A stretch of DNA of 64,000 bases. It comes from Clostridiales bacterium (GTDB lineage: Bacteria > Bacillota > Clostridia > Saccharofermentanales > Saccharofermentanaceae). The position numbers were made by a program, and so were the translations under genes. Of this stretch, positions 1 to 64,000 are shown one piece after another. Below the pieces are notes generated by a model, which was not told the DNA's origin, made no database searches, and saw only the letters and a list, made by a program, of their open reading frames with translations. Location: positions 1 through 64,000 of the forward strand of contig JAFWDK010000012.1 in the NCBI GenBank assembly GCA_017513085.1, read 5' to 3'. How positions within the stretch are numbered: position 1 is the first letter of the stretch; each line of letters starts with the position of its first letter.

Positions 1-336
1 CTCCCGTCTTACCTGATGCAGATCGAGAGCATACCGGTAAACAAGAGCGGAAAACTTGATAAGAGAGCCTTGCCTGAGATAGAAGCAAGGACAGGAAATG
101 AGTATGTAGCACCGAGAAATGAGACAGAAGAAACAATCTGTGAATTGTTTGCACAAGTATTGGAAAGAGAAAACATTGGTGTTGATGACGATTTCTTTGA
201 ATTAGGAGGACATTCGATCAATGTGGTAAGACTTGAGATGCTCTTGACGCAGATGGGATATGAGGTCAACATACCGATGATCTTCGATAATCCTACTCCG
301 AGAAGCCTGGCCGAGAAGATCGATACAGGGAGGTAA
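1..336 (+). CDS. NRPS C-terminal fragment (end of A domain + terminal PCP), 5'-truncated by window edge
   Basis: Frame open from base 1; A10-like PVNKSGKLDKRALP, linker YVAPRNETE, PCP motif DDFFELGGHS. Confidence 0.93.
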   Translation, partial: LPSYLMQIESIPVNKSGKLDKRALPEIEARTGNEYVAPRNETEETICELFAQVLERENIGVDDDFFELGGHSINVVRLEMLLTQMGYEVNIPMIFDNPTPRSLAEKIDTGR

Positions 337-344
337 GTACAGTA

Positions 345-2141
345 ATGTTGAACGATACTTATGATGCAACTTTAATACTGAATGAAGCAATGAAGTATGC
401 ACGCAAGTTAAAAAAACAGAAAACAGAAGAATCTGTGGAGCCTGAGAAGACAAAGATAGCCATACTCGGTTCGTACAGTATACAGTTTTTCAGGATAATC
501 TTGCAGTATATGCTCCATAAAGAAGGAATAGTAACGGATGTCTATGAGGGAGACTACAACGGCATCGATATGGCGTTGCTCGATCCGGAGTCAGAGTTTT
601 ACAAGTTTCAAGCTGATGTGGTGATAATCCTGCCTTATCATGAGGATGTGAAAACTCTTCCAAACCCTTTTGAACAGACTGAATCTATAGACAAGAAGAT
701 CGATTCAGTGATCTCACACTATGCCGATTCATGGAAGAGGATAAATGACAGGATGAATTGCCATATCCTGCAGGCTAACTTTGTTATTCCGAATCTGACA
801 TCGCTCGGGATCCTGGAATCCAATTATGAGTTCTCGTATACGCATTTCCTTAAGAAGATCAACCTGTTGCTGGAGGAAAAACGCGCCTCTAACGTGACGA
901 TCATCGATATGGATCAGATGGCCTCACGTGTCGGAAAGAACAACTGGTTTGATCATTCTGCGTATTTTATGAACAAAGCCGGTTTCAGTATGGATCATAT
1001 GCCTTATGCAGTGAAGACCTTTGTCGATGCGATCAAAGCACTTAGAGGAAAGATACGCAAGTGTCTGGTACTGGATCTTGATAATACACTCTGGGGTGGC
1101 GTTGTAGCGGAATGTAATTATGATGGTATCCTCCTCGATCCGAATCAGGCTGAAGGTGAAGCATATCGTGCATTTCAGCAATATATCCTGAACCTCAGGA
1201 AACGCGGTGTTATCCTGGCGGTATGCAGCAAAAATGATGAGCCGGTAGCCAAAGAGCCTTTCGAAAAGAATGAGAACATGATACTGCATCTTTCGGACAT
1301 CTCCTGTTTTACAGCGAATTGGAATGACAAGGTCAGCAATATCAAACTGATCGCCCGTGAACTGAATATCGGCACGGACAGCATGGTCTTTGTTGATGAC
1401 AATCCGGCAGAAAGGGAGATAGTAAGACAATTCATGCCTGAGGTATTGGTCGTAGATCTTCCTGAAGATGTCGCGTATTATCGTACGGCACTGGAAGAGG
1501 CCGGCGCTTTTGACTGGATCCAGATAACAAAGGATGATATTTCACGTACGGAGTATTACGTGGAAGGAAAGAAAAGGGAAGATTTCCTGATGAGCTTTTC
1601 TGATTATGACGATTATCTGCAAGCACTGGAAATGGAAGGGAATGTATATGATCTGGATGAGAGCAACATTCCGAGATTCGTTCAGTTGATAAACAAATCA
1701 AATCAGTTCAATCTAAGGACAAGACGTTATAACGAAGCCGAGATTCGAAGCATGATCTCGGATGATCAGTATGCACTTCTTTTTGTAAAAATCAAGGACA
1801 GGTTTTCTGATTACGGATTGATATCTTGTGTTATCCTAAAAAAAGTGGGAATGGATTGTTTTATCGATACGTGGTTGATGAGTTGCCGTGTCTTGAAGAG
1901 AAAAATAGAGAATATGGTCTGCGAACGGATCAGAGCAGTAGCGAATGAATGGCAGTGTACTTCCATAATAGGTGAATATATTCCTACGGCAAAGAATGGT
2001 ATGGTAAGTAAACTGTATGAAGAACTTGGGTTTGAGTCAGTTGATACGCATATATGCAAGACTTCCGAAGAGAGCCGCATATATGTTTTGAAGACAGATT
2101 CGGATAATAAATTAAATTACTATATAAAACATGTAGATTGA
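345..2141 (+). CDS. fkbH: FkbH-like HAD-IIIC glyceryl transferase/phosphatase (N-terminal extension, C-terminal GNAT-like part)
   Basis: LVLDLDNTLWGG, CSKND, FVDDNPAER, QLINKSNQFNL, WLMSCRVL motifs. Confidence 0.92.
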   Translation: MLNDTYDATLILNEAMKYARKLKKQKTEESVEPEKTKIAILGSYSIQFFRIILQYMLHKEGIVTDVYEGDYNGIDMALLDPESEFYKFQADVVIILPYHEDVKTLPNPFEQTESIDKKIDSVISHYADSWKRINDRMNCHILQANFVIPNLTSLGILESNYEFSYTHFLKKINLLLEEKRASNVTIIDMDQMASRVGKNNWFDHSAYFMNKAGFSMDHMPYAVKTFVDAIKALRGKIRKCLVLDLDNTLWGGVVAECNYDGILLDPNQAEGEAYRAFQQYILNLRKRGVILAVCSKNDEPVAKEPFEKNENMILHLSDISCFTANWNDKVSNIKLIARELNIGTDSMVFVDDNPAEREIVRQFMPEVLVVDLPEDVAYYRTALEEAGAFDWIQITKDDISRTEYYVEGKKREDFLMSFSDYDDYLQALEMEGNVYDLDESNIPRFVQLINKSNQFNLRTRRYNEAEIRSMISDDQYALLFVKIKDRFSDYGLISCVILKKVGMDCFIDTWLMSCRVLKRKIENMVCERIRAVANEWQCTSIIGEYIPTAKNGMVSKLYEELGFESVDTHICKTSEESRIYVLKTDSDNKLNYYIKHVD

Positions 2142-2156
2142 GAGGAGGAGAAAGTT

Positions 2157-2390
2157 ATGAGTATTCTTGAAGAGTTACAGGATATTTTCAGAGACATTTT
2201 TGATGATGAGGAGTTGGTGATCTCCGAGGAAACCTCGGCAGCTGATATTGATGATTGGGATTCTCTCGTTAATATACAACTCATGGTTACGATTTGCAAA
2301 CATTTTGATGTGCGAATGACAACTCAGGAAATATCAGGATTTGAGAATGTAGGTGATATCGTCGATTGTATCAAGGGAAAGATTGGATAA
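2157..2390 (+). CDS. Acyl carrier protein
   Basis: 77 aa acidic protein with DDWDSL phosphopantetheine site; GGAGG RBS; directly after FkbH. Confidence 0.92.
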   Translation: MSILEELQDIFRDIFDDEELVISEETSAADIDDWDSLVNIQLMVTICKHFDVRMTTQEISGFENVGDIVDCIKGKIG

Positions 2391-2401
2391 GGTATAGAAA
2401 A

Positions 2402-2788
2402 ATGAAACTACATCATATCGGAATAGCTACAACGAACATAGAGGATACAATCGAGAGGCTGAAGAATAATACTGATATAGAAAGCGTAAGTCAGACCGTG
2501 TATGATCCTGAGCAGAACGCAAACCTGTGTATGGTTAAGATCAAATATGGAACGGACATCGAACTGATCCAGGGCGAAGTAGTAAGCAAAATGATTAAAA
2601 AAGGACAGTATCTTTACCATCTTTGTTGGGAAACTGAGGATATCGAAGCTCAGATTCAGCAACTGATCGATGCCGGAGGAATGGTCGTAACCCCTCTGAA
2701 AAAATCAGTGCTGTTTGACGGGCGACGTGTAGCATTTGTTATGACCAACCTGGGATTAACCGAATTGGTCGAGTCCTACTTGCAATAA
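2402..2788 (+). CDS. VOC/glyoxalase family protein (methylmalonyl-CoA epimerase-like)
   Basis: MKLHHIGIA, IELI, YHLCWE, TELVE metal-ligand pattern; start moved to ATG 2402. Confidence 0.85.
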   Translation: MKLHHIGIATTNIEDTIERLKNNTDIESVSQTVYDPEQNANLCMVKIKYGTDIELIQGEVVSKMIKKGQYLYHLCWETEDIEAQIQQLIDAGGMVVTPLKKSVLFDGRRVAFVMTNLGLTELVESYLQ

Positions 2789-2811
2789 TATATTAATACG
2801 GAGAAAGTGTT

Positions 2812-3543
2812 ATGAAAAAAGCAACGATCTATTATTTCCTATATGCAGGAGCTTCTACGGCTACAGTTAGGTCATGGAGTAAAAAATTCAGTGACGGTGT
2901 GGAACTTAAGGTCATCGATTATCCGGGGCATGGAAAGAGAAGTAAGGAGAAGTTCCTTGATTCTTCAGAAGAATTATGCAATGACATTTATAACATACTT
3001 AAACAGGAACAGAAGGAGGGGGAAGGTGATTATTATTTGGCGGGACATTGCTTGGGTGCACTGATAAGCTTCAGACTCTGCCAGATGATTGAAAAAGATA
3101 AACAGATCAAACTGCCCCGACGCATATTTGTTTCCGGTCACGGCGCACCCGATAAGGTCGTAATTGAAGGCCTGTACAAAATGAATGATGAAGAGCTTTT
3201 GGCTAATCAGAAAAACGTCGGATTGATACCGCCGGAACTGTTCGAAGATGATTATATCGATTATGTCAAGATGATGCTTCTTCCGGTGATTCGCCATGAC
3301 TCGATGGCATATGAGAGTTTTACCTCGGAGCCCTGTCCTATATCTGTTCCCGTCACTGCTATTAATGGGCTTAAAGACTGGAAGAGCCCCCAAGATGAAG
3401 TGTTGCGTTGGAAACAGTTTACTACTGACGAAGTAAAGTTTGTAAATTATGATGAAGAGCATTTCTTTGTTACTTCCATGACGGATACTTACTTGGCTGA
3501 GATCAACGAGACTGTTGTTAAAGAATCAGGACTGAACATATAA
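2812..3543 (+). CDS. Type II thioesterase-like alpha/beta hydrolase with Cys nucleophile
   Basis: YAGAS, YPGHGKR, GHCLG in place of GHSxG, EEHFF catalytic His region. Confidence 0.88.
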   Translation: MKKATIYYFLYAGASTATVRSWSKKFSDGVELKVIDYPGHGKRSKEKFLDSSEELCNDIYNILKQEQKEGEGDYYLAGHCLGALISFRLCQMIEKDKQIKLPRRIFVSGHGAPDKVVIEGLYKMNDEELLANQKNVGLIPPELFEDDYIDYVKMMLLPVIRHDSMAYESFTSEPCPISVPVTAINGLKDWKSPQDEVLRWKQFTTDEVKFVNYDEEHFFVTSMTDTYLAEINETVVKESGLNI

Positions 3544-3573
3544 CACGTAGTAAAGAGAATTAGGAGAGTAAAA

Positions 3574-5409
3574 ATGTGCATACTATATGGAAATGATAGA
3601 GATACAAAGACGATTACACTTATTGATTTGATCGAAAATGCGGCAAAACGTTTCCCTCAAAATGAAGCTTTGCGATTCGGAAATGAAAGACTGAATTATG
3701 AGGAAATGGTTGCGAGAACTACAGATCTGGCAGCTTATCTCCAAGATCTCGGAGTGAAGAGGGAGACTCTTGTGGGAATCTATATGGACAGATCTGAAAA
3801 AATGATCGTGTCGATCCTGGCTGTTATCAAGGCTGGAGGAGCATATGTTCCGCTCGATCCGATGCATCCTGCCAAACGCAATATGAGTATCATTGAACAG
3901 GTAGGCATTAATGTTGTTTTGACGGAGACTAAATACAAAGATGTTTTCGCGCAGGTCGACAATGCGATCTGTGTTGACGGTATTTGGAACGATCTTGGGA
4001 AGCGTGGTCTTTGCTGTGAAAAATTACTTGAAGGCGGAAGTCAACTCTCATATGTTATCTTTACATCAGGCTCGACGGGTAATCCTAAGGGCGTGCAGAT
4101 AGAACACGAAGGAATGGTTAATTATCTTCTGAGTTTGAGTGAAAGACTCGGATTGGACAGCACGACACGTGGGGTATCCGTTGTTACGATCACGTTCGAT
4201 CTTTCAGTCTCGGAGATATATCCTCCTTTGATCAACGGAGGTTTGCTGATTGTTGCTGATCAGCAAACAACCAAAGACGGAACGAAACTTTTAGAATTGT
4301 TCAAAAATGAAAATGTGAATTTCTGCGCGTTCACGCCTTCTACGGCGTATATGCTGCTCGAGACGGATAGTGTCGATCTTACAGGCATGAAGATGTTGAT
4401 CGGAGGCGAGCCGTGGGGCATAAAACTTGCACATAAATTGTTGGATAGTGGATGCGAACAGTTATGGAATGCATACGGACCGACCGAGACAACCGTCTTT
4501 TCTACAATGACAAGATTGACCAAGGCTAATTCGACGGTTTTCATCGGTCTGCCGATCGAGCAGACAAGTATTTATGTCCTTGATGATCAGATGAATCCTG
4601 TTGAAATAGGACAAGAGGGAAATCTCTATATTGGTGGTATCGGCCTTGCAAGGGGATATTATAACAATCCGGAACTGACATCAGAGAAATTCATAGAAGA
4701 CCCGATCGATCCGTCAAAAGGCAGGATATATTCAACTGGAGATATCGTTAAGTATAATGGCCCGGATCAGATCATTTATGTTGGAAGAAGCGATTTCCAG
4801 GTAAAAGTACACGGATACAGAATCGAACTTGGAGAGATAGAGGTTGCCTTGGAGAAGTTAAGTGAAGTGGAGCAGGCTGTTGTGGTCGTTTCCGGGCAGG
4901 ATGAGACTGCGTGTATATGCGCATTCCTTAAGACCGAGGGAGGAAAACAGCTTCCTGTTGACGATGTAAGGCGTCACTGTGAGAATCTGCTTCCCTATTA
5001 TATGATTCCGAGTATTTATTCCTTTGTTGAGGATTATCCTAAGACAGGCACTTTCAAGGTCGACAGAAAGAAATTGATGGCTATGGTCAAAACCAATCCT
5101 CAAAGCAAAACTGAATATGTCGGCCCGAGAAATGAGATAGAAGAAGAAATCCAGAGCATTTGGAAAGAATTGCTTGATATGGATCAGATCAGTGTGGTTG
5201 ATGATTTCTTTGAGATCGGAGGTCATTCGCTTCTGGCCAATAGAATGGTCAATAGATTAAACAAAGCATTCGGCTCGACGATTTCCATAGCCGAGATCTT
5301 CACCAAGAAAATCACGATTGAGGAAATGGCAGTTCTTGTTGAGGAAAACATCCTTTCCGGACTCTCAGAAGAGGAATTGGCAGCATTGTTGGGAGAAGAA
5401 CAAGAATGA
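3574..5409 (+). CDS. Stand-alone NRPS adenylation-PCP didomain
   Basis: GGAYVPLDP, YVIFTSGSTGNPKG, NAYGPTE, YSTGD, QVKVHGYRIELGEIE, DDFFEIGGHSL. Confidence 0.95.
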   Translation: MCILYGNDRDTKTITLIDLIENAAKRFPQNEALRFGNERLNYEEMVARTTDLAAYLQDLGVKRETLVGIYMDRSEKMIVSILAVIKAGGAYVPLDPMHPAKRNMSIIEQVGINVVLTETKYKDVFAQVDNAICVDGIWNDLGKRGLCCEKLLEGGSQLSYVIFTSGSTGNPKGVQIEHEGMVNYLLSLSERLGLDSTTRGVSVVTITFDLSVSEIYPPLINGGLLIVADQQTTKDGTKLLELFKNENVNFCAFTPSTAYMLLETDSVDLTGMKMLIGGEPWGIKLAHKLLDSGCEQLWNAYGPTETTVFSTMTRLTKANSTVFIGLPIEQTSIYVLDDQMNPVEIGQEGNLYIGGIGLARGYYNNPELTSEKFIEDPIDPSKGRIYSTGDIVKYNGPDQIIYVGRSDFQVKVHGYRIELGEIEVALEKLSEVEQAVVVVSGQDETACICAFLKTEGGKQLPVDDVRRHCENLLPYYMIPSIYSFVEDYPKTGTFKVDRKKLMAMVKTNPQSKTEYVGPRNEIEEEIQSIWKELLDMDQISVVDDFFEIGGHSLLANRMVNRLNKAFGSTISIAEIFTKKITIEEMAVLVEENILSGLSEEELAALLGEEQE

Positions 5410-6731
5410 AAAATGTGATCCTGACGACAAACCTGACCGGCGGCGATGTATTGCCGTTTATTCGCTTCGGCAGACTTCTTAGCGAAGAAGGATATAAAGT
5501 CTCAATCGTTACGCACTGCATTTATGAAAAGACGGCGTTGCAGAACGGATTGGATTTTTATGCAGCGGATGATTTGGAAGAATACGAAGCGATGAGTCGA
5601 GATCTATGTTTGCTCTCTGATCCGATAAATCATAAGGATGATTATGTAAGGTTCAATGAGAAGTATCATGGAAAAGAGCAGCTTTTGCGCGAAATAAACA
5701 TTCTGGACAGCTTATGTGATGATGAGAGTGTAATCATCACAAGGTATCGAACAGGCATTTCCGGTATGTTAGTAGCTGAGAAAAGGTCACTTCCGTATGC
5801 GCCTTTGATCCTTGCACCAAATTATTTCTCGCACATGGAACTTCATAATCAGATCATGGGAAAGGAAATGGCGGAAGAGATCAATAAGGTTAGACAGTCG
5901 TTGGATCTGGAACCGATCACTGACTGGAAGGACTGGCTGTATTCTCCCAGACTTTTCTTGTGTGGTTGGCCGGAATGGTTCGCTCAACCGGATGAGACAT
6001 GGCCAGATAATACCCTGAGTATCGGTTTTTTGGAGAGAAAAGAGGACGATGTTTTCGGCCCTGAATATGATGAAGTGTTTGGTTTTATTGACTCTGCTCA
6101 TCAAGAAGGGAAGAAGGTCGTCATAATCACTGGAGGAAGCAGCAGAATCTACAGTAAGGAACTATACACAACGTCTATTCAGGCATGCTTGTTGGCCAAT
6201 GTAAATGCGATCGTAGTTACTCCGTTTAAGGATTATGTGCCTGATGATCTTCCAGATTCGATGATGTGGGCAAAGAATATCCGACTTGCAAAGATAATGA
6301 ACCGAGCAGATCTTATCATTCATCATGGAGGCATGGGCACGATAAATGAGTCTGTTGATGCCGCGATCCCTCAAATAATTATGCCGCATCTTATTGACGG
6401 ACCTGATAATGCAGACCGTCTCGCGAGGTTGGGATTAGCTCAGAAGTTTTCGCCCAAGCAGTGGGATCCAATACTGATTGCGAATGCTATATCCAATACG
6501 TACTCGGATCAAATACACGAGACATGTTTGAAATATCAGAAAATCAATGCAGAGGTATATGGCAGGAAGATCTGGAGAGATGCTATTTCAAAAATCCCCC
6601 CATATTCTTTACCAAAGCAAAAATCATCAGTTTCCGACAGCCCTGCATCAAATGACGCACTAAAGCCTAAACTGACAAAGCAGCAGCTCATGGAGATAAT
6701 CAGGAAGCGAAAAGAAAAAGGTGGACAATAA
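5406..6731 (+). CDS. GT-B fold family 1 glycosyltransferase
   Basis: N-terminal GGDVLPF, C-terminal HHGGMGT...PQIIMPH..DGPDNA nucleotide-sugar motif; ATGA overlap with upstream A-PCP gene. Confidence 0.88.
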   Translation: MKNVILTTNLTGGDVLPFIRFGRLLSEEGYKVSIVTHCIYEKTALQNGLDFYAADDLEEYEAMSRDLCLLSDPINHKDDYVRFNEKYHGKEQLLREINILDSLCDDESVIITRYRTGISGMLVAEKRSLPYAPLILAPNYFSHMELHNQIMGKEMAEEINKVRQSLDLEPITDWKDWLYSPRLFLCGWPEWFAQPDETWPDNTLSIGFLERKEDDVFGPEYDEVFGFIDSAHQEGKKVVIITGGSSRIYSKELYTTSIQACLLANVNAIVVTPFKDYVPDDLPDSMMWAKNIRLAKIMNRADLIIHHGGMGTINESVDAAIPQIIMPHLIDGPDNADRLARLGLAQKFSPKQWDPILIANAISNTYSDQIHETCLKYQKINAEVYGRKIWRDAISKIPPYSLPKQKSSVSDSPASNDALKPKLTKQQLMEIIRKRKEKGGQ

Positions 6732-6781
6732 GTTCGTGGTGGACTTTAAAATGTGTTCTGGATTCCGCCAGCCTGTCCATG

Positions 6782-6802
6782 CCACTAAAATTGTTTTAGT
6801 GG
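6782..6802. terminator. Perfect 9-bp hairpin downstream of the biosynthetic cluster
   Basis: CCACTAAAA-TTG-TTTTAGTGG. Confidence 0.4.
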
Positions 6803-6888
6803 AGACGTAGTTTGCGTTGTCAAATAAAGGATGAAAACTCTAATACAATTATATTGCAATATCTTTTTGAAAAATGGAGGTATAAACT

Positions 6889-7122
6889 ATGGATCTGAAA
6901 CTTTACAAATTTGACAGCTGCCCCTATTGCCAGAAAGTGTTCCACGAAATCGAAGCACAAGGAAGAACAGACATTGAATATAGAGACATTCGCGAAAACA
7001 AAGAGTATTACCAGGAACTGCTTCGAGTAGGCGGAATCGATCAGGTCCCCTGCCTATTTATCGATGGCAAACCACTCTATGAAAGCGACGATATCGTACA
7101 GTGGCTGAGAGAGCATAGGTAA
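6889..7122 (+). CDS. Glutaredoxin-like protein
   Basis: CPYC, QVPCLFIDG, YESDDI; GGAGG RBS. Confidence 0.93.
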   Translation: MDLKLYKFDSCPYCQKVFHEIEAQGRTDIEYRDIRENKEYYQELLRVGGIDQVPCLFIDGKPLYESDDIVQWLREHR

Positions 7123-7134
7123 AGAAGAGATACA

Positions 7135-7217
7135 GTTCTAGCGTATAGATTAATTCATTCAAGAAGGCGGTTCCAAGATACAAGGGAACTGCCTTCTTTG
7201 GTTTTGACATATTATCG
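7135..7217 (+). repeat. 83-bp direct repeat copy 1 (contains intrinsic terminator); copy 2 at 11518-11600
   Basis: 4 mismatches versus 11518-11600; hairpin AAGAAGGCGGTTCC...GGAACTGCCTTCTT followed by T-rich tract. Confidence 0.92.
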
Positions 7218-7219
7218 AT

Positions 7220-7396
7220 GTCAGACTTTAAAAAACTCAAAAAACTAGTTGGAGAAATTAGAGTCTGGAGGCAGGTATGGACAGGAGCACCTATGAGATC
7301 CGGTTAGCACAGTAGATGAAGATCATGGAAGAGTGTTCGAGGCGCCCTAGTGAAATGACAGTAACAGCATCTACAAATCTCTATATCTCTGATTTG
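7220..7396 (+). mobile_element. IS66-family tnpA relic between two 21-bp direct repeats
   Basis: GGAGG RBS then ATG 7277: MDRSTYEIRLAQ*MKIMEECSRRPSEMTV resembles the IS66 TnpA N-terminus with Trp->TAG; flanked by TGGTTTTGACATATTATCGAT at 7199-7219 and 7397-7417. Confidence 0.65.
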
Positions 7397-7443
7397 TGGT
7401 TTTGACATATTATCGATCTGTAAACTTTCATGGTAAAACCTGA

Positions 7444-7501
7444 AAAATCGCTGCTATTCTAAGAACAGCAGTTTAAGAGAGCCTTGAGCAGGCTCTCTTA
7501 A
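7444..7501 (+). promoter_or_regulatory. Conserved two-hairpin leader/promoter element, copy A
   Basis: CTGCTATTC-TAA-GAACAGCAG followed by perfect 12-bp stem TTAAGAGAGCCT/AGGCTCTCTTAA; related copies at ~11636, 14530, 17905, 19961. Confidence 0.75.
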
Positions 7502-7533
7502 TATCAATTGTATTGGAGGAGGGTGATACTGTG

Positions 7534-10500
7534 ATGAAAAAGAAGATTTGGGGGGCAGGATGCATTATTGCTGCTTTAATTGCAGCTCCTATGTATGGAG
7601 CAAGTAAAGGGGTTGCGGTAAGAGCTGATGAATATGAACCTCAAGCTGGAGACGTGGCTATCAATGAAGAAAACTTCCCAGATGAATATTTCAGAGAGTG
7701 GATTAGTGAAAATCTTGATGCTACTCCAGATGGGGTTTTAACGAAGAGTGAAATAAGTCTTGTAACGAGAATCGACTGTAAAGACAGTCATATTGCTGAT
7801 CTTACCGGCGTGAAGTTTTTTACAAATCTTGAATCCTTAGATTGCCGTAACAATGTAATTGAAGAATTGGATTTGAGTGGAATGCCATATCTTGAAAACT
7901 TTTTGGCAGGCTACAATGTTCTCAGTAAAATCGATGCATCAAATTGCAAGAAATTGACTTTCTGGGGCATAAACTATGGTTATGGCAACAAGATGAGCGT
8001 TGAGGATACTATGTGGAATTGTACCGATAAAACAGGTATTTATGCATATAGTTATTATTATGGAAATCCATTAAAGTCAGTAGATTTTTCTGGGTGTATC
8101 AGTCTTGAGGTATTTGTGAATACAAACGATACACTTACTGAAGCTGATTTTTCTGGTTGCACCGCGCTCAAAAAGATTAATCTGACTAATAAGCAAATCG
8201 AATCGATAAACATAACTGGTTGCAGTAATTTGGAAGAAGTGCATTTGGCTGAAAATGAAATGCAAACTCTTGATTTGACTGGTTGCCAGAAGCTGAGAAT
8301 TCTTGAACTCTATTCTAATAAATTTGTGACTATAGATTTGACCCCATGTCCTAATCTGGAAGAACTTAACATAAATGCTAATCAGTTAAAGAATATAGAT
8401 GTTTCCTCAAACAAATTATTGAGACAATTAGTTTGTAAAGAAAACCAGTTAGTTTCGCTTGACGTAAGTAATCATGCGATGCTTGATGATTTTTCGTGCA
8501 GATTCAACAACATAAAGACACTCAACTTGAGTGGTTGCAAAAAGTTGACAGATCTATCGTATATTCACGAAGATAATCCGTTAGAGAGCCTGGACCTGTC
8601 AGATTGTATCAGTTTGAATGAATTCTCGATTAATGATACACCGCTTATTTCTGTTGACCTGAGTAGGTGTTCTGGACTAGTTAGGGTGGATCTGTCGAAT
8701 AATCAGCTTGAGGAGATTAGCCTGGACGGGTGTGATCATCTTCAGGAACTGAATGTATATAACAATAATCTTGAAGATTTGGATATTTCCACTTGTAAAC
8801 GACTGGAGACTCTTGATTGCAGACTCAACTATCTGACTAAAAAACCTTCTGCGAGCAATCTTACTGTTAAGTTTGATCCGCAGAAAATATTAGAGGCTCC
8901 TTCAGGATTCAAAGTTGAAACTGTCAGTGAAGAGAGCGTTACACTTGCTTGGGATGACGCAGGAGAAGACATACATTATGAGTTGTTCAGATCTGATTCC
9001 AAAGATGACGGGTACATAAGTATTTACAGTGCTGATCGTTGTACTTCATATACGGATGAGGATTTGAACCCTAATACAACATATTACTATAAGCTAAGAC
9101 TGTGGATATCTGTTGATAGAATAGTAATCGAAAGTCCTTTTTCTGATACTTTGGAAGCAAAGACAAAAGCACTTCCGACGCCTACTCCTACAGAGACACC
9201 GTCGCCAACACCAAATCCGGTAACTCCTACACCGACACCGGTAGTGAAAAAAACTGGTATTAAAATCGATGAAGAGCATTTCCCTGATAAGGCGTTCCGT
9301 AAATATGTTTCTGAGTCTATCGATAAAGATTCAAATGGATTGTTAAGTCAGGATGAAATAACTATTACTGATTTCATGGATGTCAGTGAACAGGGAATAC
9401 AATCAATCAAAGGAATTGAGTATTTTGCTGATTTAAAATGGCTTGGTTGCGAACATAATAGTATATCTACTATTGATGTAAGTAAAAATGCGAAACTAAC
9501 GAGTCTTTGGTGTGGAGATAATAAGATTACAGGACTTGTGATTAATCCGAATCTTATGTATCTTGAGTGCAATGATAATCTGTTAACGAGTTTAGATGTT
9601 AGTAAGAATAAAGAATTGGATGTGCTTGTAGCACATCACAATAAGCTAGCTTCGCTTGATATTTCAAACTGCAAAGTTAAAGGCGTTGTTGACGATGATT
9701 ATCTGGAGTTTGTAGAGAAAGAAGATTTCTATGCATACATTGATCCGGAAAAAAATGAGTATTATCTTTCTTTTGATAAGACTACAAAGATTATCGGTGC
9801 GAATGTTCCTGTCCCATCTACCGGATCTATCGCAGACTTCGTAGAGCGTCTTTATACGGTTGCGCTCGGTCGTCCTTCTGAGAAAGAGGGTAAAGAGTAT
9901 TGGGTAAAGGAAATCACAAATGGTAACAAGACCGGTGCTGATTGCGGTCTGTTCTTCCTAACAAGTGAAGAGTTCAACAACCGTGGCCTCAGTATTGAGA
10001 ACTTTGTAGAGACGCTTTACCAGACATTCTTCGGACGTGCTTCCGAACCGAATGGAAAAGCCTACTGGGTTGGTGAACTGAAGAGTGGAAGAAAGAGCAG
10101 GGCAGATGTCATCTGGGGCTTCATTGATTCGAAAGAATGGTGCAATATCTGTGCGGATTACGGAGTTAAGTCCGGCGCGCCGACAGCAAAAGCAGAGCAC
10201 GCATCGCAGAACGCGATCGATTTTGCAACACGTCTTTACACTTGCTGCCTCGGCAGAGCATCGGAAGAAGGTGGACTGAAGTACTGGTCTTTGGCACTTA
10301 CCAACCTTGAGCAGACAGGTTGCTCGGCAGCGAAGTTATTCTTTACCAGTGAGGAGTTTGTCAAATTCAAACTCAAAGACGATGAGTATGTAAGAAGACT
10401 GTACACGACGTTCATGGGCAGAGAGCCGGCTAAGGATGAGATAGCATACTGGATAGGCGAGATCAAGAAAGGAAGCCAGACCAGGTATAGCATTATGCAG

Positions 10501-10569
10501 TTCTTCGGTCAGTCGCCGGAGTTCACAAACATCTGTAAGAAGTACGGTATTGATCGTGGCACGATCTAG
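7534..10569 (+). CDS. Secreted LRR surface protein: signal peptide, LRRs, FN3, PT linker, second LRR block, three DUF4214-type repeats
   Basis: Signal peptide MKKKIWG..., NFPDEYFR cap, LxxLxxxxNxL repeats, FN3 (VTLAW..YTDEDLNPNTTYYY), FVERLYTVALGR...YW anchor repeats. Confidence 0.88.
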   Translation: MKKKIWGAGCIIAALIAAPMYGASKGVAVRADEYEPQAGDVAINEENFPDEYFREWISENLDATPDGVLTKSEISLVTRIDCKDSHIADLTGVKFFTNLESLDCRNNVIEELDLSGMPYLENFLAGYNVLSKIDASNCKKLTFWGINYGYGNKMSVEDTMWNCTDKTGIYAYSYYYGNPLKSVDFSGCISLEVFVNTNDTLTEADFSGCTALKKINLTNKQIESINITGCSNLEEVHLAENEMQTLDLTGCQKLRILELYSNKFVTIDLTPCPNLEELNINANQLKNIDVSSNKLLRQLVCKENQLVSLDVSNHAMLDDFSCRFNNIKTLNLSGCKKLTDLSYIHEDNPLESLDLSDCISLNEFSINDTPLISVDLSRCSGLVRVDLSNNQLEEISLDGCDHLQELNVYNNNLEDLDISTCKRLETLDCRLNYLTKKPSASNLTVKFDPQKILEAPSGFKVETVSEESVTLAWDDAGEDIHYELFRSDSKDDGYISIYSADRCTSYTDEDLNPNTTYYYKLRLWISVDRIVIESPFSDTLEAKTKALPTPTPTETPSPTPNPVTPTPTPVVKKTGIKIDEEHFPDKAFRKYVSESIDKDSNGLLSQDEITITDFMDVSEQGIQSIKGIEYFADLKWLGCEHNSISTIDVSKNAKLTSLWCGDNKITGLVINPNLMYLECNDNLLTSLDVSKNKELDVLVAHHNKLASLDISNCKVKGVVDDDYLEFVEKEDFYAYIDPEKNEYYLSFDKTTKIIGANVPVPSTGSIADFVERLYTVALGRPSEKEGKEYWVKEITNGNKTGADCGLFFLTSEEFNNRGLSIENFVETLYQTFFGRASEPNGKAYWVGELKSGRKSRADVIWGFIDSKEWCNICADYGVKSGAPTAKAEHASQNAIDFATRLYTCCLGRASEEGGLKYWSLALTNLEQTGCSAAKLFFTSEEFVKFKLKDDEYVRRLYTTFMGREPAKDEIAYWIGEIKKGSQTRYSIMQFFGQSPEFTNICKKYGIDRGTI

Positions 10570-10594
10570 AATTAGATAATTCAAGTAGTGAAGC

Positions 10595-10627
10595 AGTCCT
10601 CCTGTGGAAGCCATCCGCAGGAGGACT
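10595..10627 (+). terminator. Intrinsic terminator
   Basis: AGTCCTCCTGTGGA-AGCCA-TCCGCAGGAGGACT stem after stop codon. Confidence 0.7.
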
Positions 10628-10750
10628 TACATTTTCAATTGCCTTTGAAAAAATAAGTGTTTAAGCTTATCCATAACACACATCTTTCTTGGAATTCTGG
10701 GTGCGGTATAATAACTATAATGTGATTATGCGATACGGAGAATAAGTTGA

Positions 10751-11506
10751 ATGTTTGGAAAAGAGAATCATATTACGTTAGATGATTACAAATTGTTCTT
10801 GGAGATACTGTGGAACACCAACAGAACAGAAACAGAAGCTGTGCAAAAAGCAGTAGAGTATTTCCTGTGGGCGCTTTTCGGGCTTTCTTCTGACGTCAGC
10901 GTTGTTGATGTACATAACGATAACATAATTACTTCTAAACATGATCCGTCACGCTTTTACCTCTTGCGTGGTATTGAAGCTAAGAAAGAATCACTTACAA
11001 AAAAGCGAATGACAGAGAAGACCCGGGAAGATATAAAGTCACGATATGAAACTGCCCAGAATGAGTTTGCAAAAAGGAAAAACATGTATATGGGTGGGGA
11101 CGATAACGATAGTTTTTACTCAGGTCCGCCGGATCTGATGGTTGTGAAGAACTATAACTATGAAAACATTGAACATGGAAATGGTACGATTTGTTTTCTG
11201 GTAGAAACAAAAGAGTTTGAAGAAGATTTGAAAAAGATTCAGGAAAAAGATTCTAAGTTTTCACAGATTTTCTCACATATGACGCAAGCAAACAACGTCG
11301 TTCTTACTAATGGAAAAATGTGGATACTATATACACAGAAATCAAATGATCATCCGAACTATGACGAATGGAAACAAGAAGTATTACAGAATTCAAAGGT
11401 GTTTGAACTCTGGAATGACAAGAACGAAAAGAATACCGAAAAGTTTGAAGAGTTGTGTGAGACACTAAAAAATCTGGCGGCCAATACAAACAAAGTAACC
11501 TGTTAA
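10751..11506 (+). CDS. Stand-alone PD-(D/E)XK nuclease-like protein (HsdR N-terminal-like)
   Basis: PPDLMVV...FLVETK...Q...VVLTNGKMWILY motif series; TATAAT at 10707 and GGAG RBS. Confidence 0.6.
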   Translation: MFGKENHITLDDYKLFLEILWNTNRTETEAVQKAVEYFLWALFGLSSDVSVVDVHNDNIITSKHDPSRFYLLRGIEAKKESLTKKRMTEKTREDIKSRYETAQNEFAKRKNMYMGGDDNDSFYSGPPDLMVVKNYNYENIEHGNGTICFLVETKEFEEDLKKIQEKDSKFSQIFSHMTQANNVVLTNGKMWILYTQKSNDHPNYDEWKQEVLQNSKVFELWNDKNEKNTEKFEELCETLKNLAANTNKVTC

Positions 11507-11517
11507 TCTTGCATATT

Positions 11518-11600
11518 GTTCCAGCGTATAGATTAATTCATTCAAGAAGGCGGTTCCGAGATACAAGGGAACGGCCTTCTTTGGATTTGACATATTATCG
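11518..11600 (+). repeat. 83-bp direct repeat copy 2 (terminator)
   Basis: Matches 7135-7217 at offset 4383. Confidence 0.92.
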
Positions 11601-11628
11601 TTCTGTAAACTTTCACGAAGAAAAGGCC

Positions 11629-11692
11629 AAATTCGCTACTATTCTGATATTCTATGTTTAACGAAAAGAAAGCCTTGAGCAGGCTCTCTTAA
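11629..11692 (+). promoter_or_regulatory. Conserved leader element, copy B (first hairpin degenerate)
   Basis: TCGCTACTATTCT...AAGAAAGCCT-TGAGC-AGGCTCTCTTAA. Confidence 0.7.
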
Positions 11693-11723
11693 TCTTGATT
11701 GTATGTGGGAGGGGAATGAATAT

Positions 11724-14405
11724 ATGAAAAAAGCAGTGATAGTGACGGCATTGGTCGCATCTGTAACATTTGCTGTTTCTTCAATCAACTTGTTTGCTAA
11801 GAAGGTGGCCTATGCAGACGAAAATATAGTATATCCGCAGGCGGACGTGGCAATTGATGAGAAGAATTTCCCAGATGAGTATTTTAGAAAGTATGTATTG
11901 AATAATTTTGATCAAAATCACGATGGTACTCTTTCTGAAGCAGAGATTGCTGAAGTTACGAGAGTGGTTTATGAAGGTAAAAATGTAAAATCGCTTAAGG
12001 GAGTGGAATTTTTTACTGAACTAAAGGATTTGTGTTGTTCTAATTGTCAATTGACGAGTTTGGACGTGAGCAAGAATACGAATCTTACAGAATTGGACTG
12101 CAGATATAACCAGCTGACTAATCTGGATGTGAGCAAGAATGCGAATCTTACAAAATTGAAATGCGGTTCTAACCAGCTGACTAATCTGGATGTGAGCAAA
12201 AATACGAAGTTGGAAAATTTGAATTGTTATGGAAACCAACTGACTAATCTGGATGTGAGCAACAATCCGAATTTGATAGACTTTGATTGCTCGGAAAATC
12301 AATTGATAAGTCTGGATGTGAGCAACAATTCGAAGTTGGAAAACTTGACTTGTTTGGTAAACCAACTGACTAATCTAGATGTGAGCAACAATCCGAAGTT
12401 GAGATTCTTTAGTTGCAGGGAAAATCAATTGACAAGTCTGGATGTAAGCAACAATTTGCAGTTGAAAGTCTTGTATTGTGGTAAAAACAAACTGAAAAAT
12501 ATAGATTTAGGTCAAAATTCAAATCTGGAAGTATTGGGGTGCGAATTTAACCAGCTGACGAGTTTGGATCTTAGCAAACTTGGTTATTTGGATGCTCTGG
12601 TATGTGATAATAATCAGATTGATAAACTCGATGTTTCGAACTGTACGGAATTAATATCGCTGTGCAAGAAATTTGGTGTTCAGCAGAATATAACCGGAAT
12701 GTGTCAAGTGGCACACGAACAAGAATATCTTTTTTTCTCGGTCGATTCAGTTGTGAAGATGACACCAGAGTTATTCGTACCCATAATGCCAAATTCAATG
12801 AGTGTAGAAATTGATCTTTCAAATGAAGGTATTCCGCGTAATGGAAGTGATGATCCGATTCATGCATGGAATGCTTTATGGTATTTGGATATGGTGTATG
12901 ACTTGTTCGATAGTTACTATGATAGAGGTATTACGTCAACAGATTTAGATCGCGATGGTCATTACGATGTGGATGAATTCTATAATGGAGATTTTTACCT
13001 TAAAAAATCAGCTTCCTGTAACATCAAAGATGAATTTGTTTTTAAGAAAGACCAATTGAAAGATACGATCTACAAAGAAATTGCAATTGTATTTGGTGAG
13101 CATTATACAATATCGTTTGATGCAAATGGCGGAAGTGGAGTTATGGATTCGAGAAGGCTATTCGATGGAAAAGAGTTTGTACTCCCAGAATGTGAGTTTG
13201 CTGCACCGGAAGGAAAAGAATTTGACCGATGGAATCTGGGTGACCCCGGTGTTTCTGTTAAGATTACTGCCGATACCACGCTCAAAGCACAATGGAAAGA
13301 TATAATTTATTCAGTAAAAGTAACAACTGACGGGCATGGAACTGCGCTTGCTTCAGTAGATAATGGTGCGATGGGTACAGAAGTCACATTGAAGACACAG
13401 CCAAATGATGGCTATAAGTTTAAAGAATGGCAGGTCATATCTGGTGGAGTTACAATTAAGGATGATAAGTTCGTGATTGGTACTGAGAATGTAGAAATCA
13501 AGGCGTTTTTTGAAGCAGTATCTTCAAATCCTACTCCGAGCGTATTTCCAACGCCGCCAGCGGTCCCTGCAACTCCAACTCCAGTAGGGCAAACTCCTAC
13601 TAATGTTCCTACTCAGAATCCTACACCAACACAGCAGCCTACACCCGCTCCCTCCAAAGGCACTATCGCCGATTTCGTTGAGCGTCTTTACACGGTAGCT
13701 CTTGGGCGTGCATCCGAGAAAGATGGTAAAGAATTCTGGGTTAAAGAGATCACAAATGGTAACAAGACCGGTGCTGATTGCGGTCTGTTCTTCCTAACAA
13801 GTGAAGAGTTCAACAACCGTGGCCTCAGTATTGAGAACTTTGTAGAGACGCTTTACCAGACATTCTTCGGACGTGCTTCTGAACCGAATGGTAAAGCATA
13901 CTGGGTTGGTGAACTGAAGAAAGGATCGAAGAGTAGAGAAGATGTTATTCGTGGATTCATCGATTCTACAGAGTGGTGTAATATCTGTGCGGATTACGGA
14001 GTTAAGTCCGGCGCGCCGACAGCAAAAGCAGAGCACGCATCGCAGAACGCGATCGATTTTGCAACACGTCTTTACACTTGCTGCCTTGGCCGTGATCCAG
14101 AAGACGGAGGGCTGAAGTACTGGTCACTTGCCCTGACAAACTTGGAGCAGACAGGATGCACAGCAGCAAAAGAATTCTTCATGTCACAGGAGTTCGTCAA
14201 CCTTAAACTGAAGGATGACGAGTATATCAGGAGACTCTATACGACGTTCATGGGACGTGATCCTGAATCAAGCGAGATCGCATACTGGACGGGAGAAATC
14301 AAGAAAGGCACGCAGACCAGGTACAGCATCATGCAGTTCTTCGGTCAGTCACCGGAGTTTACGGAAATCTGCAAAAAGTACGGTATTGATCGCGGAACAA
14401 TCTGA
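11724..14405 (+). CDS. Secreted LRR surface protein with InlB B-repeat/Flg_new-like domains, PT linker and DUF4214-type repeats
   Basis: Signal peptide, NFPDEYFR cap, 21-aa LRRs (NQLTNLDVSKN), YTISFDANGGSG, GYKFKEW, same C-terminal anchor as 7534-10569. Confidence 0.88.
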   Translation: MKKAVIVTALVASVTFAVSSINLFAKKVAYADENIVYPQADVAIDEKNFPDEYFRKYVLNNFDQNHDGTLSEAEIAEVTRVVYEGKNVKSLKGVEFFTELKDLCCSNCQLTSLDVSKNTNLTELDCRYNQLTNLDVSKNANLTKLKCGSNQLTNLDVSKNTKLENLNCYGNQLTNLDVSNNPNLIDFDCSENQLISLDVSNNSKLENLTCLVNQLTNLDVSNNPKLRFFSCRENQLTSLDVSNNLQLKVLYCGKNKLKNIDLGQNSNLEVLGCEFNQLTSLDLSKLGYLDALVCDNNQIDKLDVSNCTELISLCKKFGVQQNITGMCQVAHEQEYLFFSVDSVVKMTPELFVPIMPNSMSVEIDLSNEGIPRNGSDDPIHAWNALWYLDMVYDLFDSYYDRGITSTDLDRDGHYDVDEFYNGDFYLKKSASCNIKDEFVFKKDQLKDTIYKEIAIVFGEHYTISFDANGGSGVMDSRRLFDGKEFVLPECEFAAPEGKEFDRWNLGDPGVSVKITADTTLKAQWKDIIYSVKVTTDGHGTALASVDNGAMGTEVTLKTQPNDGYKFKEWQVISGGVTIKDDKFVIGTENVEIKAFFEAVSSNPTPSVFPTPPAVPATPTPVGQTPTNVPTQNPTPTQQPTPAPSKGTIADFVERLYTVALGRASEKDGKEFWVKEITNGNKTGADCGLFFLTSEEFNNRGLSIENFVETLYQTFFGRASEPNGKAYWVGELKKGSKSREDVIRGFIDSTEWCNICADYGVKSGAPTAKAEHASQNAIDFATRLYTCCLGRDPEDGGLKYWSLALTNLEQTGCTAAKEFFMSQEFVNLKLKDDEYIRRLYTTFMGRDPESSEIAYWTGEIKKGTQTRYSIMQFFGQSPEFTEICKKYGIDRGTI
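12045..12485 (+). repeat. 63-bp tandem repeats encoding LRR units
   Basis: Units start at 12045, 12108, 12171, 12234, 12297, 12360, 12423 (AACCAGCTGACTAATCTGGATGTGAGCAA-like). Confidence 0.9.
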
Positions 14406-14427
14406 TCACAAACTAAGTATTATCTTT

Positions 14428-14484
14428 ATGAGGCCATCTGCACTACATAAGTGTGGGTGGCCTTTTTAACAGAAAGTTAACAAA
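14428..14484 (+). terminator. Intrinsic terminator, duplicated at 17814-17870
   Basis: GGCCATCTGCACT-ACATA-AGTGTGGGTGGCC-TTTTT. Confidence 0.85.
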
Positions 14485-14522
14485 TAAATCTGTAACTGCC
14501 CCAAACGGCGGATTCTCCTAGG

Positions 14523-14582
14523 AAAATCGCTGCTATTCTACGAGTAGCAGATTAAGATAGCCCTTAACAGGACTATCTTAAT
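14523..14582 (+). promoter_or_regulatory. Conserved two-hairpin leader element, copy C
   Basis: CTGCTATTC-TAC-GAGTAGCAG then ATTAAGATAGCCCT-TAAC-AGGACTATCTTAAT. Confidence 0.75.
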
Positions 14583-14611
14583 TCAATCTTGTGAAATGGG
14601 GTGTTACGAGA

Positions 14612-17600
14612 ATGAAATGGGTTAAGAATTTCCTACGTGGAGCATTTGCAGTAGCATTGTCTCTTTGCATATTGCTTGGAGTAGCATATAAAACAAATGT
14701 TAATGCTGTTGCTGTATCCGATATTCAAGCTTTGCTGAGTACAAAAATGACTGAGAATGGATTTAAACCAGGACAGTCGCTTTCAGAATCAAATTGCTGG
14801 AAATTTGTTAATTCGCTTTGTAGTTATCTTTATAAGCATGGACTACCATCTCAAATGCCCAGTAAATATGAATTTTATAGAACAAGCAATAGATTTCATA
14901 CAGGTTGGGAGGATAACTATATCCAGGTTGGAAATACATTGACAATAGCTGATGGAACCTTAAACTCTACTTCGTTAACGAATCTCCTTTTACAATCCCA
15001 ACCTGGTGACGTTATTCAGATGAATTACAATCGAGATAGCGGAGATGATTTTCATACTTTAATGATATATTCTATTTCTAATACTGGTGCGATTTTTTAT
15101 CATGCAGGTTCAATAGTATACTTTGGGGGCAACGGTTTTTGGGGAACGAAAGGAACCGAAATACCATGGGCAACTGTATGGAGCATGTTTGGTCAATCAA
15201 ATGACGGTATTAGTATTTATCGTTCAAAGAGAGTTACAGGAGGCCAAACACCGTCTAACGATCCACCGACGATTTCTGTTTCTGGTTTCAATGCGCCGAC
15301 AAATCTCAATGTTGGTCAGTCTTTCGGTCTTTACGGAACAGCAACATGTTCGCCTGGCGTTATTTCACAGGTTGAAGCCAAGGTACTTAATTCCTCGATT
15401 GGAATAACGGTATACCCGGGTTCCTCAGCATTTAATGTCCGTAGTAGCTATTCTGGAGGCAATGTAAATAATGCAATCGCCTTCAATAAGTTATCTGCAG
15501 GTTCATATACTCTGTACTATAAGATAACTGCTCAAAATGGGAATAAGACAACAGTCAAGGAACTGTCTTATCCGTTTACCGTTGGATCAGTAACTCCTAG
15601 TACTCCGGAAATCTCGAGTATTACTGCATCTAAAACGGCTACTTTATCAGGAGACACAGTTACTATCAACTGGACTACGAAAAATGCGGGGTCAGTGTGG
15701 CTCCATGTATGGAAGGACGGACAACCGGAATACTTTTCAGAAGGACAGGGGAGTAATACTTCCAGAGCTATAACTTTGAATGGCGCTGGAGTCTATGAAG
15801 TGAAACTCACACCATATTCAGGGCAAGGATATACAGGAACTGAGGGCAGTTACGCTTCTGTTTTGATCTATGTTTATAATGCGATTACAGATCCATGGAT
15901 AACTGCTGATAAGACAAATGTTGTGGTCGGCGAAACAGTAACATTCTCGTTTGGCGCGAATAATGCACAGCTTTATTGCTTGGGATTTGATAAAGAAGGC
16001 GTCGGAAGAATCTGGACGCCTGACTGTGGGACACAGACGACCTTTGCTACTGCTTTTGATTCTCCAGGAACGTACACGGTTTACGCCTCTTGCTACATCC
16101 CTGATGTACAAAGCGTTGATACGAGCAAAGTAACAATTAATGTCAGTCCAGATTTCTCGATGATTCTTTCTTGTGGGGATTCTGTTGAATATGGGGAACC
16201 TTTCACAGTGAACTGGACACCGGTACAGGGTGCAGTTCGTTATAGAGTCGAGTTTTACTGCAAAACACGAAGTAAAAATGGTTTTATAGTATATTACGAC
16301 TATGAAACTACGAAAACATCATATTCTTTAAACGCCCATTTGGCGGGGGGACTTGCATACGATTTCTTCTCCCAAGATTTCTATGAAGATTACTCTGTGG
16401 GCATTTATTCCGTGGATAGTAATGAAAAGAGCTCTTTCTGTGGAAATCTTCCTCTGAGAATTACCGCGCCCTATGTTGAAACTCCACAAATGAGTGTCCA
16501 GAGTGTATCCAATCAGTCATTTATTTTGAAATGGAATGCAGTTGTAGATGCCGAAGCATATGTTCTGTATTTTAGATTGCCTTCGGAGGAAAAAACTCGA
16601 AGTGCATATCATTCCAAGGATACAACTCTTGAGATAAATCAGGAAATGGCACTAAAACAATACGGAAAAGAATTGATACCGGGTGAAACATATTGTGTAA
16701 GAATAGCTACTTTTAAGAAAGTAGAGGGAGAAGAAGGGAGAAGCTCTGCACGATTTCGCTCAGATATGAGCGAGGAACTCATGATTACTATTCCGACGGC
16801 TACGCCTACGCCAACTAAGGCACCTACTAAGGTGCCGTCAAAAGCACCCACTAAGGCTCCAACTAAAGCACCTACAAAAGTACCAACAAAAAAGCCTGTA
16901 ACACCAACGCCGACGAAGAAAGCGACACCTACGCCTACTAAGAAGGTCACACCTACAAAGACACCTACGAAGACACCGACAAAGATGCCAACTAAGGTTC
17001 CTACAAAGGTGCCGACTCAGAAGCCTACACCAACAAAAGCACCTGTCTTCAGTGATTTTGTAGAGAGATTGTACACTTGTGCGCTGAACCGTGCTTCGGA
17101 GCCGGGTGGTAAGAAGTTCTGGACAGATGAGGTAACGAGCGGAAGAAGAACAGGTGGCGATTGTGCAAGATACTTCTTGCTTGAGGCACCTGAGTTCATG
17201 AACCGAAATCTCAGCGTGGAGGATTTTGTAGAGACGCTTTATAAGACATTCTTTGATCGTAAGTCCGATGTAGCCGGAAAGAAAGGCTGGGTGGACGCGA
17301 TCAAGTCCGGAGCGATGTCACGAGCCGTGGTCGTTGAGAATTTTATCGAGTCAACTGAATGGTGTAATATCTGTGCTAAATACAGCGTTAAGTCCGGTGC
17401 GAAGTACCACAAAGCAACAGTTGCATCGCCGAATTCAATCAGCTTTGCGACAAGGCTGTATACCTGTTGCCTGAAGCGTAGTGCGGATGCAGACGGTGTA
17501 AAGTACTGGAGCTTAGCTCTGACCAATCTCGAACAGACAGGCTGTTCGGCTGCTAATTTCTTCTTCACGGGACCAGAGTTTACAGCTCTGAAGACATCCC

Positions 17601-17791
17601 CTGAAGAGTATGTAAGAAGATTGTACACAACGTTCATGGATAGAAATGCCGATGAGGGTGAGGTCACATACTGGGCAAGCAAGATCCGCAATAATGAGAT
17701 GAGCAGACTTGCTGTGCTTCAGTTCTTTGGCCAAAGCGAAGAGTTTACAAATATCTGCGCGAAGTACGGTATCGATCGTGGAACGATCTGA
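14612..17791 (+). CDS. Secreted surface protein: putative CHAP/NlpC-P60-like N-terminal domain, Ig-like domains, PTK linker, DUF4214-type repeats
   Basis: Signal peptide; NCWKFVN...QPGDVIQM...HTLMIY Cys/His pattern; beta-rich middle; (PTK)n linker; FVERLYTCALNR anchor ending YGIDRGTI. Confidence 0.8.
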   Translation: MKWVKNFLRGAFAVALSLCILLGVAYKTNVNAVAVSDIQALLSTKMTENGFKPGQSLSESNCWKFVNSLCSYLYKHGLPSQMPSKYEFYRTSNRFHTGWEDNYIQVGNTLTIADGTLNSTSLTNLLLQSQPGDVIQMNYNRDSGDDFHTLMIYSISNTGAIFYHAGSIVYFGGNGFWGTKGTEIPWATVWSMFGQSNDGISIYRSKRVTGGQTPSNDPPTISVSGFNAPTNLNVGQSFGLYGTATCSPGVISQVEAKVLNSSIGITVYPGSSAFNVRSSYSGGNVNNAIAFNKLSAGSYTLYYKITAQNGNKTTVKELSYPFTVGSVTPSTPEISSITASKTATLSGDTVTINWTTKNAGSVWLHVWKDGQPEYFSEGQGSNTSRAITLNGAGVYEVKLTPYSGQGYTGTEGSYASVLIYVYNAITDPWITADKTNVVVGETVTFSFGANNAQLYCLGFDKEGVGRIWTPDCGTQTTFATAFDSPGTYTVYASCYIPDVQSVDTSKVTINVSPDFSMILSCGDSVEYGEPFTVNWTPVQGAVRYRVEFYCKTRSKNGFIVYYDYETTKTSYSLNAHLAGGLAYDFFSQDFYEDYSVGIYSVDSNEKSSFCGNLPLRITAPYVETPQMSVQSVSNQSFILKWNAVVDAEAYVLYFRLPSEEKTRSAYHSKDTTLEINQEMALKQYGKELIPGETYCVRIATFKKVEGEEGRSSARFRSDMSEELMITIPTATPTPTKAPTKVPSKAPTKAPTKAPTKVPTKKPVTPTPTKKATPTPTKKVTPTKTPTKTPTKMPTKVPTKVPTQKPTPTKAPVFSDFVERLYTCALNRASEPGGKKFWTDEVTSGRRTGGDCARYFLLEAPEFMNRNLSVEDFVETLYKTFFDRKSDVAGKKGWVDAIKSGAMSRAVVVENFIESTEWCNICAKYSVKSGAKYHKATVASPNSISFATRLYTCCLKRSADADGVKYWSLALTNLEQTGCSAANFFFTGPEFTALKTSPEEYVRRLYTTFMDRNADEGEVTYWASKIRNNEMSRLAVLQFFGQSEEFTNICAKYGIDRGTI
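16793..17045 (+). repeat. Low-complexity Pro-Thr-Lys linker repeats
   Basis: PTATPTPTKAPTKVPSKAPTKAPTK...PTPTKAP. Confidence 0.85.
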
Positions 17792-17813
17792 TTACAAGCT
17801 GAGCTATATATAG

Positions 17814-17870
17814 ATGAGGCCACCTACACTACAAAAGTGTGGGTGGCCGTTTTTACAGAAAGTTAACAAA
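17814..17870 (+). terminator. Intrinsic terminator, copy of 14428-14484
   Basis: GGCCACCTACACT-ACAAA-AGTGTGGGTGGCC-GTTTTT; stem differences preserve pairing (G-U versus Watson-Crick). Confidence 0.85.
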
Positions 17871-17898
17871 CTGATTTGTTCCCCGAAAGTATGGGCAT

Positions 17899-17959
17899 TT
17901 TCGACTGCTATCCTACGGATAACAGTTAAAGATTGACTTCACATGTCAATCTTTAACTG
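17899..17959 (+). promoter_or_regulatory. Conserved two-hairpin leader element, copy D
   Basis: CTGCTATCC-TAC-GGATAACAG and perfect 15-bp stem CAGTTAAAGATTGAC/GTCAATCTTTAACTG. Confidence 0.72.
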
Positions 17960-17978
17960 CTCTGTGTACGGGGAGGAT

Positions 17979-19127
17979 ATGAAAATGCGTAGATTTAGAA
18001 AAGTGAGCGTATTAGCTCTATCTTTGATGATGGTTTTTGAACTTGCTTCATGTGCAAAAGAAGAAAAAAAGAGCACAAGGGAAATTACCGTTGCAGCATA
18101 CAATGATTTTCCTACAACTGTAAATTCAAGTGATGATTACACAACAACTGAGACAGAACCTAGTGAAACGGAGACTGTTAACTATGAAGGTATCCTTGTT
18201 CAAAGCCTTCATACTGGTGATAGGTACAAATGGAAGAGTACCGGAACATACAAGTGTGACGCGTTTACCGTAAATCTGGACTTTATTGATCCTGAAACTG
18301 GTGCAATTACACACTTTAAGACGTTTTCAAGCGAGCAGACACACTCTTGCGGATACTATTATTCAGTAAGTGATAACGTTAACGAAGCCAGAACGCAGTT
18401 CAATGCTGATTATTCTGCCATGGTTGCGATATTAACCAAAGACGATGGAGCAGAACACATAGGGTGGATCGATGAAGATGGAGAGTTCTTTGATGTCTCT
18501 GAGAGAATAACCCACAAGAGTGATTTTGGATCTATAACAAAACATAGTCAGCCTTGCTTCTGGGGCGATTATATGTATTTTTACGATCAAACGGAGGGTG
18601 TTGAATGTATTAAGCGAGTTCCTCTTAATAACCTTCAAGAAAATACAGTAGAGTTGATGTGGAGCAAAAACAAAAGTAACGGCCATGTCTATCCGAAGCC
18701 GGATGGCAGCATCCCGGATGAACCATATTTTTATGAATACTCGACTGCGGACTCAGAATACGGAGCATATCCGATTCAATTCGGCGGGTGGATCAATACA
18801 AATGAATGTGTAGGCTCAGACAATGGCATGATCTATCGTTATAATCTCGAAGGGTTTTCGGGAAAACAGAGTACAGGTCATTGGTATAGCAGTAAAACCG
18901 AGCTGATTCCAAATGTAAGCGGAAGAGTTAATTTAGTCCCTGTTCTTTCACCAGATGGGGATAAAGTGGCATTTATCTCAAGTGTGAATGGAAAAAACGA
19001 GTTGTTTGTTGTTGATGCTTCGTGTGGAGAACCGAAAAAAATCGATACAGATTACAATTTTTCAGAAGTGGCGTTTATAGGGGGCAGGGTTGGTTTTATA
19101 GGATGGATAAGTAATGACAATGCTTGA
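17979..19127 (+). CDS. Lipoprotein with C-terminal TolB/PD40-like beta-propeller motif
   Basis: GGAGG RBS; lipobox LASC; Thr/Glu-rich linker; PVLSPDGDKVAFIS. Confidence 0.75.
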   Translation: MKMRRFRKVSVLALSLMMVFELASCAKEEKKSTREITVAAYNDFPTTVNSSDDYTTTETEPSETETVNYEGILVQSLHTGDRYKWKSTGTYKCDAFTVNLDFIDPETGAITHFKTFSSEQTHSCGYYYSVSDNVNEARTQFNADYSAMVAILTKDDGAEHIGWIDEDGEFFDVSERITHKSDFGSITKHSQPCFWGDYMYFYDQTEGVECIKRVPLNNLQENTVELMWSKNKSNGHVYPKPDGSIPDEPYFYEYSTADSEYGAYPIQFGGWINTNECVGSDNGMIYRYNLEGFSGKQSTGHWYSSKTELIPNVSGRVNLVPVLSPDGDKVAFISSVNGKNELFVVDASCGEPKKIDTDYNFSEVAFIGGRVGFIGWISNDNA

Positions 19128-19175
19128 TAGTTGTCTGATGAATTTAGAATCATAAGCATTTATGGAGGGAATAGT

Positions 19176-19880
19176 ATGGGACGCACAGGATATCCTAGGA
19201 GAAGGAAAACATATGCTCCGGCGACAGCTGGTGCTTTGGGACTTATGCTCGCTATAGTTATCAGCGCAGCAGCAGACAGCAAAGTGCTTTTCTTTATAGC
19301 ATGGATCGTATGCACGCTTCTTGTATATATTATTTGCAGTAAGATTGAAGATGCGATCTATCACGCAGCAGATAAAACTCGTGAGATTATCGAGAATAAG
19401 ATTTCCGGGTCGTCGGAAGGATCGTCGATTCCATCAAGTAAAGAAGTTGAAGTACCCCAAAAGACGAAAGCCAACCCGGGTACAAACGAATGGAAATGTG
19501 TTTGTGGAAAGATCAACCAAAACTACACAGGACAATGTGTCTGTGGCGTGAGGAAAAACGATGCGGCAAAACGAATAGAAGAGAATAAGGCTAAGGCCAT
19601 AGCAATAGCAAAGAAGAAGAATCTCCAGCTTCCCAAAGAGGAAGAAGCCAGCAAAGATGAATTATTGACAGTTAGCAAACAGTTCGAGAAGGAGAATGAG
19701 TGGAGATGCGTTTGTGGAAAGAAAAATCCTAAATTCGTAGGTACTTGTCAGTGTGGTATGCGCAAAAATGAGGCTATCAAACGTCGTGCAATCGCACTTC
19801 AGAAATCCAGAGAGATCATGGAAGCGAAAAAAGCAAAGGCACAAGGCGTAGATCTTCAACAGGACGAATTCGAGACTTAG
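19176..19880 (+). CDS. Membrane protein with two Cys4 zinc-ribbon repeats
   Basis: Two TM helices; WKCVCGKIN...CVCG and WRCVCGKKN...CQCG; GGAGG RBS. Confidence 0.75.
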   Translation: MGRTGYPRRRKTYAPATAGALGLMLAIVISAAADSKVLFFIAWIVCTLLVYIICSKIEDAIYHAADKTREIIENKISGSSEGSSIPSSKEVEVPQKTKANPGTNEWKCVCGKINQNYTGQCVCGVRKNDAAKRIEENKAKAIAIAKKKNLQLPKEEEASKDELLTVSKQFEKENEWRCVCGKKNPKFVGTCQCGMRKNEAIKRRAIALQKSREIMEAKKAKAQGVDLQQDEFET

Positions 19881-19954
19881 AAATTGATAATTCTCAAACT
19901 AAGCAGTTGTGACTGACTGTCTAAATGATATCACATTAATAATATAACAGTATC

Positions 19955-20012
19955 AAATCGCTGTTATTCTGCGATTAGTAGATTAATAGTGGATTGAGAA
20001 TCGTTTAACTTA
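19955..20012 (+). promoter_or_regulatory. Conserved leader element, copy E (second hairpin decayed)
   Basis: AAATCGCTGTTATTC-TGC-GATTAGTAG-ATTAA. Confidence 0.55.
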
Positions 20013-20124
20013 AGAAGTTTCCTCAGTATCTTTATTCTTTCTTTGTTTCCGGTTGACGATGTTTTTACTTTTCGGCATTAAGATGGAATCATGAAGCCGA
20101 AGAAGTGCTTCGAAAAAGAAGAAA

Positions 20125-20391
20125 ATGACTATGAAAGAGTATTTTGAAAGCCTTAAGACAGAAACAAACTGGTTTAAACTGTTCCGCCCAATCTGCATCG
20201 GAATGACGATCCTCCTCGAGATTGGGACACCGATCATCTTATATATTATTCAGGTCCTGATCAAGCAACAGGAACTGGATCTGCCGAGCTTCTGGTACGG
20301 ACTGATCGTCGCCTTCCTCTACAGCGCCATTCTTGCCTGGGTAATAAGCAGTGTGCATCGAAAAGAACAGCAAAAGCAGGAGAATAAGTAA
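20125..20391 (+). CDS. Small two-TM membrane protein
   Basis: 88 aa, two hydrophobic helices, charged C-terminus. Confidence 0.65.
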   Translation: MTMKEYFESLKTETNWFKLFRPICIGMTILLEIGTPIILYIIQVLIKQQELDLPSFWYGLIVAFLYSAILAWVISSVHRKEQQKQENK

Positions 20392-20470
20392 TCTGACATT
20401 TTACTTGAACGATATTTTCAAGATAGTACATCGTTCAACATAAAACAAAGAAAGTATAGCTATACATGTG

Positions 20471-20502
20471 GAAAAGCCAGGCCCGAAAGAGTCTGGCTTT
20501 TC
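20471..20502. terminator. Bidirectional-type intrinsic terminator
   Basis: GAAAAGCCAGGC-CCGAAAGA-GTCTGGCTTTTC. Confidence 0.75.
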
Positions 20503-20627
20503 TATTCCTGCTGTTACTTGATCGCTTGTTGCGATCTTGTGCCGATTCAGGCGGCGGAAGTCTGTTTTCTAACCTTCCGCTGGATCCGCTTCGGATTCTT
20601 GCCAAGTGCTTGCACAGCAGTTGTCAT
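20502..20627 (-). pseudogene. yjdF/DUF2992 family gene remnant
   Basis: Minus strand reads MTTAVQALGKNPKRIQRKVRKQTSAA*IGTRSQQAIK*QQE*, matching the YjdF NPKRxQR...GIGTKSQQALK motif with in-frame stops. Confidence 0.7.
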
Positions 20628-21039
20628 AGCGAACAGACAACTTGTGAGGATAATATAACTGGGTGGAGGAGAGAGGGGTGGGTCGCGTAGTTTAATTGCC
20701 TCATCAAAACATTCAATTGCCTCGTTTGAGGTGAAAATGAGGCAATTGAATGGGGGGATGAGTATGTTGAAACAAGGATAATGTATTCCACAAGATTGGA
20801 GGGATAACTTATTGTAGAAAAAACAGGTCTAACGTTTAGATAAGTAAAATCAAGAAGGTGGAACCGAGATTTATTGAATGCAAAAATGTAGTACGTTATC
20901 GTTAATTCTGAACTATCAAAAAAGAAATTACAAAATGTAAACGATTATTAAATTCTTTTGCTTAGCTATTTAGATAAATTGAGTTTTGGCTATACTATGT
21001 TTAGAGGTTACATTTTTTTGTGATTGGAAATGTAAAAAG

Positions 21040-23703
21040 ATGATTGATGTATTGTGGGCAAAAAAAGATGGCAAGCACTGGCTATCGTTAAAGTCTCATC
21101 TATTGGATACTGCGGAAACCATGGATTATTTATGGAATAATTGGGTATCACAAGACTTAAGAGATAGACTTTGTAATGCATTTAGGCAGAATTTGTCCGT
21201 AGATGAATGTGGCAGATTCTTGAGATTTCTTGCGCTTGCTCATGATGTCGGAAAAGCGACTCCCATTTTTCAGTCAAAGATATTGCAAGGAAAGAATGAT
21301 GCAGATGCTGTCATTCTAAAAAGATTCATTAAGAAAGAAATACCACTTAAGGAACATTTCTTAAGAGATCTCTATCATGCTCAGGCTGGATACAACCTTC
21401 TTATTGAAGCGGGATGTAATTTGAACGCAGCTTCAATCGTTGGTTCGCATCATGGAATGCCATCTCAAAAGCAACCATCAAATGATAATCAAGAAGCATA
21501 TTATTTGGAGAGCGAAGGTAAGTGTGTGTGGTCCAAACTGCAAAAAGACATCTTATCCTGGGTTTTGCAGCAGTCTGGTTATGCTTCGTTTGAAAGTGTT
21601 CCAGTACCAGCGTTCAATTCCCAGGTTTGGATGACGGGCCTTCTTATTATGGCAGACTGGATTGCAAGTAATAGCGCTTTTTTTCCAATGATTGCAGTAG
21701 ATAGTCTAGTCACTGGAAATAATACGCATCGGCTGAATTCTTCTGATCTGGTTTTCCTACGAGGGGGCTTTTTTGAATCCATGAGGCAAAGTAACCTTGC
21801 TCTTCCAGAAGTTTTCAGGCATAGGTTTTCATTTTATCCCAACACGGTTCAACTTGAAACATGTGGTATAGCGAATAGTATGTCGGATTCCGGTATCATA
21901 GTTCTGGAAGCTCAGATGGGAAAAGGAAAGACTGAAGCTGCGCTTGCGGCAGGTGAAATTCTAGCGTCGAAATTCGACAAAAAGGGTTTATTCTTCGCGT
22001 TGCCTTCTCAGGCTACTTCGGATGGTATGTTTGTAAGAGTAAAAGAGTTTCTTGAAAGCGAAAACTACAAAGGAAGCATAAATCTTGTTCATGCTAAAGC
22101 CGCATACAACAGAGAATATAATGAGATTCCTCACATTAATTCCGTTTGGGATGAACAAGACGACCTATCTCTTGGAATAGGAGAGTGGTTTGAAGGGAAA
22201 AAACAATCCCTATTATCGAATTTCGTAGTTGGCACTGTTGATCAACTTCTTATGGCAGGTTTACAACAAAAACATGTTATGTTGAGGCACTTGGGATTAG
22301 CAGACAAAATCGTTATTGTGGATGAAGTTCATGCTTATGATGCATACATGTCTGTGTATCTTAAAAAGGCGTTATCCTGGCTAGGTGCATATCATGTACC
22401 GGTTATTCTTCTGTCAGCTACGCTTCCACACAAAAAGAAAATGGAACTTATTACTGCGTATGTTGGAAAAGAACGCAGTAAGAATATTGAAATACCTCCC
22501 TATTCTGGAGAGTATCCTGTACTTACTTATTATGATGATCTGAAAATTCAGTCAAAGCCTATAGCAAATACAGATTTGACTAGATCTGTTGATGTCGATT
22601 ATTCTTCTTCAGATATTATTGGCTTAGCTGAAATCATAGAAAAGACCTTGGATCGATCTGATGGTTGTGTAGGCGTTATTCTTAATACTGTCAAGAATGC
22701 ACAGAAGCTTTACATGATGCTAAAAAAACAGTTTTCAGATGATGAGATAATACTAATTCATTCAGGTTTCCTTGCAAACGATAGGGTAGCGATAGAAGAA
22801 AAAATCAGAAAGACTTTGGGTCGCTCAGGAATGGCCACCAGACCACAAAAGTTCATTGTAATCGGAACGCAAGTTCTTGAACAGTCATTAGATATTGATT
22901 TTGATTGGCTTATAACAGAACAGTGCCCCATAGACCTTTTGCTGCAGAGAATAGGAAGGCTTCATAGGCATGGTAGAGAGAGACCTGAGATCTTCAGTCA
23001 AGCAAAATGTCTTGTCGTTATGCTTTCTGACCAGGAAAGAGATGCGTCAGAATTGATATATGGACGTTATCTTCTGCGAAGAACTAGAGCGGTTATTGAA
23101 GCTAAATCAATGCGGATTCGAATACCGGACGATTTATCCCAACTGGTAGAAGATGTGTATGATTGTGAAGACTTGTCAGATGCAGATTATTCTAATTGGG
23201 TTAGATCAATACAGAACAAAGATTACGAGGCAAAGCAATTCTGTATAGCTGACCCGGTGGATAGATTTGATCGAAAATTTCTTCGAAATATGGATTACTT
23301 GCTTGACAACAGAAAACTGTGTGTAACTACAGAGGGCGAGGCAAGAGTACGTGATACTAATGGCTCAATAGAGGTTGTGATTTTTCAAATGAAACATGGA
23401 AGGATTTATCATGTCTCCGGAGATAAAGAAGTATGCTCTGATAAGGAACTGGCATGTGAGACCGTCCGATTACCTTACTCTCTTTCTGGACCGCATATGA
23501 TACAGGAGACGGTGAAAGCACTGGAGAACCTTCGAAACGATACATTGTCAGATGATTTAAGAAACAGTGTATGGCTTAAGGATACGCTATTTTTAGCATT
23601 TAACGAGAATCAGAAAACTAAACTTGAAGTTGGAAAAAAGGTATATAGCATCAAATATGACAATATGACAGGAATTCATGTAGAGAAGGAGGAAAATACG
23701 TGA
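21040..23703 (+). CDS. cas3: CRISPR-associated helicase/nuclease Cas3
   Basis: HD domain (SHLLD, AHDVGK, GSHHG, MADWIAS), MGKGKTEAA, DEVH, LSATLP, QRIGRLHR. Confidence 0.97.
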   Translation: MIDVLWAKKDGKHWLSLKSHLLDTAETMDYLWNNWVSQDLRDRLCNAFRQNLSVDECGRFLRFLALAHDVGKATPIFQSKILQGKNDADAVILKRFIKKEIPLKEHFLRDLYHAQAGYNLLIEAGCNLNAASIVGSHHGMPSQKQPSNDNQEAYYLESEGKCVWSKLQKDILSWVLQQSGYASFESVPVPAFNSQVWMTGLLIMADWIASNSAFFPMIAVDSLVTGNNTHRLNSSDLVFLRGGFFESMRQSNLALPEVFRHRFSFYPNTVQLETCGIANSMSDSGIIVLEAQMGKGKTEAALAAGEILASKFDKKGLFFALPSQATSDGMFVRVKEFLESENYKGSINLVHAKAAYNREYNEIPHINSVWDEQDDLSLGIGEWFEGKKQSLLSNFVVGTVDQLLMAGLQQKHVMLRHLGLADKIVIVDEVHAYDAYMSVYLKKALSWLGAYHVPVILLSATLPHKKKMELITAYVGKERSKNIEIPPYSGEYPVLTYYDDLKIQSKPIANTDLTRSVDVDYSSSDIIGLAEIIEKTLDRSDGCVGVILNTVKNAQKLYMMLKKQFSDDEIILIHSGFLANDRVAIEEKIRKTLGRSGMATRPQKFIVIGTQVLEQSLDIDFDWLITEQCPIDLLLQRIGRLHRHGRERPEIFSQAKCLVVMLSDQERDASELIYGRYLLRRTRAVIEAKSMRIRIPDDLSQLVEDVYDCEDLSDADYSNWVRSIQNKDYEAKQFCIADPVDRFDRKFLRNMDYLLDNRKLCVTTEGEARVRDTNGSIEVVIFQMKHGRIYHVSGDKEVCSDKELACETVRLPYSLSGPHMIQETVKALENLRNDTLSDDLRNSVWLKDTLFLAFNENQKTKLEVGKKVYSIKYDNMTGIHVEKEENT

Positions 23704-25337
23704 AATCAGAATATAATTTGCTTGATGAGCGATGGATTATAGTTACTCGACTTGATGGAAATCTAGAAAAAGTCTCTTTGCTTGAACTTTTTCAAAATGC
23801 CCACATCTATAAATCTTTTGATGGTGAATGTGAGACACAGAATATTTCCATCATTCGGTTGTGCTTGGCAGTCTTGACAACTGTGATTTCTAGGTTTGAT
23901 TTGGAAGGAAAGAATAATCCCATTGAAGATGATATTGATGCTACAACCAGATGGGGAGAATGGTGGAATAGAAAGTCATTTCCAATTCGAATCATATCAG
24001 AGTATCTCGAACAATATCGATTTAGGTTTTACCTTTTTGATGAACAATATCCTTTTTACCAAGATGCTTCAGTCGGGCAGGAACTGGCAATGGAATATAA
24101 AAAGGTAACAGGAAAGAAAAGAATCGCGGATGTGAGCACAGGGTATTACCCTTTGACAAAACTAATAGGGAATCTATCCGAAAGTGCAAACAAAAAGCGT
24201 TTGTTCAAAGCTGCTGATAAGAATAGTATCGAATTTGACGAAGCCGCACGATGGCTGATCAATTATATGAACACCGCGGATAAACCAGAAAAAAAGCCAA
24301 CACCGAAAAACTGCGGAATAATTGGAGAAATGGGCTGCGTTTATTGTCAAGGCAAAAGCATCTTTGAGACGCTTATGCTAAACCTGATTCCTGGCGCAGA
24401 TGGTTCATATGTGGAGAAACCGGAATGGGAAAAAACATCACCTACAGGAAATAATGAAGAGATTTTTCCGTCTTCAAAATCAGAATTATATACATTTCAA
24501 ATCAGAAGACTGTTCCTTGACAGGAGAGAGAATCTGATTGTTGGTTTCAAATCTAAAGCTGGTATGTGTTACAATAGCCTGCCACTTTGGGAACCTATGA
24601 CTATGTGGAGGATTCAAAGCAAGAATAGTATAGAAGAAATACGTCCTAAGCATCATGACCCTTCAGTAGTAATGTGGAGAAATCTATCATTATTGTTGGC
24701 TTCTACAAACGATTCTCGTAAACCAGAGGTTATAAGGTGGATTGAAACTCTTGAGAATCAGGACATATTTGATAGTAATTATTCGCTATCTATTAAGACT
24801 GCAGGTATTGAATATGGAAGTATGTCGTCGTCCATCTCCAACACATTTTACGATTCCCTCAGTTTTTCTGCTGTAATTATTAGAGAACAGGAAAAAAACG
24901 AGCAGAGTAATATTTTAAAAATCCTGGAATTGACCAATGATGTTGCGGACAGATTCGCATATTTCTGTGGGGTTTTGTATGTTGCTCAAGGTGGAGACAA
25001 GGAAGGTGAAAGCGGTGTAAGAAGAAAATCAAAAAGCCGGATGTATTCAGCGCTGGACCTTCCGTTCAGGCGATGGCTTCTCAAAGTCGGAACAGAATAT
25101 ATAACAGCGGGGCAGATAGAAAACAGCTGGTGGGAAATCATACAACGTATCTCCTTACATCTGGCCGACGAGGAGATAAGAAAAATGCCTGTGGAAGCAA
25201 TGATTGGCAAGATGATTTGGGATGAAAAGAAAAAGAAAAATATGATTTACAGTGGAGCAAAGGCATTAGAAGATTTCCACTATGAGATTTCGAAACCAGA
25301 TAGAGTGAAGGAGGTCAAAAATGGGAAGAAGAAGTGA
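23700..25337 (+). CDS. cas8e: Type I-E Cascade large subunit Cas8e (Cse1/CasA)
   Basis: YNLLDERWI, FYLFDEQYPFYQ, EAARWL, FETLMLN, EPMTMW; position after cas3. Confidence 0.93.
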   Translation: MKSEYNLLDERWIIVTRLDGNLEKVSLLELFQNAHIYKSFDGECETQNISIIRLCLAVLTTVISRFDLEGKNNPIEDDIDATTRWGEWWNRKSFPIRIISEYLEQYRFRFYLFDEQYPFYQDASVGQELAMEYKKVTGKKRIADVSTGYYPLTKLIGNLSESANKKRLFKAADKNSIEFDEAARWLINYMNTADKPEKKPTPKNCGIIGEMGCVYCQGKSIFETLMLNLIPGADGSYVEKPEWEKTSPTGNNEEIFPSSKSELYTFQIRRLFLDRRENLIVGFKSKAGMCYNSLPLWEPMTMWRIQSKNSIEEIRPKHHDPSVVMWRNLSLLLASTNDSRKPEVIRWIETLENQDIFDSNYSLSIKTAGIEYGSMSSSISNTFYDSLSFSAVIIREQEKNEQSNILKILELTNDVADRFAYFCGVLYVAQGGDKEGESGVRRKSKSRMYSALDLPFRRWLLKVGTEYITAGQIENSWWEIIQRISLHLADEEIRKMPVEAMIGKMIWDEKKKKNMIYSGAKALEDFHYEISKPDRVKEVKNGKKK

Positions 25338-25893
25338 TGCTTCGGCATTCGTTAATCGGAAGATTAGTTTGCTGAAAACAAGACCATCTTCTGAAGTTTC
25401 AGCTGCACTGGCAGAACTTCGGAGAGGCGCAGGAAAGGAGCCCGGATCAAATCCACTACTGTGGGAATGGACACTAGAAGGGTTACCCGATGAAGGATTT
25501 GGTGCAGAGCCATCGTATCTTGAAACATCAGTATATCTGGCGATGACATTGTTTTCTGTTCATCAACAAGGAAACGATGTTCAAACAAAGTGTATGAGCG
25601 TATCAAGTGTTCGTTTCGGCGAAGCTGTCAGAAGACTCTGTAAAAATGAGGATGATATTGACAGGATGATTAAGAAAATCAAGGCTGTGACATCTGCTGA
25701 TTCGATTACATCGGTAGCATATTATCTTCGTCAATTGATTTCGCTTCTTAAATCGAATGGAATCGGATTTGATTATGCTGATTTAGCTGGAGATCTTTAT
25801 GATTTTCAGTTTGAAGAAGGTCGTGATCGAATTGTGTTGAAATGGGCAAGAGATTTCTACAAAACTAAAAAGATTATATCTGAGGAGGAATAA
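25321..25893 (+). CDS. cas11: Type I-E small subunit Cas11 (Cse2/CasB)
   Basis: ALAELRRGAGKEPG, LFSVHQQG, DYADLAGDL, WARDFY. Confidence 0.94.
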   Translation: MGRRSDASAFVNRKISLLKTRPSSEVSAALAELRRGAGKEPGSNPLLWEWTLEGLPDEGFGAEPSYLETSVYLAMTLFSVHQQGNDVQTKCMSVSSVRFGEAVRRLCKNEDDIDRMIKKIKAVTSADSITSVAYYLRQLISLLKSNGIGFDYADLAGDLYDFQFEEGRDRIVLKWARDFYKTKKIISEEE

Positions 25894-25895
25894 TT

Positions 25896-26951
25896 ATGAA
25901 AGAAGAAAGAATTTATGTTGATGTTCATGTATTGCAAACAGTTCCGCCGAGCTGTGTGAATCGTGATGATACCGGAAGTCCCAAAACAGCTATTTACGGT
26001 GGAGTTCGAAGAGCTCGGATTTCTTCCCAGTCATGGAAACATGCAGTCAGATGTTATTTCAGAGATCATCTTGATGAGCAGAAACTTGCTTATAGAACTA
26101 AAAATGCGGATGCTAAGGTTGCTGATTATCTTGTTCAATATGGGATGAGTCAGGAAGAGGCGAAAAAGTCAGCTGTCAAGGCACTTAAAGATGCGAAGAT
26201 TATAGCTTCGGAAGATGGAAAAAAGAACGCATTATTCTTTATTAGTGACGCTCAAGCAAGAGCGGTTGCTTCAGCAATTAATTCTGGTGCTGATAACGAA
26301 GAGATTAAAAAGGCTCTCTCTGAAACTCCTGGCATAGAAATAGCCCTCTTTGGTCGAATGGTAGCTGATAATACGGCACTTGGAGAAGACGCTTGTTGCC
26401 AAGTTGCTCATGCTATATCAACTCATAAAGTATCTAATGAGTATGATTACTTTACAGCAGTTGATGACATACAAGATGATGATGCTTCCGGAGCGGGTCA
26501 TATTGGTTCGAATGAGTTTAATTCTGCAACTTTATATCGATATGCTACTGTTGCTGTCCATGATCTTGCAAATAGTCTTGGAACGGATACTGCTCAGAGC
26601 GTCTGTGATTTCTTGGAGGCTTTTGTTAAGTCGATGCCAACGGGAAAGATGAATTCGTACGCTAATAGAACTATTCCTGATGCAGTACTGGTTACGATTC
26701 GAAATGATCAGCCTGTGAATTTTGTCGGTGCATTTGAAGAAGCGGTTAACCCTGATAAGCAGTGCGGAGGATATGTTTCTGGTTCTGAAAAGAAACTTGA
26801 GATGTATGTTCTTGAAAGCTATAAGGACTTTATAGATTCTCCTTTGAAATCTTTTGTTGTTGGTAATCTTGATGACTCGTTGGGAGAAAAGGTGTCTTTC
26901 GGAGATTTGTTGCTCAAGGTAAAGGACGTGCTCGTGGAGAATCTCTCATAA
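25896..26951 (+). CDS. cas7: Cas7 (Cse4/CasC)
   Basis: HVLQTVPPSCVNRDDTGSPK, RARISSQSWK, ALFGRM, DYFTAVDD, PTGKMNSYA. Confidence 0.97.
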   Translation: MKEERIYVDVHVLQTVPPSCVNRDDTGSPKTAIYGGVRRARISSQSWKHAVRCYFRDHLDEQKLAYRTKNADAKVADYLVQYGMSQEEAKKSAVKALKDAKIIASEDGKKNALFFISDAQARAVASAINSGADNEEIKKALSETPGIEIALFGRMVADNTALGEDACCQVAHAISTHKVSNEYDYFTAVDDIQDDDASGAGHIGSNEFNSATLYRYATVAVHDLANSLGTDTAQSVCDFLEAFVKSMPTGKMNSYANRTIPDAVLVTIRNDQPVNFVGAFEEAVNPDKQCGGYVSGSEKKLEMYVLESYKDFIDSPLKSFVVGNLDDSLGEKVSFGDLLLKVKDVLVENLS

Positions 26952-26966
26952 TGTGGAGGAAGTATT

Positions 26967-27680
26967 ATGTCTACGTTATTGATTAGGCTTGAAGGTCCTA
27001 TGCAATCCTGGGGGGATGAGTCTGCCTTTGGTGAAAGAAGGACTATGAGAGAACCGACGAAGAGCGGAATCATCGGCCTGGTAGCATCCTCACTGGGATA
27101 TAGAAGAGATGATGAAAGGCTGAAGACACTTTTATCTCTGAGATTTGGAGTCAGGATTGACAGAGAGGGTGTGAACGTATCTGAGTATGATTACCAGATC
27201 TCGAGGGTTGCATGTAAAAACCGTGGCCATTATGTAAGCCTCAAGTATGGTGAGTATGAAACGGAGCCTTCTCAATCAGTTCTCTCAAAACGATACTATC
27301 TCTTCGATGCATCCTTCTTATGTGGTCTGGAAGGAGATGAGAGAATGCTCAAGGACATTGCACATGCTCTTTGCCATCCAATGTGGCCGCTGTTTTTGGG
27401 GAGACGGTCTTGCCCGCCGGCAAAACCGATTTATGTTGCTATAAGAGATGGTTCGTTGGAGGATGCACTTAGGACTGAATCTTTGGCCCAAAGATCTGAA
27501 CTTCGAATCAGATATTGCATTGAACCGATTGATGCAGATAGCAGGGCATTTGAGCAAAAAGATCTGCCTCTTTCGTTTGATAAGCGGAAGAGAATCTATA
27601 GCAAGAGAAAAGTCATAGAAGGTTATTGGGATTACGTGGATTCTTGCGAGTCAGAACAAGATCCTCTCGCCATACTGTAA
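26967..27680 (+). CDS. cas5: Cas5 (CasD)
   Basis: LEGPMQSWG, PTKSGIIGL, LFLGRRSCPP. Confidence 0.96.
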   Translation: MSTLLIRLEGPMQSWGDESAFGERRTMREPTKSGIIGLVASSLGYRRDDERLKTLLSLRFGVRIDREGVNVSEYDYQISRVACKNRGHYVSLKYGEYETEPSQSVLSKRYYLFDASFLCGLEGDERMLKDIAHALCHPMWPLFLGRRSCPPAKPIYVAIRDGSLEDALRTESLAQRSELRIRYCIEPIDADSRAFEQKDLPLSFDKRKRIYSKRKVIEGYWDYVDSCESEQDPLAIL

Positions 27681-27690
27681 GGGGAAAAAT

Positions 27691-28314
27691 ATGTATTATT
27701 TATCTAGGATCATTCTTGATGATACAAATAGAAAGGTGATGGAAGGATTTGCTAGACCATCACTTTTCCATGGAGCCGTAGAAAGAAGCATAGACGGTCC
27801 GCGAAAACGAAACATATGGAGAATTGACAGGTTCAAAGGCAAATCCTGTCTGCTATTGGTAACGTCTGAAAAACCGGATTTGAGTTCAATTCAGAAAGAG
27901 TTTGGATATGAAAATGTGCAGCCGGAGATTAAAGAATATGATGCTTTTCTCCAGAAACTATCATGCGGACAGATATGGAGGTTCAGAATTAAGTTGAACC
28001 CGGTTGTGAATCGTGATTCTAAGAGGATCCCTATTAAATCGTCTCAAATGAAAGACTGGTTTATGGGAAAAGTGGAATCATACGGATTCACAGTCAATTC
28101 AGATGGTTTTGATATAGTTGACTTGCGAGATTATGATTTCCATAAGAATGGCGAATCATATCTTAAAAAGGAACCAAAAGTAAGATTTAAAACCGTAACG
28201 TTCGAAGGTATTCTGACTATAACGGACTCCGAAAAAATCAAGAGTGCCTTGGTCACCGGCATTGGAAAAGAAAAAGCTTTCGGATGCGGTTTGCTCACAC
28301 TTGCGGGTTTGTAA
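27691..28314 (+). CDS. cas6e: Cas6e (Cse3/CasE)
   Basis: YLSRI, FHGAV, FEGIL, C-terminal GIGKEKAFGCGLL loop. Confidence 0.96.
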   Translation: MYYLSRIILDDTNRKVMEGFARPSLFHGAVERSIDGPRKRNIWRIDRFKGKSCLLLVTSEKPDLSSIQKEFGYENVQPEIKEYDAFLQKLSCGQIWRFRIKLNPVVNRDSKRIPIKSSQMKDWFMGKVESYGFTVNSDGFDIVDLRDYDFHKNGESYLKKEPKVRFKTVTFEGILTITDSEKIKSALVTGIGKEKAFGCGLLTLAGL

Positions 28315-28315
28315 T

Positions 28316-29260
28316 ATGGATACATATAATACAAAACCAGAATTGCAATCCTTAGTTCCTGTAAATGACAGGATGAGTTTTTTGTATGTTGAAAAATGTA
28401 ATGTCAATCGTGAGTCTGGTGCTATATCATTTACGAATAAAGAAGGGCAGATCAATGTTCCAGCTTCATCCATTTCTGTTCTGTTACTAGGCCCTGGATG
28501 TGACATATCACATAGAGCTTTGGAGCTTATAGCTGATTCAGGAACATCTGTTGTGTGGGTGGGGGAGCATGGTGTCAGATATTACTGCCATGGTCGACCT
28601 TTAACCCGGACCTCTTCGTTGCTTATAAAACAGGCTACTATGGTCTCGAATGAAAGAAAGCGACTTGATGTTGCTCGTAAAATGTACGCAATGAGATTCC
28701 CAGGGGAGGATATTTCCAAGATGACATTAGCCCAGTTGAGAGGCAGAGAAGGCGCACGGGTTAGGAGAGTTTACAGAGAATTTGCTCATAAGTTTGGTGT
28801 TCCCTGGAATGGACGCGAATATGATCCAGAGGACTTTAACAATTCTAATGAGATTAACAAAGCTCTTTCTGCCGCCAACATCTGTTTATATGGTCTAGCG
28901 CATAGTGTAATTGCGGCACTAGGACTATCTCCGGGCTTGGGCTTTATTCACACTGGCCATGAAAGATCATTTGTCTATGATCTTGCTGATTTATATAAGG
29001 CAGAAATATCTATTCCAATTTCATTCCAAACGGTAGCGGAGACCCCGTCTGATATTGAATCTGCAGTTAGACACAAAATGAGAGACTGCTTTTATTCAAC
29101 AAAAGTTTTGAGACGGATGGTTGCGGACATATATACTATTTTATCGGAGAATGAAGAAGAAACTAGTGTAGAGGTGGATGTGTTGAAATTATGGGATAAC
29201 AAACAGGGTGAGGTTGATTCCGGGAAGCAGTATTCCTGTGATGAAGAAGATATAAAATGA
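28316..29260 (+). CDS. cas1: Cas1 (type I-E)
   Basis: LLLGPG, WVGEHGVRYY, QLRGREGARVR, GLGFIHTG, FVYDLADLYK. Confidence 0.97.
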   Translation: MDTYNTKPELQSLVPVNDRMSFLYVEKCNVNRESGAISFTNKEGQINVPASSISVLLLGPGCDISHRALELIADSGTSVVWVGEHGVRYYCHGRPLTRTSSLLIKQATMVSNERKRLDVARKMYAMRFPGEDISKMTLAQLRGREGARVRRVYREFAHKFGVPWNGREYDPEDFNNSNEINKALSAANICLYGLAHSVIAALGLSPGLGFIHTGHERSFVYDLADLYKAEISIPISFQTVAETPSDIESAVRHKMRDCFYSTKVLRRMVADIYTILSENEEETSVEVDVLKLWDNKQGEVDSGKQYSCDEEDIK

Positions 29261-30108
29261 TTGTATTATCTCTGTCAAAATGTTCTGCTTCTTTGAGAGG
29301 TGATTTGACCAAATGGTTGATGGAAATAGATACTGGAGTCTATGTTGGACGAGTTTCTGCTCGAGTCAGAGATCATTTATGGAAGAAGGTTGAAAACAAT
29401 ATAGGAGAAGGTCGTGCTATTCTCGTGTTCAGCGCACAGAACGAGCAAGGCTTTGATATAAAGACAATTAATTCAGAAAGATATCCTATTGATTGTGACG
29501 GACTTAAGTTAATGATGATACCTGCTAAGGAACCTCTCAAAGAAAGGAAGATTCATCAAACGAGAATCAAGAAAGCAAGTAGTAACCCAACAACGAAGTA
29601 TCCAGCAAATTCCTATGTGGTGCTTGACATAGAAACAACAGGCCTTGATAAAACAAGCGATAGAATCATCGAGTTTGCTTGCTTATCTGTAAGCAGAGAT
29701 GAGATTACTAAAGAGTTGCATGGATTTATAAAACATGAGCAACCTCTTTCCGATATGATAGTCAATTTAACAGGAATTACAGATGAAATGATTAATGGAG
29801 GAATGGATGAAAAAAGAGCATTAACAGATATATTAGACTTTATAGGACAAGAGTCTATTGTTATTCACAATGCCGAGTTTGACATTGGTTTTTTAAATGC
29901 AGCTTTACTTAGACACAACATGCCTCTCCTTTCAAATGTGTGTGTAGATACGCTAAAAATGGCAAGAAGGAGAGTTAAGGATGTAGAAAACTATAAGCTT
30001 GACACCCTAATTAAGCGTTTCTCATTAACTGCTCGGAAAAAACATAGAGCGTTAAGTGATTGTCATATAACATATGAGTTGTACAAAAGATTAATTGAAA
30101 TCGTATAA
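29257..30108 (+). CDS. cas2: Cas2 fused to a DEDDh (DnaQ-like) 3'-5' exonuclease
   Basis: LRGDLTKWLMEIDTGVYVG (I-E Cas2), then VLDIETTG, HNAEFD, HRALSD. Confidence 0.96.
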   Translation: MIVLSLSKCSASLRGDLTKWLMEIDTGVYVGRVSARVRDHLWKKVENNIGEGRAILVFSAQNEQGFDIKTINSERYPIDCDGLKLMMIPAKEPLKERKIHQTRIKKASSNPTTKYPANSYVVLDIETTGLDKTSDRIIEFACLSVSRDEITKELHGFIKHEQPLSDMIVNLTGITDEMINGGMDEKRALTDILDFIGQESIVIHNAEFDIGFLNAALLRHNMPLLSNVCVDTLKMARRRVKDVENYKLDTLIKRFSLTARKKHRALSDCHITYELYKRLIEIV

Positions 30109-30159
30109 AAACGAACCTTGACAATTAAATATTCCCCATTTTTATGGTATTATTCAAGT
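30109..30159 (+). promoter_or_regulatory. Short AT-rich CRISPR leader with extended -10
   Basis: 51 nt between cas2 stop and repeat 1; TG-G-TATTAT at 30145-30153. Confidence 0.65.
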
Positions 30160-31712
<1,553 letters not shown>

Positions 31713-32098
31713 TGACCTTTGGAGATGAACAGCTGTTTCCTGCGAGAAAAACGTAGTTTGAAACATTTTGAATGACACATATAAGCCATGACTGCACAAG
31801 CTCATTCAAAACGACAAATCTCTTATATTGTTACCATGGATCTTGTGAAAAAGCCTGCAGAAGCAATGTATGCCTTGCTAAACAATAGTTATAGTTCGCA
31901 TTACAATTTTCGTATCTAAGTTTGCAAAAAATCAGGAACTTGTTTATGACAGAAGCGGGATAGACGAGACATTGATTACTGCAGAATGGACGTGAGAAAG
32001 ATTGAATATAATATATGAATATCCATGGTATTTGCTTAGGTTGCACATATATCCCTGAATAGTTAGAATTAGTATTAGAAATACAATTCTGCTGGGGG

Positions 32099-33997
32099 AT
32101 GCATATGCTTGTCTATTCTGGAATCAAAACGGATTTTATGCGTGATGTAGATGACGGTGTTCTTGCGGGGAAAATCAAGCAGACTATCCTTGAGAAGATG
32201 GGGAGAAGGACGCCGGATAGTGAGTTCCGTTCTTGGGAGAATTCCATGAAGGATATGTTTATTGTGATGAGTGATTCTCAGATCCCTGAAGATTCCGGTG
32301 TGGCGATTGAATATAACATTCCGCAGACGGCGAAGCGTGTGGACTTTATTATATCCGGTTATGACAAAGACAACCGTCCTTCCATTGTGGTGATTGAACT
32401 CAAGCAGTGGGAGATGCTCAAGGCTATTGCAGGGATGGATGCTTTGGTAGAGACATATACGGGTGGAGCAAATAGAAGAGTGGTACACCCGTCTTATCAG
32501 GCCTGGTCATATGCGCAGCTGATCAAAGACTATAACTCTACAGTCCAGGATAAAGAGATTCAGATCTGGCCTTGCGCATATTTGCATAACTATGCACGTA
32601 AAGAAGACGATCCAATCGATAGTGAGTGGTACGATGAGTACCAGAAAGAAGCCCCTGCATTTACAAAAGGTCAGAACGCTAAGCTGCGTGAGTATATCAA
32701 GAAAAGCATTGTAAAAGGCGACAGCAAAGAAGTTCTTTACTATCTTGAGAATGGAAAGATACGTCCTTCCAAGAGCCTGCAGGATTCCATCGGAAAGATG
32801 TTGAAAGGTAATCCTGAGTTCATCATGATCGATGAACAGAAAGTGGTATACGAAGAAGTAGTTCGGCTATCAGAGCTTTGCCAGAAAGATAATAAGAAAA
32901 GGACGATTATCTGTCAGGGCGGCCCGGGAACCGGAAAGACGGTTATTGCTGTAAATCTTCTTGCAGAACTGACGCAAAGAGGACAGATGGTCCAGTATGT
33001 ATCTAAGAATGCTGCGCCTCGTCAAGTCTATCTTCGAAAGTTGAAGGGGACTTATTCAAAGAGTAGCGTCAATAATATGTTCAAAGGTTCCGGCCAGTAT
33101 TTTGAGGCGCCTGAAAACTTTGCGGGGACACTGTTGGTGGATGAGGCACACCGATTAAATGAGAAATCCGGAATCTACCATAACAACGGAGAGAATCAGA
33201 TAAAAGAACTGATCCATTCCTGTCTGTGTAGTGTTTTCTTTATTGACGAAGATCAGCGTGTGACGATGGATGATATCGGCAGCATTGACCAGATAAAACG
33301 ATGGGCAAGAGAGGCGGATTCTCAGGTATATGAGATGGAGCTGGTTTCTCAGTTCCGTTGCAATGGTTCGAATGGTTATATGGCATGGCTGGACGATGTT
33401 CTTCAGATCCGTGAAACGGCAAATCCGGATCTGGATGGATTGGATTTTGATATCCGCATCTGTGATACTCCGGGTGAAGTGCGTGATCTGATTTTTGAGA
33501 AGAACAGAAGCACAAACCGCGCGCGTATCCTTGCGGGTTATTGCTGGAATTGGAATAAGAAAGAAGCAAACAACACGGATTATCATGACATAAAGATCGG
33601 AGACTTCGAAATGAGTTGGAATCTTGACGGCGGAGAACCTTTTGCTGTATCGGATACGTCTGTGAATGAGATCGGATGCATTCATACATCACAGGGCCTG
33701 GAGTTTGATTATGTCGGCGTAATAATCGGCGAGGATATCCGCTATGAGGATGGTAAAGTCATTACCGACTTCTCGAAACGCGCTCAAACTGATCAGTCAC
33801 TTCGAGGAATCAAGAAACTGAATAAGGAAAATCCTGAAGAAGCACGGGAGCGTGCAGATCAGATTATCCGGAATACATACCGAACACTTCTGACACGCGG
33901 AATGAAAGGTTGCTATATCTACTGTGTGGACTCGGAGTTGGAACGGTATCTGAAAGAAAGAATAAACGCATATAACTCGAAGAAGGTGAATACATGA
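32099..33997 (+). CDS. DUF2075 (Schlafen group 3-like) SF1 helicase with N-terminal PD-(D/E)XK-like nuclease domain
   Basis: IEYNIP..KRVDFIISG...VVIELKQW, HPSYQAWSY; GGPGTGKT, LLVDEAH, SQFRCNG, GCIHTSQGLEFDY, NTYRTLLTRG. Confidence 0.9.
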   Translation: MHMLVYSGIKTDFMRDVDDGVLAGKIKQTILEKMGRRTPDSEFRSWENSMKDMFIVMSDSQIPEDSGVAIEYNIPQTAKRVDFIISGYDKDNRPSIVVIELKQWEMLKAIAGMDALVETYTGGANRRVVHPSYQAWSYAQLIKDYNSTVQDKEIQIWPCAYLHNYARKEDDPIDSEWYDEYQKEAPAFTKGQNAKLREYIKKSIVKGDSKEVLYYLENGKIRPSKSLQDSIGKMLKGNPEFIMIDEQKVVYEEVVRLSELCQKDNKKRTIICQGGPGTGKTVIAVNLLAELTQRGQMVQYVSKNAAPRQVYLRKLKGTYSKSSVNNMFKGSGQYFEAPENFAGTLLVDEAHRLNEKSGIYHNNGENQIKELIHSCLCSVFFIDEDQRVTMDDIGSIDQIKRWAREADSQVYEMELVSQFRCNGSNGYMAWLDDVLQIRETANPDLDGLDFDIRICDTPGEVRDLIFEKNRSTNRARILAGYCWNWNKKEANNTDYHDIKIGDFEMSWNLDGGEPFAVSDTSVNEIGCIHTSQGLEFDYVGVIIGEDIRYEDGKVITDFSKRAQTDQSLRGIKKLNKENPEEARERADQIIRNTYRTLLTRGMKGCYIYCVDSELERYLKERINAYNSKKVNT

Positions 33998-34314
33998 ATG
34001 ATCAGACGATAGCAAGGATTAGAAAGTTTAAAGAAGAACGGGATTGGGATAAGTTTCATACTCCGGCAAATCTCGCGAAATCCATATCCATCGAAGCAAA
34101 TGAACTACTCGAGTGCTTTCAGTGGAGCGATACGGAATACAATCTCCAGCATGTGAAAGAAGAACTGGCGGATGTGCTTGTTTATTGCCGAGACTTGCTC
34201 GATAAACTCGGACTGGACGAAGACGAAATCGTCAATATGAAGATGGATCAGAATGAAGCGAAGTATCCGGCTGACAAGGCTAGAGGAAATAGTACAAAGT
34301 ATGACGAGCTGTGA
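33994..34314 (+). CDS. MazG-like nucleotide pyrophosphohydrolase
   Basis: ERDWDKFH, IEANELLECFQW, EELADV, KMDQNEAKYP; ATGA overlap with the DUF2075 gene. Confidence 0.92.
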   Translation: MNDQTIARIRKFKEERDWDKFHTPANLAKSISIEANELLECFQWSDTEYNLQHVKEELADVLVYCRDLLDKLGLDEDEIVNMKMDQNEAKYPADKARGNSTKYDEL

Positions 34315-34559
34315 ATGGTGAATCTCAGCTTAGTTGGTGAGAATAAGTGAAAACTATATAGTGCATGCTTTGGGGGAGTAAATGCGTCGTAGAGTTGAAA
34401 TAGGTGTAAATGATTTAGCGACATGGTGTAAAACACATAACACCTAATTGATGAGTTGGATTCAGCTAACGAATTTCAAAAAGGGAAGCAGTTCAATGAA
34501 ATGACATATTATCAGTTCTAGCCATGCTTTTTCAAAATGCATGGTTTCAGGGAGAATAC

Positions 34560-35540
34560 ATGAGATTTGAAATTACAACATCATATGGAAAAGGAAATAT
34601 TCAGGCTATTGCTATAAGTAAGAAATTAAACGATTTGCAGATTTCTGAGGGAGAAAATGTTGTTTTTGATTTTCAAAAGTATAAAGAAAAGAATCCGTTT
34701 AGCAATCTCTTGTTAATCAATTCGATTAGACGATTTCGCAAAAGATTTCCTGAGTCTGAGATGAGGTGCTCATATGTTGAGGATGGAGGGTATTTATCTC
34801 ACATTGGATTTTTTAAGAAATTGGGGCTGAATATCGGAAATGAACCAGGAGCAGCTCATGCAAATTCGAGGTATGTTCCTATAACTGATATTATATTAGA
34901 AAACGACTTTTATGGGAGTATTGAAGATATTGCTAAGCGACTAACGAATACACTCCAATTTGATGATGATCTTCAAGAAACATCTGAGTATGTTCTGATT
35001 GAGACGATTCGCAATGTATTTGAACATGCTGGCGTGAAAGAGGTTTCAGTTGCCGCGCAGAAATGGCCGACAAAGAATCTTGTGGAAATTGCAATTATGG
35101 ACACAGGTTGTGGAATAGTTGGCAGTATGGGGAAAAAGTATTCTCTTAACGAGGTTGAACTGTTGAAGTATGCTTGTAAGCCTGGTATTACAACAGGATC
35201 GAATTTTACATATTTAGATCTGGATGATCCATGGAGGAATTCAGGGTATGGGTTATACATGTTAAAAGAGTTAACACTCGAATACAATGGATCGTTTATT
35301 ATCTGTAGTGGAGATAAGGCTGTTAGATACAGAAAGAAAGACAAACAAATAGAAGAAAAGGTTTTTTCTGCTGGCTGCGAAGGTACGATTATCTGTTTGC
35401 GGTTTTCTACAGAACAACAACCTTCTTTCTCGGAGGTCCGAAAGAGAATCCTAAAGAGTGGCGAAGACGAAGCGAAGAGAATTGCAGGTGCGATTCAAAA
35501 GGCGTCAAGGTCTTCGGGAGGAAGATATATTATTTCTTGA
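34560..35540 (+). CDS. ATP-binding protein: STAS-like N-terminus + GHKL/HATPase domain, no HisKA
   Basis: YLSHIGFF, ETIRNVFEHA (N box), IAIMDTGCGI (G1), NSGYGL (G2), EGTII. Confidence 0.78.
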   Translation: MRFEITTSYGKGNIQAIAISKKLNDLQISEGENVVFDFQKYKEKNPFSNLLLINSIRRFRKRFPESEMRCSYVEDGGYLSHIGFFKKLGLNIGNEPGAAHANSRYVPITDIILENDFYGSIEDIAKRLTNTLQFDDDLQETSEYVLIETIRNVFEHAGVKEVSVAAQKWPTKNLVEIAIMDTGCGIVGSMGKKYSLNEVELLKYACKPGITTGSNFTYLDLDDPWRNSGYGLYMLKELTLEYNGSFIICSGDKAVRYRKKDKQIEEKVFSAGCEGTIICLRFSTEQQPSFSEVRKRILKSGEDEAKRIAGAIQKASRSSGGRYIIS

Positions 35541-35695
35541 TGAAATAATGTTGGATAAAGATGCTGTGGATTTTGGCTCGCTGATTGTTAATCAAAGCTG
35601 GTAATGATTCAAGTGAGATACAGCTCGTTCTGTACAGACATATGGTGTTTGTATGGGCTCAAACAATAAAATCTAGGATTGGTAGGTTATAGAAG

Positions 35696-36064
35696 ATGGA
35701 CACAAATCAAGCGATACAGATCATACACGACAACTACAAGTGTGAGGGAAACAGCTTCATATACTATCTCCATGAGAAAAGTACTTTTGACACGGAAGGG
35801 TTCTGGGCGTTCTATGATAGTGTTGTGGCGTTGGTGGAGCGTGAGGAGTTGAAGACTGCGGAGTTGACCAGGGAGATCACGGGTGTCTACCAGTTGATAC
35901 TGAAGTATTTTGTGTTCCATTTTGATCCGGCGGACGGGTATGTGATCGCGGGGTTCCCGAAGGAGTATATCGGGTACATTGAGAGGGTCGAGTATGCTTT
36001 GATGGCGTACTATAGTGGGAATATGAGGCTTGTGATAGAGGACGACTTTGAGTTGGAGAGGTAA
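35696..36064 (+). CDS. Imm41-like immunity protein
   Basis: NY...SFIYYLHE...FD...FW..YD, HFDPADGY pattern recalled for the Imm41 family. Confidence 0.6.
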   Translation: MDTNQAIQIIHDNYKCEGNSFIYYLHEKSTFDTEGFWAFYDSVVALVEREELKTAELTREITGVYQLILKYFVFHFDPADGYVIAGFPKEYIGYIERVEYALMAYYSGNMRLVIEDDFELER

Positions 36065-36067
36065 CGC

Positions 36068-36634
36068 ATGAACGAGGTTTTGGTGGATGAGGCGATTGGG
36101 TTCATCCGGGGATTGTTTGCAAACAGGAGTGATGGGCATGATGTGGAGCATTCGTTGAGGGTGTACCGGAATGCGAAGAAGATCGCTTCGTGTGAGTGTG
36201 GTTTTGATGAAGAGGTCGTGGTGTTGGCGGCGTTGCTTCATGATGTGGACGATAGTAAGCTTTTTGAGACGAAGGACAATGCGAATGCCAGAGGTTTTCT
36301 GAATTCCGTGGGGATTTCGGCAGGGAAAATCGATAAGATCTGTGCGGTGATTAATTCCGTTTCTTTTTCGCATAACAGGGGGAGACGGCCGGATTCTGTT
36401 GAAGGGAAGATCGTGCAGGATGCGGACCGACTTGATGCGATGGGGGCGATTGGGATCGCGAGGACGTATGCCTATGGGGGAAGCCATGGGCGGTCACTGG
36501 AGATGTCGAGGCAGCATTTTTACGATAAACTGTTGCTTTTGAAGGATGAGATGAATACGGAAAAGGGAAGGGAGCTGGCGCAGAGACGGCATGCTTTTCT
36601 GGAAGCTTTTCTGAATGAATTGGAGAATGAATGA
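36068..36634 (+). CDS. HD-domain phosphohydrolase
   Basis: GHDVEHSLRV, AALLHDVDD, VQDADRLDAMGAIGIAR. Confidence 0.92.
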   Translation: MNEVLVDEAIGFIRGLFANRSDGHDVEHSLRVYRNAKKIASCECGFDEEVVVLAALLHDVDDSKLFETKDNANARGFLNSVGISAGKIDKICAVINSVSFSHNRGRRPDSVEGKIVQDADRLDAMGAIGIARTYAYGGSHGRSLEMSRQHFYDKLLLLKDEMNTEKGRELAQRRHAFLEAFLNELENE

Positions 36635-37160
36635 GAGGAAAATATACATGAAAGTTATAAAAACGATTTTCGACGATTGTCTGGTCGTTGAACCGACGCA
36701 AAGAAACGACGAAAGATGCGATATGGCGCTTCTGTATAGTCATGAGGGAGAGATGAAAGAGATCTTTCACGGATTTACGCTGACGGAGCAGCGCTTCTAT
36801 CGGATGAGGAAGCATGCGTTTTTTGGGATCCATAAGGGGCCGCCGAGACTGGTCTGCATTATTGCGGGGAAGGGTCTGGATTATGTGGTCGATCTGAGGA
36901 AGGATTCGCCTACATATAAGCAGTACCAGACGATCGAACTGAGTGGTGATGCGCCGAAGATCGTCTTCATTCCTTCGGGGTTCGGTCATGCTTTTCTTTC
37001 TCTTGCAGAAGGTACGATCGAGGCTTTCGGCATGGATCTGGATGCGCCGTTTGAGAGGAGCGGGCCGGTCAACTATAAGTCTCCGGGAATCGACTTGAAA
37101 CTTCCTGTTTCAGATGTGATCCTGGCGGACTATGACAGGGATGCGGCTATGTTAGAATAA
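36627..37160 (+). CDS. RmlC-like cupin (dTDP-4-dehydrorhamnose 3,5-epimerase family, divergent)
   Basis: VVDLRKDSPTY, FIPSGFGHAF; start either 36627 or 36648. Confidence 0.75.
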   Translation: MNERKIYMKVIKTIFDDCLVVEPTQRNDERCDMALLYSHEGEMKEIFHGFTLTEQRFYRMRKHAFFGIHKGPPRLVCIIAGKGLDYVVDLRKDSPTYKQYQTIELSGDAPKIVFIPSGFGHAFLSLAEGTIEAFGMDLDAPFERSGPVNYKSPGIDLKLPVSDVILADYDRDAAMLE

Positions 37161-37179
37161 AATCGAGACTGTAAAAGAA

Positions 37180-37455
37180 ATGGAGAAAGTGCTTTTTGCC
37201 GTGGATGAATTGACCGGACTGATCGGTGCCGCTGCGCTGATGCGGCCGTCGAAGAGCACGAAGGATATGGAGTTGAAGTCTTTGAAGAAAAAGTATAAGA
37301 GCAAAGGCTTCGCGGCGGGATGTTCTCGGGAAGTGATCGAGCGTGGTGCAGAGCAATTAGGGTGGGAGCTCGATAAGCTTCTGACGATGACGATTGCGGC
37401 GATGGCTGCGACGGAAGATGAGATCAACAGTAAGATGGAAAATCTAGATATTTAG
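37180..37455 (+). pseudogene. C-terminal half of an HDIG-type hydrolase, N-terminus missing
   Basis: MEKVLFAVDELTGLI...RPSKS...SLKKK...FAAGCSR is the C-terminal part of this family; no HD motif, and an in-frame stop lies just upstream. Confidence 0.7.
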
Positions 37456-37474
37456 TGTTCGGGAGGACTGAAAA

Positions 37475-37999
37475 ATGAACGAGACGATCAAAGTTTTAGA
37501 GAGCAGAAGAAGCTGCAGAAATTTTAAGCCGGATATGGTGAACGAGGAAGACCTGAAGGCGATCATCCGGGCCGGGACTTATGCTGCGACAGGCATGGGC
37601 AAGCAGAGCCCGATCATTATCGCGGTGACAGATAAGAAGCTTCGTGATGAGATCGCTGAGGAGAACAGAAAGATCGGCGGTTGGAGCGAGGGCTTCGATC
37701 CTTTCTATGGTGCGCCGGTCATCCTGATCGTTCTGGCGAAGAAGGATGTGGTTACGTACATTTACGATGGTTCTCTGGTAATGGGAAACTTGATGAATGC
37801 GGCGGAGAGTCTGGGTGTGGCGAGCATCTGGATCCATCGTGCCAAGGAAGAGTTTGAGTCGGAGTTCGGTAAAGCGATCCTGAAAAAACTCGATATTGAG
37901 GGCGAGTACGAGGGTATCGGTCATTGTGCGCTCGGCTATGCGGCGGAACCGGCGAGAGAGGCGGCTGCGCGTAAAGCGGATTACGTTTATTATATTTGA
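37475..37999 (+). CDS. Nitroreductase family protein
   Basis: SRRSCRNF, AATGMGKQ, NLMNAAESLG; GGAGG RBS. Confidence 0.93.
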   Translation: MNETIKVLESRRSCRNFKPDMVNEEDLKAIIRAGTYAATGMGKQSPIIIAVTDKKLRDEIAEENRKIGGWSEGFDPFYGAPVILIVLAKKDVVTYIYDGSLVMGNLMNAAESLGVASIWIHRAKEEFESEFGKAILKKLDIEGEYEGIGHCALGYAAEPAREAAARKADYVYYI

Positions 38000-38131
38000 C
38001 GGAACGCTGAGATTTGCGACTAAAAGAGCGGGAGGCTTTTCCATAGTCTTAGGGGATTACTTGCTGAATTTGTTCGCCTGGTAGTATTTTCGTGTATAAT
38101 CGAGATAGTAATTTCGGGAGGAAGTCTTCGG

Positions 38132-39328
38132 ATGCGGATCGATTCAGTGGAGCGTGGCGCCGTGTGGGGCGCGGCAGTCGTGGGGATCATTGCGCAAAGC
38201 GTGATCCTGGCGGTTTTCTGTCCGCTTCTCGTCGGAGTCTTCTATTTTTCTGTGGCGATGCTCACATTAAATCTCTCTTTCTTTCTGGAAAAAACACCGG
38301 CGAATGTCTTTCGAGCGTTGCTGGTCATTTGTGCTTTGGCAGCAGTAGTTTTGAGCGGTAAATGGTATATGGGGGCGATCGGACTATTGCTGATTTCTGC
38401 AGCCGTGAGATTGAAACCGGGGCTGAGAAGAATCTTGGGTGGTATCCTTTGCCTGACTGCGCTTGGCTGTTTCCTTTTCCGTGAAATGCCGGATGTTATC
38501 CGGGTTTTGGTGGTTTTCGGGGTGCTCCTTGCTTCCTATATCCTATGGGAATCTCTAGAGATGATCGTATATCGTCTGGAAACTATGAACCAGAGGCTGG
38601 ATCGGGCGTTGACAGCGGCCGCGCTGGATGCGATGGAGCAGAGGAGTCTTCGTGAGCAGATCGCGAAGGATCAAAACGTGAATGAGCATAATGCGCGTCT
38701 TCAGGAGCGTGAACGGATCTCGAGAGATATCCATAATATGGTCGGGCATACGCTTTCTGCGGCGACGGTGACGCTGGATGCGGCTTCGATGCTGGTGCCG
38801 AGTGATCAGACGCGGGCCAAGGAGAAGATCGATGTGGCCAATTCTCGTGTGCATGAGGCGATCTCGTCGGTGAGAAGTGTTGTGCGGACGTTGGATGCGG
38901 ATGATGACAAGGTCGTGCTGACGGACTATATGAAATCGCTTCAGGTCATGGTCTCTGAGTTCATGATGGATACCGAGATCAAGGTATATCACAATTTTGC
39001 CCAGATCGATCAGGAGGCGCGGATCCCGTTGTCGGTCGCATCGTTCCTGAGCAGTTCGCTTTCGGAGCTTCTGACCAATGGTGTCAAGCACGGCGGTGCG
39101 AAGATCTTCGTGGTGACTTTCCTTTATGATGTGAAAAATGTGCGGCTTACGGTGCAGGATAATGGCACCGGATGGGGCGTGTTGACGGCAAGTGAGAAGA
39201 AGATGAAGCTCGCTAACGGGTTTGGTCTTCGGAAGATGATCGAATATGCGGAGAAAAAAGGCGGTTCCTGCGTGATCGAGAGCGAAGACGGTTTCGCGGT
39301 GAGACTTCAGATGCCTTTGGAGGAGTAG
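38132..39328 (+). CDS. Membrane sensor histidine kinase (HisKA_3)
   Basis: TM N-terminus, ERERISRDIHN, ELLTNGVKH, QDNGTG, GFGL. Confidence 0.93.
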   Translation: MRIDSVERGAVWGAAVVGIIAQSVILAVFCPLLVGVFYFSVAMLTLNLSFFLEKTPANVFRALLVICALAAVVLSGKWYMGAIGLLLISAAVRLKPGLRRILGGILCLTALGCFLFREMPDVIRVLVVFGVLLASYILWESLEMIVYRLETMNQRLDRALTAAALDAMEQRSLREQIAKDQNVNEHNARLQERERISRDIHNMVGHTLSAATVTLDAASMLVPSDQTRAKEKIDVANSRVHEAISSVRSVVRTLDADDDKVVLTDYMKSLQVMVSEFMMDTEIKVYHNFAQIDQEARIPLSVASFLSSSLSELLTNGVKHGGAKIFVVTFLYDVKNVRLTVQDNGTGWGVLTASEKKMKLANGFGLRKMIEYAEKKGGSCVIESEDGFAVRLQMPLEE

Positions 39329-39330
39329 GT

Positions 39331-40014
39331 ATGGCGAAGATATTGTTAGTTGACGATGAGCCTTTGTTGCTCGAAAGTCTGGAGATCATCCTGACGATGT
39401 CCGGGGACTATGAGGTCTGCGGAAAAGCAGGAAACGGTGTGGAGGCGTTGAAACTTCTCTCCGAGACCGTGCCGGATGTGATGCTGGTCGATCTGAACAT
39501 GCCCGGAATGGGTGGGATCGAGCTGATCCCGAAGGTGCATGCGGATCATCCGAACGTGAAGATCATTGTCCTTACGACTTTCTACGATGAGAAGAACATC
39601 GCTAATGCGATTGCAGGCGGTGCGACGGGATATCTTTTGAAGGATTCCGGAAAAGATGCGATCCTAAATGCTGTTGCGCAGGCCATCAAGGGACAGAGCG
39701 TGCTGGATCTGAAGGTGATGCAGAAGCTTAACGCGATGCTGGCGTCCGGTGCGGAGGCTTCCAGGACGGCGTCGTCTTCGGGCGGGTCTTCGTCGCGGGC
39801 TGATTCTTCCGGATCGCTGGATTCGTATGGCTTGACGGAGAGAGAAAAGGAGATATGCAAACTGATCTGCGAAGGATGTACAAATGCGCAGATCGCTTCG
39901 ATCCTTTATATCAGCGAGGGCACGGTTAAGAACTATGTATCGACGATCTACGATAAGTTTGGTGAGCATGACCGGACGAAACTGGTCGTGAAACTACGGG
40001 ATTTTACCTTCTGA
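39331..40014 (+). CDS. NarL/LuxR-family response regulator
   Basis: LVDDE, VDLNMP, LTEREKEI...ISEGTVKNY. Confidence 0.95.
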   Translation: MAKILLVDDEPLLLESLEIILTMSGDYEVCGKAGNGVEALKLLSETVPDVMLVDLNMPGMGGIELIPKVHADHPNVKIIVLTTFYDEKNIANAIAGGATGYLLKDSGKDAILNAVAQAIKGQSVLDLKVMQKLNAMLASGAEASRTASSSGGSSSRADSSGSLDSYGLTEREKEICKLICEGCTNAQIASILYISEGTVKNYVSTIYDKFGEHDRTKLVVKLRDFTF

Positions 40015-40026
40015 TTATATTGACAC

Positions 40027-40074
40027 ATGACCGCAGTCATACCGCGGTCATTTTTATTTCATGACTTCGGTCAC
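40027..40074 (+). promoter_or_regulatory. Terminator hairpin overlapping ATGAC-N4-GTCAY inverted boxes (candidate response regulator sites)
   Basis: ATGAC-CGCA-GTCAT (40027-40040) and ATGAC-TTCG-GTCAC (40061-40074); stem ATGACCGCAGT/ACCGCGGTCAT + T run. Confidence 0.55.
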
Positions 40075-40185
40075 TGTTTCGCTTCCCTTAAGTTTTGTAA
40101 AGTGTTACCAGAAACACAAAAACACGGGTCTTGCGCCGCCCTGGCGCTTATCGCGTGGAAAAACTTGAAGGGGTGATTAAAAGCC

Positions 40186-41328
40186 ATGCACAATACTAAA
40201 TCGAGGCTTTCGCCGTGGCCGTATCTTCGAAATAACCGGGTGCGATCGACCGCTCTGGTGATCAGCCTTGCCATGTTTATGGTGATGATCTATGTGATGA
40301 ACTACATCATCGGCGGCACAAATGAGCCTTTCCGGAAATGCGATGTGGAAACGATGGATAGGCTTCGTATAGTTTCATCCAGAATGAATCTGGATAATAT
40401 GGATTTTGATTCCGATGAAGCATTTCTTGCCGAAGCTTGGAAGGAAGCTGCTGATTTGGGAAAGGAAATGGAGAAAGAAGAAGACGTTGTGAGAGCAGTT
40501 CCTTATGCTGCGCAATATGTTTCGCTGAATTCTTTTATCGGACAGTATGGAGTGGATTGCTATTTGTTTCAGGAGGCTTCATGTTGTGAGATGTATCTTT
40601 CCCATATGGAGGCAAAGCTTATTTCCGGAAGAATGCCTGAGAATCCAGGAGAAATCGTGGTGGACCGGAAACTTTTGGATAACCATAAAAACGATAACGA
40701 TCTCCTGAAAAGCATGGGAACTTCTTATAAAGTCGTGGGAGAGGTCTCTTCGGAATATTATCTTTGCTTTGGCATTGCCATGCCCGGGGAAAACAATGTT
40801 GTGATCCTTGCGATGGTCAAGCCCGGCAGTGATATCGATCTGCGACCGGTCGTTGAGAAGCAAGGCTATAAGGTTAGAAACTATGTCGATACGGCCGTGG
40901 CGGAGAAAAATCTTGTGGAAGGCATGGGCGGATCTCTGGATACGGTGCAGACGATCTTTACCGGAGTTTCCGGAGGACTTCTTCTTATCTGTGTATCGGT
41001 AGTCGTTGCGATCCATATCATGGACCGGCACAACGAATGGTGCCTGCTGAACTCTATCGGCTTCAGCACCTCCGAGATCTATCTGATGGCGCTCAAAGAA
41101 CTTCTGATCTGTGTTCTTCTGGCGATGATCGTCGGTACGGTCCTTTCTTTCGGATCTTGCATCCTGATGGAAAAACTCATGTATAACCCGATCGGCATTA
41201 CGATCAATATATACCGTATTGGAGCGATCCCGAGGATCCTGGCGGTTATTGCCCTTCTTCTGGGTATTGCCCAGATCCCGTTATTCAGTGGTATGAGAAA
41301 GATTCAGACGATCGATGCGATCGAATAA
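40186..41328 (+). CDS. FtsX-like ABC permease
   Basis: N-terminal TM, GRMPENPGEIV, three C-terminal TMs. Confidence 0.85.
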   Translation: MHNTKSRLSPWPYLRNNRVRSTALVISLAMFMVMIYVMNYIIGGTNEPFRKCDVETMDRLRIVSSRMNLDNMDFDSDEAFLAEAWKEAADLGKEMEKEEDVVRAVPYAAQYVSLNSFIGQYGVDCYLFQEASCCEMYLSHMEAKLISGRMPENPGEIVVDRKLLDNHKNDNDLLKSMGTSYKVVGEVSSEYYLCFGIAMPGENNVVILAMVKPGSDIDLRPVVEKQGYKVRNYVDTAVAEKNLVEGMGGSLDTVQTIFTGVSGGLLLICVSVVVAIHIMDRHNEWCLLNSIGFSTSEIYLMALKELLICVLLAMIVGTVLSFGSCILMEKLMYNPIGITINIYRIGAIPRILAVIALLLGIAQIPLFSGMRKIQTIDAIE

Positions 41329-41345
41329 GTTTAGGAGAAATTACT

Positions 41346-42020
41346 ATGTTTACATTAAAAGATGCAACCATGATCTACGATATGGATAAAGAAGAAAAGG
41401 TGTATGCGATGAAGAGCATTAATGCTACATTCCCGGATACAGGACTTGTCGGTATCATCGGCCCTTCCGGTTCAGGAAAGTCCACGCTTATGTATACGAT
41501 GTCCACGCTGAAAAAACTGACGTCTGGTGATGTTTCCTATAACGGAAAATCTCTTTCGTCCATCAGTGATTCGGAGAAGCAGAACCTGCGACGCAATGAG
41601 TTCGGTTTCGTGTTCCAGCGCCACTATCTTATCAATTACATGACGGCGCTGGATAATGCGATCGTGGCGGCCAATATCCCGGTTTCGGAAGCGAAGGAAA
41701 AGGCCGAAAAACTTCTCCTGGAAATCGGATTGAAGAAGAGTGAACTGAAGCATAAGCCATCCAAGCTTTCCGGCGGACAAAGACAAAGAGTTGCCATTGC
41801 AAGAGCCATGATGAACGATCCGAAAGTGCTTTTCGCGGATGAGCCGACGGCATCTCTGGATCACGAGAATGCTTTCATGGTTATGGAACGGCTGAAGGAA
41901 TATGCCAAGGACAGACTTGTTGTGGTGATCACGCACGATACCAGCATTATTTCGGATGCGGACATGACGATCAAGATCTGGGATGGGAAGATCGCTGACG
42001 TGGAGACGAAGGGAGTGTAA
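41346..42020 (+). CDS. ABC transporter ATPase (LolD/MacB-like)
   Basis: GPSGSGKS, LSGGQRQR, FADEPT, ITHD. Confidence 0.96.
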   Translation: MFTLKDATMIYDMDKEEKVYAMKSINATFPDTGLVGIIGPSGSGKSTLMYTMSTLKKLTSGDVSYNGKSLSSISDSEKQNLRRNEFGFVFQRHYLINYMTALDNAIVAANIPVSEAKEKAEKLLLEIGLKKSELKHKPSKLSGGQRQRVAIARAMMNDPKVLFADEPTASLDHENAFMVMERLKEYAKDRLVVVITHDTSIISDADMTIKIWDGKIADVETKGV

Positions 42021-42022
42021 GC

Positions 42023-43120
42023 ATGAGACCTTTTTCTGCATTTACGTATTTTCGGAATAACCGTCTGCGCGTGCTGGTGCTGATCCTGATGATGTCTTTT
42101 ATCACGGTTTGTTTTATCGGTGGCATGTATGTGGATAATCCGGGCGAGATCTTCCGTATCACGCTTGAGGGGGAGAACCGTTTTCTGGTGCTGGATACGC
42201 GTGGTACCAGTAACGATTCGATCGACCAATACAGGGAGCTTCAGGGAAAACTGTCTTCTTACTTGCCGGAAGATATTTCTACGATCATCTATTTGAACCG
42301 TTACTATGAGGATTTTGACAGTATCATGGGGTTTAACTGTACGACCGATCATTATATTTTCCAGTCTGCAGAGGATTTTGAACTGTTTAAAACAAGGACC
42401 GGTCTTGTCCCGGAAGATGTCCATCTGAAAAACGGAGAGACGGTCATGAGCGAGCAGCTGGCCAATAACCAGGGTGTTCATGTTGGGGAGAATCTCCCGA
42501 AAAGGAAGGGACTTACACTTGTGGCGACAATGAAAGTTCCGGGAATGCGAGCCTATTCTGTTTATGATATGAGTGGTACGAACGCCATGATGATCGTCGG
42601 AAATGACGCGAACTTTACCGTCGAGAGGAGCCGGGAGTTTGCCGATGCAGCCAAAAAGATCGAATCGGACTATCCTTTGGTTTGGACGCAGACGTATAGC
42701 ACGGACCTGGAAGAAACCGAGTTTGAGCTGTCATTTATGTACTATATTTTCTTCGCGATCGTTATCGTCGTCGTGATCGTTCTGCTGGTTACGATCAACG
42801 CTGCATTTACTGCTGCTTATGACAAGAGAAAACATGAGTTTGCCATCTACAAAGCTCTTGGTTTTACTAAATTCCAGATCTTCCGGAAGATTGCTTCCGA
42901 GGTCCTTCTGATGAACCTTTTTGCCATTGTCATCGGCGCATGCATCAACGCTGGTCTGGTCTTGGTTTTAAATCAAGTGCTCTGGAGTTCAGGACAGTAT
43001 TTTCCGCGTGTCTCTAAACTTGCTTTGATCGGTACCGTGCTTGCCGAGATGTTGATCGTGGTGACCATCATTTTCCTGAACTGGAAGAAGGTCAGAAAGT
43101 GTGAAGTGACGGAAGATTGA
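42023..43120 (+). CDS. FtsX-like ABC permease
   Basis: RKHEFAIYKALG motif, 4-TM topology. Confidence 0.88.
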   Translation: MRPFSAFTYFRNNRLRVLVLILMMSFITVCFIGGMYVDNPGEIFRITLEGENRFLVLDTRGTSNDSIDQYRELQGKLSSYLPEDISTIIYLNRYYEDFDSIMGFNCTTDHYIFQSAEDFELFKTRTGLVPEDVHLKNGETVMSEQLANNQGVHVGENLPKRKGLTLVATMKVPGMRAYSVYDMSGTNAMMIVGNDANFTVERSREFADAAKKIESDYPLVWTQTYSTDLEETEFELSFMYYIFFAIVIVVVIVLLVTINAAFTAAYDKRKHEFAIYKALGFTKFQIFRKIASEVLLMNLFAIVIGACINAGLVLVLNQVLWSSGQYFPRVSKLALIGTVLAEMLIVVTIIFLNWKKVRKCEVTED

Positions 43121-43147
43121 AGCGGATGGTTGGAATTGGAGAAAGTT

Positions 43148-43191
43148 GGAGAAAGTCGCATTCCTCATTTTTCTCGATTGCGACTTTCTCC
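43148..43191. terminator. Hairpin after the ABC operon
   Basis: GGAGAAAGTCGCA...TGCGACTTTCTCC. Confidence 0.6.
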
Positions 43192-43320
43192 CGCGCTTGA
43201 ATGGAAAGTCGGATCAATGCTCCGCGCTTTTTCTGGTAGAATGTGTACATAAGGATTACACATCTTTCGTTTATACTGAAAACAGAAACGATGAAGAACA
43301 GCGCGGAGGAGATCGGAAAG

Positions 43321-44928
43321 TTGAAGCAGCACTATACCCGAATGACGATAGTGATATGTGTGTTGATCCTTGTAGCGGTCCTGCTGGGTGGACTGTTCTT
43401 TTCTTATGCGAAAGTGAGTGCGATCAATGACGAGTATTTCGATTCATTAAGCGATCTTCATGAGACATTCGGCAGTAAATTTCAGAATGATTATTCCTCA
43501 TATACTGAAGAAATCTGCAATGCGTGTATCAATTGGCGGTACTTCACCATGCTCCGTGAAGAAGATGTCGGCTATTCAGGTTCTTTTGAATGGGAAGACT
43601 TGGTGACAAAAGAGATCCGCACGATCAAGTCGCAGGATTTTGTGAGGGTATATTATCTGCTTTCTGACGAACTTCGGGAGACAGAACAGAACCGCATCCT
43701 TCTGATCGATGAAAGCTTCGGGTATGGTAAGGTCCCTATGATGCTTGACTTTTCGGTCAATGCCAAGTGTGATGCGGTCTTTCTTTATGACGGCTTTATC
43801 ACCTATAAGCTTCGTTCCGGAGAGGAAACGAATACTTACTTTTTCGGAAAACCTAAACAGCTGGCCACGGTTCTGGAATATGAGGATACGGATTGGACTT
43901 CTTCAAAAGAACTCTACGGGGATTACTATTCGATGGCGAACAGTGCGTCTCAGGCGAGGCTGAATGAGGAAGCTTCGGAAATGTATACGAAGGTGATGGA
44001 GCAATACGAGAACGGCAAAGGCCTGAAGCTTTCGGAAAAAGGCTTTTGGACATCTTTCTGCATTTTTTCGGCGAGGACTTCGGGAAGAACGCCGGCGATG
44101 AGTTCCTGGGATACTTTTGTGTTTCATCCGATGAGGATCGTGTTCTTCCGATATATCCATGTGTATCTTCTGGCGCTTGTTGTTCTGCTGTTTATTCAGG
44201 GATCGGTCATCTTTGTGATGAGGAAAATGTATGTCAACCGGAGAAACTTCGAGGCGAGAAGCCGGAAACTGGCTAGGAGTGTGGCGCATGAGCTGAAAAC
44301 TCCGCTTGCAGTGACGAAGGCGTATGTGGAAAATTGGGAATATATTGATGAGAACGATCGGCCGGAGGTGGCCGAGAAGATCAATTCGGAAGTGGATCAT
44401 ATGACGAAGATGGTCAATAACCTGCTGAAACTCTCGAAAATGGACTCCGGAGATGTGCAGATCAATGCGGAAGAAGTGGAACTTCTCTCGTTGACGAAGT
44501 CGGTCTATAAGAGAATGGAGCCGCTTGTTCTGGAACGGGAGCTGGAGGTTTCTTGGAAGACCGATGAAGAGAACGGTGAATACTGTGTTTCGGCTGATCT
44601 GGAGATGATCCGCATGGTGATCGGAAACTTCTTATCCAATGCGTTGAAGTTTGCAAAGAAGAATGTTGTGATCTCGTTTGAGAAGAACGGAAAGAATGTG
44701 CGCTTCTCAATCAGAAATGACGGGACGACGATCGATCCGAAAGACAGTAAGAAAATATGGGATCTTTTCTATAAGACGGATAATGCGCGCACGGAACGGT
44801 TGAGCAGCAGCGGCGTGGGACTTGCGGCCAATAAGAGTATCCTGGAACTGCATAAGGCCGGATATGGTGTGAAGTGCGGCAAAGAAGAGACGGAATTCTG
44901 GTTTGAGATGAAGAAGGTGAAGAAATGA
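43321..44928 (+). CDS. Sensor histidine kinase (HisKA + HATPase, extracytoplasmic sensor)
   Basis: VAHELKTPL, NFLSNALKF, GVGLA; start uncertain (TTG 43321 after GGAGGA, or ATG 43291). Confidence 0.92.
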   Translation: MKQHYTRMTIVICVLILVAVLLGGLFFSYAKVSAINDEYFDSLSDLHETFGSKFQNDYSSYTEEICNACINWRYFTMLREEDVGYSGSFEWEDLVTKEIRTIKSQDFVRVYYLLSDELRETEQNRILLIDESFGYGKVPMMLDFSVNAKCDAVFLYDGFITYKLRSGEETNTYFFGKPKQLATVLEYEDTDWTSSKELYGDYYSMANSASQARLNEEASEMYTKVMEQYENGKGLKLSEKGFWTSFCIFSARTSGRTPAMSSWDTFVFHPMRIVFFRYIHVYLLALVVLLFIQGSVIFVMRKMYVNRRNFEARSRKLARSVAHELKTPLAVTKAYVENWEYIDENDRPEVAEKINSEVDHMTKMVNNLLKLSKMDSGDVQINAEEVELLSLTKSVYKRMEPLVLERELEVSWKTDEENGEYCVSADLEMIRMVIGNFLSNALKFAKKNVVISFEKNGKNVRFSIRNDGTTIDPKDSKKIWDLFYKTDNARTERLSSSGVGLAANKSILELHKAGYGVKCGKEETEFWFEMKKVKK

Positions 44929-45614
44929 CACAGGACAAGCAGTATAGAGTGCTTCTGGCTGAGGATGATGTAGCGCTTCGTTCCATTGCGGCGACCGTTT
45001 TCAGAAAGAACGGATATGAAGTGGACGTGGTCGGGAACGGGGACGATGCCTGTGTGATGGTCGAGAGAAATCAGTATGATGCGATCATATTGGACATCAT
45101 GATGCCCGGTAAAGACGGAAAAGAAGTCTGCAAGTATATCCGGAGCCGTTATGACGTGCCGGTGATCTTCCTGACTGCTTTGGGTTCGGAGAACGATATC
45201 GTGGCGGGCTACGAGATCGGTGCGGATGAGTATGTGACCAAGCCGTATTCCACGAAGCTTCTTCTCATGAAGCTCAATGCCCTGATCACGCGTTATCGGG
45301 GTCTTCTGGTGAAGGAAGGGCGGATCGTGGTCGATGAGATCGTGATCGAGCCGGCAAGAAGACAGGTTACCGTAAACGGCAAAAAGATCGAGGTCTCGCC
45401 GAAAGAATATGATCTGCTGCTTTTCTTCGTGGAGAATAAGGAGCGTATCTTGAGCCGTGAACTGATCCTGGACAAGGTCTGGGGCGACGATTACGAAGGG
45501 TATGACCGGGCGGTCGATACCTATGTCAAAAAACTGCGCGCGACGCTGGGCGATGCAAGTTACCACATCGAGACCGTGATCAAGTGCGGATATATGTGGA
45601 AAAACAAAGCGTAA
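44925..45614 (+). CDS. OmpR-family response regulator
   Basis: LAEDD, LDIMMP, GADEYVTKP, winged helix RAVDTYVKKLR. Confidence 0.95.
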   Translation: MTQDKQYRVLLAEDDVALRSIAATVFRKNGYEVDVVGNGDDACVMVERNQYDAIILDIMMPGKDGKEVCKYIRSRYDVPVIFLTALGSENDIVAGYEIGADEYVTKPYSTKLLLMKLNALITRYRGLLVKEGRIVVDEIVIEPARRQVTVNGKKIEVSPKEYDLLLFFVENKERILSRELILDKVWGDDYEGYDRAVDTYVKKLRATLGDASYHIETVIKCGYMWKNKA

Positions 45615-45632
45615 CGACAGATGCCGTTACGC
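45609..45632. terminator. Hairpin between convergent genes
   Basis: GCGTAACG-N8-CGTTACGC. Confidence 0.5.
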
Positions 45633-45658
45633 CTATACTGCAAGTTTGTGATTTCGGA

Positions 45659-47269
45659 TCATCCCCACAATGCTGTGAGCATCGGGATGATCTGTTTCTT
45701 TCTCGACATGACGCCCGGAAGGAATACGTGATTGTCTTTCGGCTCGACGTTGAAGGCGAAGCGGATGGTGTCGTCCTCGCCGACGTAGAGGAGCTCGGTG
45801 CCTTCCTGCAAAACATCGGTAAGCATCAGGATCACGAAGTCGTAGCCGCGCTCGGTGCGGAGCGTGTTCATGTGAGCAAGGAATTCGTCCTTTCTGTCGA
45901 GCATCTTGAACGAGTCGATGCAGATGATCTGCGCCACGCCAAGAGTATGCTCGGCGATATGGAATTCTTTGAAGTCCGCCTTGAAAAGCTCTTCCACCGT
46001 TTTGCTCTCAAATGAGGAGGCGAAGAGGTCGTGCCCGAGTTCGTCGATCGAGACGCCGGCGATCCTTGCCAGGCGTTCGGCCATGGCGATGTCGCGCTGG
46101 GTGCAGGTCGGGGATTTGAACATGACGGTATCGGAAAGGATCGCTGCGCACATGAGGCCGGCCATCTTGACCGAAGGCATGACGCCGTTTTCCTGATAGA
46201 GTTCCGTAATGATCGTCGTCGTGCTGCCGACAGGTTCGTTACGCATCGCGATCGGCTGGGTCGTCTGGATATCCGCGAGGCGGTGGTGGTCGATGATCCC
46301 TAAGATCTCGGCCTGCTCAAGTCCCGGAACAGCCTGAGCCAATTCGTTATGGTCGACCAGAACGACTCTTTTTCTTCTGGGACGCAGCAAATGGTAACGT
46401 GACAGGGTTCCGACGACTTTTCCGTTCTCGTCTAATACAGGATAGCTTCTGAAACGGCTCTTCAGCACGACTTCACGTACATCGTCGATATAGTCGGTCA
46501 GGTGGAAGCACTCGATGTCACCGGTAAAGCAGGCTCGTGCGATCGGGATCGCCTGATAGATCAGCTTGGCGACTTTGTTGGCGTCTAAAGGAGTGGAAAT
46601 GACACAGGTCGAAGTCGGCTTGGAGAACCAGGACGGATCAACGTCCGTCTGGCAAAGGATCAGGCAGTTAACACCTATCTCGAGGGCGCGCTTGACCATG
46701 TCATCCTGATTTCCGCAGATGACGATGGAATCTTTCGAACTGAACAGAAGGTTCTCACAGGTCTGCGGAAGGGCAATGGAGATCTCGCCGGAGATGGCGT
46801 CCACGGTGATATCGTTTTCGTTGACGATCCGTCCTTCGAGTACGCTTAGAAGGTTGAAGAGCGGTACATCGTCGATCCTTGGTTCGTGGATGGTCGACAT
46901 GTTATAGGATGCGATATCGCTGGAGGAGAGTATGCCGTGAAGCGTACCGTCCTCGTTGATGACCGGGATCACGGTGGTCTGTCCGTCGTTCATGGTATTC
47001 CACGCAAGCTCAAGCGTGACGGATGCATTTAACGCCGGAGGAGTATCGAAATCCAGATCTTTGACCTGGGTACGTACGTCGCGCAGACGCATCGGTGTTT
47101 CAAAACCGAACCTCTGGAGCATTCTCTTGGTCTCGTCACTCAGGTGATCAAGGCGGGCGGCGGTGTAGTCCTGTTCGCCCAGCGCATGCTTCAGTGCCGT
47201 ATAAGCCATCGCCGATACGACGGTATCGGTGTCCGGATTCTTGTGACCAACAACATAGATCTCACTCAT
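45659..47269 (-). CDS. ppaC: Mn-dependent inorganic pyrophosphatase with CBS/DRTGG insert
   Basis: GHKNPDTD, LVDHNE, IIDHH, AILSDT, DFKEF, MSRKKQ. Confidence 0.95.
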   Translation of the reverse strand: MSEIYVVGHKNPDTDTVVSAMAYTALKHALGEQDYTAARLDHLSDETKRMLQRFGFETPMRLRDVRTQVKDLDFDTPPALNASVTLELAWNTMNDGQTTVIPVINEDGTLHGILSSSDIASYNMSTIHEPRIDDVPLFNLLSVLEGRIVNENDITVDAISGEISIALPQTCENLLFSSKDSIVICGNQDDMVKRALEIGVNCLILCQTDVDPSWFSKPTSTCVISTPLDANKVAKLIYQAIPIARACFTGDIECFHLTDYIDDVREVVLKSRFRSYPVLDENGKVVGTLSRYHLLRPRRKRVVLVDHNELAQAVPGLEQAEILGIIDHHRLADIQTTQPIAMRNEPVGSTTTIITELYQENGVMPSVKMAGLMCAAILSDTVMFKSPTCTQRDIAMAERLARIAGVSIDELGHDLFASSFESKTVEELFKADFKEFHIAEHTLGVAQIICIDSFKMLDRKDEFLAHMNTLRTERGYDFVILMLTDVLQEGTELLYVGEDDTIRFAFNVEPKDNHVFLPGVMSRKKQIIPMLTALWG

Positions 47270-47359
47270 TGTTTTTCCCTCGCTTGCTATTTCAGATATA
47301 TAACCGGTCCGGAAAGCCTGGTAGTGGTATCGGGATCGGTGGCGGAGCACCTCCCGGGA

Positions 47360-48844
47360 TCAGACCTGGAAGACGAATCCGTAGAAGTCGAAGAGGTTTC
47401 TTCCTTCCATATAGTGACCGCCCCAGCCCTTGTAGCGTCCTTCTACGAGGAAGTAGATCGCGTGCTTGCCGGTAAGTCCTTCAACGGTAGCCGTAACGAT
47501 GCCGGCGTTAGAAGAGAAGGAGCAGGAACCGATCTCGTGTCCTTCGTGGGACAGACCGAAACGATCGGTGTATTCCTTGGCGGAGAACTGCTCGAGGACC
47601 TTGCCGCTGAAACCGTACACCTGGGTGGAAGCGGACTCTCTGGCCGCCATCTTATCCTTGGCATTCGGCTCATCCGGGAAGATCGGACGGGCATATTTCC
47701 GGAGAGCTTCTTCCGGCACGCCGTCGGCGAAGATATGGATCGTGCCGCTCATGTAGCAGTTGTCCAGCTTCATGACGCACTTCATCTCGCTTCCGGAGTG
47801 GTTGCCGAAATCGTAGTATTTGAAACCGAAAACGGAACCGTCGGAGATCTTCGTGATACACTGGTCGAAAGGCGTTCTCTCCGTGATCGTCGCTCCGTTC
47901 GTGAGCACGCAAGCCATCTGCGGATTGATCATCCTGTACGGATTGAGAACATCCTCGAATCCCTGAGAAGTCATCTCCGCCTGGGTAAATGTGCCGTCAT
48001 CCTTGAGTTCAAGCTTGTCGACACAGCCGACACGGCTCATGATGGAACCATTTGTCATCTTATGGTAGAAGATGTACCACTGGTCGCCGACTTTGCCGAC
48101 AGAACCATGGTCGTTTCCGCCCGGATAGTCGCAACCGGAATCCACGAGTGTACCCTTGAATTCAAAAGGACCCGTCGGGGAGTCGGATACGGCGTAGACC
48201 AGCTGGCTGGTGGGCTCTGCGGAAGAATAGATCATGTAGTACTTGCCGTTGATCTTTCTCGGCGAACAAGCCTCGAAGAAATAGAACGGCGCCGTGTTCG
48301 GGATGATGTCCATCTTAAAAGATCCGTCGATGACTTCGTACATGTTGTCCGGGTTGACCTCGACCATGTAGGAGCGGAGGAAGCCGCAGTAAACATAGAC
48401 GCGTCCGTCATCGTCGACCAGAACGCCCGGATCGATGAAGATACCGCCGTCCGGGTGATTCTCGATGTTGTACTTGTAGCGGGAAATCAGCTTAAAAGGA
48501 CCTTCCGGCTTGTCGGCAACGGCTACGCAGCCTGCAGCATTCTGAATATATGCGTAAAGGTAGTATTTCCCGTCCTTTTCCACAACGTCCGGCGCGAAGA
48601 GGCGGCCGTCCGTCCAATCCGTGTCGGAAGGATGTCCGGGAAAATCTCTGGTGGCAAAAGCAATACCGTGGGAAGTCCAGTTGGTCGGGTCGCTGACCGG
48701 TGCGGACCAGACTTTCAGACAGAAATCACAGAATTCATCAGTGTCGGCATTATCATGGGATCCGTAGATGTAGACACGGTCTCCGAAGATACGCGGTTCG
48801 CCGTCCGGAATATGTTCCCACATGGGTAAATATGGATTTGCCAT
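47360..48844 (-). CDS. Glycoside hydrolase family 43 with C-terminal CBM-like domain, no signal peptide
   Basis: PDGEP, LFAPD, FIDPGVLVDDDG, FFEA, GNDHGS. Confidence 0.88.
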   Translation of the reverse strand: MANPYLPMWEHIPDGEPRIFGDRVYIYGSHDNADTDEFCDFCLKVWSAPVSDPTNWTSHGIAFATRDFPGHPSDTDWTDGRLFAPDVVEKDGKYYLYAYIQNAAGCVAVADKPEGPFKLISRYKYNIENHPDGGIFIDPGVLVDDDGRVYVYCGFLRSYMVEVNPDNMYEVIDGSFKMDIIPNTAPFYFFEACSPRKINGKYYMIYSSAEPTSQLVYAVSDSPTGPFEFKGTLVDSGCDYPGGNDHGSVGKVGDQWYIFYHKMTNGSIMSRVGCVDKLELKDDGTFTQAEMTSQGFEDVLNPYRMINPQMACVLTNGATITERTPFDQCITKISDGSVFGFKYYDFGNHSGSEMKCVMKLDNCYMSGTIHIFADGVPEEALRKYARPIFPDEPNAKDKMAARESASTQVYGFSGKVLEQFSAKEYTDRFGLSHEGHEIGSCSFSSNAGIVTATVEGLTGKHAIYFLVEGRYKGWGGHYMEGRNLFDFYGFVFQV

Positions 48845-48942
48845 AGAAAAATCTCCTTTATGTTCAGCAAGTTTTTTTCAATTATAGCAAAATCGGAACG
48901 ATAAATGTATAATCAAATAGTTTAGGAAAGGAAGATCCGCTG

Positions 48943-49971
48943 ATGCATTTTTATCCGTTCGTTGATTCATACTGTATGTTCTTCATTTATGCCTTCCTGG
49001 GATGGATCCTGGAAGTTATCTATTACGGCATCGATGAGGGAAGATTCATCAACAGAGGATTTCTTAACGGCCCGCTTTGCCCGGTCTACGGCGTCGGCTT
49101 TTACGGCGTTATCCTGATCCTCGAGAAGATCAAGTTCAATTTCTTCCTTTTGTTCTTCGGCTCCATGATCATCTGCACATTCGTCGAATTCTGGGCCGGA
49201 TACATTCTTTTCAAGATCTTCAAGATGCGCTGGTGGGACTACACGGACGAGAAACTGAACCTTTGGGGTTTTATCTGTCCGAAGTTCTCTCTTTACTGGG
49301 GCATCGCCTGTTCTTTCGGTATTTACGTCCTGCACCCGAGCGTGCTGTGGCTTCTCAATAAGACACCGGACTGGCTTCAGATCCTGACACTCGGCTTTTT
49401 GTCGATCATACTGGTCTGCGATATCGTCGCGACGGTATGCGCGCTGGTGGGCCTGAAGAAGCGGATCCTCATTATCGGCGGTATTTCCGGCGAGATGAAG
49501 GTGATCTCGGACAAGATCGGCGGCGGGATCTATGGCGGCGTCGATACGGTCATCACGAAGAGTCAGCCGACCCGAGATGCCTATAATGACTGGCGGGAGC
49601 TTTACCGTAAGCATCGTAAGGAGGAAAAAGCACTGGCCAAGGTCCATCGTGATGAGGAGCGGGCGCTTCTTGCCAAGATGAAGCCGAAGGAGATCAAGAT
49701 CGGAAGTCCGAAGGAGGCCTTGGGCAATACCAAGGATGCGATCGGGAAGAAGGTCACCGGGTTTGCCAAGCTGGTGCGCCATACCGAGAAGCGTATCGTG
49801 CAGACCGTAAGCATCAATATCAGCGGCTACGGTAAGATCGCGTTAAGCAATATCAGCAACTTGAGCAAGCGTCTCCCACGCATCCGTGGCGGTGCAAGTG
49901 AGGAAGCGGTCGAGAAAGAGGAATTCCTCAAGCAGATCGAAATGCTTGAAAATAATGAAGATGACGAGTAA
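48943..49971 (+). CDS. CmpB/TMEM229-like putative ABC permease membrane protein
   Basis: FLGWILE, NRGFLNGPLCPVYG, RWWDY, GFICPKFS. Confidence 0.85.
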   Translation: MHFYPFVDSYCMFFIYAFLGWILEVIYYGIDEGRFINRGFLNGPLCPVYGVGFYGVILILEKIKFNFFLLFFGSMIICTFVEFWAGYILFKIFKMRWWDYTDEKLNLWGFICPKFSLYWGIACSFGIYVLHPSVLWLLNKTPDWLQILTLGFLSIILVCDIVATVCALVGLKKRILIIGGISGEMKVISDKIGGGIYGGVDTVITKSQPTRDAYNDWRELYRKHRKEEKALAKVHRDEERALLAKMKPKEIKIGSPKEALGNTKDAIGKKVTGFAKLVRHTEKRIVQTVSINISGYGKIALSNISNLSKRLPRIRGGASEEAVEKEEFLKQIEMLENNEDDE

Positions 49972-50081
49972 TTCGTTTTTTGTTTAATCTTTTAATATAT
50001 TTTAATATGTGGTATCCTAAACGTAATTTGGGGCACGGCGCTGACTCGCTTGAGCGGCTTCGTGGATAAGGATGCTTTGAG

Positions 50082-51041
50082 ATGAAACACATATTTATTA
50101 TCAATCCTCGGGCAGGAAAAGAGAAAGAGAATATATCTGTCCGCGTGCGCGCTTTTATCGCTACCAGACCGGATCTGGAGGCGCTGGTGTTCACGACGGA
50201 ATATTGCGGCCACGAGACCATCCTCGTCGGGCGTCTCTGCCATATTTTCGAAGATGAGACAATCCGCCTTTATATCTGCGGTGGTTCCGGCACACTCTGC
50301 CGCGCCGTCAGCGGCATCCCGAACCTGGCTATGGTCGAGGTTGCCTTTTTCCCGTGTGGCATGACCAATGACATCCTGAAGGTTTTCGAAGGAGAGGCCG
50401 AGCCTTTCCGTCAGCTGAACGCACTGGTCAACGGTACGCCGATGTATCTCGATCTTCTGGACTTTGGTTTTGGCAAAGCACTGAATTTCTGTTCGACGGG
50501 TTTCGATGCGAAGGTTTCTTCGGATATTAACAGTCTGGCGCGCTTCTCCATCGTCGGCTCGAAGCTTCCTTACTATCTGGCGATCATAAGAAATGCGATC
50601 GCAGTCAGACATTCCATGTATACCATCAATATCGACGGACATGATTTTTCAGGAAGAAAGACCATGATCACGGCGCTGAACGGCATCACCTACGTAGGAT
50701 CGTTCAATCCTTTCGAGCGGGCATGCCCGGTCAATGCGAAGATGAAGGTGATCCTTTACGATGCGGTGTCCATGTTTGCCGTCGCCAAGCATATGAACCA
50801 CTACCGTCACGGGCGGCTTGATAAGATCGGCGCGTCCATCGTGACATTGGAGGGAAGCGAGCTTCGTGTCAAAGCTCCTGAGGGAAGAAATATGTACTTC
50901 GCCGCTGACGGGGAGACGTTCCCGATCAAGGAGTACCATAACGAATATGCGCTCCGCGTTATGCCGGCCGCGCTGAAGTTCGTGCTTCCGCAGAATGTTG
51001 TACTTAAAGAACAGTGCCGTGAATCGGAAGGAGGGGTCTGA
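50082..51041 (+). CDS. Diacylglycerol/lipid kinase family protein (divergent)
   Basis: IINPRAG, CGGSGT, PCGMTND, GFDA, DGE. Confidence 0.82.
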   Translation: MKHIFIINPRAGKEKENISVRVRAFIATRPDLEALVFTTEYCGHETILVGRLCHIFEDETIRLYICGGSGTLCRAVSGIPNLAMVEVAFFPCGMTNDILKVFEGEAEPFRQLNALVNGTPMYLDLLDFGFGKALNFCSTGFDAKVSSDINSLARFSIVGSKLPYYLAIIRNAIAVRHSMYTINIDGHDFSGRKTMITALNGITYVGSFNPFERACPVNAKMKVILYDAVSMFAVAKHMNHYRHGRLDKIGASIVTLEGSELRVKAPEGRNMYFAADGETFPIKEYHNEYALRVMPAALKFVLPQNVVLKEQCRESEGGV

Positions 51042-51042
51042 G

Positions 51043-53781
51043 ATGCTTCTGGATGTAAAAGACGCGCAGCGGATCCTTCTGGGTATTTATTTTGTCGTAT
51101 GCATATTCTTCCTGATCGTTTCAGCGTCCATTATGCAGTATCCACTGTACTTTTCGCTTTACTGCCTGATCTCGCCGATCGTTGCTTTCCTTCTGACGAG
51201 GATCGCCAGGACGAATCTTAAGTTCCAGAAGTACATGATGACCACGTTCTTCCTGGCCATTATCGTGCTTTACGGTATCTACTACAAGAATCCGGGTACG
51301 ATCCAGGATGGTTTTATCACGGTAGCCTGTATCGTGTCTTTGTACTTCGACTTCAGTATCAACCTGTACTGCCTGTTCTTCACGGCTTTGTACTACGCAT
51401 TCTGGATCGTCTTCGACTATACGCTCCTGACCAACTCCCTGATGACCATGGGTTCGCTGGAACTGGCGGTCCGTATCACGATCCTTCTGGTCTCCCAGGT
51501 ATTCCTGATGTGCCTGGTTTCGTTTATCAACCGGTCGCGACAGTCTCTGGTGGATAAGTCCAGAAGTACCGAAGATCTTCTCCAGATCGTTGAAATCAAG
51601 AAGAAAGAAGCGGTGGCGGCTTCCCAGACCAAGGCGGACTTCCTGGCCAGCATGTCCCATGAGATCCGAACTCCGATGAATGCTATCGTCGGTATGACCG
51701 AGATGATCCTTCGTGATGACATTAACCCGAGCGTCCGTGAGAATGCCCGAAACATCAAGAGTGCAGGTAATTCCTTGCTCTCCATCGTGAACGATATCCT
51801 GGATTTCTCCAAGATCGAATCCGGTAAGATGGAGATCATCAACGTCAGATACCAGCTGACTTCGGTCATTAACGATATCATCAATATCATTAATGTCAGA
51901 ATTGCCGACAAGAACCTCGACCTGGTCGTCGATGTGGATCCTAATATTCCGGCGGAAATGGTGGGCGATGAGATCCGTCTGCGCCAGATCCTCCTGAATC
52001 TTCTGAATAACGCCGTGAAGTTTACTTCACAGGGCCATATCGGTCTTCGCGTTTCGCATCGGGCACTGACCAATGATATGTGCCTGCTGCATTTCGATGT
52101 TTACGATACAGGCTCCGGTATCCGTGAGGAAGACAAGCAGCGCCTGTTCAACAGTTTCCAGCGTCTGGACACCCGGCAGAACCGTTCCATCGAGGGAACA
52201 GGTCTCGGCCTTTCGATCTGTAAGCAGCTCCTTGACCTTATGGGCGGCACGATCTCGGTGCAGAGTACTTACGGAAAGGGCAGTACGTTCTCGTTCGAAC
52301 TGCATCAGTTCATCGTCCGTGCCCAGCCGATGTCGAGCATCCCGGATGCCAAGAGAGAACACGTATTCTATCTTGACGACAAGCCGATCTACAGAGAATC
52401 TGCCAGATTGGATCTGCAGCGCCTCGGCGTTTCGGCCCGCTTTGCAACGGATATCTTCGATCTGGACAAGAACTCGAATGCCAAGTATTCCTACTTCTTC
52501 GTATCCCGCGATCTTTTCGACGCAAACAGCCAGAAACTGCGTGCTTTTGCCAGAGAACACGGTGATCCGAAGATCGTCATCATGATCGACCCGACCCAGC
52601 TGGCGACCGGCTACAAGGACGTTCTGGTCGTCCGCCGTCCGGTTTATTCGGCGGTATTTGCTTCCGTTCTCCGTGACAAGCCGATCGAGTCTCTCGAAAC
52701 CAACGAGTTCCACGAGAGCTTCATCGCGCCGGAGGTCAGCATCCTCGTGGTCGATGACAACGCCGTAAACCTGAAGGTCGTTAAGGGCCTTCTTGAGCCG
52801 TATCAGATGCACGTGACCACGGCGAACAGCGGCTCGCGCTGCCTACAGATCCTGAAGGAAGAAGGCCAGCGATTCCACCTGATCTTTATGGATCACATGA
52901 TGCCGGAACTCGATGGTATCGATACTTTGCGCCTCATCCGGAATACCGATGATCCGTATTTTAAGAATGTGCCGGTCATCGCGCTTACGGCCAACGCGGT
53001 CAGCGGTGTCCAGGATATGTTCATGAAGGAAGGTTTCCAGGGCTATGTTTCCAAGCCGATCGAGCTGGCTCAGCTGGAAAAAGCACTGAAGAACAATCTT
53101 CCGGAGGATCTGATCATCAAGAAGCAGGTGGCGGCGGCGGTGACTACGCCGAAGGCCGGCGAGGGCGAGATGCAGCTTCGTGGTGTGGATTGCGCGCGTG
53201 GTCTTTTGAACTGTGGAAATAACCTTGATAACTATCTGAGCCTGTTGAAGGTCGTATATGAGGATGGTGTCGTGAAACTGGACCGTATCCGTGAACTGGC
53301 GGAACAGAAGAACTACAATGAATACGGTATCGAGGTGCACGCCCTGAAGAGTGTCGCCGCATCGATCGGCGCGCAAGAGCTTTCGGATCAGGCTAAGGAA
53401 CACGAATTTGCCAACTATGACGGGCATTTTGATTTCATCGATGCGAACTATCAGGACCTTCTGGTGAATTACAGTTCGCTTCTGGACGATATCGCCATTG
53501 AGCTGAAGGCTCGTGGTGTCATGAATACGGTAGATAAGACAGAAAATGACGGACAGCCGAAGCCGGAGATCCCGGAGGAAACTTTCCGTCAGGCGCTCGT
53601 CGAGATGCGTAGATCGGTAGAGGATTTCGATGCGGATGTGGCCATGGAGAAACTGGATTGGATCCTTGGCTTCGAGGTCGGGGAGCAGCGTACGCTTGCG
53701 CTCCGTCGTATCCGGAATCTCTTGAACGACTTCCAGTATGATGATGCGGTTTCTGCTATAGATAAGATCCTGGAGTTGTGA
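51043..53781 (+). CDS. Membrane hybrid histidine kinase (HisKA, HATPase, REC, Hpt)
   Basis: MSHEIRTPMN, NLLNNAVKFT, GTGLGL, FMDHMMP, VHALKS. Confidence 0.95.
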   Translation: MLLDVKDAQRILLGIYFVVCIFFLIVSASIMQYPLYFSLYCLISPIVAFLLTRIARTNLKFQKYMMTTFFLAIIVLYGIYYKNPGTIQDGFITVACIVSLYFDFSINLYCLFFTALYYAFWIVFDYTLLTNSLMTMGSLELAVRITILLVSQVFLMCLVSFINRSRQSLVDKSRSTEDLLQIVEIKKKEAVAASQTKADFLASMSHEIRTPMNAIVGMTEMILRDDINPSVRENARNIKSAGNSLLSIVNDILDFSKIESGKMEIINVRYQLTSVINDIINIINVRIADKNLDLVVDVDPNIPAEMVGDEIRLRQILLNLLNNAVKFTSQGHIGLRVSHRALTNDMCLLHFDVYDTGSGIREEDKQRLFNSFQRLDTRQNRSIEGTGLGLSICKQLLDLMGGTISVQSTYGKGSTFSFELHQFIVRAQPMSSIPDAKREHVFYLDDKPIYRESARLDLQRLGVSARFATDIFDLDKNSNAKYSYFFVSRDLFDANSQKLRAFAREHGDPKIVIMIDPTQLATGYKDVLVVRRPVYSAVFASVLRDKPIESLETNEFHESFIAPEVSILVVDDNAVNLKVVKGLLEPYQMHVTTANSGSRCLQILKEEGQRFHLIFMDHMMPELDGIDTLRLIRNTDDPYFKNVPVIALTANAVSGVQDMFMKEGFQGYVSKPIELAQLEKALKNNLPEDLIIKKQVAAAVTTPKAGEGEMQLRGVDCARGLLNCGNNLDNYLSLLKVVYEDGVVKLDRIRELAEQKNYNEYGIEVHALKSVAASIGAQELSDQAKEHEFANYDGHFDFIDANYQDLLVNYSSLLDDIAIELKARGVMNTVDKTENDGQPKPEIPEETFRQALVEMRRSVEDFDADVAMEKLDWILGFEVGEQRTLALRRIRNLLNDFQYDDAVSAIDKILEL

Positions 53782-53782
53782 T

Positions 53783-55165
53783 ATGGGCGAAGAAAAGAAA
53801 GACATGAAGACGATTTTAGTGGTGGATGACAGCAAGGCGAATCTTACCCTTTCCAAACAGGCTTTAGAGGAATACTATCAGGTCAGTCTCGTGATCTCCG
53901 GACAGATGGCTCTCCGTTATCTGGAGAAGAAGACGCCGGATCTGATCCTTCTGGACATCAATATGCCGGAGATGGACGGCAAAGAAACTCTGCGCCAGAT
54001 CCGTTCGATTGAAGAGTATAAAGATATCCCGGTCATCTTCCTTACCGCGAAGACGGACCCGGAGACTGAGGTGGAATGTCTGAAACTGGGCGCTACCGAC
54101 TTTATCGCGAAACCTTTTGTGCCGCAGGTCATGCGTTCACGTATCGCGAGGACACTTGAACTTGAGGAGTACCGGAAACAGGCGGAGAAGAAGGCGAAGA
54201 AGTTTGAGAATATTGCCTCCACCGACGCGATGACCGGACTTTGGAACCGTAATTACCTGACGACGAAGATCGACGAGAGCCTCGCGGCCGGTAAAACGGC
54301 AGCCTATCTCATTGTGGACGTGGACCACTTTAAGAGCGTCAACGATAAGCTCGGACACATTATGGGCGATAAAGTCCTGATCCGTCTGGCGCACATGATG
54401 ATGGAGTATTTCCCGAATGACACGGTGGCAAGACTCGGCGGTGACGAGTTCGTTATCTTTATCGTGGATCCGCCGGAGCACGATGTGCTCTGCGAGAAGC
54501 TGGCTTCTTTCCAGAAGACGGTCAACGAAGATCTCGAAAGAACGACGAACGGTATTGCGACATTGTCGATCGGTGTCGCACTGGCACCGCAGGATGGCGC
54601 GAATATGGATACGCTTTACGATAAGGCAGACCGTGCCCTCTATGTCGTAAAGAAGGAAAGCCGTAACAGCTTCCGTTTTTACGATTCCACACTCCCGTCC
54701 AAGCAGGCTAAGGCCGATCTGCCGAGCTCCGTGGAGGTCGATGTCCGTGTCCTGATCCAGCAGCTCAGAGAACCCGGTACGATCCGTGGCGCGTACTGGC
54801 AGGAGTATGAACCGTTCCTGTCCACTTTCCGCTTTGTTGAGAGAAGCAACTCCCGTTCGGATGAGTCCTTCTGCGTGATGCTGACGACACTTTTGAATGA
54901 AAACGGTGAGAAACTGGAAGACGATATTCTGGAGCAGAATATGGATATCCTGTACACGGCGATCCAGGATACGCTCCGAAAAGGTGATGTTTTCACCAAA
55001 TACAGCAGTTCCCAGTATGTGGTGATGCTGCCGTCCGCGAATAAAGAAGCCGGCGGACAGATCGCGGCCGAACGACTCAAGAGCTTTTTCAACGAAAAGA
55101 AGAGTCACCCGGGTGTGGTGCTCAAGACGGATCTGGCCATGATGAATATGGTGGAGCGTACATAA
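53783..55165 (+). CDS. Response regulator diguanylate cyclase (REC-GGDEF + degenerate GGDEF)
   Basis: VVDD, LDINMP, DAMTGLWNR, RLGGDEF; C-terminal LRKGDVFTKYSSSQY. Confidence 0.92.
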   Translation: MGEEKKDMKTILVVDDSKANLTLSKQALEEYYQVSLVISGQMALRYLEKKTPDLILLDINMPEMDGKETLRQIRSIEEYKDIPVIFLTAKTDPETEVECLKLGATDFIAKPFVPQVMRSRIARTLELEEYRKQAEKKAKKFENIASTDAMTGLWNRNYLTTKIDESLAAGKTAAYLIVDVDHFKSVNDKLGHIMGDKVLIRLAHMMMEYFPNDTVARLGGDEFVIFIVDPPEHDVLCEKLASFQKTVNEDLERTTNGIATLSIGVALAPQDGANMDTLYDKADRALYVVKKESRNSFRFYDSTLPSKQAKADLPSSVEVDVRVLIQQLREPGTIRGAYWQEYEPFLSTFRFVERSNSRSDESFCVMLTTLLNENGEKLEDDILEQNMDILYTAIQDTLRKGDVFTKYSSSQYVVMLPSANKEAGGQIAAERLKSFFNEKKSHPGVVLKTDLAMMNMVERT

Positions 55166-55215
55166 TATTTGTGGTAAAATTATAAAGTTATTCAAAATGA
55201 TGGAGGCGAGAAGCA

Positions 55216-56505
55216 ATGCTCGACATTAAATTTGTCCGTGCGAACCCGGATGTTGTAAAGGAAAACATTAAGAAGAAATTCCAGGATGAGAAACTCCCGT
55301 TGGTGGATGAGGTCATCGAATACGATAAGCAGCTGCGTGAGGCGAAGACCCGTGTGGAATATCTCCGTAGCCAGAGAAATGCGATCAGTAAGCAGATCGG
55401 TATGCTGATGGGTCAGGGCAAGAAGGACGAGGCCGAGGAAGCCAAGAAGCAGGTTGCGGAAATGGCGGACGAGATGGCTGCCCTCGATGTGAAAGAGCAG
55501 GAGCTGACCGAGAAGGTCAAGAAGATCATGATGGTGATTCCGAACATTATCGACGATTCCGTGCCGGTTGGTAAGGATGACAGCGAGAATGTCGAGAACG
55601 AGCGTTTCGGCGAGCCGGTCGTTCCGGATTTTGAGATCCCGTATCACGTGGATATCATGGAGAGATTCGACGGCATCGATCTGGATGCGGCCAGAAAGAC
55701 TTCCGGAAACGGTTTTTACTATCTCAAGGGCGATATCGCCAGACTTCATTCCGCGATCCTTTCTTATGCAAGAGATTTCATGATCGATCGTGGATTTACC
55801 TACTATGTACCGCCGTTCATGATCCGTTCCGCAGTAGTAAACGGTGTTATGAGCTTTTCTGAGATGGAGAACATGATGTATAAGATCGAAGGCGAGGATC
55901 TCTACCTGATCGGTACTTCCGAGCATTCCATGATCGGAAAGTTCATCGATACGATGCTTGACGAAGCAGATCTTCCGCAGACATTGACATCCTATTCTCC
56001 TTGCTTCCGTAAGGAAGTCGGTGCGCACGGCATCGAGGAGAGAGGCGTATACCGTATCCATCAGTTTGAAAAGCAGGAGATGATCGTTGTCTGCAAGCCG
56101 GAAGAGAGCATGGACTGGTATAACAAACTTTGGAAGAACACTGTGGATTTCTTCCGCAGCATGGATATTCCGGTTAGAACGCTGGAGTGCTGCTCGGGTG
56201 ACCTGGCCGATCTTAAGGTCAAGTCCTGTGACGTTGAGGCATGGTCTCCGCGTCAGAAGAAGTATTTCGAGGTCGGAAGCTGCTCGAACTTAGGTGATGC
56301 GCAGGCTCGCCGTCTCGGTATCCGTGTCAAGAATAAAGAGAAGGGCAACTATCTGCCGCATACTCTGAATAATACAGTTGTAGCTCCGCCGCGTATGCTG
56401 ATCGCATTCCTGGAGAACAACCTCAATGCTGACGGTTCTGTCAACATCCCGCAGCCGCTGCGTATGTACATGGGCGGCAAGGAGAAGATCGAAGTCAAGA
56501 AGTGA
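55216..56505 (+). CDS. serS: Serine--tRNA ligase
   Basis: MLDIKFVR, LIGTSEH, CFRKEVG, HQFEKQE, EVGSCSN, HTLNNT. Confidence 0.98.
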   Translation: MLDIKFVRANPDVVKENIKKKFQDEKLPLVDEVIEYDKQLREAKTRVEYLRSQRNAISKQIGMLMGQGKKDEAEEAKKQVAEMADEMAALDVKEQELTEKVKKIMMVIPNIIDDSVPVGKDDSENVENERFGEPVVPDFEIPYHVDIMERFDGIDLDAARKTSGNGFYYLKGDIARLHSAILSYARDFMIDRGFTYYVPPFMIRSAVVNGVMSFSEMENMMYKIEGEDLYLIGTSEHSMIGKFIDTMLDEADLPQTLTSYSPCFRKEVGAHGIEERGVYRIHQFEKQEMIVVCKPEESMDWYNKLWKNTVDFFRSMDIPVRTLECCSGDLADLKVKSCDVEAWSPRQKKYFEVGSCSNLGDAQARRLGIRVKNKEKGNYLPHTLNNTVVAPPRMLIAFLENNLNADGSVNIPQPLRMYMGGKEKIEVKK

Positions 56506-56564
56506 TCGGACGATCTGACCTTACGAAGAGCAGTTGACGAAAGAAGAGGACGAAGGCATAGAAG

Positions 56565-57605
56565 ATGCGGAACAATAAGAAGTTTATTATCGGATTTGTC
56601 ATATTTGACGCGCTCCTGATCATCGGGATCGTGTTATATATCGTCATCGCCAATCCTTTCAGCGACAGTGTCGCGCCTTCCGTGACACCGACAACGAAGA
56701 CGACGACGCCTGCCGAATCCGGTACGGGCTCGAAGAAGAAGGGCGCGCTTTCCAAAGTGGAAGAACTGAGTATGGAATCCATGCAGGTCATGACACAGGA
56801 ACCGGCTCTGATGGGCCTTCGTGAAGAAGCCAACCGCACCGAAGATGGCCTTTACTATACCGACTATCTCGGTTATACCGAATCGGATGTGGACGGTGAC
56901 GGCGAGAACGAGTACTTCTCCATCAGCCTCGATGATCACAGTGAATCTTTCTATGTCCTGGCCAGAAAGGGCGATAAGGTCGTCGACTATGTCGTGCCCG
57001 GCACGGAGTATTCTTTTAACGATGCCTATGGCGCCAAGGTCTGCAAAGGCGAACTTCGCGGATTTACGGTCGATCTGAACAGTTCCGACAAGTACACCGA
57101 GATCGGTGTGATCCTTATGCGTGATAACTGGAAAGAGTATGACACGATCATCGCGAGATTTGACGGCGAGAAGATCTATGCGTCCCGCGTGCACGGATTC
57201 CTTTCCGGATTGTCGGATTCATCTAGCGTGCAATTTGCTACATATGATACTATATATGGTATACATAAACTTTATCGGAATTACTCGATCGTGGACGATA
57301 CGGATTTCTTAAGCCCGCAGGGCGATTACTTCGCCGAACTGAATGTGGAGCGCACGTCGTATCTGCACAATCTGGATTTCGAGATCACATGCACGAACCT
57401 TAAGGGTGAACAGATCACATTGAAGCCGGGAACGTCCTTTTACTGGGGAAGAACGGACAATGCGACTTTTGTGGACATGATCTCTACGGACGGATATGTT
57501 TACCGCTTGCCGGTCCGTGAGGAGGTCGTTCACTACGATACAGGCGATCAGTCTGTATACTATCTTGGCGACAAGGTATCTTCGGATATCTACACCAAGG
57601 CTTGA
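56565..57605 (+). CDS. Membrane-anchored extracytoplasmic hypothetical protein
   Basis: N-terminal TM, Thr-rich linker, DVDGDGENE motif. Confidence 0.75.
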   Translation: MRNNKKFIIGFVIFDALLIIGIVLYIVIANPFSDSVAPSVTPTTKTTTPAESGTGSKKKGALSKVEELSMESMQVMTQEPALMGLREEANRTEDGLYYTDYLGYTESDVDGDGENEYFSISLDDHSESFYVLARKGDKVVDYVVPGTEYSFNDAYGAKVCKGELRGFTVDLNSSDKYTEIGVILMRDNWKEYDTIIARFDGEKIYASRVHGFLSGLSDSSSVQFATYDTIYGIHKLYRNYSIVDDTDFLSPQGDYFAELNVERTSYLHNLDFEITCTNLKGEQITLKPGTSFYWGRTDNATFVDMISTDGYVYRLPVREEVVHYDTGDQSVYYLGDKVSSDIYTKA

Positions 57606-57633
57606 TTGCGAGGAAAGAAGAGGACAAAGATAC

Positions 57634-58269
57634 ATGTCGAAGTACTGTATTGGATACTATAACCGTTCTGTCGTGATGACCTATATCGGGTTGGCTTTCG
57701 CGGTGGTCGGTATCTGTTTTGCTTATGTGACGAATCTGACGTGGTCGGTCGTCTGCCTGATCGTGGCGGGCGTGACGGATATGTTCGACGGCAAGATCGC
57801 CAGAGCTTGTAAGAACCGTTCCAAGCAGGAAAAAGAATTCGGCGTGCAGATCGATTCTCTGACCGATACTGTGGCATTTGTTGTGCTTCCGGTCCTGATT
57901 TCCCTGGAGATGGGCCATCAGGGACCGATCAGCATCGCGATCAGCTGCCTGTATGTTCTGGCCGGCGTCATCCGTCTGGGATATTTTAATGTCCTCGTTG
58001 CCAATTCGGTTCCGGATCAGCCCATGAAGAACTATACCGGCCTTCCGGTAACTTCCGCGGCGATCATCTTCCCGACATTGTGGCTGATCTCCCGCTTTAT
58101 TACGAAATTTCCGACCACGATCATGTACAACGTGGTCATGTTCCTGACGGCAGTGCTTTTTGTATCGAGAATGAAGATCAGAAAGCCGAAGGGGATTGCT
58201 TACTATATCTTTACCGTCATTGCGGTCATCGGTATCGCACTTCTTTTGTACCTGCAGTATTTCCGCTAA
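57634..58269 (+). CDS. pssA: CDP-alcohol phosphatidyltransferase (PssA-like)
   Basis: DMFDGKIAR, FGVQIDSLTD, RLGYFN, YTGLP. Confidence 0.88.
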   Translation: MSKYCIGYYNRSVVMTYIGLAFAVVGICFAYVTNLTWSVVCLIVAGVTDMFDGKIARACKNRSKQEKEFGVQIDSLTDTVAFVVLPVLISLEMGHQGPISIAISCLYVLAGVIRLGYFNVLVANSVPDQPMKNYTGLPVTSAAIIFPTLWLISRFITKFPTTIMYNVVMFLTAVLFVSRMKIRKPKGIAYYIFTVIAVIGIALLLYLQYFR

Positions 58270-58303
58270 GGTACGAGGATCTCTGTTTCAGGAGGATAGC
58301 AGA

Positions 58304-59122
58304 ATGGGTATTATCGTCGGCCTCGACATCGGAGGCAGCACTACGAAAGTAGTGGGAATGAATGGAAATAAGATCATCGGAAATCAGATCGTAAAAGCAG
58401 ACGACCCGGTTACATCCGCTTTTGGTGCGCTGGGAAAACTCATGGATTCATACTCTCTTCAGATCTCGGATATTGAGAAACTCAAGATCACAGGCGTTGG
58501 CGCTTCGTTCCCGAACGGCGATCTTCTGGGCATTCCGACGGTCCGGATCCAGGAGTTCTTCGCAACCGGACAAGGTGGTCTTTTCCTTTCCGGACTGGAG
58601 CATGCGATCGTAGTCAGCATGGGTACCGGTACGGCTTTCGTCGAGGCGACCAAAGAGGAAGTCCGTCACATCATCGGTTCCGGTGTGGGCGGAGGTACGC
58701 TGGTCGGTCTTTCCAACTGTGCCCTGAATATGCGTGATTTTGACCTGATCGTGGATCTTTCGCAGGATGGCGATCTGAAACATGTTGATCTGACCATCGG
58801 CGATATTTCCCACGCGGCGATCCCCGGTCTGACGATGGATACGACCGCTTCCAACTTCGGTAAGATGCAGGACGATGCATCCAAGTCGGATGTCGCATAC
58901 GGCCTTTTCAATCTGGTATTCCAGTCGGTCGGCACCATGGCGGTCCTGGCGGCAAGAAATGCAAACCTGAAGGATGTTGTTTTTACCGGTCAGGCGACAA
59001 AAGCACCGATGTGCGCGACTATCTACAAGGCTTTTTCCGAGTTGTATAACATTAACTTTATTGTTCCGCAGATGTCGGAGTTTGCGACCGCGATCGGCGC
59101 GGCCATTGCTTCCGAGGTTTGA
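58304..59122 (+). CDS. coaW: Type II pantothenate kinase-like protein
   Basis: GLDIGGSTTK, ITGVG, SMGTG, GVGGGT, VDLTIGDI, TASNFGK. Confidence 0.85.
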   Translation: MGIIVGLDIGGSTTKVVGMNGNKIIGNQIVKADDPVTSAFGALGKLMDSYSLQISDIEKLKITGVGASFPNGDLLGIPTVRIQEFFATGQGGLFLSGLEHAIVVSMGTGTAFVEATKEEVRHIIGSGVGGGTLVGLSNCALNMRDFDLIVDLSQDGDLKHVDLTIGDISHAAIPGLTMDTTASNFGKMQDDASKSDVAYGLFNLVFQSVGTMAVLAARNANLKDVVFTGQATKAPMCATIYKAFSELYNINFIVPQMSEFATAIGAAIASEV

Positions 59123-59127
59123 TCCTT

Positions 59128-59991
59128 ATGTCGGACGATGCGCATGCCATTTCGAAAGATACGGATCGTTCGGATAAGCGTGCACTGCGCCTTTTGAAGA
59201 GGAAGAACAGGGCATTCGAACTCGATCTTCTTCGTGGTCTGGCGATGTGTGTTATGCTTTGGATGCATACCGCCTGGGATCTGCGCTATATCTTCGGCTA
59301 TAACATTTTTTCCTGTATTGAACCGGATAACAAGATCTTCTGGGGATTCGTCCATCCGTTTTTCTTAAGCGTCTTCGTGGTGGTTTCCGGTATCTGTTGC
59401 CAGTTTTCCAAGAATAATTTCAAGCGTGCCCTGAAGCTCGGGATCATCGCGATCCTTTTTACTATCGGCACCGTAACGATCGACCATTTCCTCGATATGG
59501 GCTGTACCGTGTATTTTAATGTGCTGCATCTTCTTACGATCGGAATGTTCCTGTTCGCGATCTTTGACCATGTCGAGCAGAAGAAGACAGAGACCCGCGA
59601 CAGCCGTGGGGGAACCATGTTCCTGCTTCTCGTGCTTCTGGTCTTTTTTATCCTTACCCATGCACTTCCATATTACGATGGCATGTTTAAGACTCCATGG
59701 GTCTTTATTGTCGGACTGGAACCGGATCCGGCCTACTCGACGGCCTCGCTTCATATGGCCGACCAGATCGGCATCGTGCCGTGGCTCGGAATGTTCTTCT
59801 TCGGCGTTTTGATCGGACGCATGGCCTATAAAGAGAAGAAGACGTTCTTCCCGGGTGCGCCGAAAGCCGTCCGTGCCATCTCTTCACCGATCGAGTGGAT
59901 CGGCAGGCATTCCCTGATCATCTACCTCGTCCACCAGCCGCTCACCATGGGCATTCTGAAAGGCCTTCAGTTTCTGGGGGTGATCAAGTGA
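59128..59991 (+). CDS. DUF1624/heparan-alpha-glucosaminide N-acetyltransferase-like membrane protein
   Basis: ELDLLRGLA, FNVLH, PWLG, IGRHSLIIYLVHQP. Confidence 0.85.
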   Translation: MSDDAHAISKDTDRSDKRALRLLKRKNRAFELDLLRGLAMCVMLWMHTAWDLRYIFGYNIFSCIEPDNKIFWGFVHPFFLSVFVVVSGICCQFSKNNFKRALKLGIIAILFTIGTVTIDHFLDMGCTVYFNVLHLLTIGMFLFAIFDHVEQKKTETRDSRGGTMFLLLVLLVFFILTHALPYYDGMFKTPWVFIVGLEPDPAYSTASLHMADQIGIVPWLGMFFFGVLIGRMAYKEKKTFFPGAPKAVRAISSPIEWIGRHSLIIYLVHQPLTMGILKGLQFLGVIK

Positions 59992-61142
59992 GGGAGAAAA
60001 AGAAGCGGATTCTTTTTCTTTGGGGCGCCGGCATCGTGCTGCCTCTGCTGCTGATCGGACTTCTTTATGTGTTGCAAAGATTTCTCATTTCGTATCCAGC
60101 TATAGGCGAGGCCTATGCGAGAGGACCTTTCAAGTTTTTATCCTATCTCCCGTCGAGGCTTTCGAGCCTTGTCCCGATCTCGATCACGGAAGTTCTCTGT
60201 TTGACGGCGGCCCTGGCGTCTCCTTTCCTGATCGCCTGGTTTATCCTGCGCATAGTCAGATCTATAAGGCAGAAAAAAGGTCGGAAGTTTTTCTTCGGAA
60301 AAGCACGCATCCTGACCTGGGGGCTTTTTGCCATGTATGCGTTTTTCATGCTCTTTCATGGCATCAACTACACACGCCGTCCGCTCGAGGAATCTCTGGG
60401 ATTCGGGCAGAGGACATATACTGTCGAGGAACTTGGCGAAGTATATATATGGGTGATCCTTCAGATCAACGAGGCGAGGACGAAGAGTTTTGAGGACGAA
60501 AACGGCGTCATCGCGTATCCGGGCGGAATGAATGTGTTCTGGGATGAGGCGCAGAGACACTATAGGGATGCAGCATCGATCTTTCCTTCGCTTCAGGGAA
60601 ATGTGGGCAGGCCCAAACCGGTCGCAGCATCCCGCTACTGGTCCTACACGAACATTGTAGGCCTTTACGACCCGTTCCTGTGCGAATGCAACGTCAACAA
60701 AGCCACCACATTTACGGAAATCGCGAGCAGTGCTTTTCACGAAATGTCTCATCTAAACGGATATGCCGTCGAGAACAATGCGAATCTGGCATCCATGCTC
60801 ATCCGCATGAACTGCGACAAGCCGGAGATCCGCTATAGCGGGTTCTCGGACGCGCTGCCCCTGATCGAGGAGGATTTTGTCAAAGCGTTCAACGGAAATT
60901 CCGACGTCATCCGACAGGTCCTCGAGCAGGTGCCGCTCTGCGACGGATTCTACCGGGACTGGGCGGCTCGTGTCGAATTCTGGGACAGCATCAACCCGCC
61001 GCCGATCGTGGAGACGGTGTCGAATAATGTCAACGATTCTTTTCTCAAGGTCAACCAGCAGAAAGAGGGCGTGCAGAGTTACCATGTGCAGCCTTCGGTG
61101 GTGGCCGATTATTACTATACTTACGTGAAACCGCAGGAGTGA
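59988..61142 (+). CDS. DUF3810 family membrane protein (HExxH)
   Basis: GINYTR, GLYDPF..ECNVN, HEMSH; GTGA overlap start. Confidence 0.85.
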   Translation: MREKKKRILFLWGAGIVLPLLLIGLLYVLQRFLISYPAIGEAYARGPFKFLSYLPSRLSSLVPISITEVLCLTAALASPFLIAWFILRIVRSIRQKKGRKFFFGKARILTWGLFAMYAFFMLFHGINYTRRPLEESLGFGQRTYTVEELGEVYIWVILQINEARTKSFEDENGVIAYPGGMNVFWDEAQRHYRDAASIFPSLQGNVGRPKPVAASRYWSYTNIVGLYDPFLCECNVNKATTFTEIASSAFHEMSHLNGYAVENNANLASMLIRMNCDKPEIRYSGFSDALPLIEEDFVKAFNGNSDVIRQVLEQVPLCDGFYRDWAARVEFWDSINPPPIVETVSNNVNDSFLKVNQQKEGVQSYHVQPSVVADYYYTYVKPQE

Positions 61143-61145
61143 GCC

Positions 61146-62588
61146 ATGCTGACGATCCGACTGATTGGACATGAACATTTTTATCCGCTGTGCGATGTGG
61201 CGCGTCTGTTTACGGGCGTGATCCCACGCGTGGATGGGGATACGATCCGGGTGGACGTTCCGTCCGAGGCCGTGATCGAGAGCCGTTTGTCCGAGGGAAA
61301 AGCACTGACTTCGGTTGTGGAGGGTTTTCCCGAGCTTGTGGGGGAGCTTCGTGCGGTGCGAAAGCAGGAGGATCTTCCGTCTTCGCGGGAGTGCAAGAGA
61401 CAGCTGTATGTTCTTCTTTCCAGGGCGTACGGGAAAGAGTTTCCCTGGGGCGCGCTGACCGGGATCCGTCCGACGCAGGTAGCCCGGGAAGTGGACCGAG
61501 CGGAAGATCTGATGCGGATCTACGGCGTGCGTGAGGATAAGGCGAAGCTTGCTTTTGCGACCATGCGTGGAGAAGATGATGTGCTGGCGGATTCGGATCC
61601 CGAGAGCCTGCATGTATATATCGGCATACCATTCTGTCCGACGAGATGCGCGTACTGTTCTTTTGTCGCACAGGAAGCGCCCCGGAAAACGAAGCTTCTG
61701 CCATCTTACGCGGAGGCGGTGCTTCGGGAACTGGATCTGGTCCTGCCGAAGATACGTAAGCCGATCGAGACGCTGTATATCGGCGGAGGAACGCCTACAG
61801 TCCTGGATGATGAGCTTTTTACGGAATTCATCCGGGGCGTGTTTTCCCATCCTGAGTTTTCGAGCCTTCGGGAAGTGACGGTAGAAGCGGGAAGACCGGA
61901 TACCATTACGGAGAAAAAACTGGCTGCTCTTCGGGAAGCGGGAGTGACGCGGATCTGCATCAACCCGCAGACTTTGTCCGACGCGACGCTTCTTCGTGTC
62001 GGCAGAAAGCACACTGCCGAGGACTTCCTTAGAAAATTCGAGCTGGCCCGCTCAATGGGCTTTTCGGTCATCAACACGGACCTGATCGCCGGCCTTCCGG
62101 GTGAAAGCGCGGAAGAATTCTGTGATTCGCTTTCTCAGCTGATCGGGCTTGGTCCGGAGAACATCACGGTGCATTCTCTCTCGAAAAAGAGAAGAGCCGA
62201 CCTTTCCCGTGAAGAGGTCCTTCGCGAGCAGGAGGAAGAGCTCGGGAAAATGGAGCAAATGCTTTCGTTTTCTTCGCGCGTGTTGTCTGAAGCGGGTTAT
62301 GCGCCGTACTATCTTTATAAGCAGAAAGACACCTTGGGCGGTCACGAGAATGTGGGTTACCAGAAAGACGGCACGAGCTGTATCTATAATGTCGCCATGA
62401 TGAGTGACCAGAGAAGTGTCCTGTCTTTCGGCGCGGGCGGCATGAGCAAGAGAGTCTTCCTTCAGGAAGAAAGCCACCAGGTCCGGATCGAACGGTGCCC
62501 GTGCATCAAGGACGCCATCCAGTACATCGAAAATGTCGAGAAGATGGCTGAAAAGAAAGTGCTTTTCTTTCAGACGGAGGGAAAGTGA
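61146..62588 (+). CDS. hemZ: HemZ-like radical SAM protein
   Basis: PWGALTGIRP, CPTRCAYC, YIGGGTP, EAGRPD, PYYLYKQK. Confidence 0.92.
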   Translation: MLTIRLIGHEHFYPLCDVARLFTGVIPRVDGDTIRVDVPSEAVIESRLSEGKALTSVVEGFPELVGELRAVRKQEDLPSSRECKRQLYVLLSRAYGKEFPWGALTGIRPTQVAREVDRAEDLMRIYGVREDKAKLAFATMRGEDDVLADSDPESLHVYIGIPFCPTRCAYCSFVAQEAPRKTKLLPSYAEAVLRELDLVLPKIRKPIETLYIGGGTPTVLDDELFTEFIRGVFSHPEFSSLREVTVEAGRPDTITEKKLAALREAGVTRICINPQTLSDATLLRVGRKHTAEDFLRKFELARSMGFSVINTDLIAGLPGESAEEFCDSLSQLIGLGPENITVHSLSKKRRADLSREEVLREQEEELGKMEQMLSFSSRVLSEAGYAPYYLYKQKDTLGGHENVGYQKDGTSCIYNVAMMSDQRSVLSFGAGGMSKRVFLQEESHQVRIERCPCIKDAIQYIENVEKMAEKKVLFFQTEGK

Positions 62589-62683
62589 CAAAAGGTGTAG
62601 TAAAGCCCGGCGGGAATTGGGTATAATACATGCTGACACACGGGTTGCCGTGATTGGATGGGAAGGGAGAAGAGCGAGGCCGC

Positions 62684-64000
62684 ATGGATCAAGAGGCGTT
62701 TCGGAAACTGAAAGACCGGGTTTTCGGGGAAGAGAAGAAGCTTCACCGCGCCTTCTATCTCGGCGTGTTCGCGTTCGTCTCGCTTTTTCTTTTCTATAAC
62801 CTCTACCGCATCGTGTTCGCGGTCCACGACGACATCCTGATGTACGCCATCGCAAGAAACGGCAACATCGGGGAAGAAGCGCTTTGTGCCGCGAAATTCG
62901 GGCGGCTCTCGCAACTGTGGGATTATCTGTTGCTGTCGATCCCGTTCCTGGCGAACAAGCTTTGGTTCTACAAGATGATCGCCTATTTATCCATTCTTTT
63001 CGATGTCTGGGCGATGTGGTATTTCGTCCGCAAGCACATCGACCGGTCGTTTGCGGATCTTTGCGCGATCAGTTTTATGGCGTTTGCGACCATCTCGCCG
63101 CAGCACAATCTTTTCATCACATACGCACTGTGCCACCAGATCCCGATCGGACTGTTCTTCCTGGCACTGCACTATTTCCTTAGATTTTACGAGGGCAAAC
63201 GCAAGAAGGATCAGATCCTCTCCTGCGTGTTCTATCTTGCGTCCTGCATGATCTACGAAACATTCCTCGTGCTCATGCTGGTCTTCGGCGTGGCCGCGTG
63301 TTTTCTCGTCGGCCGGGAGAAGAAGGGTTTCCTGAAATTCTGCCGCGACGTGCTGCTCCTGATCCTGCCGCAGCTCCTCTGCGCCGCCTCTTACGCGGTC
63401 GCGCACACGGTCTGGCAGCACTACTATCCGTCGCCGTACGAGGGGCTCTCGCTCTATCTGGACGAGCCGCTCTACAGCGCCAAAGCCGTTTACAAGTTCA
63501 GCATCTCGCTTTTCCCGCTGGAATCCATGAACTGGCTCCACAAGACAGAAGGCATCACGTTCGCACAATTCCTCCACGGCATTACGATCGCCAGTGTGGC
63601 AAAAGCACTTCTCGTGGCGGGTGCTTTTGGCCTGGTATTGGCGATGGTGGCGAAGCGTGTGAAGTTCAAGGGCCATCTTGCCGTGATGGCGGTCGGTACG
63701 CTTGCGCCGTGCATCCTGATCGGTTTCAACCTGAAATACGTGAATGTGGCCAAAAGCGGTGTCACGACGTATATTCCGTCGTTTTACAGTTATGTGTTCC
63801 TGATCGTTTTGTTTTGCGGGCTGGTGTGCCTGGTGTATAAGTTCCTGAAACCGTTGTGGCTGCGTGGTTTGTACGTGGCGGCCGTTTTGGGGCTCGTGAT
63901 CGTGCTGAGCCTGGCTTCGGATTTTACGGTGGACTACTGGAAAGCGCGCTTCCTGCCGCAGGAAGTCCGTTACGAGAATTTCGACCGGGCGGTGTCTTCC
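62684..64000 (+). CDS. Polytopic membrane protein, possibly GT-C glycosyltransferase; 3'-truncated and absent from the ORF track
   Basis: MDQEAFRKLK..., TM1 followed by AVHDD, then FGR and many TM helices; appears to run off the window end. Confidence 0.7.
   Translation, partial: MDQEAFRKLKDRVFGEEKKLHRAFYLGVFAFVSLFLFYNLYRIVFAVHDDILMYAIARNGNIGEEALCAAKFGRLSQLWDYLLLSIPFLANKLWFYKMIAYLSILFDVWAMWYFVRKHIDRSFADLCAISFMAFATISPQHNLFITYALCHQIPIGLFFLALHYFLRFYEGKRKKDQILSCVFYLASCMIYETFLVLMLVFGVAACFLVGREKKGFLKFCRDVLLLILPQLLCAASYAVAHTVWQHYYPSPYEGLSLYLDEPLYSAKAVYKFSISLFPLESMNWLHKTEGITFAQFLHGITIASVAKALLVAGAFGLVLAMVAKRVKFKGHLAVMAVGTLAPCILIGFNLKYVNVAKSGVTTYIPSFYSYVFLIVLFCGLVCLVYKFLKPLWLRGLYVAAVLGLVIVLSLASDFTVDYWKARFLPQEVRYENFDRAVSS

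Follow-up and report, generated by a model that had tools for sequence, protein, structure and literature searches.

Extended -10 (TGn) promoters recognised by sigma-A are known in Gram-positive bacteria; they combine a TG at -15/-14 with a TAnnnT hexamer, and transcription from them starts 6-8 nt downstream of the hexamer. Dyad operators bound by HTH dimers can overlap the -10 or +1 region of promoters. A different type of control is exerted by RAT/PRD antiterminators, ANTAR targets, and LoaP leaders, which are leader RNAs that combine a protein-binding hairpin with a terminator. Integron attC sites have RYYYAAC...GTTRRRY cores; they mark the 3' end of each cassette, and an integrase gene is adjacent. 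The leader of B. subtilis aprE reportedly carries a 5' stabiliser stem-loop. Moreover, the mRNA of the Lactobacillus surface-layer gene slpA is stabilised by a 5' stem-loop (PMC10221546).

The repeated element described here shares features with several of these systems. Like extended -10 sigma-A promoters, it has a TG separated by one base from the TAnnnT hexamer that follows, no usable -35 box, and a purine 7 nt downstream; unlike the usual ones, its hexamer is TATTCT or TATCCT rather than TATAAT, lies inside a 21-bp palindrome, and is preceded by AAATCG. As in dyad operators, an inverted repeat overlaps the predicted core promoter (four of five copies), but one copy (D) has a symmetric double change that is not expected of operators with independent half-sites, and we know of no operator consensus that matches the palindrome. 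The element also resembles the slpA and aprE stabilisers: a stable hairpin lies near the inferred 5' end, ahead of a strong Shine-Dalgarno (SD) sequence, the genes code for secreted or surface proteins made in abundance, and in its second stem (stem 2) the pairing is conserved and the sequence variable. It differs from them in having no sequence relation to either and in being common to at least four adjacent genes. With RAT/PRD, ANTAR, and LoaP leaders it shares two adjacent hairpins upstream of genes for envelope or secreted products; however, the two hairpins lie clear of each other, a U-tract is missing from stem 2, and no such regulator gene is present among the 47 ORFs scanned in the window, the 64-kb stretch of DNA analysed as a whole.

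Copies of the element and their genes

The repeat is real. Its five copies, labelled A-E and 70-90 bases long, are located between genes on the + strand of a single locus spanning 7.4-20 kb; the positions given in the original prediction (7451, 11636, 14530, 17905, and 19961) are the starts of the first stem (stem 1), all intergenic and on that strand. The TCGCTGCTATTCT core with at most one mismatch is found four times against 0.12 expected, a count reached in 0 of 100 shuffles, and the fifth copy, D, departs from this core by TCGA (a 1-nt insertion) and one substitution. Using nhmmer profiles and a covariance model (copy A as the only input, filters off, both strands of the full 64 kb), copies C (E 1.4e-11), B (4.7e-5), D (8.2e-5), and E (0.008) were recovered, with no further copies in the 64 kb. 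The element had been thought to belong to no Rfam family, and this agrees with the absence of Rfam 15 matches at the gathering score in the 64 kb; with E up to 10, the region 6700-21000 gave eight matches, all to eukaryotic miRNA or lncRNA models with E of at least 0.33 and far below the gathering score. When 185,579 representative genomes were searched with a pattern, an approach of low power for diverged copies, five matches rated as chance were returned; the two inspected, L001 and L005, both lack the remainder of the element, and L005 is situated within a coding sequence.

All features listed below are on the + strand. Copy A (7444..7533) is a conserved island extending from AAAATCG through to the start codon. 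It comprises the extended -10 TGCTATTCT (7452-7460), stem 1 (7451-7471; eight Watson-Crick pairs and one A.C), a conserved A that is the inferred +1 (7467), stem 2 (7473-7501; 12/12 Watson-Crick), and the SD sequence GGAGGAGGG (7516-7524). Gene A (7534-10569) encodes a signal peptide, LRR, fn3, and three to four DUF4214 domains. Copy C (14523..14611) has the same TGCTATTCT at 14531-14539, a stem 1 of eight Watson-Crick pairs and one U.G (14530-14550) with the conserved A at 14546, and a stem 2 paired at 12 of 13 positions, with one C.A (14552-14581); gene C (14612-17791) shares the DUF4214 C-terminus, and its N-terminus is unrelated to that of gene A. In copy D (17901..17978), TCGA at 17901 is followed by TGCTATCCT (17906-17914), stem 1 (17905-17925; eight Watson-Crick pairs and one C.A) with the conserved A at 17921, and stem 2 (17926-17956; 12/12 Watson-Crick). 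Stem 2 of this copy can be extended by CAG/CUG to 15 pairs (17923-17959), which puts it in competition with the basal pairs of stem 1. Gene D (17979-19127) encodes a lipoprotein with a PD40-like beta-propeller; it lacks DUF4214 and is unrelated to genes A-C, so the element does precede both DUF4214 genes and an unrelated lipoprotein, as had been proposed.

The other two copies have lost parts of this architecture. In copy B (11629..11723; TCG at 11633), the first hexamer region, TACTATTCT (11637-11645), has lost its TG, and a patch replacing the 3' arm of stem 1 has created a second extended -10, TGATATTCT (11645-11653). Stem 1 is lost, with only three of nine positions paired, and stem 2 persists as a remnant (11666-11690) with a 6-nt insertion and 10 pairs, nine of them Watson-Crick and one A.C (fold z -0.4). 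Despite the loss of stem 1, gene B (11724-14405; LRR, Flg_new, DUF4214) is an intact 900-aa ORF, its SD sequence is kept, and TGnTATTCT has been rebuilt. Copy E (19954..20019) is decayed: TGTTATTCT is present at 19962-19970, the weak stem 1 (19961-19981; six Watson-Crick pairs, two G.U, one U.U) is absent from the minimum-energy fold, and the outer TTAA...TTAA frame alone remains of stem 2. Copy E is not followed by a gene at the usual spacing; what comes next is a membrane ORF of 88 aa (20125-20391), which starts 144 nt past the end of stem 1, and then cas3. The five envelope-protein genes originally proposed thus become four at fixed spacing, and both hairpins are present in A, C, and D (three of five copies) but not in B, which has no stem 1, or in E, which has no stem 2. 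The gap of about 20-30 nt originally given between stem 2 and the start codon in A-D is confirmed by the measured 32, 33, 30, and 22 nt.

Candidate promoter signals, terminators and paralogous regions

TGnTATYCT is the sole feature retained in all five copies, in B as the second hexamer 8 nt downstream, and each copy accordingly has the TG plus TAnnnT hexamer of an extended -10 promoter. The 9-mer occurs 12 times in the window against 4.9 expected, and five of the 12 are the element copies; at this density, such a 9-mer would turn up in a stretch of about 20 nt with a probability of roughly 1e-3. The base 7 nt past the hexamer is A in copies A, C, D, and E and after the second hexamer of B, and the distances from this conserved A to stem 2 are 6, 6, 5, and 6 nt. 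TATTCT agrees with TATAAT at four of six positions and has no accompanying -35: the promoter scan lists no canonical -35/-10 pair, in which a TTGACA-like -35 lies 16-18 nt from the -10, on the + strand of the four intergenic regions, and the distance from the TTGACA/TTAACA boxes to the hexamer downstream of them varies from 40 to 51 nt. Copies A and C are alike only over 7444-7539 and 14523-14617 (75% over 97 nt), with unalignable flanks; the likeness begins 11 nt ahead of the hexamer and ends at the first codons. Since the N-termini of genes A and C are unrelated and the likeness is confined to this island, any shared promoter must be within it. On the other hand, the conserved AAATCG plays no part in sigma-A promoters of the standard type, which counts against the promoter reading, as do the four-of-six hexamer and the lack of a -35.

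Terminators with U-runs precede each of genes A-D (fold z -4.4 to -6.1). T1 (7164..7198, +), after a glutaredoxin gene, has a paralogous copy at 11546-11580 (+), after ORF 10751-11506; CTTTGG(T/A)TTT and the TTGACATATTATCG box lie downstream of both (family D9, 93% over 88 nt). A 21-bp direct repeat brackets a 177-nt insert at 7199-7417. T2, the terminator of gene B (14430..14464, +), and its paralogous copy after gene C (17818-17848, +) each have a T5 run and belong to repeat family D7 (81% over 139 nt). Because a terminator lies upstream of each gene, each needs its own promoter, as the T2 pair implies for genes C and D. The intergenic repeats fall into families D7, D9, D12, and D15. The A and B intergenic regions are paralogous (blastn, 63% over 520 nt and 89% over 101 nt), as are those of C and D (68% over 209 nt). 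Moreover, the DUF4214 ends of genes A and B are 89% identical, including a 77-nt stretch at 99%, and this near identity indicates that gene conversion is active at the locus.

Pairing and conservation in the two stems

Stem 2 covaries. Across the five related copies of this single locus, on which all covariation and conservation figures rest, six of its 12 pairs have changed on both sides, in line with the expectation that its sequence varies and its pairing stays. In total, 87.7% of cells are paired, the score is reached by none of 500 shuffles, and shifting the partner by 1-3 columns lowers pairing to 34-42%. The fold z values are -5.4 (A), -6.6 (C), and -7.2 (D). In particular, the inner sequence is wholly different in D and still pairs at 12/12 positions, and the outer 6-7 bp (TTAAGA...TCTTAA) are conserved in sequence. 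The length of 12-15 bp originally given holds for A (12/12), C (12/13), and D (12/12, or 15 when extended), but not for B, with 10 pairs, or for the decayed E.

Stem 1 behaves differently, and the description of a covarying two-hairpin element, valid for stem 2, does not extend to it. It is a 9-3-9 dyad; of its 36 cells in copies A, C, D, and E, 33 are paired, and 30 of 36 positions are Watson-Crick symmetric. Copies A, D, and E have one mismatch each, respectively A.C, C.A, and U.U. A change on both sides is limited to one of nine pairs, U-A to C-G in copy D, which is the sole compensatory pair; of the compensatory and G-U changes reported for these copies, this pair and three G.U stand beside the mismatches in A, D, and E. 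Over both stems, the non-Watson-Crick cells are three G.U, four A.C, and one other; thus, pairing of the + strand RNA is not preferred. Stem 1 is marginal in stability (-5.7 kcal/mol in A and D) and unformed in E, and its 5' arm is better conserved than its 3' arm, the conserved positions being those of TAnnnT. Two observations complicate a reading as operator plus stabiliser: the U-A to C-G change in D fits RNA or single-strand structure rather than independent half-sites and argues against an operator, and a pure stabiliser would not need the sequence conservation seen in the outer base pairs of stem 2.

A candidate promoter-operator module and its rivals

Three readings had been proposed without ranking, and the one that combines an extended -10, a palindromic operator, and a 5' stabilising hairpin fits best; a new cis-regulatory RNA is weakened, and a recombination site finds no support. 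The preference follows from the presence of TGnTATYCT in all copies, the start of the island 11 nt upstream of it, the terminators, and the absence of an upstream -35/-10 pair. We give a probability of about 0.5 to the element being a shared promoter-plus-leader module of tandem secreted or surface-protein genes, composed of a promoter, a probable operator, and a stabilising hairpin; an ordinary promoter with a protective RNA hairpin, rather than a new riboswitch-like RNA, is most likely. The invariant core AAATCG-CTGCTATTCT would contain the extended -10 sigma-A-type promoter TGnTATYCT, without a -35, and transcription would start at the conserved A 7 nt past the hexamer, within the 3' arm of stem 1. 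On this view, stem 1 would be mainly a 9-3-9 DNA palindrome from about -16 to +5, centred at about -6 from the presumed start, and probably the operator of a putative dimeric repressor that would occlude both the -10 and the start site. Against this, the locus contains no regulator gene, the closest response regulators being over 18 kb distant. Stem 2 appears to be an RNA hairpin under selection for pairing rather than sequence; it would begin 5-6 nt from the 5' end, ends 10-16 nt before the strong SD sequence, and most likely shields the 5' end of the mRNA as a stabiliser. Judging by work in B. subtilis, full protection of the 5' end may require fewer unpaired nucleotides than these 5-6, which counts against the stabiliser.

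If transcription instead started upstream of TCG, both hairpins would be transcribed and could make up a new cis-regulatory leader RNA that binds a protein and co-regulates the surface-protein genes, stem 1 serving for recognition and stem 2 being its effector. Both hairpins do form the minimum-energy fold in A (z -5.4) and C (z -6.6), and in D (z -7.2) the three outer pairs of stem 1 are lost to the extended stem 2 and a 5-pair stem 1 remains, a competition that hints at alternative pairing. With RNAalifold the two helices are obtained again, but the alignment used (A6) had been fitted to that structure; the one compensatory pair and three G.U of stem 1 also suit an RNA, and such an RNA, having no Rfam match, would be new. 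However, no promoter is recognisable from the upstream terminators to TCG, and A-C conservation first appears at AAAATCG. Moreover, stem 1 is marginal in A and D and unformed in E, A.C (four) is as common as G.U (three), one of nine stem 1 pairs covaries, the 5' arm outdoes the 3' arm in conservation at the TAnnnT positions, and B dispenses with stem 1 while keeping its ORF, SD sequence, and rebuilt TGnTATTCT. We therefore regard a leader RNA as unlikely. Slightly more doubtful is an undescribed system, leader RNA or operator, in which a dedicated regulator would read the invariant AAATCG-CTGCTATTCT and stem 1, as RNA or as single-stranded non-template DNA, and jointly switch the set of surface proteins on and off, with stem 2 as structural effector; if true, the element would be a lineage-specific 'surface-protein regulon tag' of gut-type Bacillota.

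The intergenic paralogy (A/B and C/D), the conversion evident in the 89% identical DUF4214 ends, and the decay of B and E would also be expected if the copies had only hitch-hiked with segmental duplication or gene conversion among the intergenic regions and were plain promoter regions with incidental hairpins. This is improbable, as A and C have only the element in common between unalignable flanks, stem 2 has diverged at six of 12 pairs yet remains paired (12/12 Watson-Crick in D), and gene D, unrelated to A-C, retains the full architecture and spacing. It is harder still to see stem 2 as a weak, factor-dependent attenuator whose read-through controls expression. A stable 12-15 bp hairpin does lie between the promoter region and the SD sequence in A, C, and D, and if the stem is taken as shorter, the sequence trailing it begins with UUAAU or UUUAA; however, stem 2 is missing from the + strand sites of the terminator scan, as it lacks a run of at least five T in eight (by eye, the tails hold four U in eight), whereas the genuine terminators T1 and T2 have clear U-runs and T2 is listed by the scan. 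Furthermore, no PRD, ANTAR, or NusG-like antiterminator genes were found among the 47 ORFs scanned, and the stems do not overlap or show obvious alternative pairing, except weakly in D. Least probable of all are recombination sites shuffling gene cassettes in an integron attC- or invertase-like manner. The tandem, same-orientation genes, each with a conserved 5' module and 3' flank, the decayed copy adjoining cas3 at the array end, and the direct repeat around the 7199-7417 insert could be read in this way, but a Pfam scan of 47 ORFs of the window showed no integrase, recombinase, or transposase domain, and copies elsewhere in the 64 kb are lacking. Sites 22-33 nt ahead of start codons, with fixed SD spacing, have the geometry of a promoter or leader rather than of a cassette end, and stem 2 (in D, by eye) carries GTT...AAC outward, opposite to the order of attC cores.

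If the promoter-operator reading with a 5' hairpin holds, one promoter-operator and one mRNA-protecting leader would be common to four large proteins, secreted or anchored, and the 21-bp palindrome would provide a handle for fishing out the regulator. For motif hunting, the locus is a caution that a -10-box palindrome followed by a leader hairpin may mimic a covarying two-hairpin RNA. On the same reading, the LRR/DUF4214 adhesin-like proteins and the beta-propeller lipoprotein would constitute a co-regulated surface regulon, in which one 5' control module has been reused on genes with unrelated N-termini.

Organization and copies of the repeated element

Direct reading of five sites revealed a common block, located on the + strand and intergenic in every case, whose first stem (stem 1) starts at 7451, 11636, 14530, 17905 and 19961 in copies A to E, respectively. 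In the 5'-to-3' direction, the block consists of an A-rich tract, TCG, CTGCTATTC, 3 nt and an imperfect complement (together stem 1), followed after 0-1 nt by stem 2, a second, longer hairpin framed by TTAA...TTAA; between stem 2 and the gene lie 22-33 nt with a strong Shine-Dalgarno sequence and the start codon. The 13-mer TCGCTGCTATTCT occurs four times at ≤1 mismatch versus 0.12 expected, a count reached in 0/100 shuffles; copy D carries TCGA in its core together with a single change. The covariance-model scan called for by the original prediction, run on the 64-kb window with filters off and a model built from copy A alone, recovered C (1.4e-11), B (4.7e-5), D (8.2e-5) and E (0.008) and no sixth copy. 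Likewise, nhmmer profiles searched against both strands of the 64 kb yielded no extra copy, apart from reverse-complement echoes. Within this window, the element is confined to the one locus, so that one component of the refuting outcome set originally, an absence of copies beyond the locus, is borne out at that scale. Rfam gave no match at the gathering score, and relaxing the threshold to an E of 10 added only noise, in agreement with the earlier failure to recognize a known family.

Representative genomes were scanned with a strict degenerate 26-mer that fits A, C and E and would overlook copies more than a few bases away from it; it returned 5 loci versus about 4 expected, as estimated from pattern information. 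The window's own copies are not among them, which indicates that the source genome lies outside the scanned collection. The rest of the element was found in neither of the two loci inspected (2/5): it is missing from L001, and L005 falls inside a coding sequence (Lon-like by eye). The remaining three of the five belong to Bacteroidota and cyanobacterial MAGs. Copies A and C gave no blastn match to plasmids or phages, and a tblastn search of plasmids with the DUF4214 end found only proteobacterial proteins at 27-34% identity, a result uninformative on the upstream element. A literature search with the core motif as a string returned only primer coincidences, and among the papers listed for DUF4214, none describes such an element in its title and opening abstract lines.

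Genes behind the copies and their neighborhood

The products of genes A, B and C (7534-10569, 11724-14405 and 14612-17791) carry a signal peptide, LRR, fn3 or Flg_new domains and, at the C-terminus, a triple DUF4214. Over their last 253 amino acids, the A and B proteins share 89% identity, versus 32% in the N-terminal part, whereas those of A and C share 60% identity at the C-terminus and have unrelated N-termini. Gene D (17979-19127) encodes a lipoprotein unrelated to A-C, with a weak PD40 match and beta-propeller look-alikes from Bacillota. The element had been placed upstream of five envelope-protein genes; this holds for A-D but not for copy E, which has no gene at the module spacing and is followed by an 88-amino-acid membrane ORF at 20125 and then by a type I-E cas operon. 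At the DNA level, the DUF4214 modules of A (9814-10567) and B (13650-14403) are 85-99% identical, with 77 nt at 99%, alongside N-terminal LRR parts with about 32% protein identity; 17192-17789, in gene C, is a further segment of this kind. The mosaic suggests that a shared anchor module has undergone gene conversion or has served as a base for domain shuffling.

Several other features surround these genes. The surface-protein array is preceded by a small gene set (345-6731; FkbH-like, thioesterase, adenylation-PCP and glycosyltransferase), a cluster of secondary-metabolite or glycolipid type, and then by a glutaredoxin gene (6889-7122). Before copy A, two direct copies of a 21-bp sequence, TGGTTTTGACATATTATCGAT (7199-7219 and 7397-7417), flank an insert of 177 nt containing a Shine-Dalgarno sequence and two abutting mini-ORFs (7277-7315, then 7316-7405) with an in-frame TAG between them; the corresponding arrangement at copy B is uninterrupted, and the insert looks like a gene fragment or insertion scar. 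Between genes A and B, a 251-amino-acid ORF (10751-11506) has its own TATAAT-type promoter, lacks a signal peptide and matches no Pfam family at E ≤0.1; a PD...ExK-like motif seen by eye (PPDLMVV ... FLVETK) is possibly that of a nuclease fold. The ORF at 19131-19880 starts 4 nt past the end of gene D, which makes co-transcription of the two probable. Its product combines a membrane segment at the N-terminus with a pair of near-identical, Cys-rich repeats, W(K/R)CVCGK...CxCG, that resemble zinc ribbons, and matches no Pfam family. The type I-E cas operon (20986-30108) is complete (cas3, cse1, cse2, cas7, cas5, cas6e, cas1), and its Cas2 (29257-30108) is a fusion with an exonuclease domain of the DnaQ/RNase_T type. 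The repeat array that follows some 700 nt further on is very short (30829-30980; period 61, 2.5 copies).

Probable promoter core and hairpins

Intrinsic terminators with U-runs (z -4.4 to -6.1) lie ahead of all four genes A-D, of one type at 7164-7198 and 11546-11580 and of another at 14430-14464 and 17818-17848; each gene therefore requires its own promoter. A sigma-70 scan of the intergenic regions of these genes listed no + strand -35/-10 pair. In blastn comparisons between regions, A and C are alike only at 7444-7539 versus 14523-14617 (75% over 97 nt), an island that spans AAAATCG to the first codons, the remainder of the 600-800-nt windows being unalignable; its limits indicate that the functional unit starts ~11 nt upstream of TATTCT. 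The sole feature common to all five copies is TGnTATYCT, a 9-mer found 12 times in the window versus 4.9 expected, with the element copies contributing 5 of the 12. Its form is TGCTATTCT in copies A and C, TGCTATCCT in copy D and TGTTATTCT in copy E. In copy B, the TG of the first hexamer is gone (TAC), and the patch that destroys stem 1 also yields TGATATTCT 8 nt downstream; judged from window density, the probability of such a 9-mer arising by chance within ~20 nt of B's core is near 1e-3, though it could alternatively have originated by local duplication. Across the 5' arm of stem 1 and the first base of its loop, the positions that never vary spell T-A-n-n-n-T, which are those that matter most in a -10 hexamer. 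An A lies 7 nt past the hexamer in A, C, D and E and past B's second hexamer; at 7467, 14546, 17921 and 11660 (copies A, C, D and B), its distance to stem 2 is 6, 6, 5 and 6 nt. In B, the hexamer's downstream shift and an insertion at the stem 2 base preserve this distance.

The original description of a covarying two-hairpin element in five copies holds only in part. Both hairpins are present in A, C and D (fold z -5.4, -6.6 and -7.2, respectively). In copy B, stem 1 is paired at 3/9 positions owing to a 10-nt patch in place of the 3' arm, within sequence otherwise 80-93% identical to A (repeat families D9, D12 and D15), and stem 2 is weakened by a 6-nt insertion and one A.C (z -0.4). Stem 1 of copy E, with six Watson-Crick, two G.U and one U.U pairs, is not the minimum-energy fold, and only the outer TTAA frame of its stem 2 survives. 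Pairs were counted after all five copies had been fitted to the model, a procedure biased towards the structure: 33/36 cells are paired in stem 1, with one of nine pairs changed on both sides and four invariant, versus 87.7% in stem 2, with 6 of 12 changed on both sides and three invariant; covariation thus applies to stem 2 but not to stem 1. The observed score was reached by 0/500 shuffles, pairing falls to 34-42% when partners are slid by 1-3 columns, and RNAalifold returned the same helices from that structure-leaning alignment. These controls and the double changes establish stem 2, across five related copies from one locus on which all inference here is drawn, as a genuine covarying hairpin whose structure is under selection. 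The non-Watson-Crick cells of both stems (three G.U, four A.C, one other) do not identify + strand RNA as the selected form, since A.C corresponds to G.U on the opposite strand only. Stem 1 is a conserved palindrome, at the DNA or RNA level, and is better read as overlapping a promoter.

Interpretation of the element

The favored explanation (probability about 0.5), one of three offered originally, is a -35-less extended -10 promoter in a palindrome, joined to a leader with stem 2 near its 5' end; the 9-mer in 5/5 copies, the upstream terminators and the lack of a -35/-10 pair argue for it. The promoter would sit inside the 9-3-9 palindrome, spanning about -16 to +5, which would be a likely operator for a putative repressor. 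Stem 2 would form the leader's first structure, upstream of the strong Shine-Dalgarno sequence, a placement that would stabilize the mRNA; we infer the start site, operator and stabilizing role alike. The B. subtilis aprE leader, in work attributed to Hambraeus (2002), is reportedly a precedent for an mRNA-stabilizing 5' leader. It resembles the present module, as does that of Lactobacillus slpA, in having structure near the 5' end of a secreted- or surface-protein mRNA. According to section 6 of PMC10221546, such an arrangement in slpA stabilizes the mRNA of an abundant secreted/surface protein. Several points speak against the promoter/operator reading: an imperfect hexamer, a conserved AAATCG that it does not explain, sequence conservation in the outer part of stem 2, and the single compensatory change in stem 1 of copy D, which would be expected of a nucleic-acid structure. 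Nor was a regulator gene to fit the operator found in the locus, which has no transcription factor, sigma factor or recombinase gene; the nearest two-component systems lie beyond 38 kb.

The proposal that both hairpins are transcribed as a cis-regulatory RNA is rather unlikely: it requires an upstream promoter that is both unrecognizable and non-conserved, stem 1 is only marginally stable (-5.7 kcal/mol in A and D), and the A.C mismatches and copy B speak against it. That the copies are incidental duplication remnants is improbable, since conservation between A and C is limited to an island and stem 2 has diverged with compensation. An attenuator role for stem 2 is more improbable still, as it lacks a U-run, unlike the real terminators of the locus. 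The recombination site originally considered is hardly credible, with no recombinase gene, the geometry of a leader and no other copies in the window.

Other candidates were rejected. By eye, no -35-like box at constant spacing was seen for alternative sigma factors (ECF, sigma-I, sigma-D, sigma-H, sigma-54, sporulation sigmas); upstream TTGACA/TTAACA...ATCTGTAA boxes have no -10 partner and lie at variable distance from the core; and a 10-codon ORF ending in A's stem 1 loop, a potential leader peptide, is missing from B-D. On the minus strand (7451-7471), stem 1 with CGATTTTT scored terminator-like in A; C has a 4-T run at the corresponding site, D has no T-run, and no minus-strand gene converges. 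This likeness is probably incidental, though it could explain the A-tract before TCG.

The element is thus real, a 5' control module that is specific to the locus and used there repeatedly. It fits no described RNA family, and its likeliest mechanism, the promoter-operator-leader arrangement, is one of a known kind. In the boldest surviving reading, which is unlikely, the leader would be recognized by a regulator and would tag a surface-protein regulon.

Follow-up and report, generated by a model that had tools for sequence, protein, structure and literature searches.

The closest described systems to the locus analyzed here are single proteins in which a nuclease is joined to a helicase. Nhi of Staphylococcus epidermidis (SERP2475; Bari et al.) is a validated defense protein, described as a PD-(D/E)xK nuclease with an SF1B helicase overlapping DUF2075 (10.1101/776245). 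The "Nhi-like" system of Millman et al. (2022) is also presented as a validated single-gene defense, with a nuclease predicted at the N terminus plus DUF2075 (10.1101/2022.05.11.491447), and phages are reported to escape it by losing a DNA methylase (10.1101/2022.08.27.505566). The association of a nuclease-helicase with a small pyrophosphohydrolase has a precedent as well: in at least 60 cases described by Xu et al. (2011), a NUDIX/MutT pyrophosphohydrolase of no known role is found linked to a SauUSI-like type IV enzyme (PMC3141236). MazG is listed as a predicted, unvalidated defense domain (PMC13092281), and a MazG-like domain is described as replacing the dNTP-targeting effector in rare PUA-HAD systems (10.64898/2026.01.15.699771). 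Among MazG-type enzymes, dCTP pyrophosphatase 1 (DCTPP1) has been described as a sanitizer of 5-modified dCTP, and relatives of it are described as hydrolyzing dCTP.

Here we analyze a pair of adjacent genes, a nuclease-helicase (gene A) and a MazG-like pyrophosphatase (gene B), in a window of 64,000 nt from a Clostridiales bacterium. A sequence-only reading had singled out the pair as a candidate two-gene anti-phage system. In the literature searched, we found no description of a DUF2075 + MazG pair. Gene A, however, is not a new kind of protein, because its plan is that of the validated single-gene Nhi and "Nhi-like" systems.

Layout of the locus and architecture of its two genes

All features given here lie on the forward strand. 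Gene A is a 632-aa open reading frame at 32099..33997, and gene B is a 106-aa frame at 33994..34314; as read off the sequence, the ATG of B and the TGA of A overlap as ATGA at 33994..33997, and an AAGGTG-like ribosome site lies just 5′ of the B start. Three observations make the second ATG of gene A, at 32105, its likely start, giving 630 aa: the G-rich ribosome site lies right against 32099, the homologues start at M3, and identical proteins in the database have 630 aa. Upstream of the pair is a CRISPR array (30160..31712) with a 61-nt period, a type I-E-like repeat, and 24 in-register copies; its end at 31712 is 387 nt from position 32099. The two frames, their ATGA coupling, and this gap had all been given beforehand and were recovered from the sequence. 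A type I-E cas3 gene (20986..23703; PADLOC Cas3e, 623 bits) precedes the array, from which we infer that the CRISPR subtype is I-E.

PADLOC gave no match for the upstream ORFs at 345-19880, so the "island" here comprises only CRISPR-Cas and the A-B pair, perhaps with gene C (34524-35540). As a third member of the cassette, gene C was rejected, since no other locus has a gene C relative adjoining A or B. A scan of 31650-36700 for promoters and terminators gave no excess over shuffled sequence, with 13 promoter-like sites against a shuffle mean of 11.5 and 3 terminator-like sites against 2.6. There is a weak −35/−10 match at 32042-32069, upstream of gene A.

In its C-terminal part, A matches PF09848 (SLFN-g3_helicase, formerly DUF2075) across aa 268-611 (E 5e-100), an SF1B helicase domain that is encoded at 32900..33931 and has Foldseek matches as well. 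Foldseek searches with the full-length AF2 model (pLDDT 86.5, pTM 0.85) returned RecD (1.7e-10), SLFN11 (5e-10), and Dna2 (1.5e-9), together with RecD2, Upf1, and Dda. The helicase carries a Walker A motif, GGPGTGKT (aa 274-281; 32918..32941), and a Walker B motif, DEAH (aa 348-351; 33140..33151), and further motif residues are Q386, R420, TSQG (530-533), and R600.

Ahead of the helicase, about aa 1-205 (32099..32713) are predicted to form a PD-(D/E)xK, or restriction-endonuclease-like, nuclease domain, followed in the model by a helical linker to about aa 262. A Pfam search of this domain gave no match, and the N-terminal model found nothing in the PDB by Foldseek at E ≤ 1e-3. VIA-align of an AF2 model of aa 1-262 (pLDDT 87.5) gave best matches that are all nucleases of the restriction-endonuclease fold, namely VC1899 (Z 7.1), Can2 (6.3), Cdn1 (6.2), Kpn2I (6.2), Card1 (5.6), Upx (5.6), NucC (5.2), and McrC (4.7); every Z is below 8, and values of 5.2-7.1 are moderate. 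The putative catalytic motif, E71 ... D82 ... E100-L-K102, is encoded at 32309..32404. It is followed at 32486..32512 by H130-P-S-Y-Q134-A-W-S-Y138, a QxxxY element that presumably resembles the QxxxY motif of RecB/Cas4-type nucleases. The motifs of both domains are conserved: across 94 homologues of A, E100, H130, P131, Q134, Y138, G274, G277-K280, E349, Q386, R420, and R600 show no variation, and E71, D82, K102, D348, and H351 are kept in at least 90% of these proteins. With a C-terminal PF09848 helicase, intact Walker A and B motifs, and a predicted N-terminal PD-(D/E)xK domain, A follows the Nhi-type plan.

No PADLOC model is fitted in full by A. The best partial scores are for PDC-S41 (55.7 bits), AbiO (47.6), and Nhi (42.5). 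PDC-S41 matches in two stretches, the best of which pairs aa 408-609 with model positions 439-623 of 657 and so falls short of full length; the Nhi and AbiO models cover only aa 241-422. A modification-reader domain was sought in A by Pfam, which found none, and none is evident in the AF2 model; a reader lying inside the nuclease or helicase domain is conceivable.

Gene B matches PF12643 (MazG-like) at E 8e-17, with 61.7 bits against a cut-off of 27. Among solved structures, it matches the 4qgp pyrophosphatase (E 1e-19) and DCTPP1, also called RS21-C6 (E 1e-15); it also matches phrog_3301 "pyrophosphatase" (E 4e-13) and scores 17.7 bits against PADLOC PDC-M24A. A metal-binding motif, E34-A-N-E37, is encoded at 34093..34104, and a second motif, E56-E57-L-A-D60, at 34159..34173; all 56 partner proteins compared keep E34, E37, E57, and D60. 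The nuclease-like, helicase, and ExxE motifs noticed earlier are thus all present, whereas the supposed "EExD" is in fact EExxD. With its catalytic residues invariant, B looks like an enzymatically active pyrophosphatase. Its substrates are probably non-canonical, 5-modified dCTP-type nucleotides, which would be hydrolyzed to the monophosphate. The source genome contains a second B-like gene, which adjoins a 569-aa HNH protein.

Linkage, spread, and neighbors of the pair

We collected 105 loci with A. B directly precedes A in 31 and directly follows it in 22, and in 6 more it is upstream with a single gene in between; it is "far" in 3 and absent in 31, and the remaining 12 have too little flank to tell. 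With these 12 set aside, 93 loci are informative, and in 59 of them B is encoded on the strand of A at a distance of no more than 1 kb; both gene orders occur, and the arrangement spans phyla. It is the sole widely recurrent neighbor cluster of A, the next being found at 8 loci. A B-like gene is present in 20 of 24 genomes with A and in 23 of 375 without it, counts that include related genomes and are therefore not independent. The two also occur as fused proteins: A-B in P0133 and P0134 (735 aa), B-A in P0183 (748 aa), and four fungal proteins. These belong to 10 proteins with PF09848 among the 120 longer B relatives listed. The proposal that the two genes form a conserved unit is borne out by both orders, by the fused forms, and by catalytic residues kept in both partners.

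The A-B pairing is real but not obligatory. A stands without B in its flanks in 31 of the 93 informative loci, including those of its two closest relatives (L026 and L027; 79-80% identity), which carry other genes downstream of A. In a FastTree tree of A homologues (94 rows), a clade from aerobic Bacillales stands without the pyrophosphatase in 16 of 19 rows. From locus to locus, the identities of A and those of B track each other only weakly (Mantel r 0.18, a value reached in 23 of 999 permutations). A third of informative loci do without B, which therefore cannot be central to the mechanism. These loci also disfavor the earlier suggestion that MazG acts as a shield of the host against the nuclease, if this is understood as obligatory immunity. 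A toxin-antitoxin or obligatory immunity pair, in which the toxin never occurs without its antidote, was rejected on the same count.

Gene A turns up in 24 of the 399 genomes examined from the class, spread over 21 of 216 genera. Relatives more than 50% identical to it come from Bacillota, Actinomycetota, Pseudomonadota, Bacteroidota, a spirochaete, and several archaea, and searches with A also hit 93 plasmid and 4 phage records. Judged by these sequence comparisons, the A-B cassette is patchy, moves between bacteria and archaea, and is in places plasmid-borne.

The neighborhoods elsewhere are rich in defense genes. The recurrent neighbors are a SauUSI-type type IV enzyme (PLD + helicase + DUF3427; PADLOC mREase_IV, 1008 bits) with its NUDIX partner, GmrSD-family enzymes, Fic (PDC-S72), and AbiU2. 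SauUSI/NUDIX and A-B pairs lie side by side at L058, L063, L083, and L096, and in G376 by L006 and L116. B-like genes directly adjoin a type IV enzyme at L116 (408 bits), where the MazG-like gene replaces or joins NUDIX, and a GmrSD gene at L113; NUDIX-MazG fusions also exist (P0154, P0159, P0166). Some B-like genes stand in housekeeping-looking contexts, next to MatE, MetE, or PepF. We also ran PADLOC on random samples of neighboring ORFs of at least 150 aa, drawing 120 from the 283 that lie within 3 kb and 120 from the 181 lying at least 6 kb away. Defense families at E ≤ 1e-15 numbered 113 in the near set and 124 in the far set; the far set is as defense-rich as the near one, so it is no control and gives no enrichment figure. 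The defense role that had been proposed for the pair is supported by its patchy distribution, its horizontal mobility, and the defense genes nearby.

Possible functions of the pair

On balance, we favor the reading of A-B as a horizontally mobile two-gene cassette for defense against phages or mobile elements, composed of a Nhi-type effector and an auxiliary pyrophosphatase. A would be the effector: its ATP-driven SF1B helicase motor would load on or track along foreign DNA, which the N-terminal PD-(D/E)xK domain would cut. B would be an active auxiliary rather than an obligatory antitoxin, hydrolyzing non-canonical, probably 5-modified dCTP-type nucleotides. The most likely sub-mechanism, which we put forward tentatively, is that, when phages with modified cytosine or related bases infect, B clears the modified dNTPs then produced. 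Such removal of phage-modified nucleotides could act in two ways. First, it would starve phage replication. Second, host DNA would stay free of modified bases as A, often together with neighboring type IV restriction enzymes, attacks modified or replicating phage DNA; A may depend on modified DNA. The cassette reading draws on the Nhi-type architecture of A, the invariant residues of B, the linkage and mobility of the two, the defense-rich neighborhoods, and the SauUSI and "Nhi-like" precedents. Counting against it are the partial PADLOC matches, the lack of a visible modification reader, the negative 5mC comparison given below, the loci without B, the weak correlation of identities, the housekeeping-looking contexts of some B-like genes, and the equal wealth of PADLOC families in the far and near neighbor sets.

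An alternative that we regard as unlikely is that the pair serves self-protection only. A would then be a modification-dependent, type IV-like nuclease, and the sole task of B would be to stop modified dNTPs, salvaged as phage or methylated DNA is degraded, from entering the chromosome; a host lacking B would expose itself to attack by A. This would fit the likeness of B to DCTPP1, given the sanitizing role described for that enzyme, and the parallel NUDIX partner of SauUSI-type enzymes (PMC3141236). B-like genes adjoining type IV enzymes and GmrSD, and the reported escape of phages from "Nhi-like" through methylase loss (10.1101/2022.08.27.505566), point the same way. However, 31 of 93 informative loci, those of the closest relatives included, have A but no B, and no modification reader is seen in A. 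Nor are A and C5 methyltransferases anticorrelated: PF00145 is present in 13 of 24 genomes with A and in 156 of 376 others, a negative result for generic 5mC dependence with which sequence-context specificity or other modifications are still compatible. Two genomes (G189 and G299) have a C5 methyltransferase within about 3 kb of A, and the source genome has no PF00145 C5 methyltransferase.

Next in probability, and also improbable, is a function outside defense. The pair could be a DNA repair or replication-stress module, that is, a Dna2-like nuclease-helicase with a pool sanitizer, or it could serve the maintenance or competition of mobile elements. The resemblance of the A fold to Dna2 and RecD, the occurrence of A on plasmids and in phage records, and the fused homologues in fungi are compatible with such roles. 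They are harder to reconcile with the very patchy distribution (24 of 399 genomes), with high identity across phyla and domains, which points to transfer, and with variable neighbors among which restriction and abortive-infection genes recur. The architecture of A is, moreover, common to validated defense proteins.

Defensive dCTP deaminases and dGTPases act by nucleotide depletion. B could similarly act as an effector beside A, drawing down canonical dCTP in infected cells while A degrades DNA, a reading to which we assign a low probability, after the two above. The dCTP hydrolysis described for DCTPP1 relatives would permit it, as would the listing of MazG as a predicted, unvalidated defense domain (PMC13092281) and the MazG-like domain described in place of the dNTP-targeting effector in rare PUA-HAD systems (10.64898/2026.01.15.699771). 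Against it, B is a 106-aa protein lacking any sensor or regulatory domain, the cell would pay heavily for hydrolyzing dCTP constitutively, and close B relatives also stand alone in housekeeping-like contexts. Finally, the idea that A and B are unrelated genes merely adjacent here, to which A without B in many genomes and the weak co-variation of the two might lend some credit, is refuted by same-strand adjacency in 59 of 93 loci, in both orders and across phyla, by the 4-nt overlap here, and by fusions in both orders, and we give it almost no weight.

Returning to the favored reading of a mobile defense cassette, a broader generalization can be considered, which we hold to be speculative. MazG-like and NUDIX pyrophosphatases, which have unrelated folds, might serve nuclease-helicase restriction as a general accessory module in which either can stand in for the other, hydrolyzing phage-made modified dNTPs such as 5-hydroxymethyl- and 5-methyl-dCTP. 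If so, phages that replace cytosine would be starved, and the host chromosome would be kept free of the mark that the nucleases attack. Restriction would gain a nucleotide-pool arm, unrecognized since the NUDIX linkage of 2011, with fused forms extending even to fungi. Should the A-B pair work as proposed, a very widespread accessory gene would gain a function, and the 15-year-old linkage of NUDIX to type IV restriction would be explained. More broadly, bacterial immunity would include the policing of modified DNA precursors, a parallel to what DCTPP1 is proposed to do in animal cells. Such cassettes would then be relevant to the choice of therapeutic phages with modified genomes and a possible source of enzymes selective for modified dNTPs. 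If instead A works alone and B is a passenger sanitizer, the cassette would simply add one more ordinary member to the Nhi-like group.

Comparison with known systems

It is useful to contrast each gene, and then the pair, with its described counterparts. B aligns over nearly its whole length with DCTPP1 and with 4qgp (archaeal-type), and it retains the ExxE and EExxD motifs. It is shorter than DCTPP1 (106 vs 170 aa) and is a bacterial accessory gene.

The SauUSI and NUDIX/MutT combination (PMC3141236) resembles A-B in that a nuclease-helicase is paired with a small NTP pyrophosphohydrolase. The parts differ: SauUSI has a PLD nuclease, an SF2 helicase, and a DUF3427 reader, unlike A, and the NUDIX fold is not that of MazG-like proteins. 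The dependence of SauUSI on 5mC and 5hmC is reported as measured, whereas that of A would be inferred.

Nhi and A have a common plan and common predicted structural relatives in Dda, Upf1, and Dna2 (10.1101/776245). The PADLOC models place A at a distance from both Nhi and AbiO, the likeness being limited to the helicase core (aa 241-422), and Nhi has no pyrophosphatase partner, unlike A in this locus. Escape through methylase loss is a reported feature of "Nhi-like" (10.1101/2022.08.27.505566), and nothing comparable is known for A. By domain description rather than by sequence, "Nhi-like" has the same domain plan as A (10.1101/2022.05.11.491447); it is described as one gene, whereas the nuclease-helicase here is coupled to a MazG-like gene.

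The coupled genes and their products

Gene A (32099..33997, + strand; 632 aa) and gene B (33994..34314, + strand; 106 aa) are co-oriented open reading frames lying exactly where a sequence-only reading had placed a nuclease-helicase and a MazG-like pyrophosphatase. The ATGA overlap said to couple them is seen in the sequence, the motifs claimed for the two proteins are present, and a Shine-Dalgarno-like AAGGTG precedes the ATG of B. The real start of A is more likely the second ATG, at 32105, than the first, at 32099, because the first directly adjoins a G-rich ribosome site, homologs start at the position corresponding to M3, and identical proteins in the databases are 630 residues long.

Residues 268–611 of A match PF09848 (SLFN-g3_helicase, formerly DUF2075; Pfam, E = 5e-100). 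A full-length AlphaFold2 model built on 94 homologs (pLDDT 86.5, pTM 0.85) resembles SF1B helicases, namely RecD (1.7e-10), SLFN11 (5e-10), and Dna2 (1.5e-9), as well as RecD2, Upf1, and Dda. The N-terminal 262 residues gave no Pfam match, and Foldseek found nothing significant with a separate model of them (pLDDT 87.5). An exhaustive VIA-align search with the same model placed restriction-endonuclease-fold nucleases in the top ranks, at moderate Z scores: VC1899 (7.1), Can2 (6.3), Cdn1 (6.2), Kpn2I (6.2), Card1 (5.6), Upx (5.6), NucC (5.2), Bse634I (5.2), and McrC (4.7). Among homologs, E71, D82, and E100xK102 are near-invariant and HPxxQxxxY is invariant. On the basis of this ranking and these conserved residues, the N-terminal domain is taken to be a PD-(D/E)xK nuclease.

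Protein B scores above the curated Pfam cutoff for PF12643 (MazG-like) and aligns nearly end to end with the solved pyrophosphatase 4qgp (E = 1e-19) and over almost its full length with dCTP pyrophosphatase 1/RS21-C6 (E = 1e-15). The invariance of its residues E34, E37, E57, and D60 across 56 partner proteins makes it very probable that B is enzymatically active. Some relatives of B (59–73% identity) are fused to NUDIX, Macro, or NADAR domains (P0154, P0159, P0166, P0153, P0155, P0164, P0171, and P0231), all of which act on nucleotides or ADP-ribosylated nucleic acids.

Association of A and B across loci

We compared 105 loci containing a relative of A: that of the window (L001), 24 from 400 genomes of its class, Clostridia, and the best 80 of 568 A relatives in one-genome-per-species contigs. 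A B-like gene immediately precedes A on its strand in 31 loci, directly follows it in 22, lies upstream with one gene between in 6, and is farther off or on the opposite strand in 3; it was not found in 31, and 12 were uninformative because the flank was too short. B is therefore close to A in 59 of the 93 informative loci (31 + 22 + 6). When 1362 neighboring ORFs were clustered all against all, B was, A itself aside, the sole widely recurring cluster (59 loci; the next reached 8). By genome, a B-like gene occurs in 20/24 with A and in 23/375 without it, counts in which related genomes are not independent. One Oxalobacter sp. contig (L043, ~8085–11860) carries a single B followed by a tandem pair of A genes.

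Ten among 120 listed longer relatives of B carry PF09848. By BLAST, both orders occur: P0133/P0134 (735 aa) and P0194 read A-B; P0183 (748 aa) and four fungal proteins read B-A. Part of the metagenomic fusions could be gene-calling artifacts. The fungal fusions span four genera (P0234, P0235, P0239, and P0240, from Westerdykella, Monosporascus, Alternaria, and Fusarium; 478–683 aa) and join an N-terminal B-like MazG domain to a DUF2075 helicase, one being named GIY-YIG domain-containing.

The association is nevertheless loose. On a FastTree phylogeny of 94 A proteins (eleven loci were omitted for partial coverage or stops), the B-association state changes at least 23 times. In an aerobic Bacillales clade 16 of 19 A genes are without B, and the two nearest relatives of the window's A (79–80% identity) are followed by unrelated genes. 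Across pairs of loci, the identity of A correlates only weakly with that of B (Mantel r 0.18 over 52 loci and 1326 pairs; 23 of 999 permutations as high). Locus L017, for example, has a B 72% identical and an A 46% identical to those of the window. This weak correlation indicates that B modules are exchanged among A lineages. The proposal that MazG shields the host from its own nuclease, when read as an obligatory role, fares poorly on these comparisons: B, so often absent and swapped between A lineages, is not an obligatory antidote.

Mobility and genomic surroundings

Gene A is present in 24/399 genomes and 21/216 genera of the class. Proteins more than 50% identical to it come from Bacillota, Actinomycetota, Pseudomonadota, Bacteroidota, one spirochaete, and several archaea, a spread across phyla that points to horizontal transfer. 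It matches 4 phage records and 93 plasmid records, the latter from Methanosphaera, Hymenobacter, Halalkalicoccus, Marivirga, and others. On a Marivirga plasmid, the gene upstream of the A relative is annotated "nucleotide pyrophosphohydrolase." On Bacillus sp. plasmid NZ_CP152438.1 (L138, 2208–5800), an annotated three-gene row encodes, in order, a 107-aa NTP pyrophosphohydrolase, a 350-aa protein with an HNH endonuclease domain, and a 637-aa DUF2075 helicase protein sharing 25.7% identity with A. Loci L024, L031, and L046 likewise have HNH genes near A. On contig 14 of the window's own genome (L139, 3933–6152, − strand), a second, shorter MazG-like gene (86 aa; PF12643, E = 4e-13), which shares 84% identity with B over residues 33–106, lies directly upstream of a gene for a 569-aa protein whose sole recognized domain is a C-terminal HNH nuclease; the two may form a further pyrophosphatase-nuclease pair.

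Several defense genes recur beside A. A SauUSI-type type IV enzyme (PLD, ResIII helicase, and DUF3427; PADLOC mREase_IV, 1008 bits) lies near A in 7 loci, and its 131-aa NUDIX partner (PDC-S07) in 8. Together they adjoin the A/B cassette in L058 (12402–15771), L063, L083, L096, L059, L090, and L100, and in genome G376 (by L006 and L116), where MazG, the type IV enzyme, NUDIX, and A follow in that order on one strand. GmrSD-family proteins occur near A in 4 loci, Fic (PDC-S72) in 5, and an AbiU2 HEPN protein sits between B and A in 2. Where B-like genes occur without A, the direct neighbor is a type IV enzyme in L116 (408 bits) and GmrSD in L113; others adjoin MatE, MetE, or PepF.

In the window, the CRISPR array reported 387 nt from A is confirmed upstream of it (30160–31712, period 61 nt), and a PADLOC scan of the upstream ORFs matched only type I-E cas3 (20986–23703). 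A 283-aa ORF (29257–30108, + strand) occupies the cas2 position immediately 5′ of the array; by eye, VVLDIETTGL in the second half of its translation resembles a DnaQ-type exonuclease motif. Directly 3′ of B, gene C (34524–35540, + strand; 338 aa) resembles GHKL ATPases weakly (HATPase_c, 20.7 bits) and has a 30-bit match to the PADLOC DrmA N-terminus and a match to phrog_3364 (E = 1e-24). It was rejected as a cassette member because no relative adjoins A or B at any other locus, and it may be a separate defense candidate. Farther on (35696–36634, + strand), a 122-aa ORF without family match precedes, by 4 nt, a gene for an HD-domain phosphohydrolase of 188 aa (PF01966, E = 8.5e-12; NCBIfam PRK10119-like, 85 bits, under that model's cutoff). 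The G+C content shifts at ~36 kb, most 1-kb windows having 37–45% before (CRISPR repeats excepted) and 45–56% after; the low-GC part contains the cas operon, the array, A, B, and gene C.

Proposed mechanism and known systems

Most likely, A acts as the effector, in which an ATP-driven SF1B motor is joined to a PD-(D/E)xK nuclease as in the anti-phage protein Nhi, and B is an auxiliary enzyme working on the nucleotide pool. We infer that B would act on modified nucleotides: removal of phage-made modified dNTPs would starve phage replication and would also prevent host DNA from acquiring the modification. The fusions, found in either order, and the comparable NUDIX partner of type IV enzymes lead us to argue that the activity of B is tied functionally to nuclease-helicase restriction. 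A MutT/NUDIX pyrophosphohydrolase, its role unassigned in 2011, has been linked to at least 60 SauUSI-like enzymes (Xu et al., PMC3141236), and DUF2075 NTPases are described as adjoining DUF3427 restriction enzymes (Lutz et al.).

Generic targeting of 5mC by A finds no support in C5 methyltransferases, which genomes with A carry no less often (13/24) than others do (156/376); two genomes have one within ~3 kb of A. Thus, any modification dependence of A would be sequence-specific or directed at something other than plain 5mC. The two-gene anti-phage interpretation is partly supported: recurrent pairing, fusions, and patchiness speak for it. An obligatory antidote role for B is disfavored, and generic 5mC targeting by A finds no support.

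Within the literature library searched, no paper names DUF2075 together with MazG, and the sole one naming MazG with Schlafen is not relevant. DefensePredictor (PMC13092281) includes MazG among predicted, unvalidated defense domains, and B has no meaningful match among PADLOC models. None of these models covers A. Its matches to Nhi and AbiO (42.5 and 47.6 bits) are confined to the first helicase lobe and that to PDC-S41 (55.7 bits) is partial, which suggests a distant relative. In Millman et al. (10.1101/2022.05.11.491447), "Nhi-like" joins a predicted nuclease at the N-terminus to DUF2075, an organization shared with S. epidermidis Nhi in the absence of sequence identity; A has this same plan. 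The pair appears to be a new two-gene form of a kind of defense protein that is itself already known.
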